A stretch of 64,000 nt of DNA from Mobula hypostoma (Eukaryota). Below the pieces are notes generated by a model that worked only from the letters and a program-made list of their open reading frames with translations, did not search any database and had not been told where the DNA came from. The position numbers and the translations under genes were made by a program. Below are positions 1 to 64,000 of this stretch, piece after piece. Every line of letters starts with the position of its first letter. Position 1 is the first letter of the stretch. Location: positions 94,304,001-94,368,000 of the forward strand of contig NC_086107.1 in the NCBI RefSeq assembly GCF_963921235.1, given 5' to 3'.

Positions 1-151
1 TCCATAGACAGGCACCTTTTTAAAGACACCCCACCCATTAGTCGTGCCCTCTTCCTGAATCTGGAAAGTAACAACAAACAGGTCACAGCACAGAATGTCC
101 AGGAGCACGCAAGTACAAACAAAGCTGTCTATGCTGCGTGTTAGCCCAGCG

Positions 152-1976
152 TAGTGGACACCAACCTTTTTAAGCCCAAGATCCTCTACCTCGACCTTAG
201 TGAAAGGCAAGATCTACCTACTAAATTGTTTAGAGAAAAAACAGCTCAGATTACACTTCCAATCTGAGGCTTTTTATTTGGGCTAATTGTATTTGAATTA
301 CACAAAATACTTTTGTCAAACTTCCAAATTAATTCAAACAAGAAAACACTAACAAGCATATCAAACAGGCCATAGCTATCTTTCTTTAAGAATATTACAA
401 TACTTCACACTTTTAATTCTAAGTTTCATTATTTAATTTTATTTCAACACAAAAAATAAATGAATAAAACTTGACTGTTGCACTCAGTGTGATGACTGAC
501 GCTGAATACTTTCTGCTAGTTCCCTGAAATTTGGCTCATAACTACAGACAGCCAGTCTGAGACAGTCCGTGAGGTGTAAGACAGCTCCTGTGCTTAGATT
601 TAATAATTTCCATCTGTAAAAATGCAATTTCACATAGATAAGTTGACCCGAAGTAGGCACTGATTTTTAGTGCTATAAAACCAATGCGCACACCGCGCAT
701 TGCTGGGGCCCCATGAGTAGTAATTGCCACCAGTTTATGAATGGGGATGTCATTTTCACAGACATATTTTTTTAAACTCATTGTAAATATCTTCACCTCT
801 CGTTCTCTCCTTTAATTGCAAAAGAGTAAGGAAGTCCTCCTTTGTTGTAAAATCCTGGAAAGCCATTCTGATAATTACAAGAAGCTGAGCTGTTTGCATT
901 ACATCCAGGGATTCATCAAACTGTAGTGAAAAATATTCACAGAGTGACAAGTCAATCCACACCCTCTGACAGTGACTCTACCCTCCTTGTCACTGTTGCA
1001 GGGCCAAGCGGTATATTATGTATTGCGGTTATGAGACCGTTTTTGTTTTTAAAGTCATTAAAAAACATTCTCTGCGGTAATGGCCATTGCTTCCTTGAAT
1101 AAATCGCCATCTGTAAAAGGCTTCTTGTGTTTAGCCAAAAGGTGACTTACACAAAATGATGCTTCAACAGCAGCCTTATTTTGAGCAGCATGTTTTGTGA
1201 AAAACGATTGCTGGGCCTTCAACCCCGATTACAGCTCCTCAACTTTCCTGGCACGAATTGCACTCTTTGGGGGGTGGGTGTCTTTAAATTTCTGGTAGTT
1301 GGTGTTGTGGTGCCGCTCCAGATTCCCTCTTTTAGTCAGTGCTTGTCTTTCACCAAGGTAAATAGAAATTCCTCTTCCCATTCTGGATGGAATTTGTACG
1401 TTTTCGCCTTCTTTCATGAAGCCTCCGCTATGCTATCAGGATATCACGAGCAATTGTCGATTGCATCGCCTCTGATCTGAGCCGACATTTACAGGCCAGG
1501 TGACACCTAATTAATTAGCAGGTTTATTTCAGCTTTTTTCTTAAAGGTGTGCTGGGTGCGTTCCAACTACCGCTGCACCGCTACGTTCTTCGCAGCAATG
1601 TATCGGTCCACGGCTTGGAGGTTGGGGACCACTGCCATATATTGATGTTTGCAACAGTCTGTACTCTTATTTAATCTAATTGGTCACTTTGATGCAGCAC
1701 AGGCTACGCTGAAAACACAGTGCATGGCGGGGGAGCTACACACATGTGCACTGGGCAGAAAGAACGGAACTAAAACGCCACAACCCAGAAACAATCTCTC
1801 TTTACAAACAGCTTTCAGTAGCGAAAGTATTGCTATATTACCATTATCCTAATTAGTATTACTTATTTTTATAATGTTCATATTACAACAGTATTTGTAT
1901 ATTTATTTTTGATTTTTTTTCGGGATCTAATGGGAAAGTCTCAAAGATCGACCGGTCGACAGGTTGGCGACCACTA
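152..1976 (-). mobile_element. hAT (Charlie/SPIN-like) DNA transposon, internally deleted, with frameshifted transposase remnants
   Basis: TIRs TAGTGGACACCAACCT (152) and AGGTTGGCGACCACTA (1976); imperfect 8-bp TSD gcccagcg/gcctagca. Peptides KRGNLERHH, FSLQFDESLD, AITTHGAPAM and FGSTYLCE resemble GTF2IRD2-type hAT transposases. Confidence 0.88.
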
Positions 1977-2129
1977 GCCTAGCATGGGTACACCCAAAAA
2001 GCATATCATCAGCATTGCCAGACAATGATAATGAGAATTATGGGGCTACCTGGAGGTGGAGTGCGGGGGGGAGGGAATGAAATTACTTGTGGCAGACCTG
2101 CAGCACCCAGAGAAAACCCATGGTATATG

Positions 2130-2680
2130 CCCATCATTTCTATATATGACCTGAGCTCAGAAATAGGAGATGCAAGTTCTAAATTTGCAAATAACAAATT
2201 GCAAGAAGCTAAGAAAGACTGGAACAGCACACAGGAAGAGATTAACTGGCAAAATGTGTTGATAAACAGAAAATTTAATGCAGTAAAATGCAAGGGCTTC
2301 ACATGGACATTCAGGTCAATTATTTCTTGGAAGAAAGGAAACTCCTTGTGGTAAAATAGCAAAGGGGATAGAAATGTGCCAATGGTTAAAAAGTGTCCTT
2401 CAAAGAAGGCTAAAAATAATGAAAAAGTCTATGGATTTGCAGAATCTGCAGATTTTATTTTGTTTGTGAAAAAGTCTACAGTTTATTTCTAAAGAAGTGG
2501 AATACAAAAAAAGAAAAATCATTAATTTATACAGAACTTTTGATTGTTGTAGAGTGCTATTCAGGTGTCAGCGCCACAATAAAGTTATCACAGATCTGTT
2601 CAGAAGACAGCTAATAGATGGGGATGGTGCATTTACCAAGAAATACCAAGCACACTGAGCTGCACTCCTTATAAAAGAGA
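2130..2680 (+). mobile_element. Old degenerate CR1-type LINE RT fragment
   Basis: IYDLSSEIGDASSKFANNK resembles the CR1 IYINDL...SKFADDTK motif; boundaries approximate. Confidence 0.5.
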
Positions 2681-3129
2681 CAAAGTTCAAAGTAAATTTA
2701 TTATCAAAGTACATACATGTCACAATATGCTACCGAGATTTTCTTGCAGCCAGTCCCAGTAGAACAAAGAAATACAACAAAATCAAATGAAAAACTATAC
2801 CCAGAGACTGACAAATAGCCAATGAGCAAAAGGCGGCAAACTGTGTAAATAAATAAATAACCCTGAAAACATAAGGTGCGGAGTCCATGGAAGTAAGTCT
2901 GTCGTTTAGGGGGTCCATTCAGAGTTGAGGTGATTAAGTTTTCTGCAAAGAACATATTTGACAGAAACACTTAAAATTCTGGAGGGTTTGAGAGAGGATT
3001 CGAATAGAGTGAGCTTGGAGAAAGCGAGCCAGCTGAGGTCGATAGGCTCTTGATTAGTAAAGGGTCTCAGGGAGAATGGGATTGAGGGGGTTGATGATCG
3101 AGTGACAGAGCTAAATGAACGGTCTATGT

Positions 3130-3743
3130 GGCCCATCGGGTCTGCTCCACCATTCGATCATGTCTCATTTATTTTCCCTCTCAAACCAATTGTCTTGCCT
3201 TCTCCCCCGTACATTTGATGCCCTGACTAATCAAGAACCTACCAACCTCTGTTTTAAATATCCCCACTTGATGGTGACCCATGAAGCCTCTGCAATGGTT
3301 AGCCTACTGAACAAGAGAAGGTGGCTACATTCTCTCTTGTTGGAGATGATCGCTGCCTGGCACAAATGTTCCTTGCCACCTATCACTCACTACAGAACAT
3401 CCAAGCCTGATCTCCTGTTGCAGCCACTCCATCTATGTGGCCCGTCCCCATCGTCGATCACATCCGTATTGTCACATGGGTGATTTGATTACAAAAGTGG
3501 CAGCAAAGGCAAAATTTGAGTTCAATTCCCAGTGTACTAGAACATGTCTTATGCAACTCATAACTAGTCATCCGATGTGCCCTCTGTTCACACTCCCTTC
3601 CAGCACACCCACTGAGAAATAATTGTGCTCGGAGACAGAAAGCAGTCCTTAATTATTATTCGTGACACAGAAGATGAACAGCAGCAGGTTAAGTGGATTG
3701 ACACATGAAGTACAAATTATGACAGCTCCCTGTGGGCATTAAC
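3130..3743 (-). repeat. Unclassified composite repeat with CR1-like 3' tail, copy 1
   Basis: Colinear with 18215-18850 throughout; both end at gtgggcattaac on the + strand. Confidence 0.75.
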
Positions 3744-4454
3744 AAGGAGACAGGCTTTCATCAGTGTAAGAAAGCCAAACAAAAGGGATTTAAGATAAAG
3801 TTCCTTACGGAGAAGTGAGAAGCTGGACATTATGGCTGAAGAATAACGCATGGACAAAATTAAGGATAGATTTAATATAACCGAAGAGGACAGGATTTAA
3901 GGGACAGGGTGGGATGGCACCGACCAATCAGACCAAATGATCAATTTCTCTGCTGTAGCTTCTGCACGAGACATCCATAATTCAGATGAGAGCATCAATT
4001 CTGTACCCAGTTAGTGCCACTTTTCAGTTATGTCTGTAAACTCAACAGAAGTGGCTTGAGACTTCCAACTTTGCAATATAGTAACAGAGCAGACATGCTT
4101 ATTGGCTAGAATTAGCCTCTTACTTTCACAGAGAATTAATGCTTCCAACATGCCCCCCTTCATTTCATCTGTCGCAAAAGAATCTCGGGTGAAAACCTCG
4201 GGAAAAAGAAGCCCAACGCCAGCCACCCGGAAGCACAAAGCTGTGGTGATCAGCTCGAGTCCGCCTCTCGCCCTCACCTCCAGTCTGCACCTCTCCGTCG
4301 CAAGTGTGACTAAGAAGGGGAAGTCAGAAGCTGCGGGCAAATAGCCACATCACATAGTACAACAGAAAAAAAAACATGCTGCAATATCGTGCCTTTCTCC
4401 TCAGCAAGGATGCATCTCACTATACGGTACTCCTGTTCATTTTGGGGTGGGGAG

Positions 4455-4700
4455 GGGTTAGCATGGTAGCATCGCGGCTAGTGAAACACTATTACAGTAT
4501 CAGTCACCCCGTGAGGTCAATTCCTGCTACTGCCTGAAAGGAGTTTGTACATTATCCCCACGACTGCACGGGTTTTTCTCCTACAGTCCAAACAGTAGCA
4601 GTTAGTGGGTTAAGTTGATACACTGGGTGTAACTGGGCGGTGTGGGCTTGTTGGGCTGGTAGGGCATGTGACGGCGCTGTATCTCTAAATAAAAATAAAA
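4455..4700 (+). mobile_element. tRNA-derived SINE (V-SINE/HE1-like)
   Basis: A-box-like tggtagcatcgcggctag, B-box-like ggtcaattcc, ggagtttgtac core and A-rich tail. Related copies on - at about 19090-19390, 24590-24805 and 29900-30135. Confidence 0.65.
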
Positions 4701-5496
4701 ACACCTGTTAATGCCAAAACTAGCTAAACTTGCTACACAAATCCTGTAGCACCTATGAGTGTGCTGGTGCCCAGGCCCCTGTAGTCATATGTGCTTGCAG
4801 CCAGCTGACTCAAGTCCCTTTATTTTGCAATCAGTATGTGAGGGACATGGCTGAATCAGAAGTCTAAGGGTGGATCATGAACTATTCTCAGAAAGATCAG
4901 ATGTCACAGCTTTAGCAGCCACAAGCTATTGCCACAACTGTCCCTGCCTGAAATCCACTCTTGCCATTAGCAAATGCTGCTCTGCCACCAAAGAGTCACA
5001 CAGCATGGAAACAGGCCCTTTGGCCCATCCAGCCTATGCCGGTCAAAATGCTCAACTGCTTTATCCCCAGTGGGTACGGCACAGCCCTCCCCGCCGATGG
5101 CCACATCTAAACCGAGTGTTGTCGCAGGAAAGCAGCATCCATCATCAGGGACTCCCACCACCCAGGTCATGCTCTCTTCTCACTGCTGCCATCAGGAAGA
5201 TACAGGAACTTCAGGACTCACACCACTAAGGAACAGTTACTATCCCTCAACTTCATCACTGAACTATTCCAATAACCTAATGACTCACTTTCAAGGATGC
5301 TTCATCTCATGTTCTCGATATTTATTTATTGCTTATTTATTATTATTTTTTTCTTTCTTATTGTATTTGCACAGTTTGTCTTTTACACACTTGTCCACCT
5401 TGTTGGTGTGGTCTTTCATTGATTCTACTATGGTTATTGGATTTAATGAATATGCCCACAAGAAATGGATCCCATGGTTGTACATGGTGACATATA

Positions 5497-6038
5497 CAGT
5501 ACTATGCAAAAGTCTTAGGCACGAATATACAGCTAGGGAGTCCAAAACTTTTGCATAGCACCGTAGTAATTTTAGGTCTGCACCGCTGCCACAAAAATAA
5601 AACAAATTTCATGGCATATGTGAGTGATGATAAATCTGATTCCGATATGGGTCACTATTGTGGACTAAGAGTGAAAAGGGGGGCAGCGAGTGAAGAATCA
5701 TGGTCGGGAAAAGAGGAAGGGAGAGGGGAGGGAGTAGGAAGCACCACAGAGAAATTCTGTAATGATCAGTAAACCAATTGTTTGGAATCAAATGACTTTG
5801 CCTGCTGTCTCAGGGCTGGGTGTGCCTGCACCCACACCAACATCCCCCCACCCCGCACTCCTTCTCTGCCACCTTTGCCACACTCCTCCCGCGGCGTTCC
5901 ACTCTCACCACTGCCAACATCCTTTGCTCCTGCCAGGTTTACAAGCTCACTCTCCGCTCCACACTGACAAATACAGTACTGTGCAAATGTCTAAGGCATC
6001 ATAGCTTTATATATGTGTCTAAAACTTTGCAAGTATTG
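5497..6038. mobile_element. Composite Tc1-like MITE bounded by two ~65-bp palindromic units (5497-5563, 5974-6038)
   Basis: CAGTACTRTGCAAA termini with TA on both outer sides; it splits a retroelement tail (ggtgacata|TA|catgtactttgat). Confidence 0.7.
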
Positions 6039-7929
6039 TACATGTACTTTGATAAATTTACTTCTAACTTTGATTTGCCTGTGTCCCTTTATCCCTCTAA
6101 ACTTTTCCTAACCTTGTACAAGTGTCTTTAAAAGGTTGTTAATGTACTTACCTCAACCACTTCCTTCGGCAGCTCATTCCATACAGAGAGCAGCCTCTGG
6201 TGAAAAAGTTGCTACTCAAGTTCCTATTACATCTCTCCCCTCTCACCTTAATCATATGCCTTCCATTTCTTGATTCCCCAAGCCTGGGAAAAAGACTGTG
6301 CACATTCACCCTAACAATGCTACTTAGCTGGTTGAGTGGCAGGGTAGTATAGCAATTGGCAGAAAGCATTATATGTCCCACACCACGAGGTTCAGAATAT
6401 TATTCGCTTACAACCATAAGGTTCCTAAACCAGTGTGGATAACTTCACTCACAACTCTGAACTGATTCTGCAACTGGCAGACTCACTTTCAAGGACTCTA
6501 CAACTCATGTTCTCAGCATAATTTTTCTTTTGCCTTCCTTTGCACATTGGTTGAATGTGGGTGTTTATGTATAGTTTTTCATAAATTGTTGTATTCTTTA
6601 CTTTCCTGTAAAAGACTGCAAGAAAATGATTTGCAAAGTAGCATATGATGACATATACGTGCTTTGATAATAAATTTACTTTGACTTTTTGGGCATATAA
6701 ATACATTACAGACAGCGGTAGGAATTGACCTCCAATCACCAGTTGCTGGCCCTGTAAAGCAATTGTGGTACTAACACCCAAGGATAAAGTAAGGCTATTC
6801 CACTGCGTTGAACCTACAGGGCAACATATAAAGACACTTACAAAAAAGTTGCATAGCACTCTAGATTAACCATGGAGATGTGTGCAGATTCTCCAATGAC
6901 TGCATTACTTACTCAATGATACCTGCTAAAGGAGGAAAATAGACAAAACGCCAAAAATGCTAGTGAGGGTAGGAATACAATGAAAAGGCCAAACAAGGCA
7001 AGTAAGGCCAGAAAGCTGGTACAGGCAGGAGGGCTTCAGCTACTTGAACTACTGGGGTCTCTTCCGGGGAAGAAGCAAACAATAGACAGAGGGAGAGCTG
7101 CATCTGGACAGGAGGGGACCAACATCCTTGTGAGAAGTTCAAATTCATGTTTAATTGTTGTTCAACCATAGAGCCAAATGAAACAGCATTCCTCTGGGGC
7201 CAAGGTGCAAAGCACATTACCAACAGCACACAGCACAGAAGGCACATGTAGTTCCAATTTAAGAAAAACATGCAGTCACGAAAACATAAAGCCCAAGACC
7301 CTGAGTGGCATGCATGGTTGTAGATTGTCCTGGTCCAGCTTGTTCTTCTACTAGGCAAACACTAGAATGCAGTACTGAGCAAACACCGGAGGGCAGCTCT
7401 GAGCGAATATCGGAGGACAGCACCAACTGGAGCAACCAGCACCCAATCCACCACGCCCAGCAGAGACCCCTGCTCTCTGGGTGGCTGCAACAGGCTGCTG
7501 TGTCTAAGGCAACCCCGCGGCCGAGAACTCGCCCTTGCCACAATCAAAGTAACGCAGCTCTCCAGCCGTTGGTCTTACCAATAACCAGACTTGCAGTATT
7601 CCACGTTACCAGTGTCCAACAGTCTTGCAATCCCAGTAAAAACATCCAAGATAATCATTCGCTCCATTTGTTGGAGTGTGCACTGTCTTAGCACAACAGT
7701 ACAGGCAACAACACAACAACCATACACAATAAGTTCAACTCCATCTCTATTGAGCAACTCGCTGATGGGATAGTCCTGCAGTGCTTGATGTTCTTGGTAT
7801 CCAGCAGTGACTTGGTGGATACGAATAAAGACTTACAAGATGAACAAATGCACCATTGATTAAATCCTCAGTAGCCACTGCGTCTGAGCACGCCACAGTC
7901 CTACCAGAAAGCCTGTGCTTTCAATAAGC

Positions 7930-8370
7930 TTGAAAGAATGCAGAGAAAGGTTACAAGAATGTTGCCAGGATTTGAGGGCCTGAGTTAGAGGGAAATGTTG
8001 AATAGGTTAGGACTGTATTCCCTGGAGCATAGGAGAATGAGGGGAGATTTGATAGAGGAATACAAAGTTATAAAGGGTAAACGCAAATAGGCTTTTTCCA
8101 CTCAGGTTGGACAAGATTAGAACTAAAGGTCATAGGGTAAAGGTGAAAGGTGAAATGTTTAAAGGGAACCTGGGGGTAAATTCTGCACTCAGAGGGTTGC
8201 GCTAGTGTGGAATGAACTGCCAAAGGAAGTGGTGGGCGCAGGTTCAATAGTAACATTGAAGGTAAGTTTAGAAAGGTACATGGATGGGAAGGGTATGGAG
8301 GGCAATGGCTCTGGTGCAGGTCGATGGGACTAGGTTTGTCACAGACTAGGGCTTGTTTCTGTTTCTATAA
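7930..8370 (+). mobile_element. CR1 LINE 3' fragment
   Basis: Encodes degenerate ERMQRKVTRMLPG...LNRLGLYSLE..RMRGDLIE, followed by a CR1 3' UTR. Confidence 0.75.
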
Positions 8371-8548
8371 CTCTAAGCCAGGTGAATGCAAGCCAAAGAG
8401 CTGGTGCATGCAGGAAGGGCTCAGCTGCTTAGACCATTGGGAGGGAAAAGCAATTTGTAGAAGAGGGACAGGCTGCATTTTGACAGGATCCTTGTGCGAA
8501 GATTTGCTCATGCTATTCAGGATTTAAACTAGACTGGCAAAAGGTGTG

Positions 8549-8750
8549 AGCAACACACAAAATTCTGGAGGAACTCAGCAGGCCAGGCAGCATCTATGGA
8601 AGAGAGTACAGTCAACTTTTCAGGCTGGGGAACTTCAGCAGGTCTGGAGTAAAACAGATGAGGAGTCAGAGTTAGAAGGTGGGGGGAGGGGAGGAAGAAA
8701 CAGGTGAGAGGTGAAATGTCTCCTCCCCTCCTCCCAGTTTCACTTATCAC
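8549..8750 (-). mobile_element. Left arm of a Penelope-derived inverted-repeat element
   Basis: Reverse complement of about 13835-13990, sharing diagnostic variants (aagagagtacagtcaac, cttcagcagg). Confidence 0.75.
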
Positions 8751-8756
8751 ATTGTG

Positions 8757-9197
8757 TTACATAAGAACATAAGAAATAGGAGGAGTAGGCCATCCGGCCC
8801 ACCAAGTCTGCCCCGCCATTTAATAAGATCATGGCTGATCTGTCCGTAAACTCAGCTCTATCTACCTGCCTTTTCCCCATAACCTATAATTCCCTTACTA
8901 TGTAAAAATCTATCTATCTTAAATATATTTAGTGAGGAAGCCTCAACTGTTTCCCTGAGCAGAGAATTCCACAGATTCACCACTCTCTGGGAAAAACAGT
9001 TTCTCCTCATCTCCATCCTAAATCTTCTCCCTTGAATGCAATGTCCCCTAGCTCTAGTCTCACCTACCAATGGAAACAACTTTCCTACTTCTATCTTATC
9101 TATCCCTTTCAAAATTTGGTATGTTTCTATAAGATCCCCTCTCATTCTTCTGAACTCCAGAGACTACAGTCCCAGGTGGCTCAATCTCTCCTCATAG
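8757..9197 (-). mobile_element. Outer CR1 LINE, 3' part
   Basis: MRGDLIETY...FSQRVVNLWNSL C-terminus and acataaga-type tail; continues from the segment at 12198. Confidence 0.88.
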
Positions 9198-12197
9198 AAA
9201 CATAGAAAATAGGTGCAGGAGTAGGCCATTCGGCCCTTCGAGCCTGCACCGCCATTTATTATGATCATGGCTGATCATCCAACTCAGAACCCCGCCGCAG
9301 CCTTCCCTCCATACCCCCTGACCCCCATTAGTACAAGGGCCATATCTAACTCCTTCTTAAATATAGCCAACAAACTGGCCTCAACTGTTTCCTGTGGCAG
9401 AGAATTCCACAGATTCACCACTCTCTGTGTGAAGAAGTTTTTCCTAATCTCGGTCCTAAAAGGCTTCCCCTCTATCCTCAAACTGTGGCCCCTCGTTCTG
9501 GACTTCCCCAACATCGGGAACAATCTTCCTGCATCTAGCCTGTCCAATCCCTTTAGGATTTTACAATCAGATCCCCCCTCAATCTTCTAAATTCCAACGA
9601 GTACAAGCCCAGTTCATCCAGTCTTTCTTCATATGAAAGTCCTGCCATCCCAGGAATCAATCTGGTGAACCTTCTTTGTACTCCCTCTATGGCAAAGATG
9701 TCTTTCCTCAGATTAGGGGACCAAAACTGCACACAATACTCCAGGTGTGGTCTCACCAAGGCCTTGCACAACTGCAGTAGTACATCTCTGCTCCTGTACT
9801 CGAATCCTCTCGCTATAAATGCCAGCATACCATTCGCCTTTTTCACCGCCTGCTGTACCTGCATGCCCACTTTCAATGACTGGTGTATAATGACACCCAG
9901 GTCTCGTTGCACCTTCCCTTTTCCTAATCGGCCACCATTCAGATAATAATCTGTTTTCCTATTTCTGCCACCAAAGTGGATAACTTCACATTTATCCACA
10001 TTAAATTGCATCTGCCATGAATTTGCCCACTCACCCAACCTATCCAAGTCACCCTGCATCCTCTTAGCATCCTCCTCACAGCTAACACTGCCACCCAGCT
10101 TCGTGTCATCCGCAAACTTGGAGATGCTGCATTTAATTCCCTCATCCAAGTCATTAATATATATTGTAAACAACTGGGGTCCCAGCACTAAGCCGTGCGG
10201 TACCCCACTAGTCACCGCCTGCCATTCTGAAAAGGTCCCGTTTATTCCCACTCTTTGCTTCCTGTCTGCTAACCAATTCTCCACCCACACCAATACCTTA
10301 CCCCCAATACCGTGTGCTTTAAGTTTGCACACTAATCTCCTGTGTGGGACCTTGTCAAAAGCCTTTTGAAAATCCAAATATACCACATCCACTGGTTCTC
10401 CCCTATCCACTCTACCAGTTACATCCTCAAAAAATTCTATGAGATTCGTCAGACATGATTTTCCTTTCACAAATCCATTCTGACTTTGTCCAATGATTTC
10501 ACCGCTTCCCAAATGTGCTGTTATCACATCCTTGATAACTGACTCCAGCAGTTTCCCCACCACCGACGTTAGGCTAACCGGTCTATAATTCCCCCATTTC
10601 TCTCTCCCTCCTTTTTTAAAAAGTGGAGTTACATTAGCCACCCTCCAATCCTCAGGAACTAGTCCAGAATCTAACGAGTTTTGTAAAATTATCACTAATG
10701 CATCCACTATTTCTTGGGCTACTTCCTTAAGCACTCTAGGATGCAGACCATCTGGCCCTGGGGATTTATCTGCCTTCAATCCCTTCAATTTACCTAACAC
10801 CACTTCCCTACTAACATGTATTTCACTCAGTTCCTCCATCTCACTGGACCCTCTGTCCCTTACTATTTCTGGAAGATTATTTATGTCCTCCTTAGTGAAG
10901 ACAGAACCAAAGTAATTATTCAATTGGTCTGCCATGTCCTTGCTCCCCATAATCAATTCACCTGTTTCTGTCTGTAGGGGACCTACATTTGTCTTTACCA
11001 GTCTTTTCCTTTTTACATATCTATAAAAGCTTTTACAGTCCGTTTTTATGTTCCCTGCCAGTTTTCTCTCATAATCTTTTTTCCCCTTCTTAATTAAGCC
11101 CTTTGTCCTCCTCTGCTGAACTCTGAATTTCCTTGATTTATTCTTTTGCCAAACTGGGATGAACAATTGTTGTAGTTCATCCATGCAACCTTTAAATGCT
11201 TGCCATTGCATATCCACCGTCAATCCTTTAAGTGTCATTTGCCAGTCTATCTTAGCTAATTCACGTCTCATACCTTCAAAGTTACCCCTCTTTAAGTTCA
11301 GAATTAACTTAAGTTTCTGAATTAACTATGTCACTCTCCATCTTAATGAAGAATTCCACCATATTATGGTCACTCTTACCCAAGGGGCCTCTCACGACAA
11401 GATTGCTAATTAACCCTTCCTCATTGCTCAAAACCCAGTCCAGAATAGCCTGCTCTCCAGTTGGTTCCTCGACATGTTGGTTCAAAAAACCATCCCGCAT
11501 ACATTCCAAGAAATCCTCTTCCTCAGCACCTTTACCAATTTGGTTCACCCAATCTACATGTAGATTGAAGTCACCCATTATAACTGCTGTTCCTTTATTG
11601 CACACATTTCTAATTTCCTGTTTAATACCATCTCCGACCTCACTACTACTGTTAGGTGGCCTGTACACAACTCCCACCAGCGTCTTCTGCCCCTTAGTGT
11701 TACGCAGCTCTACGCATATCGATTCCACATCTTCCCGGCTTATGTCCTTCCTTTCTATTGCGTTAATCTCTTCTTTAACCAGCAACGCCACCCCACCTCC
11801 CCTTCCTTCATGTCTATCCCTCCTGAATATTGAATGTCCCTGAACATTGAGCTCTTATCCCTGGTCACCCTGGAGCCATGTCTCTGTGATCCCAGCTATA
11901 TCATAATCATCAATAACAATCTGCACTTTCAATTCATCCACCTTATTACGAATGCTCCTTGCATTGACACACAAAGCCTTCAGGCGCTCTTTTACAACTC
12001 TCTTAGCCCTTATACAATTATGTTGAAAAGTGGCCCTTTTTAATGCTTGCCCTGGATTTGTCGGCCTGCCACTTTTACTTTTCTCCCTAGTACTTTTTGC
12101 TTCTACCCTCACTTTACACCCCTCTGTCTCTCTGCACTGGTTCCCATCCCCCTGTTGTGAACTAACCTCCTCACGCCTAGCCTCTTTAATTTGATTA
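9198..12197 (-). mobile_element. Young 5'-truncated CR1 LINE (APE endonuclease + reverse transcriptase) nested in an older CR1
   Basis: 572-aa ORF 9553-11271 with KSPGPDG, YRPVSLTS, YLDFQKAFDKVPH and KFADDTK. Endonuclease motifs NARSIRNK, GITETW, MGDFN and SDHN in 11309-12000. TCATAG duplicated at 9192-9197 and 12198-12203. Small indels break the ORF. Confidence 0.95.
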
Positions 12198-13815
12198 TCA
12201 TAGGTTACCCCCTCATCCCTGGAATCAACCTGGTGAACCACCTCTTCACTGCCTCCAAAGCCAGTATATCCTTCCTCAAGTATGGAGACCAGAACTCCAC
12301 ACAGTACTCCAGGTGCAGCCTCATCAGTACCCTGCATAATTGCAGCATAACCTCCCTGCTCTTGAATTCAATCCCTCTAGCAATGAAGGCCAACATTCCA
12401 TCTGCCTTCTTAATAACCTGTTGTACCTGCAAGCCAACTTTTTGTAATTCATGAACAAGCACTCCCAAGTCCCTCTGTACAACAGCATGCTGCAATCTTT
12501 CACTATTTAAATAATAATCTGCTCTTCTATTATTCCTTCTAAAGTGGATGATCTTGCATTTACCAACGATGCATTCCATCTGCCAGACCTTGGCCCACTC
12601 ACTTAGCCTATCTATATCCCTCTGCAGACTCTCCACATCCTCTGTACAATTTGCTTTTCCACTCAGTTTAGTGTCATCAGCAAATTTTGCTACAGTACAC
12701 TCAGTCCCCTCTTCCAAATCACAACAGCTGCGAGCCCAGCGCTGACCCATGCGACACCCCACTCACCACTGACTGCCGACTGGAAAAACACCCATTTATA
12801 CCAACTCTCTGCCTTCTATTGGTTAACCAATCCACTGTCCATGCCAATACACTTCCTCCGACTCCATGCATCCGTATCTTATTTACAAGTCTCTTGTGCG
12901 GCACTTTATCAAACGCCTTCTGGAAATCCAAGTATACAACATCCACCTGTTTCCCTCTATCCACTGCACTCATTATGTCTCAAAGAACTCCAGTAAGTTT
13001 GTCAAACAGGACCTGCCCTTTCTGAATCCATGCTGCATCTGTCTAATGGAACCACTCCTTTCTAAATGTTTCGCTATTTCTTCCTTAATGACAGCTTCAA
13101 GCATTTTCCCGACTACAGATTTTAAGCTAACTGGCCTATAGTTGCTCGTCTTTTGCCTACATCCTTTTTAAAAAATTGGCGTGACATTTGCTGTCTTCCA
13201 ATCCGCCGGGACCTGCCTAGAGTCTGGAGAGTTTTGGTAAGTGATTACCAACTCGTCTACTGTAACCCCCGCTGATTCCTTCAGTGTCCTGGGATGCATC
13301 CCATCAGGACCAGGGGACTTATCCACCTTCAGGCCCTCTAGTTTGCTCATCACTATCTCTTTAGTGACAGTGATTTTATTGAGGCCCTCACCTTCCATTT
13401 CATCCCTCTTTGGCACATTAGATGTGTCTTCCACGGTGAAGACCGACACAAAATAGTCAACCAATGCCTCAGCCATTACCTTATCACCCAATATCAATTT
13501 CCCCTTCTCGTCTTCCAAGGGACCTACATTGACTTTAGCCACCCTCTTTTGCTTTATATATTTATAAAAACTTTTGCTATCTGTTCTTATATTTTGTGCT
13601 TTCATAATCTATCTTCCCTTTCCTTATTTCTTGTTTAGTTGTTATGTTGTTTTCTAAAGTTTTCCCAATCCTCCAGTCTCCCACTACTCTTTGTGACTTT
13701 GTACACGAGCTTTTAATTTGATATTATCTTTTATTTCCTTAGTTATCCAAGGCTGGCTCTCCCCACACTAACTGTCCTTACTTTTGACTGGAATATACTT
13801 TTGTTGAGCATTGTG
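12198..13815 (-). mobile_element. Outer CR1 LINE, RT region (frameshifted)
   Basis: ORF pieces with KSPGPDGMHPR, YLDFQKAFDKVPH, KFADDTK and RFTRLIPGMRG-like sequence. Confidence 0.92.
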
Positions 13816-14021
13816 AAAGAGTTAGAAGGTGGGGTTCCTTCCTCCCCTCCCCCCACCTTCTAACTCTGACTCCCCGTCTATTTTTCTCCAGTCCTGCTGA
13901 AGGGCCTCGGCCTGAAATGTTGACTGTACTCTCTTCTATAGATGCTGCCTGGCCTGCTTAGTTCCTCCAGCATTTTGTGTGTGTTGCCTGGGTGTCCAGC
14001 ATCTGCAGATTTTCTCTTGTT
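13816..14021 (+). mobile_element. Right arm of Penelope-derived inverted-repeat element, degenerate hammerhead (CTGCTGA...GAAATGTT)
   Basis: agtcctgctgaagggcctcggcctgaaatgttgact followed by the gatgctgcc...gttcctccagc tail. Confidence 0.75.
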
Positions 14022-14769
14022 TGGGCAAGGTGTGGGGCCTGAAGTAGTATAGGATGAGAAAGCTGAAGCAAATATAGAGGTTAACACTGGCAAGTCCGGG
14101 GGGCGGGGGGGGGTGGGGGTGGGCAGAACAGGGAATATAGAAGGTATGCTCAGCTGGACTGCACTTACTTTAATGCAAGAAGCCACACATATCAACTCAA
14201 GAGTATAGGTCAGCTTATGGGCTTAGAGCATTATAACAATTACAGCAATGTGATTGAAGGCAGCTCAGTATTTCAATGCGTATATGCTTCCAGAGTAACA
14301 GAGGCGGAGGATGTTTCTAAATTGAACTGGTAGAAATTTATGGCAGTCGTTATAAAGAAAATCCTCGAGAAATATCCATTAAGACCACATGGATATAGCT
14401 CAGAAATAAACAAGGCATGTTCGGGGACAGCATGTTCCTGATGAGGCTGGAAAGATGAAAAATGCAAAGGGATACAGGAGGACACTTAAGGAGGGAAATA
14501 TGAAGGTGGAAAGGGGAAATGCAATCCCATAAATGACGTTATTTTTCAGGAATGCATTAGTAGCATTGGATTAAATCCTTCCAAAAACTGACAGAAACAG
14601 CCTAAGTATCTTTCTCCCAAACATTACATGCTGTGTTTAGTTGAGTGAGGAGCATTAAGGTAAGAAGTGAACATAATGCTGGCTTTAGACTGGGTGGTTC
14701 AGGTAGAAAATAACTAGAAACAACATCCTGATATTCTAAATAACCTGGGTTTATGCCAAAACATTAATT

Positions 14770-15530
14770 AAGACTTCCGGTCAAGATGGGTCCGAGCTGC
14801 AGACCTCATTTAATTTGTGGGTCAGAAAGTAGTTTTTTTTTAAGTTAAGTTCATAGAGATGGTTTTGGGGACAGAGGGGAGTTAGGGGTCAGTTCAGGGT
14901 TTAGGGACAGGGAATTGACAAAGTTAGGCTGAAGTCTAGGCCTCCACTTCAAAGGTCAGAATATGGACATGGGCCAAAAGACATCAGTGGATGGACTAAG
15001 CAACCTCCCCCCGCCCCCCGACCCCCAGGGCAGTGAATCCCAGGACTGGAGGTCTATGCGAGCAGTGATTCTCTAGGTAAGCGAAACAGTAAGTCTGGAG
15101 CTTAAGGCATGGAGTTCAGGGTCCTGTCATTGGCAAGTCTTGGGAATGATATTGAAAATAGAAGCACAAAGGTTGATTAGAAATCCAGAGTCGGGGCTCA
15201 ATGGCCAAAGCCCTGGGTCAGTGAGTCCACTGGGGAAATCAGAGACCTGATGTCTGCATGTCCGAGAGTCCGCAGGAGGCTGAAGGCTAAAGGCCCGGAG
15301 TGGCTTGTCCTGGGGTCGGTGGCCTGTCTGTATATGTGAGTGGCTGTGTGGATGTGAGGGAGGAAAGGGGTTTGTTTTGCTTTTGTTTTATTGCTGTTGT
15401 GCTGTTCTGGCGCCGGAATGTGTGCGGACACTTACACATCCTTAGGTTGTGTCAGTTGTTAACGCAAACAATGCATTCCACTGTATGCTTCGATGCAAGT
15501 GTGATCAATAAATAAATGAATCTGAATCTA
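14770..15530 (+). repeat. Unclassified non-autonomous retro-repeat with (tgaatc)n tail
   Basis: 3' portion resembles about 48950-49270 and 60950-61325. Confidence 0.5.
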
Positions 15531-15849
15531 ACAGCCCGTCTGTAAAAGCTATTCAAGTAACGTCAGTGCTACAGCTGCAGGAGAGTCAGCAAGCAAGAGA
15601 AATAAATGTACCCCAGTGCAGGACACTCCAACATGAAAGCAAAAGGCCAAGACAGCTCTACTCTGCTTTTCATCTATGCCACATTAAGCACCTTGTTTGA
15701 TGTGGGTGTAACCTTCAAAAGCATTGTGTTCTGCAAAAACCATTAAACTAAGCTAAAGCTTCAGACATCAAATACAATGCAGCAAGAACTAAACCACAGA
15801 ACGACAAGGCTGGATATTAGAAAAGACTATGGTTTCAAGCTACTACCTA

Positions 15850-16381
15850 CACACAGTGACTACTTTAGCAGGTACCTCCTGTACCTAATAAAGTGGCCAC
15901 TGAGTGTATAGTCCCAGTCTTCTGCTACTGTAGCCCTTCAATTTCAAGGTTCGACAGGCTGTGTATTCCAAGATACTCTTCTGCACACAACTGTCGTAAC
16001 ACGTGGTTGCTCGAGTTACTGTCAGTTTAAACCAGGCTGGCCATTCTCCTCTGATCTCTCTCAATAACAAGGCATTTTCACCCACAGAAATGCCACTCTC
16101 CGGAATTTTTTTTTTGTTTTTCGCACCATTCCCTGTAAACTCTGGTGTGTGTGAAAATCCCAGGAGATCAGCGGTTTCTGAGATGCTCAAACCACCCTGT
16201 CTGGCACCAACAATCATTTCAGGTTTGAAGGTTACAGATCACATTTCTTCTCCATTCTGATGTTTGGTTTAAACAACAACTGAACACGTCTGCCTTAAGT
16301 TGCTGCCACATGATTGGCTGATTAGATATTTGCATTAACAAGCAGGTGTACAGGTCTACCAAATAAAGTGGCCACTGAATG
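15850..16381 (-). mobile_element. Non-autonomous Tc1 derivative with transposase N-terminal HTH remnant
   Basis: aataaagtggccactga termini (also repeated internally at about 15890-15907); MIVGARQGGLSISETADLLGFSH is a typical Tc1 HTH. Confidence 0.82.
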
Positions 16382-16887
16382 TCTATCATTGTGGTGCTGA
16401 ACCGAGGATCTCCAAGGGTCCTTTTCCAAGGATCATCATCGTGTCGTGGTGGAGAGGCTTGCGAGTTCCTGAAATTGCAGCAGTGACATTGCTTGAACTT
16501 TAGCCATTTGGCATTTAGCTCCTGGAAGGGCAACCCATGGCGGGAAGGTCAAGGAAGCAGTTCCAGGCAAGGAGTGCTCCAATGTAGACCTCAATGGTGG
16601 GGCTGGCAGAAGATGATAGCACATTGCAACAGCGGTGAAGACTGAGGAAGGCTGCAGCAGTGAAGGGTCCCTGGTCGTTTTGCATTCCATGCCACTAGAC
16701 CCCGACTCCTATCTGTCATTGGTCACAGACCACATGGAGGCTGCCTCTGCATCAGCCTTCCCATGTTAAACAGTCACATACATGCATTCTTCACTGAGGG
16801 AACCCACCCCAGCATCCTGGATTATGTGGATCCCAAATCAGCCTCTGCAGCCACCTGAGGACCCACCAACAGACAACCTCTTAGGAC

Positions 16888-16975
16888 CCAAGGAATTCCC
16901 AACCTTTATTATCCCATGGACCCCTACCCTTACCATTAACCAAGGGGTCCATGGACCCCAGGTTGGGAACTCCTG
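16888..16975. mobile_element. Small hAT-type MITE
   Basis: TIRs ..aattcccaacc and ggttgggaactcctg; cttagga repeated in both flanks. Confidence 0.6.
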
Positions 16976-18214
16976 CCTTAGGAAAACATTATACTCGACT
17001 CGAGTGATCGCACAACTACTACTGAACCATGCTTAAGTGTAGCCTAACATATTAAAACAGCTGGACTGAAGTTCTATATTTAAGGGGGGGGGCAGGGGTT
17101 ATATGGGAGGCAGGGTTAAGGGTTGGCACAACATTGTGGGCCGAAGGGCCTGTACTGTTCTATGTTCTATAAGAGTAGTGTTAGACTTTAGGGAATGTAG
17201 GCACCAAGTATATGGTCTAACAGTAGCAGCAGCAGATTCATCTTAGACTGCCGGCGCTACATCCATACCTTCCGTAAAGTGTGTGGCCAATCCTAGCATC
17301 TGTGAATGCTGGGCTTAACATTAATAATCAGCTCTGTAAAAAAAATTACTGGTCCAGATAAACAACTTCTCACAGGGACATCCCAATACTGCTGCGGCCT
17401 GGTAATTCGCTACACAAATCACCTACTGATGCCCAGGATGAGAGCTTAAAGGTTGAATCCAAAGCCAAGTGATCCAGACAGGAACACACGCAAAAATCAA
17501 TATCACTGATATCACTTGACTATGTTTAGAAGTTGGGTGCACACAAAATGGCCGCAGTGATGTTCCCATCAGAACAGCAGCAACAGTGTTGTTCCCTTTG
17601 GAATGTCCTAAGGGTGTAAACGGAAGTTTCTTTCTGATCCAATTTCTAACATACTCCTTTTGCACATTGGTTACAGTCTTTGCTTATGGGTAGTTTTTCC
17701 TTGATTTTATTGTATTTCAAAGGATTCAAAGTACATTTATTATCAAAGTTTGTACGCTATATAACCCTGAGATTCATCTTCCCCACAGACAGACAAAACA
17801 AACCATGGAACAGCCTCAAAGAAAAATATCATCCCCCATCCCCTAAAAAACAAATTACACGAACAGCAATAAAAACATCAACCACACACTCCTCTATTCT
17901 GACTTTTATTTGCTTAATTTTATCGTTTGCATGGTCAGTTTCTTTTCTCCTGCACCTTGGGTGTATGGCCATCTTCTTAGTTTAATGGGTTCTATTGGGT
18001 TTCTTGTTTTGTGGCTGCCTGCAAGGAGACGAATCTCAAGGTTGTTTATAGTACACATACTTTGATACTAAAGGTACTTCGAACTTTGAAATGGCTGCAA
18101 GAAAATTACAGTATATGGTGATATATAAATGTACTTTGATGAAAATTTACCCTGAACTTTGATTGTACCTTGCAGATTGAAGAATCAGGAAAGAAGCCAT
18201 TTAGAACACAAGAG

Positions 18215-18850
18215 GAGAAATTCGGCCATTTGATCGTGGCTGATTTATTTTCCCTCACGACCCAATTACCCTGCCTTCTCTCCATAACACTTGATGCCCT
18301 GACTAATCAAGAACCTACTGACCTCTGCTTTAAATATACTCATTTGATGGTGACCCACGTGGACTCAGCAATGGTTAGTCCGCTGAAGGACATTAGAAGG
18401 TGGTTCCCTTCTCTAATGTTGGAGATGTTCACTGCCTGGCACCTCAGTGGCACAAATGTCCTTGCCACCTATCACTCACTACAGACAATCCAGGCTCGAC
18501 CTCCTGATAGAGCCACTACATCTCTAAGGCTCGTCTCCGTCATCGCTGACACCCGTGTAGTCATCGTAGATGACTTGGTTACAATAGCGCCATAAAAAGC
18601 AAAACTTGAGTTCAATTCCCCAGTGTACCGAACATATCTTATTAAACTGATAGCCCTTCAACATTCTGGATGTGTCCTCTGCTCACACTCCTTTCCAGTA
18701 CCCCCATTGTGAAATAATTGTCCAAGGAGCCAGATATTCAGAAAACAGTCCGTGATTATTATTCCTGACGCAGAAGGTGAACAGCAGCAGGCTAAGTGGA
18801 CTGTCACATGAAGTACAAATTATGACAACTCCCTTGATGTGGGCATTAAC
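18215..18850 (-). repeat. Unclassified composite repeat with CR1-like 3' tail, copy 2
   Basis: Same internal junctions and end point as 3130-3743. Confidence 0.75.
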
Positions 18851-21019
18851 TGATAGAGCATTGAACACAGAACAGTACAGCACAGGATCAGGCCCTTTGG
18901 CCCACAATGTCTGTGCCATACATGATGCCAATATGAACTAAATCTCTTCTGCCTGTACATATCCCTCCATATCTATGTGTTTATCTAACACCCTCTTAAA
19001 CGCCAATGTCCTACCTGCTTTCAGCACATTCCAGGCACCTGCCACTCTGTAAACAAAAACTTGCCTGCACATCTTCAATCTTTCTTTGAAGATTAGCTTT
19101 ATTTGTCACACGTACATTGAAATCAAATCAAATTGGTGAGATTGTGCTGGGGGCAGCCCGCAAGTGTCGCCACACTTCCAGTGCCAACATAGCATACCCA
19201 TAACCTACTAACCCTAATCCTAACCGTATGTCTTTGTAATATGGAAGGAAACCAAAGCACCCAGATCAAAGCCACGTGGTCACAGGGAAAATGCACAAAC
19301 TCCTTACAGAGCAGTGGGAATCAAACCCTGATAGGAGACCGCTGGTGCTGTAAAGCGATTGCACTAACCGGTATGTTACCATGCTGCCCTTACCCTTCTC
19401 ACCTTAAATACATGTCTACTAATATCAATTGAATGGGTCTGGGCCTTAATCCTGAGGGAGTGAAATGCTTGTGGATTCTGACTACCTTGCAAAAGCTGTG
19501 GCCTTGAGTTAGTATGTGGGCATTTAGTTATCACTGGGAAGCCCCTAATTCTACCTGGAGCCCTTTGTATAAAGGGATAGAGAACTTGGCTCTCTTTGAA
19601 CATAACATATTAGTTACTTCAATAAACTTACTTTGAACTTTGAAATTTGAACACTGAAAAGATGCTCATGATCGATTTTTTTCTCTTTTAAGTTCGCTGA
19701 AAGAGCTCTAATATAGCGGGAAAAAGAGGAAATTCAGCTAGGTTTCCTGCACCCAATCACTGTACAGACCACTTCCTGGGGAGGATGCCCATGTAATGTT
19801 AGCTGACAAAATATTTGTCTGGGCAATGATGTTCTCCTTTGTCTAACAGTATTCTGATGCATGATTTGGATGTGAACGGAAAGAATATTCATTTAGGCAA
19901 AGTGCATCAAGGTAGTTGGTAGGTGTATAAATGGATCCACCATGCAGTCTGGCCAAAGTTCAAATTTCAAAATAAATTTATTTTCAAACTACATACTATA
20001 TGCGTCACCATATACAACCCTGAGATTTCATTATCTTGCAGGCATTCACAGAACAAAAAAATATAATCAATGGAAAGTTACACACAGACTGACAACCAAT
20101 GTGCTAAAGACAAACTGATCAAATATAAAAAAGCTAAATAGAAAGATAAATTGATAAATGATACTAAGAACATGAGTTGTGCAGTTATAGATTGTGTTCA
20201 CTGATCAGTTCAGTGTTAAGACGAGTGAAGTTACCCATGCTAGTTCGGGATCCTGATGGTTGAAGGGTAATAACTGTTCCTAAACCTGATGATCAGGTGG
20301 ACACAGGAGAAAACTATGGAAGGAAAAACACTTCAACTGAAATTCAAACCAATTTTGCAATCCGTTTTGCAATGGAGCAACAGAACCCAAGTCCAACTGT
20401 GCAGTACAAATACCAGCGGTCGTGTATCAGGCAGGAAGCAAGGCTCTACCACAGGAAAGCGGGAAACTGTACATTTCCTGAGAGCTGTTTGCATCAAAAC
20501 TAAATAACACAGATAGACACCAGCCGTAGCATCCCTGCCACAACCCAGCCCTCCCCCACCCAACCATTAACAGCAAGGGGCTTACAACACAACCTCATTA
20601 ATCCGCTCCAAATTGCATAACTCTTTGTAACTTGGCTTACATCAACCATCTCTTTCCCAACGATCAAGCTGCAAAGCTTTGCGGTTAAAGGGTTTGTTAA
20701 ACCATCAGTGATCTGTTTACCAAGCAACCTGCTCATCTGGCAGGAGAGGTGGCACTTGGAGACATGCAAAGTTACAACAGAATTAAAAACATGCTGAAAA
20801 AGTCCAAATATTTGATAGGGGTGGAAAAAATGCCAGCGTTCCAATTTTAAATAAGATAGAAATAAGGAGACTGTTCTACAGAACTTGAAATGCAATGTTC
20901 CACCATGTCACACTACAAGGATCAATGTCCCACACCACCAGGGTCAGGAACAATTATTAACCTACAACCATCAAGCTCCTAAACTGGTGAGGATAACTTC
21001 ACTTACCTCAACAATGAGC

Positions 21020-21815
21020 ACTGACTGGTCCATGAGCCAGTCCTCATCAGAGGTAGAGAGAATCAGCAACCGTAAATTCCTTAGTGTTATCATTTCGGAG
21101 GACTTGTCCTGTGCCTGGTAATTAAATGCAATTGCAAAGAAAGTAGGGCAGTGCCTCTACTTCCTTGGGAGCTTGCATAGAATCGGCATACCATCTAAAA
21201 CTTTGACAAACTTCTATAGACTATAGATGCGTGGGGGAAGAGTATATTGACTGGCTGCATCAGAGCCTTGAACAGAAAATCCTCCAGAAAGTAGTCGATA
21301 CGGCATAGTCCGTCACAGGTAAAGCCCTCCCCACCACTGAGCACATCTACACAAAGTGTTGTTGCAGGCCAGCAGCATCCATCGTCAGGGACCCGACCCC
21401 ACCACCACACCCCCCCCCCCATGCTCCCTTTTCACTGCTGCCATCAGAAAGGTGGTACAAGCCTCAGAGCTCGCACCACCAGGTTCAGGAACATTTACTA
21501 CCCCTCGACCATCAGGCTCTTGAACCAAAAGGGATAACTTCACTCATCCCATTATTGTTCCTACAACCTATGGACTTACTTTCAAGGAGTCCTCATCTCA
21601 TGTTTTCGATATTTATTTCCTATTTATTTATTTATTACGATGATTTTCTTTTTGTATTTGCACAAATTGTCTTTTGTACACTGGTAGAAACACCAAGTTG
21701 GTGCGGTCCGTCATTGTTTCTATTATGAATTTATTGAGTCTTCCCACAATTAAGTGAGTCTCAGGGCTGTATATGGTGACATATACATACTTTGGTAATA
21801 AATTTACTTTGAACT
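21020..21815 (+). mobile_element. Rex1/Babar-type LINE 3' fragment with the common aataaatttactttgaac tail
   Basis: VERISNRKFLSVIISEDLS remnant; the same tail recurs many times in the window. Confidence 0.7.
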
Positions 21816-22091
21816 TATGCAAGTGAAGCTTCTATTCTTGGCACTGTGTAACAAAGCTGGCAATTTGTTGCAATGTTGCTGATGTGATTATTATTGATCA
21901 GGACACCAGGGACAACTCACCCGATCATCTTTAAAATAGCATCACAAGCTCTCGTGCCCACTGAGCAAATTAGCTCAACTTTGTTACTGCATGTGTTCTT
22001 TGTCAGGCTGTGGTTTGAATTATTATTAATATCATGTGCACCAAGGTACAGCGAAAAGCCGTTAAGAGTGTTGAGTGGGACTTGAACCCTA

Positions 22092-22692
22092 AAGGCCAAT
22101 TTATACTTCTGTGTCGAATCTACGCTATGGGTACGGCATAGCCGCGTATCTGACGCCGCAGCCTGACGTGTACCTCTCCAAAAATGTGGCTATGCAGACC
22201 GCAACAACTGTGATTGGTCCACTTGGTAGCATTGCATTTCCTCCTACACATTTCCGGTTGCTTCTTCTCATCAAATCGTTAAATCTACCTGCCGACATCC
22301 AAAAATATTTGAAAAGCATTTCCTCGTCCATGTCTCTCAGTGGCTGGACAAGCACAGAAAATTCACCCTCCTTCTGCCTCAATCCGTTCAATGGTCGTAC
22401 ACACCATCTCCTCCCACGTCTTCTCTCTTCTCTGCGTTGCAGTAATAAAAGTAACTCTTGTTCAACATTTATTAGCTCCAACTCCAACATGATGCGCTCA
22501 GTTTCAGTCCTGTTGTTTGAAGTACACAAAGAAACTCACAGTGGCATAGAAACCCCATCTCCAACTCGCGTTTTGGCGGTGAATTGCAGAGTGACACAGA
22601 CACACCAACGCACAAGTATAAATGCTCACAACAGTGTAGGCCACTTGCGTAGGCTACGGTGTAGAGCCTACGCAGAAGTATAAATTAGCCTT
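22092..22692 (-). mobile_element. PIF/Harbinger deletion derivative retaining the transposase N-terminus
   Basis: TIRs AAGGCCAATTTATACTTCTG and CAGAAGTATAAATTAGCCTT; RRWCVRPLN..RQKEGEFSVLVQPLRDMDEEMLFKYFWMS resembles the N-terminus of HARBI1/ALP1-like transposases. Confidence 0.85.
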
Positions 22693-22882
22693 TAGACCAT
22701 CTCGGGCAAGACTGCTACCAACTGAACCATATCTCACACTGCTCATTTCCTTGTGTATCTAAAGTCAAAAAAAAAGTCAGTCAAAATTAAATTTATTATC
22801 AAAGTACATAAATGTTACCATAAACTACCTCGCAGGCTTTTATAGGAAAATAAAGAAATATAATAGAATTTATGAAAAAATA

Positions 22883-24210
22883 AGGACTGGAGGAGGGAAG
22901 AAGCCAGAATAAGGTGGTGGGGAGAGGGAAAGGAGTACAAGCTAAAAGATGATAGTTGAAGCCAGTTGGGTAGGAGGGGAGGATGAAGAAAGAAGATGGG
23001 AGGTGATAGGTGGAAAAGTCAAACAGGTAGAGAAGGAATCTGATGGGAGAGGAGAGTGGACTATGGGAGAAGAGAGGGAGACAAGGAGAAGAGGCACTGG
23101 GGAAGATAGATAGATGATAGATACTTTATTGATCCCAAAAGAAATTACTGAGTCACAGTAGCATTACAAGTGCACGGATATACAAATTTTAGAAGAAATT
23201 AGATGACAGGCAGTTGAGGAGAGAAGGGTTAAGAGGGGGATCAGAATGGAGAATTGAAGGAGGAAAAGAAGAGGGAGAGAAATTACCCAAAGTTGGAGAA
23301 TTTGATGTTCATGCCATCAGGTTCGAGGCTACCCAGAAGGAATTTGAGGTTTTGCTCTTCCAATCTGAGGCTGGCCTCATCATAGCAATAGAGGAGGCCT
23401 TGGACGGACAAGTCAGAATGTGAAAAGGAGTGGAATTAAAATGGTTGGCCACCAGGAAATCCTGCTTTTTGCAGATGGAGCAAAGATGCATGACAAAGCA
23501 GTCCCCCAATCTATGTTGCGTCTCACCAATGTAGTAGGCCACATCAGAAGCACTGGATACAGTAGACAATCAAGAGATTCCCAAGTGAAGTGTTGTCTCA
23601 CCTGGAAGGACTGTTTGGAGGTGAGGGAGGAGGTGAATGATGTATAGCATTTCTTCCACTTGCAGGGACAAGTGCCAGGAGGAAGATTATAATGGTGAGG
23701 GATGAATGATCAAGGTTATCATGGAGGGAGCGATTCCTGCAGAAAGTGAAGAATAGTGGGAGGTAAAGATGTGTTTGGTAGTTGAGTCCAATTAAAGATG
23801 GTGGAACTTGCAGAGAATGATGCGCCAGGTGTGGAGGCTCATGGCGCAGTAGGTGAGACAAGAAGAATACTATCCCTGTTAAGGCAGCGGTAAGATACAG
23901 TGAAGAGGCGGATGTCTGGGAAATAGAGGAGGTGCAGATGAGGGCAGCATCAATGATAGAGGAAGGGAAACCCTGGGATCAGATGTGGTGGAGATGAAGG
24001 AACTGAGAAAAGGGAATGGCATTTTTACAGGAGAGGGGTGGGAGGAGGAAAAGTAACTATAGTCATGGGACTCAGTAGGTTTATGAAAGTTATCAGTAGA
24101 CAGCTTCAGAGATGGAGACAGAGAGATTGAGAAAGGGGACAGAGGCATCAGAAATGGACCAAGCGAATTTAAAGGCAGAGTGAAAGCTGGAGGCAAAGTT
24201 GAAACCAATT
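22883..24210 (-). mobile_element. Penelope-like retroelement remnant (RT thumb + GIY-YIG endonuclease)
   Basis: STDNFHKPTESH..SSSHP and YYIGETQHRLGDCF..H...VANHFNS; frameshifted. Confidence 0.85.
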
Positions 24211-24986
24211 CCAAATCCACTTCAGGAACTAATGAGAGATTTCTGTGCATTAGCGAAGATTGAGTATCATAGCCTTTTTAAACTGTTTATGGTTCTCTCC
24301 TGTACATAAATTAGCCGCATCTGGCACATGAAGAACTGGACTTTCTTGGCAATGTATTGGCTATACAGTATTTGATTTAAAACACAAAGCGAAATAATTT
24401 AAAGATAAAGATTAGCTTTGTCACATGTACATCGCACCATTCAGTGAAATGTGTTGATTGTGTCAATAACCAAGTGAGGCAGCCCGCTAGTGTCACCACC
24501 ATAGCATGTATGCTCTCAACTTAATAACTCTAACCATGCATCTTTGGAATGTGGGTAGAAACATTTCAGAGATTTAAAGATAAAGATTAAAGATTAGCTT
24601 TATTTGTCACAATAACATCAAAAAGTATTATAGTTCAGTACATCAGCCACATCAAATCAAATCAGCAAGGATGTGCAGGGGGCAGTCCACAAGTGTCACC
24701 ACACTTCTGGTGCCAACATAGCATGACCACAGTTCATTAACCCTAATCCATACGTCTTTGGAATGTGGGAGCAAATCAGACACTCAGAGGAAACCCATGC
24801 AGTCAGCCAACCTTCTTAAAAATGCCATGGCTTCTCCTTAAACTTGACACCTTTGCTGCTAAACTTCCCTTTATGTAGGTATATGTCAACTTTAATGAAC
24901 TTACCTTCTAACAACTTTTGAAAATCCTTAGTTTTCACTTCAGGGAGGAATAGAGCTGCTCTAATAATATTAACTACTCTTAGTTC

Positions 24987-25845
24987 TGTGACGAGAATAC
25001 ACATAAAATTAAGATGTTTGCTGGCCTGGGTTAGCATCAGTGACATCAGCAAGTGGTCTGCCACCTGCCCTCAGGGGAAGGAGAGATAAGGAACAATGGA
25101 GCAGTGTCTGGAGATGTGTAATGAAGGGACGTGGGAGAGAGAGAGCTGTCTGGAGCGGCTCCCCCTTTGAACCCTGAACTGTTTGAAGTGATGGACAGGC
25201 GATACCCCAGCAGGGGGATAAAAAGGGACAGGTTCGCTAAGACAGACACACGCCACCCGAGGTAACGAAACCCTGGAAGCGGTGCGCCTCTCACGAGTGG
25301 GTGAGAAGTACCAGACAACGGCCAGGGTGGAAAGGTACGATCAGCGGGAACCCGGTGTGTGTCCGCCCTTGCCTGGGTGCCGGGTTCACTGCAGAGGATC
25401 GACTGCATCTGGAGGAGGGGTCACAGTCGGTGACCTCAGGTGACATCACCAAGGACCCACCCAAAAGTTGCTTGTGAGCAATCTCGCTGGTCTGTGAGTG
25501 AAGCCGTTCTGAATGATCAGTTGTTCCTGTTCTATCTCTCTCTTCCCCCACGTTGTCCATCGCCATGGCAACGATTACTGTGAACTGAACTACTAACTGG
25601 ACTGAACTTTGAGTCACTTTGAAATTTGGTCATTTACCCCTAGACAACGATAGAGCTTGATTGATGCTGTTATCTTAATTCTGTGCACATGTGTGTTTAT
25701 CATCGCTGAACTGTTGCATTTATTATCCTTTCGATTACTGGGTTGCTTGTTTCTTTAATAAAACTTTCTTAGTTCTAGTACTCCAGACTCCAACTGAGTG
25801 ATCCATTTCTGCTGGTTTGGCAACCCAGTTACGGGGTACGTAACA
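24987..25845 (+). mobile_element. Solo LTR (859 bp), probably Gypsy/Ty3
   Basis: TGTGACG...CGTAACA inverted termini; perfect 4-bp TSD GTTC (24983-24986, 25846-25849); TATA-like GATAAAAA near 25217; AATAAA near 25757. Confidence 0.9.
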
Positions 25846-26097
25846 GTTCAACTGGTGCCACTTCAGTACATGTTGTACTTTAGTACAAATGCCATATCTA
25901 GCACACCAGTATGCACTGAAGAACTGTTGTACTGTTGAAAGGCTTTTTTGATTGTCAAAGTAAAATGATCAAACTATGTGTAGGTTAACAGATACTACCT
26001 TCAGATTTGATTTATTTATTTACTTACAGATACAGTAAGGTAACAGGTCCTTCCAGCCCACTTTCTCAGAATTTCCAGCCTTATATTCCCACCGATT

Positions 26098-29000
26098 AGA
26101 CCACACGACATAGGAGCAGAATTAGAACATCGAGTCTGGTCCACCACTCCATCGTGGCTGATCCATCATTCCTCTCAACCCCAATCTCCTACTTTCTCCC
26201 CATTATCTTTGACACCCTGATTAATCAAGAATCCATCAACCTTTGCCTTCAATACACCGAATGACTTGGCCAACACAACCATCTGTGGCAATGAATTCCA
26301 CAGATTCACCACCCTCTGCCTAAAGAAATGTTTCTTCATCTGTTTTAATTAGACATCTCTCAATTCTGAGGTCTCTGGTACTAGACTCCCGCACTATAGG
26401 AAACATCCTCTCCACATCGTTGGGAGTTGAGTGGGATCCGTGATCAGCCATGATGGAATGGCAGAGCAGACTCAATGAGTTTAATGGCCTAATTCTGCTC
26501 CTATGTCTTATGGTCTTATCCACTCTATCCAGATCTTTCAATATTCGATAGGTTTCAATGAGATCCCCCCATCAATTCTTCTAAACTTTAGCGAGTACAG
26601 GCACATAGCCATCAAAAACTCCTCATATGTTAATTCTTTCATTCCTGGGATCATTATCATAAACCTCCTCTGGAGAATCTCCAATGCTAGCACATCTTTT
26701 CTCAGACAAGGGGCCCAAAGCTGCTCATGATATTCCAAGAAGACTTCGACCGGTGCCTTACAAAGCCTCAGCATTACATTCTCGCTTTTGTGTTCTAGTC
26801 CTCTTGAAATGAATGCTAACATAGCATTTGCGTTCCTTACCACCTAGTTAACCTGGAAGTTAAGCTTTAGTGAACCCTGCACAAAGACTCCCAAGTCATT
26901 TGTGCCTCTGACTTTTGAATGTTCTCCCTGTATAGAAAATAGTCCTCATCTTTATTCTTTCTACCAAAGTGTATGACTGTACACTTCATACTATATTCCG
27001 TCTGCCACTTCTTTGTCCATTCTCCCAAATCTATTTAAGTCCTTCTGCCGACACCTTGCTTCCTCAACACCACCCACCCTTCCACCTATCTATGCATCGG
27101 CTGCAAATTTGGCCACAAAGCCATCAATTCCTTCATCCAAATCATTGTCATACAACTTGAAAAGAAGCGGTCCCAGCACCAACCTCTGGAACACACCACT
27201 AGTCACCAGTAGCCAACCAGAAAAATGCCTCCTACTAGTCAGCCAATCTTCTATCCATGCTAGTACCTTTCCTGTAATACCACGAGCACTGATTTTGATA
27301 AGCGACCTCATCTGCGGCACCTTGTCAAAAGGCTTCTGAAAATCCAAATAAACAACATCCACTGGCTCTCCTTGGTCCATTCTGCTTGTTACTTCCTTGA
27401 AGAAATCCAACAGATACGAGAGGCAAGACTTCACTTTGAAGAAACCATGCTGACTTCAGCTTATTTCATCATGTGCCTCCAAGTACTCTGAAACATCATC
27501 CTTAATAATGAACTCCAACAGCTTTCCAAGCACTGAGCCTGTAATTTCAAGTCTTCTGTGTCCCTCCCTGATTGAAGAGTAGACTGGCATTTGGAATTTT
27601 CCAGTCGTCAGGAACCATTCCAAAATCTAGTAATCCTGGAAAGGTCATTACTAGTGCCCTCACAATTTCTTCAGCTACCTCTTTCAGAACCCTGGAACAT
27701 AGTCCATCTTGTCTAGGTGACTTATCTACCTTCAAGCTTTTCAGTTTCTCAAGTACTTTCTCTTTAGTAATAGCAATGACACTCACTTCTGGCATTCTGC
27801 TAGAATCTTCAACAGTGAAGACTGACACAAAATACTTCTCAAGTTCGTCTGTCATTTCTTTGTTTCCACATTACTACTTCTCGCACATCATTTTCCAGCA
27901 GTCCAAAACCCATTCTCCTTTGTTTTACTCTTTATATATCCGGGGGGAAAAAAATTAGGTATCCTTTTTGTTACTGTTGGCTAGCTTACATTTATATTTC
28001 ATCCTTTTTCTCCTTATAGCTTTTTTTTTAATTGCCTTGTGATTTTTAAAAGCTTTCCAATTCTCTAATATCCCACTAATTTTTGCTGTATTATAAGCCC
28101 TCTCTTTTGCTTTATGCAGTCTTTGACCTCCATTGCAGGCCCCAGTTGCCTCATCCTCCCTTTAGAATACTTCGTCTTCGGGATATATCTATCCTGCCTC
28201 TTCTGAATTGCCCACAGAACTCCAGTCATTGCTGTTCTGCTGTCATCACTGACAGTGACCTTTTCTAATCAACTTTGGCCGGCTCCCCTTGCATGCTCCT
28301 GTAATTCCCTTTACTCCACTGGAAGACTGATACATCTGACTTTATCCTCTCTCTCTCTCTCAAACTGCAGGATGAATTCTACCATATTAGGATCACAGTC
28401 TCCTAAGGGTTCCTTTACCTTCAGCTCCTTAATCAAATCTGCTTCATTACACAACACCCAATCCAGAACTGCTGCAAGCTACTCTAAAAAGCTATCTCGT
28501 ATGCATTCTACCAATTCCTTCTCCAGATCCAGCACCATCTAGATTTTCCCAATCACCCTGCATATTGAAATCCCCCTTGATTATCACAGCATTGCCCTTT
28601 TTTACATGCCTTTGCCATCTCCCATTGTAATTTGTAGCCCACATCCTGCCTGTTCGCAGACCTTTATATAACTCTCATCAGGGTCTATTTATCACTGCAG
28701 TTTCTTAACTCTACCCAGAAAGATTCTACATCTTCTAATCCTATGCCATGTCCTTCTAAGGAGTTGATTTGATTTTTTAAACCAACAAAGCCAGACCACG
28801 CCTCTACCTACCTGCCTGTCCTCCTTTCCAATGTGTATCTTTGAATGTTAAACTCTCAGCTATGATCTTCTTTCAGCCATGATTCAGTGATGCCCACAAC
28901 AACATACCTATCAATCTTTAATTGCGCTACAAGATCTATCTTATTCTGTATACCGAGTGCATTCTAAAACCTCCAGTCCTGTATTCATCACACTTTTTGA

Positions 29001-29650
29001 TTTTGGTCCCCTCTTACACTTTAACTCATCCAACTGACTGCACTTTTGGCTCAATCCACATTGCATCTACTTGTATACCAACTGCCCCATCCTCAGCCCT
29101 ATCCCTCTGGTTCCCATCCCCTTGCCAAGCTAGGTTAAACCCTCCCCACGAGCTCTAGCGAATCTGCCCACAAGGACATTGGCCCTTCGGGTTCAGGTGT
29201 AGCCCATGCTTTTTGTGCAAGTCATACATTCCCAGTAGAGATCACAGTGATCCAGAAGTCTGAAACCCTGCCCCCTGCACCAATTTCTCAGCCACACATT
29301 CATCTGCTAAGTCATCCTATTCTTATCCTCACTGGCATATGGCACAGGCAGCAATCCAGAGTTTACTACCCTGGAGGTCCTGCTTTTCAGCATTCTGCCG
29401 AATTCCCTATATTCTCTCTTAAGGACCTCCTTCCTTTTCCTACCTATGTCATTGGTACCAAGGAGCTGCAGTTCAATGCACTTTGTACTGATGTAGTTAT
29501 TAGGGATTCTGGAGGTTTCCAGAAGTTCCCACATCTCTAGCTGTGTACGAACAAAGAAAAAACAACTTATTAGAAACTTTCTTTCTTACTTACTTAGAAC
29601 CTCTGCCTGTTCTCGCCCAAGCTGGTTGAGACACAGCTGGATCACTCTAA
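26098..29650 (-). mobile_element. Near full-length degenerate CR1 LINE (ORF1 SGNH-esterase-like + EN + RT)
   Basis: ORF1 remnant GTNDIGRKRKEVLKREY..SRVVNSGLLPVP; RT remnants YLDFQKPFDKVP and AKFAADA; many stops and frameshifts. A ~100-bp opposite-strand CR1 tail is inserted at about 26419-26518. Confidence 0.88.
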
Positions 29651-30469
29651 CAATGCCCCCACTCCAACAATGGTCATGTGACTAATTAACCCACTAATCA
29701 ATACAGCCCTTTTCTTGCAAGCATTTACAGGGGGGAAAATAATAAAATAGAGTTTATGCTAAGCTATACAAAAACAAAGACTGACAAAAGACTGAGGCAT
29801 TACAATGACACATCTATACATAAACTTCCCTTGGTGCTATTCAGAAGAGAGGCAGGAATTCTCCACTATGATCCTTTACCACATTTGATCACTTTTATTG
29901 TATTACTATACAGCACAGTTACAGACCCTTCCAGCCCAATGAGCCTGAGCTGCCAATTACACCCACGTGACCAATTAACCTACCGACCCGTACATCTTTG
30001 GAATGTGGGAGGAAACCGGATCACCTGGAGGAGACCCATGCAGTCACGTTAAGAAGGCACAAACTCCTGAGAGATAGCAATGGGAGGTAAACCCAAGTCA
30101 CTAGCATTGTGATAATGTTACACTACCGTGCTGCCCCAATTACATGAAAATTGTTTCTGGCACTTTGACATATTCTACCTTTCTTAAATTACAATAGCTT
30201 CTGGCATCTCAAAAGTAGTTGACTGGCTATAAAGCATTTTTGGATGTCCTAAATTGTAATATCGTTTGAATACATACACAGTGCAGAATTAGCCCTTCCT
30301 CTGTATCCATCTTGCAATGCTAGATGTAACACAAGAAAACAGGAGCAGGAGTAGACCGACAGACCCTTCAAGCCTGCCACACCATTCAACTGATCATGGC
30401 TGATCTTTCTGGCCTCAACTCCCCTTCTATTCCACTTTCCTCTAACCCTCAATTCCACCATCTTTCAAA

Positions 30470-31285
30470 TACATAGGGTTCAGGCTAATTGGGCCATCAG
30501 TTAATTGCAGAAGGCGCTTATTTGTGGTATCTCAAGAACAAAGACAAATCAAGAAAGTAGCGAGAATTCCCTCCACTTATTTGGTACACTATTCCACTTA
30601 ATTGGTACAGGAGACTGTTACCAAAGTTTCTAACTGGCGTCAGCCCTGTGCAATGTGCGGCCATTAGACACTACACCATGCTTAGAAAGAACAATTTTTA
30701 AATAGCGTCAATTGCAAGTGTTTGTGTTTAAAAAGCAGATTTTTGTAACTGATAGTTGGCAAGAAATAAGCAGTAAGACAATTCAGAACTGTTTTACTCA
30801 CTGCAGTTTCAAGCAATTAGGCTTGGAGATGCCAGAAAGGGGCTGGGAGTAGAAATGATTTTGCTACTTCAACAAGTTAGGAACTACAAAGAATTTGAAG
30901 GCATTGACAATCACTTTGAATGATACAATGAGAATGAAGATATAGAGGATGCAATCATCGAAAGCAATGTAGGAAGGCAGTCCATAATCTGCACTGAGTT
31001 TGCTCATTTAGTCAATCAAAAGAACACGTCTGTGTACACTGGATGAATTCCTCTGTCAATAATAATTAAGAACTAGTACAGCTTTATAATACTGAAGTAG
31101 TATTGGTAGTATTATAATTTACTCTGTATTTCATTTAAATACAATTTGTTACACAGTTAAATAGTAGCTTTTTTTTTTATACCTTGTAACTATTTCCCTG
31201 AAACTTTGACTTATTGGGGCAGTCTCTTAAATAGAACAAAATATATTTGTTCCCGTGTGTCCCAATTAACTGGAACCTGCTGCAT
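30470..31285. mobile_element. Tigger/pogo-like non-autonomous DNA transposon
   Basis: Degenerate inverted ends ggctaattgggcc and tcccaattaactgg, with internal repeats of the motif. Confidence 0.55.
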
Positions 31286-31449
31286 TTAAATCTCTTTACC
31301 TTTCCTCCTTAAATATACCTAATCATCTGGACTCTACCATATTCGGGAGCAGAAAATTCCAAAGATTCACAACTCTTAAAGAAATTTCGACGTAGCTCAA
31401 TTTTAAATGATCAGCCCCTTGTTTTTGTTGCTATGTCCTCTCATCAACT

Positions 31450-32200
31450 CCGGCCTGAGGAGCGACGCTGACCTGCTCCAGTTTGCCTACCATCACAACA
31501 GGTCAGCAGCAGGTGCCATTTCATTGCCTCTTCACTCAACCCTGGAACATCTGGACAGTGAAGATGCACACATCAGGATGCTCTTCAATAACTACAGCTT
31601 GACATTCAATCTTATCCTCCACTCAAAGCTAATCAATAAGCTTCAACACCTCTGCCTCAATACCTCCTTGTGCAGCTGGGTCCTTGATTACCTCACCTGC
31701 AGACCCTAATCAGCTCAGATTGGCAAGAACATCTGCTCCACAACTCCATCAGTACAGGTGCACCACAGGGCAGTGTATTCAGACCCCCAGCCGCTCTACT
31801 CACTTTATACTTACGACAGCAAGGCTAAGCACAGCTCCAAGGCCATATTTAAGTTTGCTGATGACACCACTGTCTTTGGCTGAATTAAAGGTGGTGATGA
31901 ATCAGCATACAGAAGGGAGACTGAAAACATGGCTGAGTGGTGCCATAACAACCACCTCACAACCGATGGACCCACTTTCAACAACTCTTCATCCCATGCT
32001 CTTGAATCTTATTGCTTGCTTGTTTGTTTGTTTATTTATTTATTTATTGTATTTGCACAGTTTTCCATTTTTTTGTACACTGGTTGAACGCCCAAGTTTG
32101 TGCAGTCTTTCATTGATTCTATTATGGTTATTATTCTATCGTGGATTTATTAAGTATGTCTGCAAGAAAATGAATCTCAAGGTTGCATTGGTGACATATA
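31450..32200 (+). mobile_element. Rex1/Babar-type LINE fragment
   Basis: DLLQFAYHHNRS..AISL.LH..LEHLD...RMLF is typical Rex1 RT; similar to 50139-50420. Confidence 0.8.
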
Positions 32201-32269
32201 CACACACACACACACACACATATATACATATACACACACACATATATATATACATACACACACACACAC
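32195..32269. repeat. Compound (CA)n/(TA)n microsatellite
   Basis: Direct inspection. Confidence 0.95.
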
Positions 32270-32664
32270 TTTGAACTTCTTTGTGACTGCCCCACTTGGG
32301 TCCTTCAACAACACTGAAGTAACAATTTCATGACAACAGAGTGCACAGTCAAAGAAATAAACCCAATAGATCATAAATAAATTGCGCTCGGTTAACAATG
32401 CCTTACCTCAGGAAGATGCAGCTGAGGCGCAGTTCAGAAAGAATTACCAAAATGATTCCGGGGAAGAGAGGCTTTTGTTATACAGGCAATAAGCAATGAA
32501 TAAAAAGTTGATCAAAGTATTTCCAGTTCATTGATATGACTTGTTATTGCAGAAAGAAAACATTTTCTGTGCAGAGGGATTATTTCAGTGTAAGAAACAC
32601 TGGTAGAGAAAGATCAACAGGAAGGTGTCTGGACAGTGATAGAGGGCACAATAAAACTTTTCCA

Positions 32665-33050
32665 TAAGACCTTAGCACATAGGTGCAGAATTAGGTTGTC
32701 CAGCCCATCAAGTTTGCTCCAGTATTTGACCATGGCTGATTTATTATCCCTCTCAACCCCATTCTCCTATCTTCTTCCCATAACCTCTGACACCTTAACT
32801 AATAAAGAACCGATCAACCTCTGCTTTAAACATATCCAATAACTTAGCCTCCACGGTCATCTGTGACAATGAATTCCACAGATTCACCACCCTCTGGCTA
32901 AAGAAATTCCTCCTCATCTCTGTTCTGAAGGGACATTCTTATATTCTGAAGCTGCATTCTCTGGTCCTGGACACTCCCATCATTGGAAACATCCTCTGCA
33001 CATCTACTCTACGCTATCTAGGCCTTTCAATGTTCAGTAGGTTTCAATGT
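32665..33050 (-). mobile_element. CR1 3' fragment
   Basis: gaattccacagattcaccac motif (VVNLWNS on -) and CR1 3' UTR. Confidence 0.8.
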
Positions 33051-33154
33051 GAAATTATTCAATAAGAAATTATTTCTTCTAAATTCTAGTGGAATATCAT
33101 TTTGCATTGATTATACTTGGGACTACGGTTCAGCAACGACACAGGTGAGAGGCA

Positions 33155-33376
33155 CCTCAACATCACCTTTGTTGTGTACATACATCTACCGATGCTTCTG
33201 GACACATTTTCAGTGATGCTCCTGGAATCATCGGGTGTTTCGGGTCTTTCAACATCATACAACCTCCTCCAGGTGATCCAGCCGGGGCTGATCAGACCCC
33301 AGCTTGTGTCCAGATGGCCAGTTACTTATGACTCCATGGCTCCCCTCTTTTGAGCCACAGCCATCTTGAGGCCCTG
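33155..33376 (-). mobile_element. 3' end of an R2/Hero-type (RLE) non-LTR retrotransposon with 51-bp flanking duplication
   Basis: Minus strand reads RASRWLWLKRGEPWSHK* then ctgatcagccccggctggatcacctgg...gttgaaagacccgaaacaccc, which I recognise as a Hero-like 3' end. Direct repeats at 33104-33154 and 33377-33427. Confidence 0.75.
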
Positions 33377-35049
33377 GCATTGATTATACTTGGGACTATG
33401 GTTCAGCAACGACACAGGTGAGAGGCAGGTGTGATCTCTCAACTGTCTGTGCTATAATTGAGTGAACCTACTATTCCCTCTGTTCATAAGAAGGAAGCGA
33501 CAGGAAAGGAAGGAAGAGGCAAGAGAAGTACTCCTAGGTGGGAAACAACACCTTTGTAGCAGCCAACACAAGTCACCACCGGTGATGTTTACGTACAAAC
33601 AACCTTAAGGTTTGAACAGTTTGCTCTTAAGACAGTCAAACAGATAGCTTTTTCAGGTAGCGTGGTAGCATTGCAGTTAGCATAAAGCAATCACAGAGGC
33701 AGAGGCAGCTATGAGACTGCAGTTCAACTCTTGGAGTTAGAATTTCTTATGCCAGAAGGTAGCGAATCTGTGGAATTCATTGCTGCAGACAGCAGTGGAG
33801 GCTAAGACATTGGGTACGTTTAAAGCAAAGGTTGATAGGTTTGAGTAGCAAGGGTGTTAAAGGTTATGGGGAGAAGACAGGAGAATAGGGCTGAGAGGGA
33901 GAACAAATCAGCTGTAATGAAATAGTGGAGCAGATTTAATGAGCTGAATGGCCTAATCCTGTCCCTATGTCTTATGAATCTTATGACATTTACACATTCT
34001 CCTTGTGATCGCAAGGGTTTCCTTCATTTTCCTTCCATATTCCAAAGGCGTACAGGCTAGGGTTAGTGAGTTGTGGGTGTGCTAGGTTGGCGCAAGAAGC
34101 ACAATCCTTATCAATTTGATTTGTCACAAACAACACGTTTTACTATACGTTTCGATGTATATCGGACAAATAAATCCAATCTTTCAAAAAGAATCATGAC
34201 CAACTTCAGCACATTGAAATCCCTTAGTTCTCAGCAGTATTTTATGCTTAAGACTCTCCAAAACAATCCCACAAACATCAAAAAAAAATTTTTGGAATAA
34301 ACTGCTGTGATTTTCCACTCTCCACATTTAGGAACAAGAAATTATTTTTACATTGTTCCTCCTTTACAACAGGAAGGTTTTCATAAACCCTTTTTTTTGT
34401 TTCAAGTTCTAGATAAAAGTCATCAAAGACTAAACTACCCCAAATAGGGACTAACTTCTGCAAAGTGCAACGAGAAATGAATTACTGCATTCCTCAATAT
34501 AAATCTAGCTCTGACAACTCAGCTGACGAAGGCAGTGAACAGCTGAGTCTTAAAAAGGAAAGTCCCAGGCCCTAAATGCCTGTGTCTGATACATGAGCTA
34601 ACTTGAGTCAGGATGGTAAATCAGAAGTTGCTAGCCAGCACCTACCAGCTAGGGAAAGGATGCGAGGGTGGAGTGGGATTCCTTCCTGGGCATCTTGTGA
34701 TCTCCTTTTAGAAATTTTGCTCTTAGCTTCGGGGCAGAAAAAAATAATAAACCAGGCTCACATTTCTTTGAAGGAACAAGCAGTCTGTGGTATTTTCAAT
34801 GTAAACATTACTCCACCGTCGAGGAAACCTTGAAAAGAAAATGCCTCAAGAAAACATAATCCATCACTAAGGACCCCCACCTCCCCCACTGTCTCTTCTC
34901 ATTACTACCATCAGGCAGGAGGTACAGAAGCTTGAAGGAGCACACAATGTTTTAGGTAAAGTTTCTTCCCCTCTGCTATTAGATTTCTGAATGGTCCATA
35001 AACATTACCTCACATTCTTTTTGCTCTCTTTTTGCACTAGTGTTAATAT

Positions 35050-35290
35050 TTACAATAAGAGAAAAACAACTCAAGATTCCTAGGACACATCATGCAGAAA
35101 GATGAACTAGAAAAACTCATACTCTCTGGAAAGATTGAGGGGAGTAAACCTAGAGGAAGACCTTGGCTTATGTACATCAAAAGCATAGCCAGGTGGCTAC
35201 ACATCAAGGAAATGGAATTCATCCAAAAAACAAAGCATAAATCTACATGGAAAACCATGGTCACCAAAGTCTGCATCAGATATGGTACCT
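35050..35290 (+). mobile_element. RTE-clade LINE 3' fragment
   Basis: QLKFLGHIMQKDELEKLILSGKIEGSKPRGRP is a typical RTE C-terminus. Confidence 0.75.
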
Positions 35291-35564
35291 AGACAGTTTA
35301 TATTTACACTATAACAATAACAACTTTGGAAATAATTCAAAAAATCTTGGGGCTTGGGTGGTTACTGGTTTGGTTGAGCTGCCCTCCAATCTTGGTCATT
35401 CATTTGCAAGCATTTCGTCACCATACGAGGAGACATCATCGTACACTGTTAATTGTGGTGTGTGCTCCAAATGCTCGGCCTGTATACACCTATCAATCAG
35501 CTGATTGGTCACCATTATGGAAACTATTTATAGAGCACTTTTCCTACAGATCTAGTTCAATGGG

Positions 35565-35975
35565 ATAAAAGTACAAGCATGAACATGAAATAAAAATAAA
35601 CATGAAAACAAAAAGATGCTAGTTAAAAGCAAGGTTAAATAAATAGGTTCTAAGCTGGAGTTTAAGTGTCAACTGAGTCTGCATCCCTATTAGATGTAGG
35701 TATTGAACTCCACAGTCTAGGACTGCAGCTCAAAAAAGCTGACCTGCCAATTTATCTTTTACGGAAAATTGTTTAAATTTAAGAGACCAGCAGAAGACCC
35801 GAGAGTGATATCTTCCCCCATCCAGGTTTTGCTTAAAAGTGTAGCTGTGGATAGTCTGAATGAGTTGAAGATTGTCAGTAGATTGTTTTGGAAGGCCAGT
35901 CAAAAGAGCACTGCAGTAATCTAGCCTATTCAATATAAAGGCACAAATTAGTTTTTCAGCATCATTATGTGACAT
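35565..35975 (-). mobile_element. L2-clade LINE 3' fragment
   Basis: DAEKLICAFILNRLDYCSALLTGLP..LQLIQ matches the L2 SRLDYCN motif. Confidence 0.78.
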
Positions 35976-38900
35976 ATGTTTCTTTATTATAATTTATAGT
36001 ATGCTTTATATAGTCTACTGAAGTGCTGCTGCAAAACATTTCACGTGCAAGTCAGTGATAATAAGCCTGATTCTGATTCTCAAGCATTTACCACAACAAA
36101 AGGAGATCTAGAGAGGCAAACTTTAAACTTAAGTAAACTTGCTAAAAGAAGAAAAAAGCCAAAAAGTAAGAAATGAAAGTGTGTGAATTTTTGCCTTTAT
36201 GGTTGTGAAATGTCTTAGAAAATCACCCTGACTCTGTAGAAACGACTCTCAATATCAATTGAGCTGGCGGTTCAAGGCTATATGTCCCTATAGAACAGCG
36301 ACCAGTACAGCATAGTACAGGCCCTTCAGCCCACCATGTTGTGTCAACTTTTAACTGATGGATATCAATCTAATCCTTCACTCCCACATTGCCCACAAGT
36401 TTTCTTTCATCTATGTGCCCATCTAAGATTCTCTTAAATATCGCTAACGTAACTGCCTTTAACACTATCCCTGGAAGTGAAAATGACCTGAAAATTATGC
36501 CCTCTCATATTAGCCATTTCCGCCCTGAGAAAAAGTCTCTGGCTGTCCACTCAATCTATGTCTCTTATCATCTTGTATATTTCTATCAAGTCACCTCTCA
36601 TCCTCCTTCGCTCCAAAGAGAAAACCCCCAGCTTGCTCAATCCTGGAGGGGCAAGGCTTGCAGGGCCTGATGACTGACCTCCTCTGCTGTTTTCTTGTTT
36701 TGGGATGGGTGATCTGGTGTCAACTCTTTACAAATAGTAACAAGGAACTGGCTACCAGAAACGGTAAAGAGGCACATTACAGAGCAGCTGTGCCAAAGTG
36801 CTTTACCAAACTGAAGGGCCTTTTACCATAATCTACACCTCTATATCCCCATCACACACCTTTATTCAAAATGGTTGTTGACCTATCTAGTATGATAGTG
36901 TAGTGGGTAGTGCTTGTAGCTCTCACTCTCAGCTTCTAGCACTGGCTAGCAGTTTTGCGAAAAAGAGAGTTGAATGTGCAAGTCTCTCCCTGCCAGTTCA
37001 TAGTTTCTCCAACAGCAAGCCTCATGTAGTGCCTCCTCACTGGTGGCATGTAGAAACTGAACTCCTTTCGGACTCGAGCTGAACTACAGAGGATGGGGGG
37101 GGAGAAGGTCTGGCCCCTGCACACATAGTACACTGGTGTGTGGACACAACCTGGTGCTTGTGATCCAGCTCCCCAGCAATGGGTAAATAGCCCCACTGCC
37201 TTGTCAGCAGCCTCAGGAGAGACGAAGGCTACAGGAATAAATCCAGACAGAAAATCCTGAGTGGAGACCCAAAGGTAGCTGGACATCACTGAACATCCTT
37301 CCGGAAGCTCCTGCAGCCAAGCTGGTGCTTCACAAGCTTTCCTTTTCCACTGGTGAAGCCGAGAGAGAGATCTTGGCTACTGGGCATCTCAAGGTCTCCA
37401 TACCTTCCACACAGGCTTGTGATGATGTTGATGATCACCCACTGTCCTTCGAAACAGATGGATGCTAACCAACCCACACCTTTATTCATGTTCCTGTACA
37501 CCAGAGGTTCCCTCAGTTAATGGCACAGGTCCATGACATAAAAAAAAAGGAGTTTACACTAATCTGCTGCAGATGAAGGGTCTCAACCCTAAACACTGAC
37601 TCTCACTTCCCTCCACAAATGCTGCCGCACCTGCCGAGTTCTTCCACCAGTATTATTTCCGGCTCCTTTTCCTAGCTCACATCAAAAGCACATGGGTCAG
37701 CTAGAAAACATTTGCTCCACACTATAACATATGTTCCCTTGTTCTGAACAGCCTCCCCCTCTTTGCAACTTTGAAATACACCTGCTTTCTCAATTGGAGA
37801 CAAAGGAGACTGCAAATGCTGGAATCTGGAGCAACACACAAGATGCTGGAGGAACTCAGTGGGTCAGGCAGCGTCTCTGGATGAAAATGGGCAAGTTTGG
37901 TCGACAGTCTTGGTCAAGGCAGAAGGATAGAGGGGAGATAGCCAATGTAAAGAGGTGGAGGAAAGGGGTGGAGCAAGATGGGTGGGTCCAGGTGAGAGAG
38001 GTAATAGGCAGATGGAGGAGAGAGGAGAGTGGGAATGATATCAGAAGCTGGGAGGTGATAGGTGGAAGTGACAAAGGTATGAAGATGATGGAATCTGATA
38101 GGAGAAGGGCAAAACATGGAATAAAGGGAGGCAGGAAGGGGAACCAGTGGAAGGAGTTAGTGTGTAATGGGCAGGTGAAGAAAGTTGAGGGTTGGAAGGA
38201 GACATGGTGATTGGTCTTGGGGGGGGGGGGCAGACAAATCAGCAGAGTAAAGGACAGAGTAAACTAAAACAGAGGGGATAACTTCACACCCCCAATACTG
38301 AACTGATTCACCAGCCTAGGACTCACGTTCAAGGACTCTATAACTCATGTTCTTAATGTTATTTGTTACTTATTTAATATTTTTTTGTTCTTTTTGTATA
38401 GTATTTGTACATTTTGTTGCCTTTTGCACATTACATTGGTTGCTTGTCCATCTTGTGTGTAGTTTTTCATTGCTTCTATTATGTTTCTCTGTATTTACTG
38501 TGAGTGCACACAAAAATTGAATCTCAGGACAGTATATGATGACATAAACATTATTTAATAAAGTTACTTTGAACTTTAAAGGTTTGTTGATCGAAAACAT
38601 CAACTCCATTTCCCCTGCATTGATGCAGCCTGACCTGCCAAACAGCCTCAGAATTTTCTGTTTTTATTTCACAATCACAATAACCAGCTTCTGTGAACAT
38701 TCATCCAGTTTTTAAAATGCTGTAGCAATGACCACCAATACCACAGATTTTTATCTCTCACAGTAGTTTGAAAGATACCTTATCAAAAATATTCTGAAAG
38801 TCTAAGTCCATACAAACCTAGTAACACCCCCCGTAAAACCGTCTAAAAGCTGCATCACAACTATTCTGATCATCAAATCCTCTGCCCTGCTGATCACTAA

Positions 38901-41291
38901 AAATCTTCCTAAAGGTCCCTAACTGGAACTCAAAATTATACTGCTTGGTGATAATAAATACAAAGTTATCTTGACACTTGCAATTATTGTGTCAATAACA
39001 TAGATCACTCTTATAACTGAGTACCTTCTACAGAGCAGACTTGTACAAGGATCTGTCGTGTTACCATTCTCTAATCGTCTTTCCTTACAGTACCTGATAT
39101 CGAAACCAGAATCAGGTTTACTGACACTGACACGTGCTGTGAAATTTGTTTTCGTTTGCAACAGAAATATAATGCAATACATAAAAAATAGTAGTACTAA
39201 GTTACAATGAGGAATAAACAATAAATAGTGTAAAAAGAGAGTAAATAAGCAGCACATAAACGGAAGGATCCTGATGAAGGGTTTTGGCCCTAAATGTCAA
39301 CTGTTCACTCTTCTGACCTGCCGAGATTATTTTGTGTGTGTTGCTCTGGATTTCTAGAATCTCTTGTGTTTGTGTTCATGGACTATTCAGAAATCTGATG
39401 GCGGAGGGGAAGAAACCTGAACTGTTGAGTGTGGATCTTCAGGCGCCTGCACCTCACCACCTCCCCCCACCCCCCCCCCCGATGGTAGTAACAAGAAGGC
39501 ATGTCCTGGATGGTGAAGGTCCTCCATAATGGATGCTGTCCTCTTAAGGAATCTTTGGAAGATTCCGTGGTAGACAATTCCATAGTAACATTTTAACCAG
39601 GCCTGACTGTAGATCACCCCTCCTCAAACACAAGAAAATAGGTGCAGGCATGAGTCATCACGCTCTGCTCGTCCATCCCATCAATTAACAGGATCATGGC
39701 CAATCTATGGTGGCATCATCACTCTTCTGTGCCATTATTCCTAACCCCCTCCTCCCCAAATCCCTGATCTTTCAATATTCATCCACCTCCACTTGTAATA
39801 TTTCTAATGATCAAGCTTCCTTCATGGAATTCAAGAGATCCACCACCTCCTGGGAGGAGAAATTCCTCTGCACCTCAGTTTTAAATGACCAGCCCTTTAT
39901 CTTGTACCCAAATCCTCTTCTTCAAGACTCTCTCACTGGCAAAAACTCCACAAAGCCCTCTGTATATCTAAACTTTGAATAAGGTTACTTCAATTCTTCA
40001 AAACTCCAAGGAATATAGCTCAAGTTACTTGATTTCTTTTGGTAAGACAACCTTTTATCTTGGGAACTAGCCTGGTAGATCTCCTCTATGCTGCCTCCAA
40101 CATTACTACAGCTGTCCCTGGGTTACAAAAGGGCTCCATTCTTGAGAACCATTGTAACCCAGGTTTAGAAAGTTAAAAATGAACAATTAAATGTGTAGGT
40201 ATGGATCATGCACTGCTTTAACAGAAGAGCAAACAGGCACGAGAAGAGCAGCCACTTGACCTGCTGAGTTCCCTGAGTGAACAAATCACCCCCATACAGA
40301 CCTCTGAACAACCGGCACAGCAGCTCAAACCACTAATTCCTGCCGAAAATATCACCACCTTCTATGGCAACACACAGCTGCAGGGTCAGACTCTGACCAC
40401 ACGAGCTAACTCCAAATCATTTGGTTCACCTCACACTCACTTGTTAGAAAGTTAGGGAAGCTTAACTCTTCAAAAATTCTTTTAGAATTCATTGGAAATT
40501 TTAGTAAAGTCAAAAATTTGCAAGTCAAGGCCCATTTTCTCATTCATACGTAGAAACATCCATAAATCAGACTCTTATTACCAATGAAGGACATATATAC
40601 CTTCTTTATGTAAAGAAACTACAACAGGATTCGATGTGGGACTTCACCAACACCTCATACAATTACAACAAAAACTCTGTTCCTAGACTCCAACCTTTTG
40701 CAATGAAGGGTAAATTGCCATTTACTCAGTACTTATTGGACCCGCCTGCTGGTTTGTTGTGATACATGCAGTACAGCACCCAATTCACTCTAACTTCACT
40801 CCCCATTGTCTCGCTTAATTTGTCTAGAGCTTAATTTGATTATCTGCCTTTTGAGTTCTCCTACCAAAGTGCACGATCTCAAACCGCCCCACATTAAACT
40901 CCATTTGCAGGAATTTTGCTCATTCACTTAACCTACATCCTGTGCAAAATTACATAATCCTTATTAACAAGCGCCCCCCCCCCACCCATTTTTTCCCCTC
41001 ATCGGCAATCTGGAAATCCTATACCGTTCAGAATCCGATTTAGTATCACCAGCATATTTACTGTTTTGTGGCAGAAGTACAGTGCAAGACAAAAGTTACT
41101 AAAGCTACAAAAAAAATTAATTAATAGTGCCAAAAGAGGAATAGTGAGGTGTTGTTCATTGACTATTCAGAAATCTGAAGGTCAAGGGGTACAAGCTGAT
41201 CCCAAAACTGTGGCCCTTCAGGCTCCTGTACCTCCACTCACAACACGCTGGAGGAACTCAGCAGGTCGGGCAGCATCCGTGGGAAAGATCG

Positions 41292-41326
41292 GTCGACGTT
41301 TCGGGCCGGAACCCTTCATCAGGACT
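41292..41326 (-). ncRNA. Minimal type I hammerhead ribozyme motif on the POLD1 sense strand
   Basis: Minus strand reads agtc-CTGATGA-agggttccggccc-GAAACGTC-gac. Confidence 0.75.
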
Positions 41327-41333
41327 GGCGAAG

Positions 41334-41368
41334 AGTCCTGACGAAGGGTTCCGGCCCGAAACGTCGAC
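41334..41368 (+). ncRNA. Minimal type I hammerhead ribozyme motif
   Basis: gtc-CTGACGA-a-ggg(ttccgg)ccc-GAAA-cg-TC-gac: intact core, short helices I and II, palindromic ACGT in place of helix III. Activity not shown. Confidence 0.75.
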
Positions 41369-41480
41369 CGATCTTTTCCACGGATGCTGCCCGACCTGCT
41401 GAGTTCCTCCAGCGTGCTGTGAGTGTTGCTTTGACCCCAGTATCTGCAGATTATTTTGTGTTTACAATCCTGTACCTCCA

Positions 41481-42030
41481 TCCTGATGGCAGAAATGAGG
41501 AGAGGGCATGTCCTAGATGGTGAGGGTCCTTAACAATGGATGCTGCCTTCCTGAGGCAGTGTCTCTTCAGGATGTCCTTGATGGTTGGAGGGTTGTGCCC
41601 GTGATGGAGCTGCTGGCTGAGTCTACAGCCTATTTTGATCCTGCCGATTGGAGCCTCCGGATTGGAGAGGTAGTGATGCAACCAGTCAAAATACTCTCCA
41701 CCGTACATCGACAGAAACTTGTCAGTCTTTGGTGATACACCAAATCTCTTCAAACTCCTGATGAATGAAGTAGAGCCACTAGCATGCCTTCTTCATGAGT
41801 GTATTACTGTGTTTTGGCCCAGGATAGACCGCCTGCCGGCTCCCAGGAACTTGAAACTTCTCACACTTTCCCATCACTGACCACCTCAATGAGGACTGGT
41901 ACATGTTCTCCTGATCTCCCCTTCCTGAAGCCCAGAATCAATTTCTTGGCCTTGCTGATGTTCAGTGCAAGGTTGTTGCTGTCACACTATTCAAGCAGCT
42001 AATCTATCTCGCTCCTGTACATCTCCTTCC
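41481..42030 (-). mobile_element. Rex1/Babar-type LINE 3' fragment (continues to about 41030 across the insert)
   Basis: CLRKAASIVKDPHHLGHALSSFLPSG resembles the Rex1 C-terminal DPSHPGH.LF..LPSG motif. Confidence 0.78.
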
Positions 42031-43059
42031 TCCGGGTCATTAATATAAACAGTGAATTGTCTGGGGTGGTGGTAGAGGCAGATACGCAAGTGACATTTAA
42101 GAAACTCTTAGATAGGCATATAGATTATAGTAAAATGGAGGCTATGTAGGATGGAATGGTTAGATTAACCTTAGAGAAGAGATTCAAAGCTCAGTAAAAA
42201 TTTCTGGGACGTAGGGCCTGTACTGTACCAGAAGTGGCTATGCATCCAAAAAGAAATCTGGGGCAGAGAGAAAAAATAATACCAACAACTTGTACAAGAA
42301 GAGATGTAGCCAATCTCTTTTACTATCCATTAGACAAGATTTGGCTAGTCTGCTGCATGAATTAAAGTTCCAGGTATCAGCTGCTTTTCAAAACCTCATC
42401 CAAGTGAAAGTCAAGCCCAGCTGTACAATGGGGTGAGATACTTGCCTGAACAAATGTTGGCAAAAGTACATTTCAATCAACGTGGCAATGATTCATCACT
42501 GAAGAGTTAAATTCTCGAGTTGTGACACTCAAGTGTTGCGATGTTTTAACAGTTCCCATCCCGAAGGCTGACAAGAATCTTCTATCACACATGGCTGTGG
42601 TTTATTTTGCTAAGTTATACTAACCTCATGCTGTGGAGGGCACCCTGTAAGTGTGCCTGTGTTTCATACCCGTCCCATTCACAACTTAATTTAAGAATAT
42701 TGCAGTTTTTATTTACCTGTTTTATGTAAAAAAAATTACACATTTCCATATATTATGAAGAACACATTGTAAAAAATCATTTGTGCTTAAGTCATTGTTA
42801 TCCTGTGCAAAGATGAAAATCTATTTATTTTTCAGCTCAGCACAAGCTTGTCACTTATCAGAATCTTGCAGTCATATTTATTTTAAAAAAAATCTCTTGC
42901 ACAATTTACAATGATCTGATGACATTGTCCATTACATTTTTAACAGATCTTTGCAACAGCTTGAACCATGCTTGAACAGCTGTGACATTATATTAGAGAT
43001 CATTACAAAATGTTCATTACAAATATTCATTACAAAATGTAGTTGGGTCCAAAATTCTA

Positions 43060-43570
43060 GATTCCAAAATGTACCCTTCTGAAACATTTGGGTTGGCTCC
43101 TACTTGACTTAGTGACAGTTGTGTTGGACACTTGGCCAAGGAGGGGGATGAAGGACTTGACCCAAGATGAAAGTAATACTACATCGGCTAGTGTTAGAAA
43201 ACTATCCACAAGGATCCATGAATATCAGCTGGCTGTGAAGCAGCATGACCAACTCTCCCTAGCCTCTATCCATGAAGATAGAGGGGCACAAACTTGACTG
43301 GACATCTGTGACTGTCAAGGTGCAAGCACACACACGGCTGCAAGAGAATTCCCAGAAGCATGGTTTTCCGCAAACAATTTTGTAAACATGAATTCCTCCC
43401 CACGTCAGAACAGAATTTCTGAAATTGCATCCAATCTGCTGATTGAAAAGTATATAAAAGTCAAGCATTCGGAGGACACACCACTACCAACAGCACACTG
43501 ACGATGTTGTCTATCATGGTAACAAAACATTTGCAAGTAAATTGCTAAGATCAGTGAATAACTCAACCCT
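43060..43570 (+). mobile_element. Second Penelope-like lineage, GIY-YIG C-terminal remnant
   Basis: RKLSTRIHEYQLAVKQHDQLSL...AREFPEAWFS; its end is similar in reverse complement to about 35350-35440. Confidence 0.6.
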
Positions 43571-44052
43571 CTAAAAATGTCCCTAATGAATCATCCTCAA
43601 CTATCACTCTGGCAGTGCATCCCTGATGTACACAACACTCTGTAAAAGCCTCCTGTACCGCTGACCTCTCCCCTAAACCTTCCTCCATTCACCTTAAAAA
43701 GATGTCCTCTGGTACTAGCCATTGTTGCCCTGGGAAAAAGTTATTGGCTGTCCACTCTATGACTCTCATAATCTTGTACATCTATCAAGTCACGTCTCAT
43801 CCTCCTTCGCTCCAACAAGTCCTAGCTCATTCAATCTATACTCATAAGACATGTTCTCTAATCCAGGTAGCATCCTGGTAAATCTCCTCTGCACCTTCTC
43901 TAAAGCTTCCACATCGTTCCTATAACAAGGTGACCAGAATTGAATACAATATTCTAAGTGTGATCTAACCAGAGTTTTAGAAAGCTGAAATGTTACTTCA
44001 AAACTCCTGAACTCAGTCACTGACTAGTGAAGGCCAACACAGATATGCCTTC

Positions 44053-44634
44053 CGCCAGAGAAAGCAGGATCTCCCAGTGGCCACACATTTTAATTCCACA
44101 TCCCATTCCCATTCTGACATGTCTATCCACGGCCTCCTCTACTGTAAAGATGAAGCCACACTCAGGTTGGAGGAACAACACCTTATATTCCGTCTGGGTA
44201 GCCTCCAACCTGATGGCATGAACATCGACTTCTCTAACTTCTGCTAAGGCCCCACCTCCCCCTCGTACCCCATCTGTTACTTATTTTTATACACACATTC
44301 TTTCTCTCACTCTCCTTTTTCTCCCTCTGACCCTCTGAATATACCCCTTGCCCATCCTCTGGGTCCCCCCCCCGTCTTTCTTCCCGGACCTCCTGTCCCA
44401 TGATCCTCTCGTATCCCTTTTGCCTATCACCTGTCCTGCTCTTGGCTCCATCCCTCCCCCTCCTGTCTTCTCCTATCATTTTGGATCTCCCCCTCCCCCT
44501 CCAACTTTCAAATCCCTTACTCACTCTTCCTTCAGTTAGTCCTGACGAAGGGTCTCAGCCTGAAACGTCGACTGCACCTCTTCCTAGTGATGCTGCCTGG
44601 CCTGCTGCGTTCACCAGCAACTTTTATGTGTGTT
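44053..44634 (+). mobile_element. 5'-truncated Penelope-like element (GIY-YIG C-terminus + 3' region with hammerhead), 14-bp TSD
   Basis: TSD ACAGATATGCCTTC at 44039-44052 and 44635-44648; reads QDLPVATHFNSTSHSHSDMSIHGLLYCKDEATLRLEEQHLIFRLGSLQPDGMNIDF. Confidence 0.92.
44538..44573 (+). ncRNA. Minimal hammerhead ribozyme motif
   Basis: agtc-CTGACGA-agg(gtctcag)cct-GAAACGTC-gact. Confidence 0.75.
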
Positions 44635-46199
44635 ACAGATATGCCTTCTTTACTACCATATCAACTTGTGCAGCAACTACGAGGGACCCCGAGATCCCTC
44701 TGTTACTCCACACCAAATCCTCCATCTAACCTTGTACTCTGCCTTCAAGTTCCACCTCACAAAGTACCCCTGTATATTTCAAGATAGAAAGAGTAATCTG
44801 AGATGTTCAGAGGGTGGTCAAATATACCACTGATGTAGAACATCTTATCCTGTTCAACACAATTTTTGCTCAACTTAATTGCAACCTCATTGATCCCCTC
44901 CCTCCATGAAAATTTTGCAAGTCATTGGAAAACAGCTGCCTTCTCCCTACTTACATAAACATATTCTCAGTATTTTTTACTTATCTGTATTTGTACAAAT
45001 TACCTTTTACACACTTTGTTCTACTGTGAATGTCCACAAGAAAATGAATCTCAGGGAAGCACATGGTGACATATCAGTACTTCGCTAATAAATTTACTTT
45101 AAACTTTGAAAACAAACTTTAATGCTCACATACATACTGCCAGAGAATCACAAAGATTAAAGGTTGGAAGGGTGCACAGAGTTAGGACCAACTACATACA
45201 AGAGCAACCTAACTAGCGCCACTCTCCCAATTTCCATAGTTCAGCCAAATAATTCTAAACATTTATTCAGTGCCTACTTGAACGATATGATTACATCCAC
45301 TTTATCACTCCCTCCAAAGTGTTTTCTAGATTCAAACCACATTCTTTGTTAGAAAGTTTCCAAATGATAGACTTAGTCCCTTAGCTGTTGCGATTTTAAA
45401 CAGCTCCGTTCGATTACCTCTTAAGCACACACTCTTCCGGGAAGAAGTCCATTAACTTCTTCATTCTATTCATAGTCTGTTCTCCTATGACTCAATCAAG
45501 TAAATCTCTTCTGCCCCTCCATAAAGTCCTTAACATTTTTCCTGAAGTGCAGCATCCAGAATTGATCATAATATTCTAGTTGTGGCCAAACCAACAATTT
45601 GTAAAGAGTCATTGTAAATTCATTTACAGAATGCTGGAGATTAGGTCCTGATGAAGCATCTCAGCACGAACATCGACTATTTATTCCTCTTCATAGATGC
45701 TGTCTTGATTCCTCCAGCATTGTCAGTGTGACTACGCATTTCAAGGATTTGCAGAATCTTGTGTTTATAACTTCAGTTCCTCACATTCAATAACTATGTT
45801 TATAAAGCTCAGTATCCTATACAGCTTTACAATTACTTTTTCTAACCTGCCCAACACACACAGAAAGCCGGAGGAACTCATCAAGTCAAGCAGCATCTAT
45901 GGAGGGAAATCTCATGCTGGCTAAGGTTAAATCAGTTTTAATTTTATACCCTAAGCAGATGTCAGTTACTCCCCACAATAGTAGAGGTAGACAGAACACT
46001 GATTAACTTGTGCCAAGTACCTGGTTAGTCACCCATTAAGCCTGCACTAGATTCTGCTGGTAGATGGGCTCTTGCAGCCAGTTGCAGGTGTGGAAGGAAG
46101 TTGGTGGCCCATTTGGGTACATTTTCAAGTTAGGTGAGAAGAAGAAGGGGAATTAAATAGGGTGGGTGGGGGAGTAATTAAGGAAGTTTCTGTGCTTGA

Positions 46200-46400
46200 G
46201 CAACACATACAAAAAGCTGGAGGAATTCAGCAAGTCAGGCTGCATTAATAGAGTGGAATAAACAGTCGCTGTTTTGGGCCAAGATCCTTCACATTGTCAA
46301 CTGTTTATTCCCCTTCAAAGATGCTGCTTGACCTGCTGAGCTCCTCCAGCATTTTGTGTGTGTTGCACAAGGTTCCCAACACGTGCAGAATCTCGTGTTT
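46200..46400. repeat. Older Penelope-derived inverted repeat with deleted centre
   Basis: gctggaggaattcagcaagtcagg and cttgacctgctgagctcctccagc arms. Confidence 0.65.
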
Positions 46401-49400
46401 ATGGTTTTCAAGCTGCCCAACCAATTTCATGAATTTACATGTAGTTTCCCACAGCTCCCTGCAATCTTGAACCACATTAAGCACCATGTGCAATTAATTT
46501 ATTCTTGTCACATGTACCATAATACCATGGAACATGCTGTTTTGTATGCAATCCTTTCCAGACCAGTTCATCACCAACTAGGAAATACAATAAATATATT
46601 AGATTAATTTTTCCTTCAGGGATAAGCAATAAAACTTATATACATCTAATCTAAATTTATCTAATACATATTGCTTCTGCTAGTTCTTCCTGTGAGAATG
46701 ACAAACACGCATTTCTTGGTGCTAATTTTTACCTGCCTGATGTTCATCACTTCCACCAATTTAAATCCTCCATCTTTCTCACAGTTTCTCACATGGTTTC
46801 ATGTTTGGCGTCGACTGCAAATTTGGAAACTGCACAATAAATCATTAATATACTTTAAGAAAAACAGTGGTCCCTATAACTAGCTCCTAGGGACACCGCT
46901 ATGTGAATCAAGTTCAGATTTATTATCACCGACTTTGGCAATGTGAAATTTGTTGTTTTGCAGCAGCAGTGCAAAGACAAACCCACTATAAATTACAAAA
47001 CAAATAAATAGTGCAAAAATAAGGAATAATGGAGGCTCTGCACTTGGTGAATCAAGCAATCTCTGTTTATCTTGTTGGTAAGGGAGAGTCTGTTGCTGAC
47101 TCTCGAGTTGGAAAACTCGGGGAAAAAAAGCGACACGACAGACTTTAACATCGCAAATCAGCGAGTTGCTTTGTTATGTCTCCACTTTCGCTGTGAAGTG
47201 GGGGGGACTTCTCTTTCTTTTTATCAGGGGGGGAGAGAGAGAGAGAGAGAGAGAGTGCGAGCGAGCCTGTGGTATGTCGAATTGTCAGGAGAATGATTAG
47301 CTTTTGTTGTATGGCTGACCATGGTCTTTCTTGGGTGCTTTGCTGTTACTTGCTTGGTGGGTGGAGGGTGCTGATACTTCTTTTGCGATAGTGGGTGGGG
47401 GTGGGGGAAGGTCATTGCTTTGCTGCTGCTTTTGTATGGGAAGGGGGAGTGGAGGGGCTTTGGGGTTCGAACGTTTTGACTGTCATTCGGTCTTTGGGGC
47501 ACTTCTGCTTTCGTGGATGCCTGCAAAGAACAAGAATTTCAGTATGTATATTGCATACATTTCTCTGATATTAAATGGAACGACTGAATTATTGATTCAT
47601 GGACCATTCAAAAATCTGATGGCAAAGAGGAAGGCATCATTTCTGAATTGTTGAGTTTGGGGTTTCAAGCTGTGAGATACATCTCCCTGATGGTAGTAAC
47701 AAGAAGCAGAAATGTCATGGAAGGCAAGGGTCCTTGGTGAAGTACGCCAACATCTTGTTGCACAACCTCGTGGGGAAGGTTGTGCTTGTGATGGAGTTGG
47801 CTGAGTCTATGATCCTCTGCAGCCACATGTAATCATGTGATGCAACCAGTCAGATTGCTCTCACTGCACATCTATAGATATTAAGAGCAGTCTTTAGCGA
47901 TATACCAAATCTCAGTTCCATGCTGTGTGTGTTGGGCCCAGGATAAACCCGCTGAGATGCTGTCCTCCAGGAACTTGAAGTTGCTCACCCTTTCCACTGT
48001 TGACCCCTCAAATGAAGAATGGTGTGTGTTCTCCCCTCCCAACTCTCCACAATCAATTCTTTGGTCTTGCTGATGCCAAGTGTGAGGTTGTTGTGAAACC
48101 AATCATCCAGTCAATCTATCTCAGAGCTGTATGCCTCCTCCTCACCATCTGAAATTCTACCAACAAGGGTGTCACTGGCAAATTTATAGATAGCTGTGCT
48201 GAGCTAAGTAGTCAATAGTGTGAAGAGCGTAGAGCAGATTAAGCCTGCATCCTAGAGGTGTACCTGTTTTGATCATCAGTGAGTTGTTGTTACTGATCCA
48301 TTCTCCCAATACCCTTCAATGTAAAAGAAACCATTCAATGCTCCTGATAAGACACAAGAGATTCTGTAGATGATAGAATACATGAACAACACACACAAAA
48401 TGCTGGAGGAACTCCTGGCTTCTCCCCACTTCCTTTCCAGTCCTTTTGAAAGGTCTTTGCCTGAAATGCCAACTGTCCATTTCCATCTATGGATGCTGCC
48501 TGACCTGCTGAGTTTCTCCAGTATTTTGTGTCAGTACTCTTGATACTTGCAGCTTAGCCTATGTTCAGCAACATGAACATGCTACAGAGGACGTGTACAG
48601 ATGTCAGGCTGGCAAGCACTGTGGATAAGGACCAGCGAGGGATGAAGGCTGGTGGCCCACTGGGTCAGCTAGTACCCCTAGGCTGGCTGGACCCGAGATC
48701 AGATTTCCATGCGAGCAGGAGGCACAAGAGCTGGTGACCTTCTAGGTACACCAGTTGGCGAGAGTAAAGTTCACATTCTGTCATCAGTGGACCCAGAGTT
48801 CAGGGTCCCATCATTGACTGGTCCAGAGATCAAAACCTGGAGTTCAGGGTCCTATCAACCAAACATCTCCGGGCTGATACCGAAGATCGAAGCTGAAGGT
48901 CAATTGGAATTCTGAAAGCTAATTGTTGAAGTCCTGGATCTATGAATCTGAAGTTCACAAGGGAAGTCAGAGGCCCTTTGTGCACATCCACTGCGCTGGA
49001 GGGCTTGGAGGCCCGCCCTGAGGTTGGAGAACTTTCTATCTGGGCGTGTGGGTGGCAGGGAGGAAAGGGGCTTCTTTGTTGCTGTTGTTTTGTTGCTTGT
49101 TGTGTTGTGTTGTTCTGCCAAGCACTGTGGCATGCTACATTGGCGCAGGAATGTGTGGTGACAATTGCGAGCTGCCCCCAGTACATCCCTGGGTGTGTTG
49201 CTTCCTTATGCAAACAATGTACTTCAATCTATGCTTCAATGTACTTACATGTGCTAAATAACCTGAACCTTCTAACTACACTATTTCACCATTTTTATTC
49301 CACAAGTCTCTTCTGTTATCTTACTTTTCTGGAAGTTTACATGCCCAAGCCACAAAAATCCTCTCCATTACATTGATAATAAATAATACCGCAGCCATTG

Positions 49401-49884
49401 AAAAATTTTGGTAATCTATATTTAGTGAGAAGCAGCTACCCAAAGCATGTGAATGCTGTATTTTGTTCCTATCACTGCAACAGTATCTGTAAAGCAACTG
49501 CTTCCCTTTAACGTTTTCAGTTTTTAATCATCTGCCAAGAAGAAAAATTCCTGGAAGAAAAATACCACAGTATTATTTTGGTTCCCTTTCACAATTGTAT
49601 GCAGAATCAAAGTACTATTTTCTGGGGCTTATTCCTCTTTCTTCTCCTGCTCCATGATGTTGCACATTGCTCAAATTTGGAAAAAGATATTGGAATATTT
49701 GTTAGTGCTATTCCATATCCAAACGATGCAAGTTTTTGCAAGACTTGGACTGCTCACCTCCCCAGTTATTACTCCTCAACCAACAGGCTCTTCAAGCAGA
49801 CAGGATGACCACTCAGCCCAACACTGAATGGATTCCACAACCGAATAACTCACTTTGAAGGACACTGCAACAAGGATTCTACGA

Positions 49885-51285
49885 TTTCAGTCTCTGAAGC
49901 TGACATGCAGGCTGCCTTCAGGAGGGTGAACCCATAGAAAGCATCCAGACTGCACCGTACTTGACCACGAAGTAAAGACCTGTACTTATCGGCTGGCTGG
50001 TGTGCTCATTGAGATCTTTAACCTCTCGCTTCAGCAGCGTGTGGTACCCACCTGCTTCAAACAGGCTTCAATTATTGCCAGTGCCCAAGAAAAGCACGGT
50101 GACCTGCCTCGATGACTATCGCCCAGTAACACTTACAGGTGATGAAACACATCGGCTCCTGCCTGAGAGACAACTTGGATCAGCTCCAATTTGCTTACCG
50201 AAGCAAAAGGTCCACAGCAAATGCCATCTCATTGGCTCTACACTCAACCCTGGAACATCTGGGCAGCAAAGATGCAGATATCAAGATGCTCTCTATTGAC
50301 TACAGCTCAGCATTCCATACCATCATCCCCTCACCACTAATCAATAGACTCCAAGACCTTGGCCTCAATACCTCCTTGTGCAATTGGATCCTGGATTTCC
50401 TCACTTGTAGACGCCAGTGAGTTCAGATTGGCAACATCTCCACAATTTCCATCAGCACAGGTGTACCACAAGGCTGTGTGATTAGCCCCCTGCTCTACTC
50501 ACTTTAGACTTATTACTGTGTGGCTACACACAGCTCCAATGCCATGTTCAAGTTTGCTGATGGACACCGTTGACCAGAACAAAGGTGGTGATGAATTAGC
50601 ATACAGGAGGGAAATTGAAGATCTGGCTGAGTGGTGCCACAACAACAAACTCTCACTCAGTGTCAGCAAGACCAAGGATGGATTATTGACTTCAGGAGGA
50701 GGAAACCAGAGGTCCATGAGCCAGCCCTCACCAGAGGATCAGGGGTGGAGAGGATAAGCAACTTTAAATTCCTAGGTGATACTATTTCAGAGGACCAGTC
50801 CTGGGCCCAGCACGCAAGCACAATTACGAAGAAAGCAGTACAGCACCTCTACTTCCTTAGGAGTTTGCGAGATTTGGCATGACATCTAAAATTCTGACAA
50901 ACATCTATGGATGTGCAGTGAAGAGTATATTGACTTGCTGCATCACCACCTGATACAGAAACACCAATGCCCTTGAATGGAAAATCCTACAAAAGGTAAT
51001 GGATACGGCGCAGTCCATCACTGGTAAAGCCCTCTCCAATATTGAGCACATCTACATGAACCGCTGTCGTCAGAAAGCAGTGTCCATCACCAAGGATCCC
51101 CACAACCCAGGACATGCTCTCTTCTCACTGCTGCTATCAGGAAGAAAGTACAACAGCCTCAGGACTCACACCAACAGGTTCAAGGAACAGATACTACCCC
51201 TCAACCATCAGGTGCTTGAACAAAAGGGGATAACTTCACTTGCCCCATCATTGAAATGTTCCCACAACCAATGGACTCATTTTTA
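49885..51285 (+). mobile_element. Rex1/Babar-type LINE RT fragment
   Basis: [34 protein letters not shown] and [10 protein letters not shown]; frameshifted. Confidence 0.88.
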
Positions 51286-52499
51286 AATTTCACAGCCTGA
51301 TTCTAATTCTGGTTCATTCCAACTATGAAGGAAGGCAGGGTCCAAGAAAGCAGTCCTGTGGTGGAAGAGCTGCCAATGGAGCTGACAAGAGGTGGAGAGA
51401 GTTCGAGTGACGCAGGGCAGAGTATCGGCACAGAGCACTCTGAAGTTTTAAACAAGTTTAAGACCCTTTGCAATTTCTGTGGGTTGGAGGAGTTGGTGTT
51501 CCATCTTTATGGTTGATACAAAGCAATGTAGGTACAGTCATCTGCAACATGCCCCCTTCTCAATACTACCATTAAGGAGGAGGTATAGAAGCCTGAAGGC
51601 CCACACTCAATGATTCAGGAACAGCTTCTTACCCTCCCTCATCAGATTTCTAAGTAGTCTATAAACACTAGCTCATTATTTTGGTCTCTTTTCCACTGTT
51701 TATTTATTTTTTATATTTCTTTTGCATCTTTTTTTCCAGGTATTGCTCTGTACTGCTGCTGCAAAACAACGAATTTCATGACATACTATATGTCAATGAT
51801 AATAAACCAGATTCTAAATGATTCTGAAGAACTACTTGCCACAGGGAAAGCTGACTTAGTTACCAGCTACTCTGCAGTGAGTACGAGAAGTATATGCATA
51901 ATTCACTTAATAGCTAATGAAGCATTATCAGCAATTCACTCTTCCTTCCACCCACTTTTATGTCATCAGCAGTGATGCCCAACTTTTCCCCATCCTTAAC
52001 ATCAGCTGGCAGGTCATCTGTGCAGCAACCAAATGATAAATGAGGGGAACTGTCAACTATTGGAAACAGAAGGTTGGCAGGATCTGTTCTGAACAAAATC
52101 CCTTTTCTGAAACGCTCTCTGGGACAGCAAATACTCAAACTTTTATAAATGCACATTTGAGAGCATCCTAACATGCTGCTTCACTGTGTGGTATGGAGAC
52201 AGCACTGAGGGGGACAGGAGGGCTCTACAACGAGCACCTAAAAATGCCCAACGCTTCCCCGGCACCTGCCTACCCACCATAAAGGACATATATACAGAAA
52301 GGTGCTGGAAATGGTCAGAAACTTCACGAAATATCCCACCCTCCTTTATGAACTGTTTGTCCCAATTCCAAAGAACAGGGTACACAGCATCCACGCCAGG
52401 ACCACCAGACACAAAAACAGTTACTTCCCTCAAGTCGTCAAGATGATCGACACCTCCCCCATCAACCCACCCCAACACCATTAAATAGTCACTATATTG

Positions 52500-52838
52500 G
52501 GTGGCAGGGTGTCCCTACCAAAGGAGGTGTAAGGTGCTCCTTCCCTCTGCTAGCCTGCAGGTCACCCATGGCAAAGGTGTAGCACCCCCCGGATCAGTGT
52601 CACATAAAGTAATGGGAGCAGGTAGTAAATGGTCGTATGAGCAGCTGGTGAATGTCACAAGTCCTAGTTATGCCACCACTGACGCCAGGCAATCTCTGAA
52701 GAGTATTGATAATGGCTGGGGTCACCCGTCTTGTAAAAACATTGCCCAGAAGGTAGCAATGGCAAACCACTTCCGTAGGAAAATTTGCCAACCATAATAA
52801 CCTACATCATACGACACGACATATAATGAACGAATGAA
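52500..52838 (+). repeat. RTE-related SINE-like repeat, copy 1
   Basis: Colinear with 62670-63033; 3' motif aatggcaaaccacttc. Confidence 0.7.
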
Positions 52839-53307
52839 CGTACTTTATGTACATACAATCAGTCTAGGTATATAAACTAATCTTACATATATACAGTCAG
52901 TTACTTGTACATTGTGTTTTATAGGATTATTCATTTATTATGTATTTATAGTGGGGGTTTTTTGTGTTCTTTTCGCTAATTGTGTTTTTTATGCTGAAGC
53001 GAATTTAGAGCAACAATCATTTCATTCTCCTTTACAATCATGTACTGAAGAATGACAATCAATCTTGTAGCTGGAAGTGCAATTTACTGTCAGTCTTTGA
53101 CTCAGTCTTCCCATGTTTACGATAACTTGTCAAAACTAAGTAAATTCATCCACAAACTTGCTCGGGCAGATCCTTCCTGACTTACCGATCCTGTTCTATA
53201 ACTGTTACAAATGTTCAAGTTGAATAAAGGGTCCCCCAAACCTATGAATTCTTATATCTGAATTAACATGCAAATGTTCAACTAAAATTTGAAAACTGAG
53301 TGAATCA

Positions 53308-53646
<339 letters not shown>

Positions 53647-53717
53647 CTATACATCCTTCCCGCTAATGATGGTTTGTTTGAATCTCGTCCCAGATCAACA
53701 AACTGAAAATTTTACTT

Positions 53718-54055
53718 ATGAGGGGTGATTGATAAGTTAGTGGCCTAAGGTAGAAGGAGTCAATTTTAGAAAACCTAGCACATTTATTTTTCAACATAGT
53801 CTCCTCCTACACATACACATTAAGTCCAGCGGTCGTGGAGCATACGGATCCCTTCTTTGTAGAAGTGGTCCACAGCAGGGGTGATTGATAAGTTCATGGC
53901 CTTAGGTAGAAGGAGATGAGCTATACAGCTCTTGTTACATGCACGTGCAGTTCAACTCTGAGTGAAAATGCAGAAAGTTTGAAGTTAATAACTTGTGGGT
54001 GCACTTTACATAATTTTCCTAATACGGTGGGGGGGGGGGAGGAGATTGATAAGTT
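53718..54055. mobile_element. Mariner-type non-autonomous element with reiterated terminal motif
   Basis: aggggtgattgataagtt occurs near 53721 and 53877, partially near 54045; lies about 140 nt upstream of the exon 17 acceptor. Confidence 0.65.
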
Positions 54056-54603
54056 CTAGTACCAATTGATTGGCGACAATAATAAAGTATAAAGTCTCCA
54101 AAACATTCAGCATTAGAACATCAACCATGTTCTAATACTGAATGTGTTGGAGACTTGTGGGTTTCCACAATTTAATTATACACTCAATGGTCACTTTATT
54201 GGGTGCCTCCTGAATGTACATTTGCAGTAATGAGGTGTACAGGGGATTCCTAAAAAAGTGGGCACTGCATGGCCAGTTAATTGCTAACCTCACCCAAACA
54301 GCCAACCAAGTGTGATGAAAAATCAAAAGATAAACTGGGAGGCACAAACAACAGTACAAACAGGAACAGGACTAATTAAATGCCTGACTAACCCCTCCTG
54401 CCTACACAATGCTTGCATCCCTCCATTCTCAGCATATTCACATTTCTCTCTTAGATCTTAAACACCTCTATTGTATCTACCTCTACATCACCCCAGGCAG
54501 CATATTCCAGGCACCCACCGCTCTCCGTGTGAAAAAAAAAGCTCGCCCTGAATATCTCCTTGGAACTTGCCTCCCTTCACTTTAAATGCATGCCCTTCAG
54601 AAT

Positions 54604-54701
54604 CATGTCCTGACGAAGGGTCTCGGCCTGAAACGTCGACTGCGCCTCTTCCTATAGATGCTGCCTGGCCTGCTGCGTTCACCAGCAACTTTGATGTGTG
54701 T
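54604..54701 (+). mobile_element. 98-nt hammerhead-only Penelope-derived insert with 11-bp TSD
   Basis: TSD CCCTTCAGAAT at 54593-54603 and 54702-54712; gtc-CTGACGA-agggtctcggcct-GAAACGTC-gac at 54607-54640; near identical to 44539-44633. Confidence 0.9.
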
Positions 54702-55417
54702 CCCTTCAGAATTAGGCATTTTGACCCTGGGCAAAGGGTCAGGAAATGGTACAGGCTCACTATTCTAAGGAAGATTTGTTCCACAGACCAACTTGAGAAA
54801 AAATGGAGACCAATGGGGAAAAATATTCACTTCCTTCACAACAAAAACCTCACCAGCCCAAAGAGTCAACTGTTTATTCATTTCCATGGATGCTGCCCGA
54901 CTTGCTGGGCTCCTCCAGCGTTTTGTGTGTGATCACGGCTTGTTTCACTTCCTTTTCGCCCCACCACCATGACAAGCCGAATTATATTTGGACATGACTC
55001 AAGACAGGCATCAATCCCTTAACAGAAATTATCTCAATAGACCCTGGTCTCAATAAGTAAGGATCAAATCAGAAGTACACCATCAAAAAGCGATAATATT
55101 TTGTGTAATACACAGGTTTAGGCCCAGTTTCTCCCTCCAGTGTCTTAGCTGTTTAAAACAAAAGACTACCCATCCCAAATATACAGGACATTAACCTGAA
55201 TTGCCAATCAATGCCCTTTGGAAAAGGAAGAGATAAGCTAAGATGTTTTCCACGGATAAAGGATAACATTATGGAGTGACAAGGCAAGCTGTGCTGTACA
55301 CCCTGCAACATCGAAGCGAGGAAAGATTTGTAGAACAGTTTAAGAGCTTTGAACAAAGAGAAACTACTTCCAATAGCTCAATAACCACAGATTTAATGTA
55401 CAAGGAATCTGCTACAT

Positions 55418-56372
55418 AATGCAGCATCTCCAAGTTTGCGGATGACCCGAAGCTGGGTGGCAGTGTTAGCAGCGAGGAGGATGCTAAGAGGATGCAGAGT
55501 GACTTGGATAGGTTGGGTGAGTGGGCAAATTCATGGCAGATGCAATTTAATGTGGATAAATGTGAAGTTATCCACTTTGGTGGCAAAAACAGGAAAACAG
55601 ATTATTATCTGAATGGTGGCTGATTAGGAAAAGGGGAGGTGCAACGAGACCTGGGTGTCATTATACACCAGTCATTGAAAGTGGGCATGCAGGTACAGCA
55701 GGCGGTGAAAAAGGCGAATGGTATGCTGGCATTTATAGTAAGAGGATTCGAGGACAGGAGCAGGGAGGTACTACTGCAGTTGTACAAGGCCTTGGTGAGA
55801 CCACACCTGGAGTATTGTGTGCAGTTTTGGTCCCCTAATCTGAGGAAAGACACCCTTGCCATAGAGGGAGTACAAAGAAGGTTCACCAGATTGATTCCTG
55901 GGATGGCGGGACTTTCATATGAAGAAAGACTGGATGAATTGGGCTTGTACTCGTTGGAATTTAGAAGATTGAGGGGGGATCTGATTGAAACGTATAAGAT
56001 CCTAAAGGGATTGGACAGGCTAGATGCAGGAAGATTGTTCCCGATGTTGGGGAAGTCCAGAACGAGGGGTCACAGTTTGAGGATAGAGGGGAAGCCTTTT
56101 AGGACCGAGATTAGGAAAAATTTCTTCACACAGAGAGTGGTGAATCTGTGGAATTCTCTGCCACAGGAAACTGTTGAGGCCAGTTCATTGGCTATATTTA
56201 AGAGGGAGTTAGATATGGCCCTTGTGGCTACGGGGGTCAGGGGGTATGGAGGGAAGGCTGGGGCGGGGTTCTGAGTTGGATGATCAGCCATGATCATAAT
56301 AAATGGCGGTGCAGGCTCAAAGGGCCGAATGGCCTACTCCTGCACCTATTTTCTATGTTCCTATGTTTCTAT
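55418..56372 (+). mobile_element. Young 5'-truncated CR1 LINE, same subfamily as 9198-12197
   Basis: 211-aa ORF 55639-56274; nearly identical in reverse complement to 9196-10133; (ttctatgt)n tail. Confidence 0.95.
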
Positions 56373-56569
56373 TACAGAAATACTGTTACTTTAGTCAATG
56401 TATTTGCTCCACTTCCCCACTTGCTCCAAAAAAAGTGAAAATCCAAGGGAATTCGTGTTAATTTATTGCTCCTACAGAATACACAGAGTTGGGATTTTTA
56501 TAATCTACAGTAGACAACACAAACATAGTGAAGACTGTTAGGTTAACCGGTTTATTTTATTTTATTAGA

Positions 56570-56960
56570 CTGGAGTTTAGAAGAATGAAGAAACCTACAG
56601 AATATTGAAGGCCCAAGAGAAGAGTGAATGTGGAGAGGATGTTTCCTATTGTGAGAGTCAAGCACCAGGGGCACAGTCTCAGAACAGAAGAACATCCCTT
56701 TAGAACAGAGATGAGGAGAAATTTCTTTAGCCACTGGATGGTGAATCTGTGGAATCTGTTGCCACAGATGACTGTGGAGGTCAAGTCATTGGGTATATTT
56801 AAAGCAGAGTTTGATAGGTTATTGATTGGGTGGGGGGGGTGAAAGGTTACAGGGAGAAGCCAGGAGAATCAGGTTCAAAGGGAAAACTAATCATCCATGA
56901 TCGAATGACAGAGCAGACAGAATGGGCCAAATAGCCTAATTCTGCTCCTAGGTCTTATGT
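56570..56960 (+). mobile_element. CR1 3' fragment (older)
   Basis: ERMFPIV..GHSLR..PFRTEMRRNFFS..VNLWN. Confidence 0.8.
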
Positions 56961-57076
56961 TTTTGATGAAAGCTGGAGGATTGTCATGTTAACCATGGGC
57001 AGACTTGATTCAATTTTCTTTACATGGTTTCAAAATGTCCACTAATTAGGCATTTCTTCCCCTCTGTTGTACTCAC

Positions 57077-57190
57077 TTTTTCCTTGCAGACAGGAGGTTT
57101 TCCAGTATTTCTGGAAGCAGTCCTTTTCTCACTGATGCCTTGACAAACTGATCCCCTGTCGGAGTCTTAATGAACTGGTCCGAAGAAAAA
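57077..57190 (-). CDS. POLD1: POLD1 internal exon (equivalent to human exon 16)
   Basis: [37 protein letters not shown]. Pyrimidine tract plus caaag acceptor, gtgagt donor, 114 nt, in frame with both neighbours (junction codons AA|T and AA|G). Confidence 0.96.
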
Positions 57191-57384
57191 CTTTGAAGGA
57201 GAGAAAAGTGAAAGAGGAGAAAGAAAAACCACAACACATTCAAATAAATCTCCATTAAAGAAAAGCAAGCTTCAAACCTTTACTATTACTTCAGCATCAT
57301 ATTCTTACCACCACTTATGATTCTATGCCTCAGTAAATTTATTAGCTAGATCCCCCAATCCCAAACACTATGTAGTTCCCCAAT

Positions 57385-60300
57385 GGCTGAGTGTGTTCCG
57401 TACAAAAGCTGCAAGGCTGGACAACATACCTGGTCGGGTGCTGAGGAATTGTGCGGCCCAGCTAACAGAAGTCTTAATGGACACCTTTAACATCTCTTAG
57501 CAACAGTCCACTGTCCCTACAAGCTTCAAGGCAACCACTATCATTTCAGTGCCCCAACAAAGTGACAATAACCAGCATAAACAATAACTGCCCAGTTGTA
57601 CTGACCTCTACCATCATATGCAGTGCTTTGAGAAAGCATTCAGCCGCCACAACTATTTTTACATTTTACTGTCACATTTTCTAAATTTAAAATATATTGA
57701 AGTAGGGTTTTTTGAGCTTATCTGCAAACTTTGTGCATTGTTTTAAATCCAAAACCTGTCAACAATTTACTAAAAATTAAAAATGAAAATGTTGAGTTTG
57801 AAAAAGTATTCAGCCCCTTTGTACTTACTATGCTAACTTTCCTCAGGTGTATATTACCTTATCAACTCATCCAAATTTATTGATGTAGAAAATTGGAGGG
57901 TCACCTGAATGAATACTGCCCCCCCCTTCTCTAAGGTCCAACAGTTCAAACCACTATGAAGACAAAAGAGCATTCAAGGCAAGCCAGGGAAATTATAATA
58001 GAGGCATAAATCTGGGGAAGGGTACAAGACCATCTTAAAGACACTGAACGTACCTCACAGTTCAGTGCAATCCATCATGAAAAAGTAGAAAAATATGAAA
58101 CCACAGTCACACTGCTTAGATCAGGGTGCCCCCTCTAAACTTAGTCACCAGAGAAGAATGGCTCTTGTACGAGATACTATTATGACAGCAACAGTCACTC
58201 TAAGTGAGCTGCAGAAGTGAATGGCTGCAAATAAAGATGAAGTTCGTTGCTCCACAACCTCCAAGACATTGCACAGAAAGGGAATTTATGAAAGAGTAGC
58301 AAGGAAGAAGTCCTGCCTTAAATAAAAGCATATCCTTGCCTATAAAGACTTTGCAAAGCGTCACTTAGAAGATGCTGTAAAGTTGTGGAAGAAGGTTTTG
58401 TGGTCGGATAAGATTAAACTGGAACCTTTTGACCTCAACATTAGGTGGGATGTGTGGCATAAAATCTAATACTGCACGTCTACCAGGTAACACCTTCCCT
58501 ACGGGTCTGGAAATCAGATCAAGATTAATGGGAAGATGAATGCTGCTAAATACAGGGAGATCTTGGATTAAAACCTGCTAGCCTCTACCAGAAAGCTTAA
58601 ACTGGGAAGTTCATCTATCAGCAGGACAAGGACCCAAGGTTGCCAGAACAACCAAAGAGTGGCTTCAAATGAAGAAAATTGATGTCCTTGAGTGGCCCAG
58701 TCAGAGTCCCACCCTTAACCCGATCAAGCATCTCTGGCATGACCTCAAGATTGCTGTCTGCTGCCACTCCCCAGCAAACCTGTCATAGCTTGAGCAATTT
58801 TGCAATGAGGAATGGGCAAATCTTCCTCCATCACATCAGACAAAGCTAATAGAGACTTAACCAAAAAGACTACTGGCTGTGATCGCTGCGAGAGGTGATT
58901 CAACTAAGTACAGAGCAAAGGGGGATGACTACTTGTGAAATGCTAATATTTCAGTTTTTGGATATTTAGTTTTCCATGCTTTTTCGATTTTTCCTGGTTT
59001 CTTTTTTTTTTGGACTATACTGTGAAGAAAAGAGCATGTGATAAAAATTCTCAAGTCATATTAATCAAAATCCCTGGTTGTAATACTGATTCATATGAAC
59101 AAAGGGTTGGGGGCTGAATACTTCTACTAGACACTGTAGTGTTTTGAGTGGCTGGTAATAGATCGTAGAAAATCCCACCTTCCAGCCACATTATACTCTT
59201 TCTAGATCTCCTGCTGCTCAAACCGGTCCACCAATGATGCCATAGCCCAGAGACATTCTGCCCTGTCTCACCTAGAAAACAATGCCTGATACACCAGGTT
59301 GTTCATCAACTTAACATGATCATCCCTCTGAGGCTGGTGGGTGAGCTGAGTTCATAGGGACTTAACACCCTCTCTGTAGCTGGATCTTGGACGTCTTGAC
59401 AGAAAGACCCCACTCAGTCCGATTGGGAGCAGCATCTCAAGCTCCACCACTCTGAGCACTGGTGCCCCCTTCCCACCCCCACCCCCCCAGGGGCCTGCTG
59501 CTGTGCACACTGCTGACTCACGAGTGCACTCCCAGACTCAGCTCAAATCACATCAGGTTCGCTTACAATACATCCTCAACAGCAACAATGATGGGCCGAC
59601 AGAGAGGAGGTAGAGAGGCTTATCAAATGGTGCGAGAACGACGACCTGAATCTCAACATGGACAAGACAAGAGAGATGATTGTGGACTTTAGGTAGGCAC
59701 AAGTCAACCACTCTCCACTGCATATCAATGGCTCTGCCGTGGAGAGAATGAAGAGCAAAAAGTCCCTTGGTGTGCATATTAAGGATGATCTAACCTGGAT
59801 CACAACACCTCGTCATTAGTTATGAAGGCACAGCAGTGTCTGCACTTTGAGGAGATTAAAGTGTACAAGGCTCCCTGCCCCCAATCCAACAGCTTTCTAC
59901 ATGAGCACCATCAAGAAGTCCTGTCTGGTTGCATCATTGTGTGATATGGAAACTGTCAGGCAACAGACTGCAAAAGCCCTACAGAGGATAGTAAAAACAC
60001 TGAGGGAATTTCGGGGGTCTTCCTCCTCCCTATTTGTGACATTCACCAGGAGCATTGTATACAAAGGGCCCAAAGCATTGCTGAGGATCCCTACCATCCA
60101 TCGCACAATCTCTTTGACCCACTACCATCGAGAGGTACAAGAGCACCACGGCTAGGACTGCCAGACTGGGTAACAGCTTTTTCCCCTCAGGCTGAGACTA
60201 ATGAATACCCCGCCATTACCAAGGTCTCATCACCAGGACAGCAAGCTGTTCACCTGTGCTGCGCACTACATACACTTTGAATTATATTTTATTAACATTA

Positions 60301-60440
60301 TTATTAATTATATTTTATTATGTGGTAATATTTTGCTCTATGTGATATATATCTTGTGGCTGCACAGTGGTCCAGAGGAACATTGTTTTGTCTGGTTGTA
60401 TGCATTTACAGTAAGATAAGAATAAACCTGAACTTGACTT
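57385..60440 (+). mobile_element. Rex1/Babar-type LINE split by a Tc1 insertion
   Basis: DNIPGRVLRNCAAQLTEVL..FNIS before 57620; RT sequence resumes after 59138. Confidence 0.8.
57621..59136 (+). mobile_element. Tc1 DNA transposon with pseudogenised transposase (about 57956-58910)
   Basis: TIRs CAGTGCTTTGAGAAAGCATTCAGCC and GGCTGAATACTTCTACTAGACACTG|TA; MKTKEHSRQARE start, VLWSD, QQDKDP, WPSQSP.LNPI.HLW, STKY; multiple stops and frameshifts. Confidence 0.9.
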
Positions 60441-61625
60441 GCAGCTGAAAAAAAAGCTCAAAAATCTCTTTAGATCTTTTCTTTGTCAAATTAGCTTATT
60501 TCAAGAAAGGTGACGGGTCTCAATAACTAATTGAAGCAATTTTGGATGAAGGAGAGTTGTTGATTGATGGCTTGTTTTGTTTTGTGAGCATCACAGCACA
60601 CTTGCAACCACTTTTACATTGTAAACACATGCTGAAATATTTGTATTTATGCACATTTTATTGCATATCTGTATTTCTAACTTTATTTTTTGTATAATTC
60701 TTTATCATTGTTGAATATTGATTTTGTATGTTCTATATCACGCTCTGACCAACAAACCACAGCAAATTCCTAGTACGTGCAAATTCTGGTTTTCCTCATT
60801 TCAACCTCAGACAGGTGACAGAGAAGACAAAGTGATCAACAATGGTGGATGAGTACTGTTTGATCTTTTGCATGTATTTAAAGCTGCTAAGTGAGTAGTT
60901 ATCCAGTACTGGTGATGATGGAAACATGCTTCGGAAGTCCAGAAGTCAAGTCCAGCTGGCCAGAGGCAAATCTGCAAATCTCTGGGGAAGATGAAGCCTA
61001 ATGTCTGGAGGCCAGAGTCAGAGTCCACTGGAGGATGGAGACTGAAGAAGATGGCTTGCCCTGGGGTTAAATCACTGTGGACATGTGTGGGTGGGAGGGA
61101 TGAACAGGATTTGTTTTGTTGCCTGTGATGTTCTGAGTTGTTCTTCTGAGCATTACGGGCATGCTATGTTGGGGCCCAGAAAGTACAGTGACGCTAGTGG
61201 TCTACCCCACCAGCACATCCTCCTGTACGACAACATCTCACTCCTCAACTGAAATCACTTTTTAACACAAATGATATACTTCACCGCACATTTCAATTTT
61301 TATATGATGAATAAACTTGAACCTTGTATACGGCAAATAAAGTTGCTGAGCTCTGACCAGGCTTGTCAGTCAAGGCACCAACAATCGACTAGGAGAATGA
61401 AGAATGGGTGTTTGAGTGGGGCTCTGGGGTCAGCACTCTCAGATATGACAGGGAAGAAACACCCATAACAGGGACAGGTGAACAGCTCATCAGAAATTTA
61501 CTTCTGGCCAAGCCAAGTCTATAAATCAACTCAATCATCGCTTGCAAATTGCCATCTTTGAAACAGCTTGTGTTTCAAATCTAATGTTATTTATGTAATA
61601 TTTATTATATTTTTTCTATACTCAC

Positions 61626-61742
61626 TTGTATTTCTCCACAGCACCGGGCTTCAGTAGAGTGGTGTAACATAAGTTATGTGCCATCATTATGGATGGGTAC
61701 AGGGAGGAAAAATCCAGAGTAGCTATGGGAACATCATAATAA
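61626..61742 (-). CDS. POLD1: DNA polymerase delta catalytic subunit, internal exon (equivalent to human exon 15, motif A)
   Basis: Not in the ORF track; translated by hand: [38 protein letters not shown]. Acceptor ttctacag, donor gtgag, 117 nt, phase 2-2. Confidence 0.96.
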
Positions 61743-61859
61743 CTGTAGAAGAAAAGCAAAATTAAACAAAACTTAATCTAGTTTTAAATTTCAATATTTT
61801 AAAGAAACACCAAATTAAGGACTTCAGGGGAGAGATATGTCGTTTTGCATTCCATTCCT

Positions 61860-62560
61860 ATTCACATCAATGGTTCGGAGGTCAAGAGGGTTGAGAGTTT
61901 CAAGTTTCCAGGAGTAAACATCACTGATATCTTAGTCCTGGTCCAATCACACAGATGCCATGGTCAAGAAAGCTCAACAGTGCCTTGACTTCCTCAATAG
62001 CTAAAAAAATTGGCACAGCCCCTTTGACCCTCACCAGTATTTTACTGATGCACCACAGATAGCATCCTACCTAGATCACCTACTTGGTACGGCATCCGTT
62101 CTGCCCAAGATCTCAAGAAACTGCAGAGTTGCAGACATAGACCAGGACATCATGAAAATCAACCCCTCCACCAATGAATTCTGTCTATATTTCACACACC
62201 CTCAGTAAAGCGGCCAACATAATGAAAAACCCCACCTAACCCACTATTCCTCTTCACCTTCCTCCTACGGGGCAGAAGATACAAAAGCTCAGGCCACCAG
62301 ACTCAAGGACAGCATTTATACCTCAGATGGTGAGGTTAACAGTCCATCTTATTGAACTAGGGGTCTGTTCATAAGACTACTGAACAGTCCCCTAGTTCCA
62401 TAAGATGGACTATTAACCTCACAATCTGCCTCACTGTTACGATCTTGACCCTTGTCAGCCTGCACTGTGCGCTTTCTATGTAACTGTAACACTTTATTCC
62501 GCATTCTGTTACTGCTTTTCTGTGTACTACTTCACCTTGACATAGGCTATACATAAGGCT
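61860..62560 (+). mobile_element. Rex1/Babar-type 3' fragment
   Basis: INGSEVKRVESFKFPGV remnant and typical downstream sequence. Confidence 0.7.
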
Positions 62561-62669
62561 ACACAGAAAAGAAACAACAGAGGAATTGAAGATGATACAA
62601 GGATAGTGTTCCTATGATTTAATGTCTTAAAATCCCTAACTCATTCCGTTCAATCTGTATATATCCCCA

Positions 62670-63033
62670 CCCGAGTGGTAGGGTGGAGATATGTCTCTAC
62701 TAAAGGAGGTGTCAGACGCTCCTTCCCTCCACTAGCCTGCAGTTCACTCTTGGACAAGGTGTAGCACCTGCTTAGCCCTTTGATCAGGGTCATGTGAAGC
62801 CATGGGAGCAGGTGGTGGACAGTCGTATGAGTAACCAGTGTACATGACAATTCCTGGTTATGCAACCACTGACGTCAGGCAAACAATCTCTGAAGAGTAT
62901 TGATAATAACTGGGGTCACCCGTCTTGTAAAGACACTGCCCAGAAGGCAGCAATGGCAAACCACTTCTGTAGAAAAATCTGCCAAGGACTATCATGATCA
63001 CTATGATCACCTACATCATATGACGACGACGAC
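62670..63033 (+). repeat. RTE-related SINE-like repeat, copy 2
   Basis: Colinear with 52500-52838. Confidence 0.7.
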
Positions 63034-63381
63034 ATCCCACCCCTCACTTCGAGACCAATCCAAAATGTGATAGCAAAGACTGAACACAGTACCACAGATA
63101 AGAATCAGGATATGGTTCTATGCAAATGATGCTGAACATTCTCTGTTTTAAATGTCAGCACCCTTAACACAATACTCAACACTATGTGAGCACTTGCCTT
63201 ACTTTGGCTGTGTTGCAAATACCGAATTTTCATGACTCCTTGTGTATTTCTAACAAGCACCAAGTGAGTTTAACAGTCGTGGTAAAGGGATAGCTATGAG
63301 TTTAGCAAAGAATGACTTACACAAACAGCCAAGGAATTAACAAAGATGCATCTGTGGTACTGAAGTTATGGGCAACACTAA

Positions 63382-64000
63382 GGCTACGCCCACACTAGAC
63401 TGGATAATTTTGAAAACGCTGGTTTCGAGTAAAAATGATAGGCATCCACACCAGGTGTTTTTGAAAATACCTCCGTCCACATTAAAACGGGTATTTGAGC
63501 GAATCGCCTCCTACTGGGCATTCGCAGGACACATCTACAGAAAGCAAGCGAAGAGGAAACGGTACACTTGGTGCACGTTTCTACATACGAGAAGAACTTA
63601 AAAGGAAATTGCCAAAGGACGGACAGCTGTTGGCTCTCGCGCAGGAGGACTTAAAACTAAAAAAACAAATACTGGAGCGTATGGAGGCAACCGACAGGGA
63701 GTTCATGGACAGTATGACCCAGCTGACAACGAACATTGAAAAACTGACTAACTCTGTTGCAGAGGGATTTGCAATGATGAGGAATACGATGGCTCCCCCC
63801 CAGTACTTTTCGCCACCACAATAGCAGCCTCACAGCCACTACAATAGCTATACATACAGACACGCAGACCCCTGGGTGGCTCCACCAGCATCTTCCCTAC
63901 TCCCACAGAGGGGTCACCCTGGAAACATTTCTCTTCACCGATGAAAGGGACAACAGGTTTGTTAAAACCTCCGGTTACCCCTGTACACACTATAATGCTC
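63382..64000 (+). mobile_element. PIF/Harbinger-type element (left end) with a coiled-coil ORF fragment; runs off the window
   Basis: TAA|GGCTACGCCCACACT terminus and tccacac subterminal repeats; the ORF LKRKLPKDGQLLALAQEDLKLKKQILERM...IEKLTNSVAEGFAMM is plausibly the C-terminus of the Harbinger accessory (Myb/SANT) protein. Confidence 0.72.

Follow-up and report, generated by a model that had tools for sequence, protein, structure and literature searches.

A fold-back insert with two minimal hammerhead motifs in a probable POLD1 intron of Mobula hypostoma: likely a truncated Penelope-like element insertion

The window, i.e. the whole stretch of DNA analysed here, comprises 64,000 nucleotides from Mobula hypostoma and contains exons of POLD1 on its minus strand (Table 1). 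Compared with three proteins from carpet sharks and the whale shark, the identity of these exons is 92-100%. Downstream POLD1 exons were not detected in positions 1-53427 with five POLD1 proteins (tblastn, E<=1e-3), nor below 53428 with two proteins from residue 561 onward (tblastn, E<=50). The insert described in this study lies 12.2 kb downstream of the last visible exon in the direction of transcription. Judged from the upstream exons, it is probably located inside a POLD1 intron that is longer than 53 kb. The surrounding stretch downstream of the POLD1 exons is filled with repeats, and CR1-like LINEs occupy positions 8760-11854, where they adjoin a copy of the repeat family to which the arms of the insert belong. 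The mixture of CR1-like LINEs and fragments of Penelope-like elements (PLEs) observed here matches the intron expansion of the whale shark as described in the available text of bioRxiv 10.1101/443036.

The insert consists of 231 nt (41237-41467) between two target-site duplications (TSDs) with the 13-bp sequence TCCTGTACCTCCA, which match in 13 of 13 positions. It is dominated by an inverted repeat, whose arms (41235-41326 and 41334-41425) are 92 nt long each, 97% complementary, and separated by the 7-nt spacer GGCGAAG. The three mismatches between the arms (41318/41342, 41283/41377, and 41243/41417) are all transitions. The TSD, the arms with their mismatches, and the loop had all been part of the original prediction and were confirmed by repeat analysis. 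A 42-nt tail is present on the right side only; the insert is therefore asymmetric and does not form a symmetric palindrome. The final CA of the left TSD doubles as the first two paired nucleotides of the left arm and may constitute a microhomology at the junction. No second duplication was found around either arm. Because one TSD brackets both arms and the tail, the insert is the result of a single insertion event, and its description as a non-coding unit is supported.

In nhmmer searches, the left arm matches the family model on the minus strand (41334-41229, model positions 17-125). This is also the POLD1 strand, and the outer end of the arm lies close to the short 3' terminus of the family. 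The right arm and a part of the tail match on the plus strand (41334-41457, model positions 25-152). In other copies, a pyrimidine-rich stretch precedes AGTCC (TTTCTCC at 13867, CCTTTCC at 48416), and the minus-strand spacer CTTCGCC resembles these stretches. The spacer thus probably represents seven further nucleotides of the minus-sense copy. The ratio of observed to expected CpG is 0.98 for the insert (18 CpG) versus 0.30 for the whole window and 0-0.67 for the other 15 family hits. The high CpG retention noted previously is borne out by these values; the deduced recent insertion is to be understood in relative terms only, because a contig with a second organism label has the same left junction.

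Table 1. Positions of the insert and its parts, of the POLD1 exons, and of related repeat copies in the window.
Feature	Position	Strand	Basis or remark
Left TSD copy, TCCTGTACCTCCA	41224..41236	.	100% identical to right copy
Left arm, family copy, sense on minus strand, no tail	41237..41326	-	inverted-repeat pairing; nhmmer
Left-arm hammerhead core CUGAUGA...GAAACGUC	41322-41295	-	predicted cut between 41295 and 41294
Spacer, CTTCGCC on minus strand	41327..41333	-	alignment with other copies
Right arm, family copy, sense on plus strand	41334..41425	+	inverted-repeat pairing; nhmmer
Right-arm hammerhead core CUGACGA...GAAACGUC	41338-41365	+	predicted cut between 41365 and 41366
3' extension (tail), 42 nt, right copy only	41426..41467	+	homologous to the family's optional extension
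Right TSD copy	41468..41480	.	13-bp direct repeat
Last visible POLD1 exon, donor GTGAGT	53428..53577	-	shark POLD1 residues about 679-728
Upstream POLD1 exons	57076-57192, 61634-61744	-	protein-to-DNA matches
Older fold-back, same family	46195..46371	.	arms 72 nt, 81% complementary, 33 nt apart
Longer family copy with inverted 5' piece	13818..14012	+	hammerhead core decayed
Head-to-head pair (fold-back 48393-48531)	48355..48559	.	hammerhead core decayed

Minimal hammerhead motifs were searched for with the pattern CTGANGA-N(10-18)-GAAASSTH, and the expectation was derived from 100 shuffles. The window contains four matches, compared to 0.03 expected. Two of them are the arms of the insert; the other two, at 44542 and 54610, are older copies with an intact core. 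The pattern thus matches on both strands of the insert, in agreement with the predicted intact core in each arm, and the minus-strand cleavage site had been positioned correctly. Each strand of the insert carries one sense motif only. In both arms, the boxes C3-U4-G5-A6-N7-G8-A9 and G12-A13-A14 are present and position 17 is occupied by C, a non-G residue. CUGAYGA is followed by an extra A and then by GGGU-UCCG-GCCC, which corresponds to an additional residue separating position 9 from position 10.1. The 10.1-11.1 pair is G-C in both focal arms and G-U in the older copies 44542 and 54610. In the segment GAA-ACGU-C, the self-complementary ACGU at 15.1-16.1 replaces helix III, and there is no loop 3.

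Minimal hammerheads of PLEs are characterized by CUGANGA and GAAA boxes, an extra residue that separates position 9 from position 10.1, a G10.1-C11.1 pair, and C17; they lack helix III and loop 3, their palindromic positions 15.2-16.2 permit dimer formation, helix I comprises 4-5 bp, and self-cleavage is weak and takes place in the dimer (PMC4209133). For the minimal hammerheads of metazoan PLEs, Lunse et al. 2017 is cited in the available text of PMC6765202. The boxes, the extra A, the ACGU, and C17 support the previous classification of the motifs as Penelope-type minimal type I hammerheads. Helix I of the focal copies is shorter than the range given above and has three contiguous pairs (GUC/GAC) followed by an A.C mismatch; in older family copies it has 5 bp (CAGUC/GACUG). 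In both focal copies, the break lies 4-11 nt before the CUGA box, and the short helix I is due to this truncation together with a T-to-C difference at GACCG. None of the Rfam hammerhead models (types I, II, III, HH9, HH10) matched at the gathering score in the whole window or at E<=10 in 41150-41550, as is to be expected when helix III is absent. MIR918 and other Rfam miRNA models gave matches below their cut-offs; these are caused by the long hairpin and were rejected as evidence for a miRNA. Judged from the family consensus, in which a stop codon follows about 21 codons on, the ATG within the CUGAUGA box is not the start of a long ORF.

The predicted fold of the minus-strand RNA has an energy of -208.4 kcal/mol, compared to -85.8 +/- 4.9 kcal/mol for 200 shuffles (z -25.2). 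The long hairpin would outcompete the ribozyme fold by about 200 kcal/mol, and a transcript of either strand would form a double-stranded hairpin of ~92 bp that prevents folding of the hammerhead. The proposed lock of the sense ribozyme by the hairpin is consistent with the predicted fold, and the hairpin is, as proposed earlier, a candidate substrate of ADAR or Dicer. The same lock had been offered as the reason why the insert is tolerated in the gene, for which no such explanation is needed, because single minimal hammerheads do not cleave in vitro (PMC4209133) and PLE fragments abound in the introns of the whale shark, where these fragments and CR1-like LINEs are reported to be expanded (available text of bioRxiv 10.1101/443036). 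The product of the insertion is non-autonomous and most likely inert.

The family represented by the arms is very abundant; it yields 17 nhmmer hits at 14 loci of the window, all of which are short fragments. The 5' starts of the hits are scattered over model positions 2-95 and the 3' ends are clustered, with seven hits ending at 121-131, nine at 140-153, and one at 108. There are consequently two classes of 3' ends, which are either short or extended by about 35-42 nt; nine of the 17 hits reach the tail columns. At the focal locus, the outer end of the left arm (model position 125) belongs to the short class and that of the right arm (152) to the tailed class. Neither poly(A) nor a microsatellite terminates the family copies. 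An inverted piece is found at the 5' end in four of the 14 loci, and every junction is different. At the older fold-back 46195-46371, the antisense copy is short-ended and the sense copy is tailed, and the junction is unlike that of the insert. The longer copy carries a perfect inverted piece of 17 nt (13818-13834 versus 13851-13867) with a 16-nt spacer. The head-to-head pair is made up of a sense copy of 144 nt and, directly next to it, a terminal piece of 60 nt in antisense orientation, tail included. Convergent family pairs are located at 45641-45925 and 37571-37944.

Not one of the 15 further family hits in the window has the junction of the focal insert. Tandem hammerhead units were not found between 36 and 56 kb, where Tandem Repeats Finder reports three small arrays with periods of 13-20 nt, and self-comparison of 37.3-39.6 kb revealed no internal repeats. 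These findings do not agree with the proposed mobile palindrome or retrozyme-like family: the three other fold-backs differ from the insert in junction and arm length, and the outer ends of its arms are the two ordinary 3' termini of the family. A junction without a second copy had itself been named in the original prediction as the sign of a one-off by-product of insertion, and within the 64 kb the observations point to such an integration by-product. Metagenome scans with family patterns gave 0 matches. The number of contigs placed on the stretch was 28,513 (X1), 39,040 (X5), 19,102 (X9), and 4,724 (X17). In run X1, the unique flank has a summed contig depth of 3-7, compared to 10^5-10^6 over the arms. 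The letter differences seen over the arms are variants that belong to other copies of the family and are not readable as editing.

The architecture of the family resembles that of PLEs. It combines 5' truncation with a fixed 3' region, adjacent inverted and 5'-truncated copies, and an optional tail that is present at one end only at the focal locus. The PLE signatures given in the available text of PMC8557442 and PMC11167929 are heavy 5' truncation, a neighbouring copy that is inverted and itself 5'-truncated, and a tail of 30-40 bp at one end, and the optional tail with its two 3' ends is said to be unique to PLEs in the accessible part of the latter. As described in the same excerpts (PMC8557442, PMC11167929), reverse transcription of an anole PLE starts in vitro at two adjacent internal sites, and the segment between them corresponds to the optional 30-40-bp tail. 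The assignment of the family to the PLEs is deduced from these structural signatures, because no ORF encoding reverse transcriptase (RT) and GIY-YIG endonuclease, which PLEs carry as a single ORF between pseudo-LTRs with hammerheads, is linked to a family copy in the window. A Pfam scan of 444 ORFs gave no GIY-YIG match; the domains seen were LINE-type RT and endonuclease, a DDE_3 fragment, and DNA_pol_B only. The scan covered 146 minus-strand ORFs of at least 62 aa, 148 minus-strand ORFs of 30-61 aa in 28.2-46.2 kb, and, on the plus strand, 150 of the 172 ORFs of at least 62 aa. Taken together, we consider it likely that one PLE-mediated insertion event has generated a fold-back, non-autonomous fragment, and not a mobile palindrome in its own right.

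The insert could also be the 3' tail of a non-PLE retroposon, namely of a SINE or a LINE partner, that carries a hammerhead-like motif; the fold-back would then be a twin-priming or snap-back artefact of LINE-type TPRT. This interpretation is unlikely. It is in line with the lack of a GIY-YIG or PLE-type ORF in the window, with the abundance of CR1-like LINEs beside family copies, and with the 5' inversions known from LINE-1 twin priming. However, the family copy 8544-8757 is separate from the neighbouring LINE, and the motif contains the PLE-specific extra nucleotide and the palindromic positions 15.2-16.2. Moreover, the optional tail of ~35-42 nt and the two classes of 3' ends, in place of poly(A) or a microsatellite, constitute a PLE signature according to the available text of PMC11167929. 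An interpretation of the family as the tail of the CR1-like LINE next to it was rejected, as this LINE ends in its own microsatellite-like repeat at ~8760, before the family copy. It is very improbable that the palindrome itself belongs to a mobile non-coding family of the retrozyme or MITE type and was copied together with its fold-back junction. Such a family would explain the clean TSD, the young age indicated by the CpG content, and the intact cores on both strands, and non-autonomous PLE derivatives have been reported from vertebrates including one chondrichthyan (available text of bioRxiv 10.64898/2026.07.22.740005). It is contradicted by the unshared junction and the differing fold-backs elsewhere in the window, by the asymmetric ends, whose one-sided tail is unlike terminal inverted repeats, and by the lack of tandem units, since retrozymes consist of direct repeats in tandem and have hammerheads of the canonical type I. 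The unit also seems to be devoid of a recognisable promoter.

The density of the family (14 loci in 64 kb) and the occurrence of neighbouring insertions such as the two convergent pairs might suggest two independent head-to-head insertions, or a later inverted duplication by an error in replication or repair. Yet a single 13-bp TSD brackets everything, and no second one surrounds either arm; in addition, the arms share 97% identity, are members of one CpG-rich subfamily, and have their breaks no more than 7 nt apart. Both of these origins are highly improbable. That the palindrome is an artefact of assembly or a long-read fold-back is hardly credible. None of the short-read contigs listed spans the palindrome from end to end, and the contigs are interrupted at the repeat. 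An artefact would, however, not create a 13-bp TSD, a one-sided tail, and three transitions between the arms, and the left junction is spanned by a contig with a different organism label (X5 record 18, 193 nt), which extends from 41065 to 41260. Among the 15 of 529 joints listed, there was no precise empty-site joint.

For the preferred reading, a single PLE-mediated event, the following origin can be proposed. An extremely 5'-truncated insertion by the PLE machinery would yield the 231-nt insert, one part of which would be the last 134 nt of the 3' region of the element RNA, with the minimal hammerhead, the ~60 nt that follow it, and the optional tail of 42 nt. The other part would be an inverted copy of 92-99 nt of the same 3' region, and the palindrome would arise during integration. 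Either both cut target strands might prime reverse transcription, one from the short and one from the long RT start site, or the first cDNA might fold back and the intermediate be resolved at the boundary of arm and tail. Neither of these sub-mechanisms fits cleanly. The distance between the inner ends of the copies is no more than 7 nt; such near-coincidence is predicted by a fold-back and not by independent priming on two strands. Conversely, a simple fold-back or snap-back cannot leave the right copy tailed and the left copy untailed. The fold-backs of the family could even be natural fossils of a PLE integration intermediate, because both at the focal locus and at 46195-46371 the short RT start marks the end of the antisense arm and the tailed start that of the sense arm. 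We regard this idea as rather doubtful. The pattern of ends may fit priming of both strands from two start sites, or resolution of a hairpin by the endonuclease at the boundary of arm and tail. So far, such an integration intermediate has been observed for a single lizard element, and only in vitro. On the same doubtful view, dsRNA pathways (siRNA or ADAR) directed against PLE 3' regions could be fed by such intronic hairpins if thousands of them were transcribed.

The two hammerhead motifs are real, and the overall structure is ordinary: it is one more dead fragment among the very many PLE pieces with hammerheads in the genome, and its palindromic form, tail, and TSD are textbook features of PLE insertions. 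Its modest value is that of a clean and young example whose two outer ends are each assignable to one of the alternative 3' termini, so that such fold-backs, surveyed across the genome, could test in vivo the priming of both strands from two start sites, a model proposed from in vitro work. For annotation, it follows that perfect long hairpins in shark introns with sub-threshold Rfam miRNA scores are PLE by-products.

LINE-1 twin priming and hairpin-primed snap-back cDNA produce a 5' inversion within one TSD and a fold-back with a short loop, and the insert is similar in these respects. Twin priming of LINE-1 inverts a segment upstream of the direct part, whereas in the insert the same segment is inverted. 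Truncated PLE insertions in which an inverted, 5'-truncated copy lies alongside and a tail of 30-40 bp is present on one side were reportedly described by Evgen'ev and Arkhipova in 2005. The insert shares with truncated PLE insertions the 5' truncation, the head-to-head partner, the tail at one end, the TSD, and a hammerhead near the 3' terminus, as far as these are documented in the available text of PMC8557442 and PMC11167929. Its hammerhead cleavage site is located ~60 nt before the short and ~102 nt before the long end. The geometry of the anole PLE is similar in the accessible description, with the cut at 26 bp and RT initiation at 111-118 bp into the ORF. Unlike known truncated PLE insertions, the focal copy measures 231 nt in total and has no ORF remnant, and both of its copies break at almost the same position, which results in a near-perfect hairpin.

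Non-LTR retrozymes of animals are said to have been described by Cervera and de la Pena in 2020. Like these, the insert is non-coding and bears hammerheads; according to the available text of bioRxiv 10.64898/2026.07.22.740005, retrozymes are thought to be derived from PLE pLTRs and to depend on PLE proteins, and they are reported there to be excluded from introns. In contrast to the single inverted pair with minimal hammerheads found here, they consist of tandem direct repeats with canonical type I hammerheads and form circular RNAs. The insert also differs from a MITE, as its 42-nt right tail has no left partner and the other copies are single-orientation fragments. The closest agreement of the motifs is with the metazoan minimal hammerheads (PMC4209133), with which they share the boxes, the unpaired nucleotide before stem II, G10.1-C11.1, ACGU, and C17. 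Helix II has 4 bp and a tetraloop here, compared to 6-8 bp in Schistosoma and Drosophila virilis (PMC4209133), and helix I is shorter as well. As in the window, minimal hammerheads are reported to occur in pairs on opposite strands, at distances of 100-700 bp, and also as numerous solitary motifs, which are attributed to truncated PLEs (PMC4209133).

The 231-nt insert at 41237–41467 is enclosed by a perfect 13-bp direct repeat (TCCTGTACCTCCA, at 41224–41236 and 41468–41480). Its two inverted arms (41235–41326 and 41334–41425) comprise 92 nt each, are 97% complementary and flank the 7-nt spacer GGCGAAG, exactly as claimed in the original prediction. The arms differ from each other at three positions, exclusively by transitions, one of which destroys a CpG within the CUGAYGA box. 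The insert is asymmetric, because the right arm is followed by 42 nt (41426–41467) that have no counterpart on the left. In the profile of the repeat family to which the arms belong, the left arm ends at model position 125 (a short terminus) and the right arm at 152 (a terminus with the optional 3' extension, or tail). The minus-strand RNA of the insert folds with -208.4 kcal/mol, compared to -85.8 ± 4.9 kcal/mol for shuffled sequences (z -25); the predicted duplex has about 92 bp and would be a candidate for editing or dicing, as originally proposed.

The pattern of minimal hammerheads, CTGANGA-N(10-18)-GAAASSTH, is matched four times in the window (0.03 matches expected from shuffles). Two of these matches are the focal arms, each of which carries the core proposed for it; the predicted cut on the minus strand, between 41295 and 41294, is also correctly positioned. 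Helix I consists of only three contiguous pairs, because both focal copies end 4–11 nt upstream of the CUGA box. No hammerhead family was matched in Rfam, at gathering score and at E<=10; the matches to the long hairpin were miRNA models only, all sub-threshold. In most longer copies, a pyrimidine tract plus CAG (e.g. TTTTTCTCCAG/TCC) lies directly upstream of helix I and resembles a 3' splice site. For Penelope of Drosophila virilis, an intron has been reported whose end coincides with the 5' border of helix I (PMC4209133). The acceptor-like site of the focal locus is in POLD1 sense, but buried within the hairpin.

The family profile was built from the copies in the window and searched against the 64 kb, which yielded 17 matches at 14 loci. 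The 5' starts are dispersed (model positions 2–95). The 3' ends form two groups, at 121–131 (n=7) and 140–153 (n=9), which differ by the optional extension of about 35–42 nt; a single match ends at 108. Both catalytic boxes are fully covered in ten matches and intact in four; the other copies are decayed, largely at CpG sites. Four public sequencing runs contained 28,513, 39,040, 19,102 and 4,724 contigs matching the region. Summed contig depth, which does not equal copy number, was 10^5–10^6 over the arms and 3–7 on the unique flank in one run (X1). Nonetheless, these figures show great abundance of the family under at least three organism labels. Contig letter differences over the focal arms are variants of other copies rather than signs of editing. 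The copy at 8544–8757 adjoins two 3' ends of CR1-like LINEs, yet is separate from them. The stretch 8760–11854 (minus strand) holds a near-full-length CR1-like LINE, after which its 3' end recurs in a 5'-truncated copy (9190–8760). The DDE_3 fragment is DNA-transposon debris in an intron between POLD1 exons.

Coordinates of features in the window
Feature	Position	Strand	Remark
Intact catalytic boxes	both focal arms; 44542–44569; 54610–54637		
Pyrimidine tract + CAG	13876–13890; 48430–48441		
Pyrimidine tract + CAG	8644–8656; 41327–41336	minus	
Possible arm/tail 9-nt pairing	13935–13947 / 13997–14009; 41378–41386 / 41441–41449		approximate
Fold-back	46195–46266 / 46300–46371		arms 72 nt, 81% complementary, 33 nt apart
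Fold-back	13818–13834 / 13851–13867		17-nt perfect inverted piece, 16-nt spacer, 5' end of longer copy
Fold-back	48355–48414 / 48416–48559		60-nt antisense terminal piece abuts 144-nt sense copy
POLD1 exons	61744–61634; 57192–57076; 53577–53428	minus	
CR1-like LINE, Exo_endo_phos endonuclease ORF	11854–11312	minus	
CR1-like LINE, RT ORF	11325–9556	minus	590 aa
CR1-like LINE 3' end	~9195	minus	ATGTTCTT-type repeat
RT fragments	12722–13167; 27093–27455	minus	
RT fragment	50130–50417	plus	
DDE_3 transposase fragment	58582–58785	plus	E 6e-06, below Pfam cut-off

Fold-backs occur at four of the 14 loci, the focal one included, and every junction is distinct. The focal junction is absent from all 15 other family matches within the window. 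The palindrome had been proposed to represent a mobile family of its own; as far as the window shows, it corresponds instead to the insertion by-product that the original prediction named as the other outcome.

Two routes to the palindrome were considered, both compatible with the biology of Penelope-like elements (PLEs). Both cut target strands might prime, each from a different start site of reverse transcription (RT). Both outer ends would then be family 3' termini with a tail on only one; this route does not predict cDNA ends lying no more than 7 nt apart. Alternatively, the first cDNA might fold back on itself and the intermediate then be cut at the arm/tail boundary. The inner ends would nearly coincide because of this folding, and near-coincident inner ends are also found at 46195–46371, where the short end belongs to the antisense copy and the tail to its sense partner, and at 13818–13867. 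Fold-back of the cDNA also accounts for the spacer GGCGAAG, which read on the minus strand resembles the element's own upstream sequence. The one-sided tail, however, requires an additional resolution step. It is improbable that such fold-backs preserve, in vivo, an intermediate of PLE integration and are a source of double-stranded RNA from introns.

The POLD1 exons share 92–100% identity with three POLD1 proteins from sharks (residues ~602–728 of 1094–1131); their best PDB match is the catalytic subunit of human DNA polymerase delta (residues 666–719). The last exon is followed by a GTGAGT donor, and no further exon (residues from ~729) was detectable in the 53.4 kb of 1–53427, even at E<=50. 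Therefore, if the gene is intact, the insert would lie 12.2 kb into an intron of >53 kb. The missing exon points either to an intron of unusual length or to an incomplete or rearranged locus. For the whale shark, parts of a preprint (bioRxiv 10.1101/443036) describe long, repeat-filled introns and expanded CR1-like LINEs and PLEs.

A 193-nt contig with a second organism label (record 18 of run X5) spans 41065 through the left junction to 41260. The X5 flanks differ from the window by about 2.4–2.9% (seven letters and one gap in 294; eight in 277), and the focal arms differ by 3.3%. Both divergences suggest an insertion older than the split of the two lineages. The presumed recent origin holds in that the insert is the youngest family copy in the window, with a CpG observed/expected ratio of 0.98 (0.30 for the entire window, 0–0.67 for the remaining copies), but its age is not especially low. 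The target site is itself repetitive: the flanks 41170–41236 and 41466–41560 have a summed contig depth of 10^3–10^4, compared to 3–7 further out. The insert therefore landed within an older repeat. Positions 41529–41547 resemble the arm over 19 nt (GGATGCTGCC).

In POLD1 sense the antisense arm is transcribed first, so that the emerging sense motif would pair with it. The proposed lock of the ribozyme by the hairpin is real, as judged by the folding energy; it is superfluous for explaining why the insert is tolerated. The hammerhead fold of the isolated arm has only about -7 kcal/mol, and the minimum-energy fold (-10.4 kcal/mol) is a different one. With one sense motif per strand, no dimer can form in cis; in vitro, single minimal hammerheads showed no detectable cleavage and dimers were weakly active (PMC4209133). 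In a study on an anole PLE (PMC11167929), insertion did not require hammerhead cleavage. No function is needed to account for the insert. The original observation is confirmed and its interpretation partly supported.

Strong 5' truncation, hammerheads in pseudo-LTRs and a 30–40-bp tail, often at one end only, are described for PLEs in passages of Craig et al. 2021 (PMC8557442). The focal hammerhead shares the traits listed for PLE minimal hammerheads, including a G10.1-C11.1 pair and a palindromic 15.2-16.2 without loop 3 (Cervera & De la Pena 2014, PMC4209133). Opposite-strand pairs 100–700 bp apart are known, and most solitary motifs are attributed to truncated PLEs (same source). Given this match in features and hammerhead traits, the insert is probably the product of one PLE-mediated insertion, extremely 5'-truncated and with an inverted partner. 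A weak point is that no ORF with RT and GIY-YIG domains was found among 444 ORFs scanned with Pfam; two metagenome scans for longer copies of the family also yielded none. According to Frangieh et al. 2024 (PMC11167929), purified anole PLE protein begins RT at two adjacent sites inside the RNA; the stretch that separates these sites corresponds to the optional tail of genomic copies. The protein also cuts and extends both target strands. An arm stretch (TAGATGCTG or CGGATGCTG) may pair over 9 nt with a tail stretch (CAGCATCTG or CAGTATCTG). The pairing is complete (nine of nine) in the two tailed copies that are best kept, in part through G-U changes, and reaches 7/9, 7/9 and 5/9 in three older ones, too few sequences for a covariation test. 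This predicted stem would enclose the short 3' terminus and recalls the anole stem-loop at the RT start site. The predicted cut site of the focal hammerhead is 60 nt upstream of the short end and 102 nt upstream of the tailed one, compared to about 85–92 nt upstream of the RT start in the anole study.
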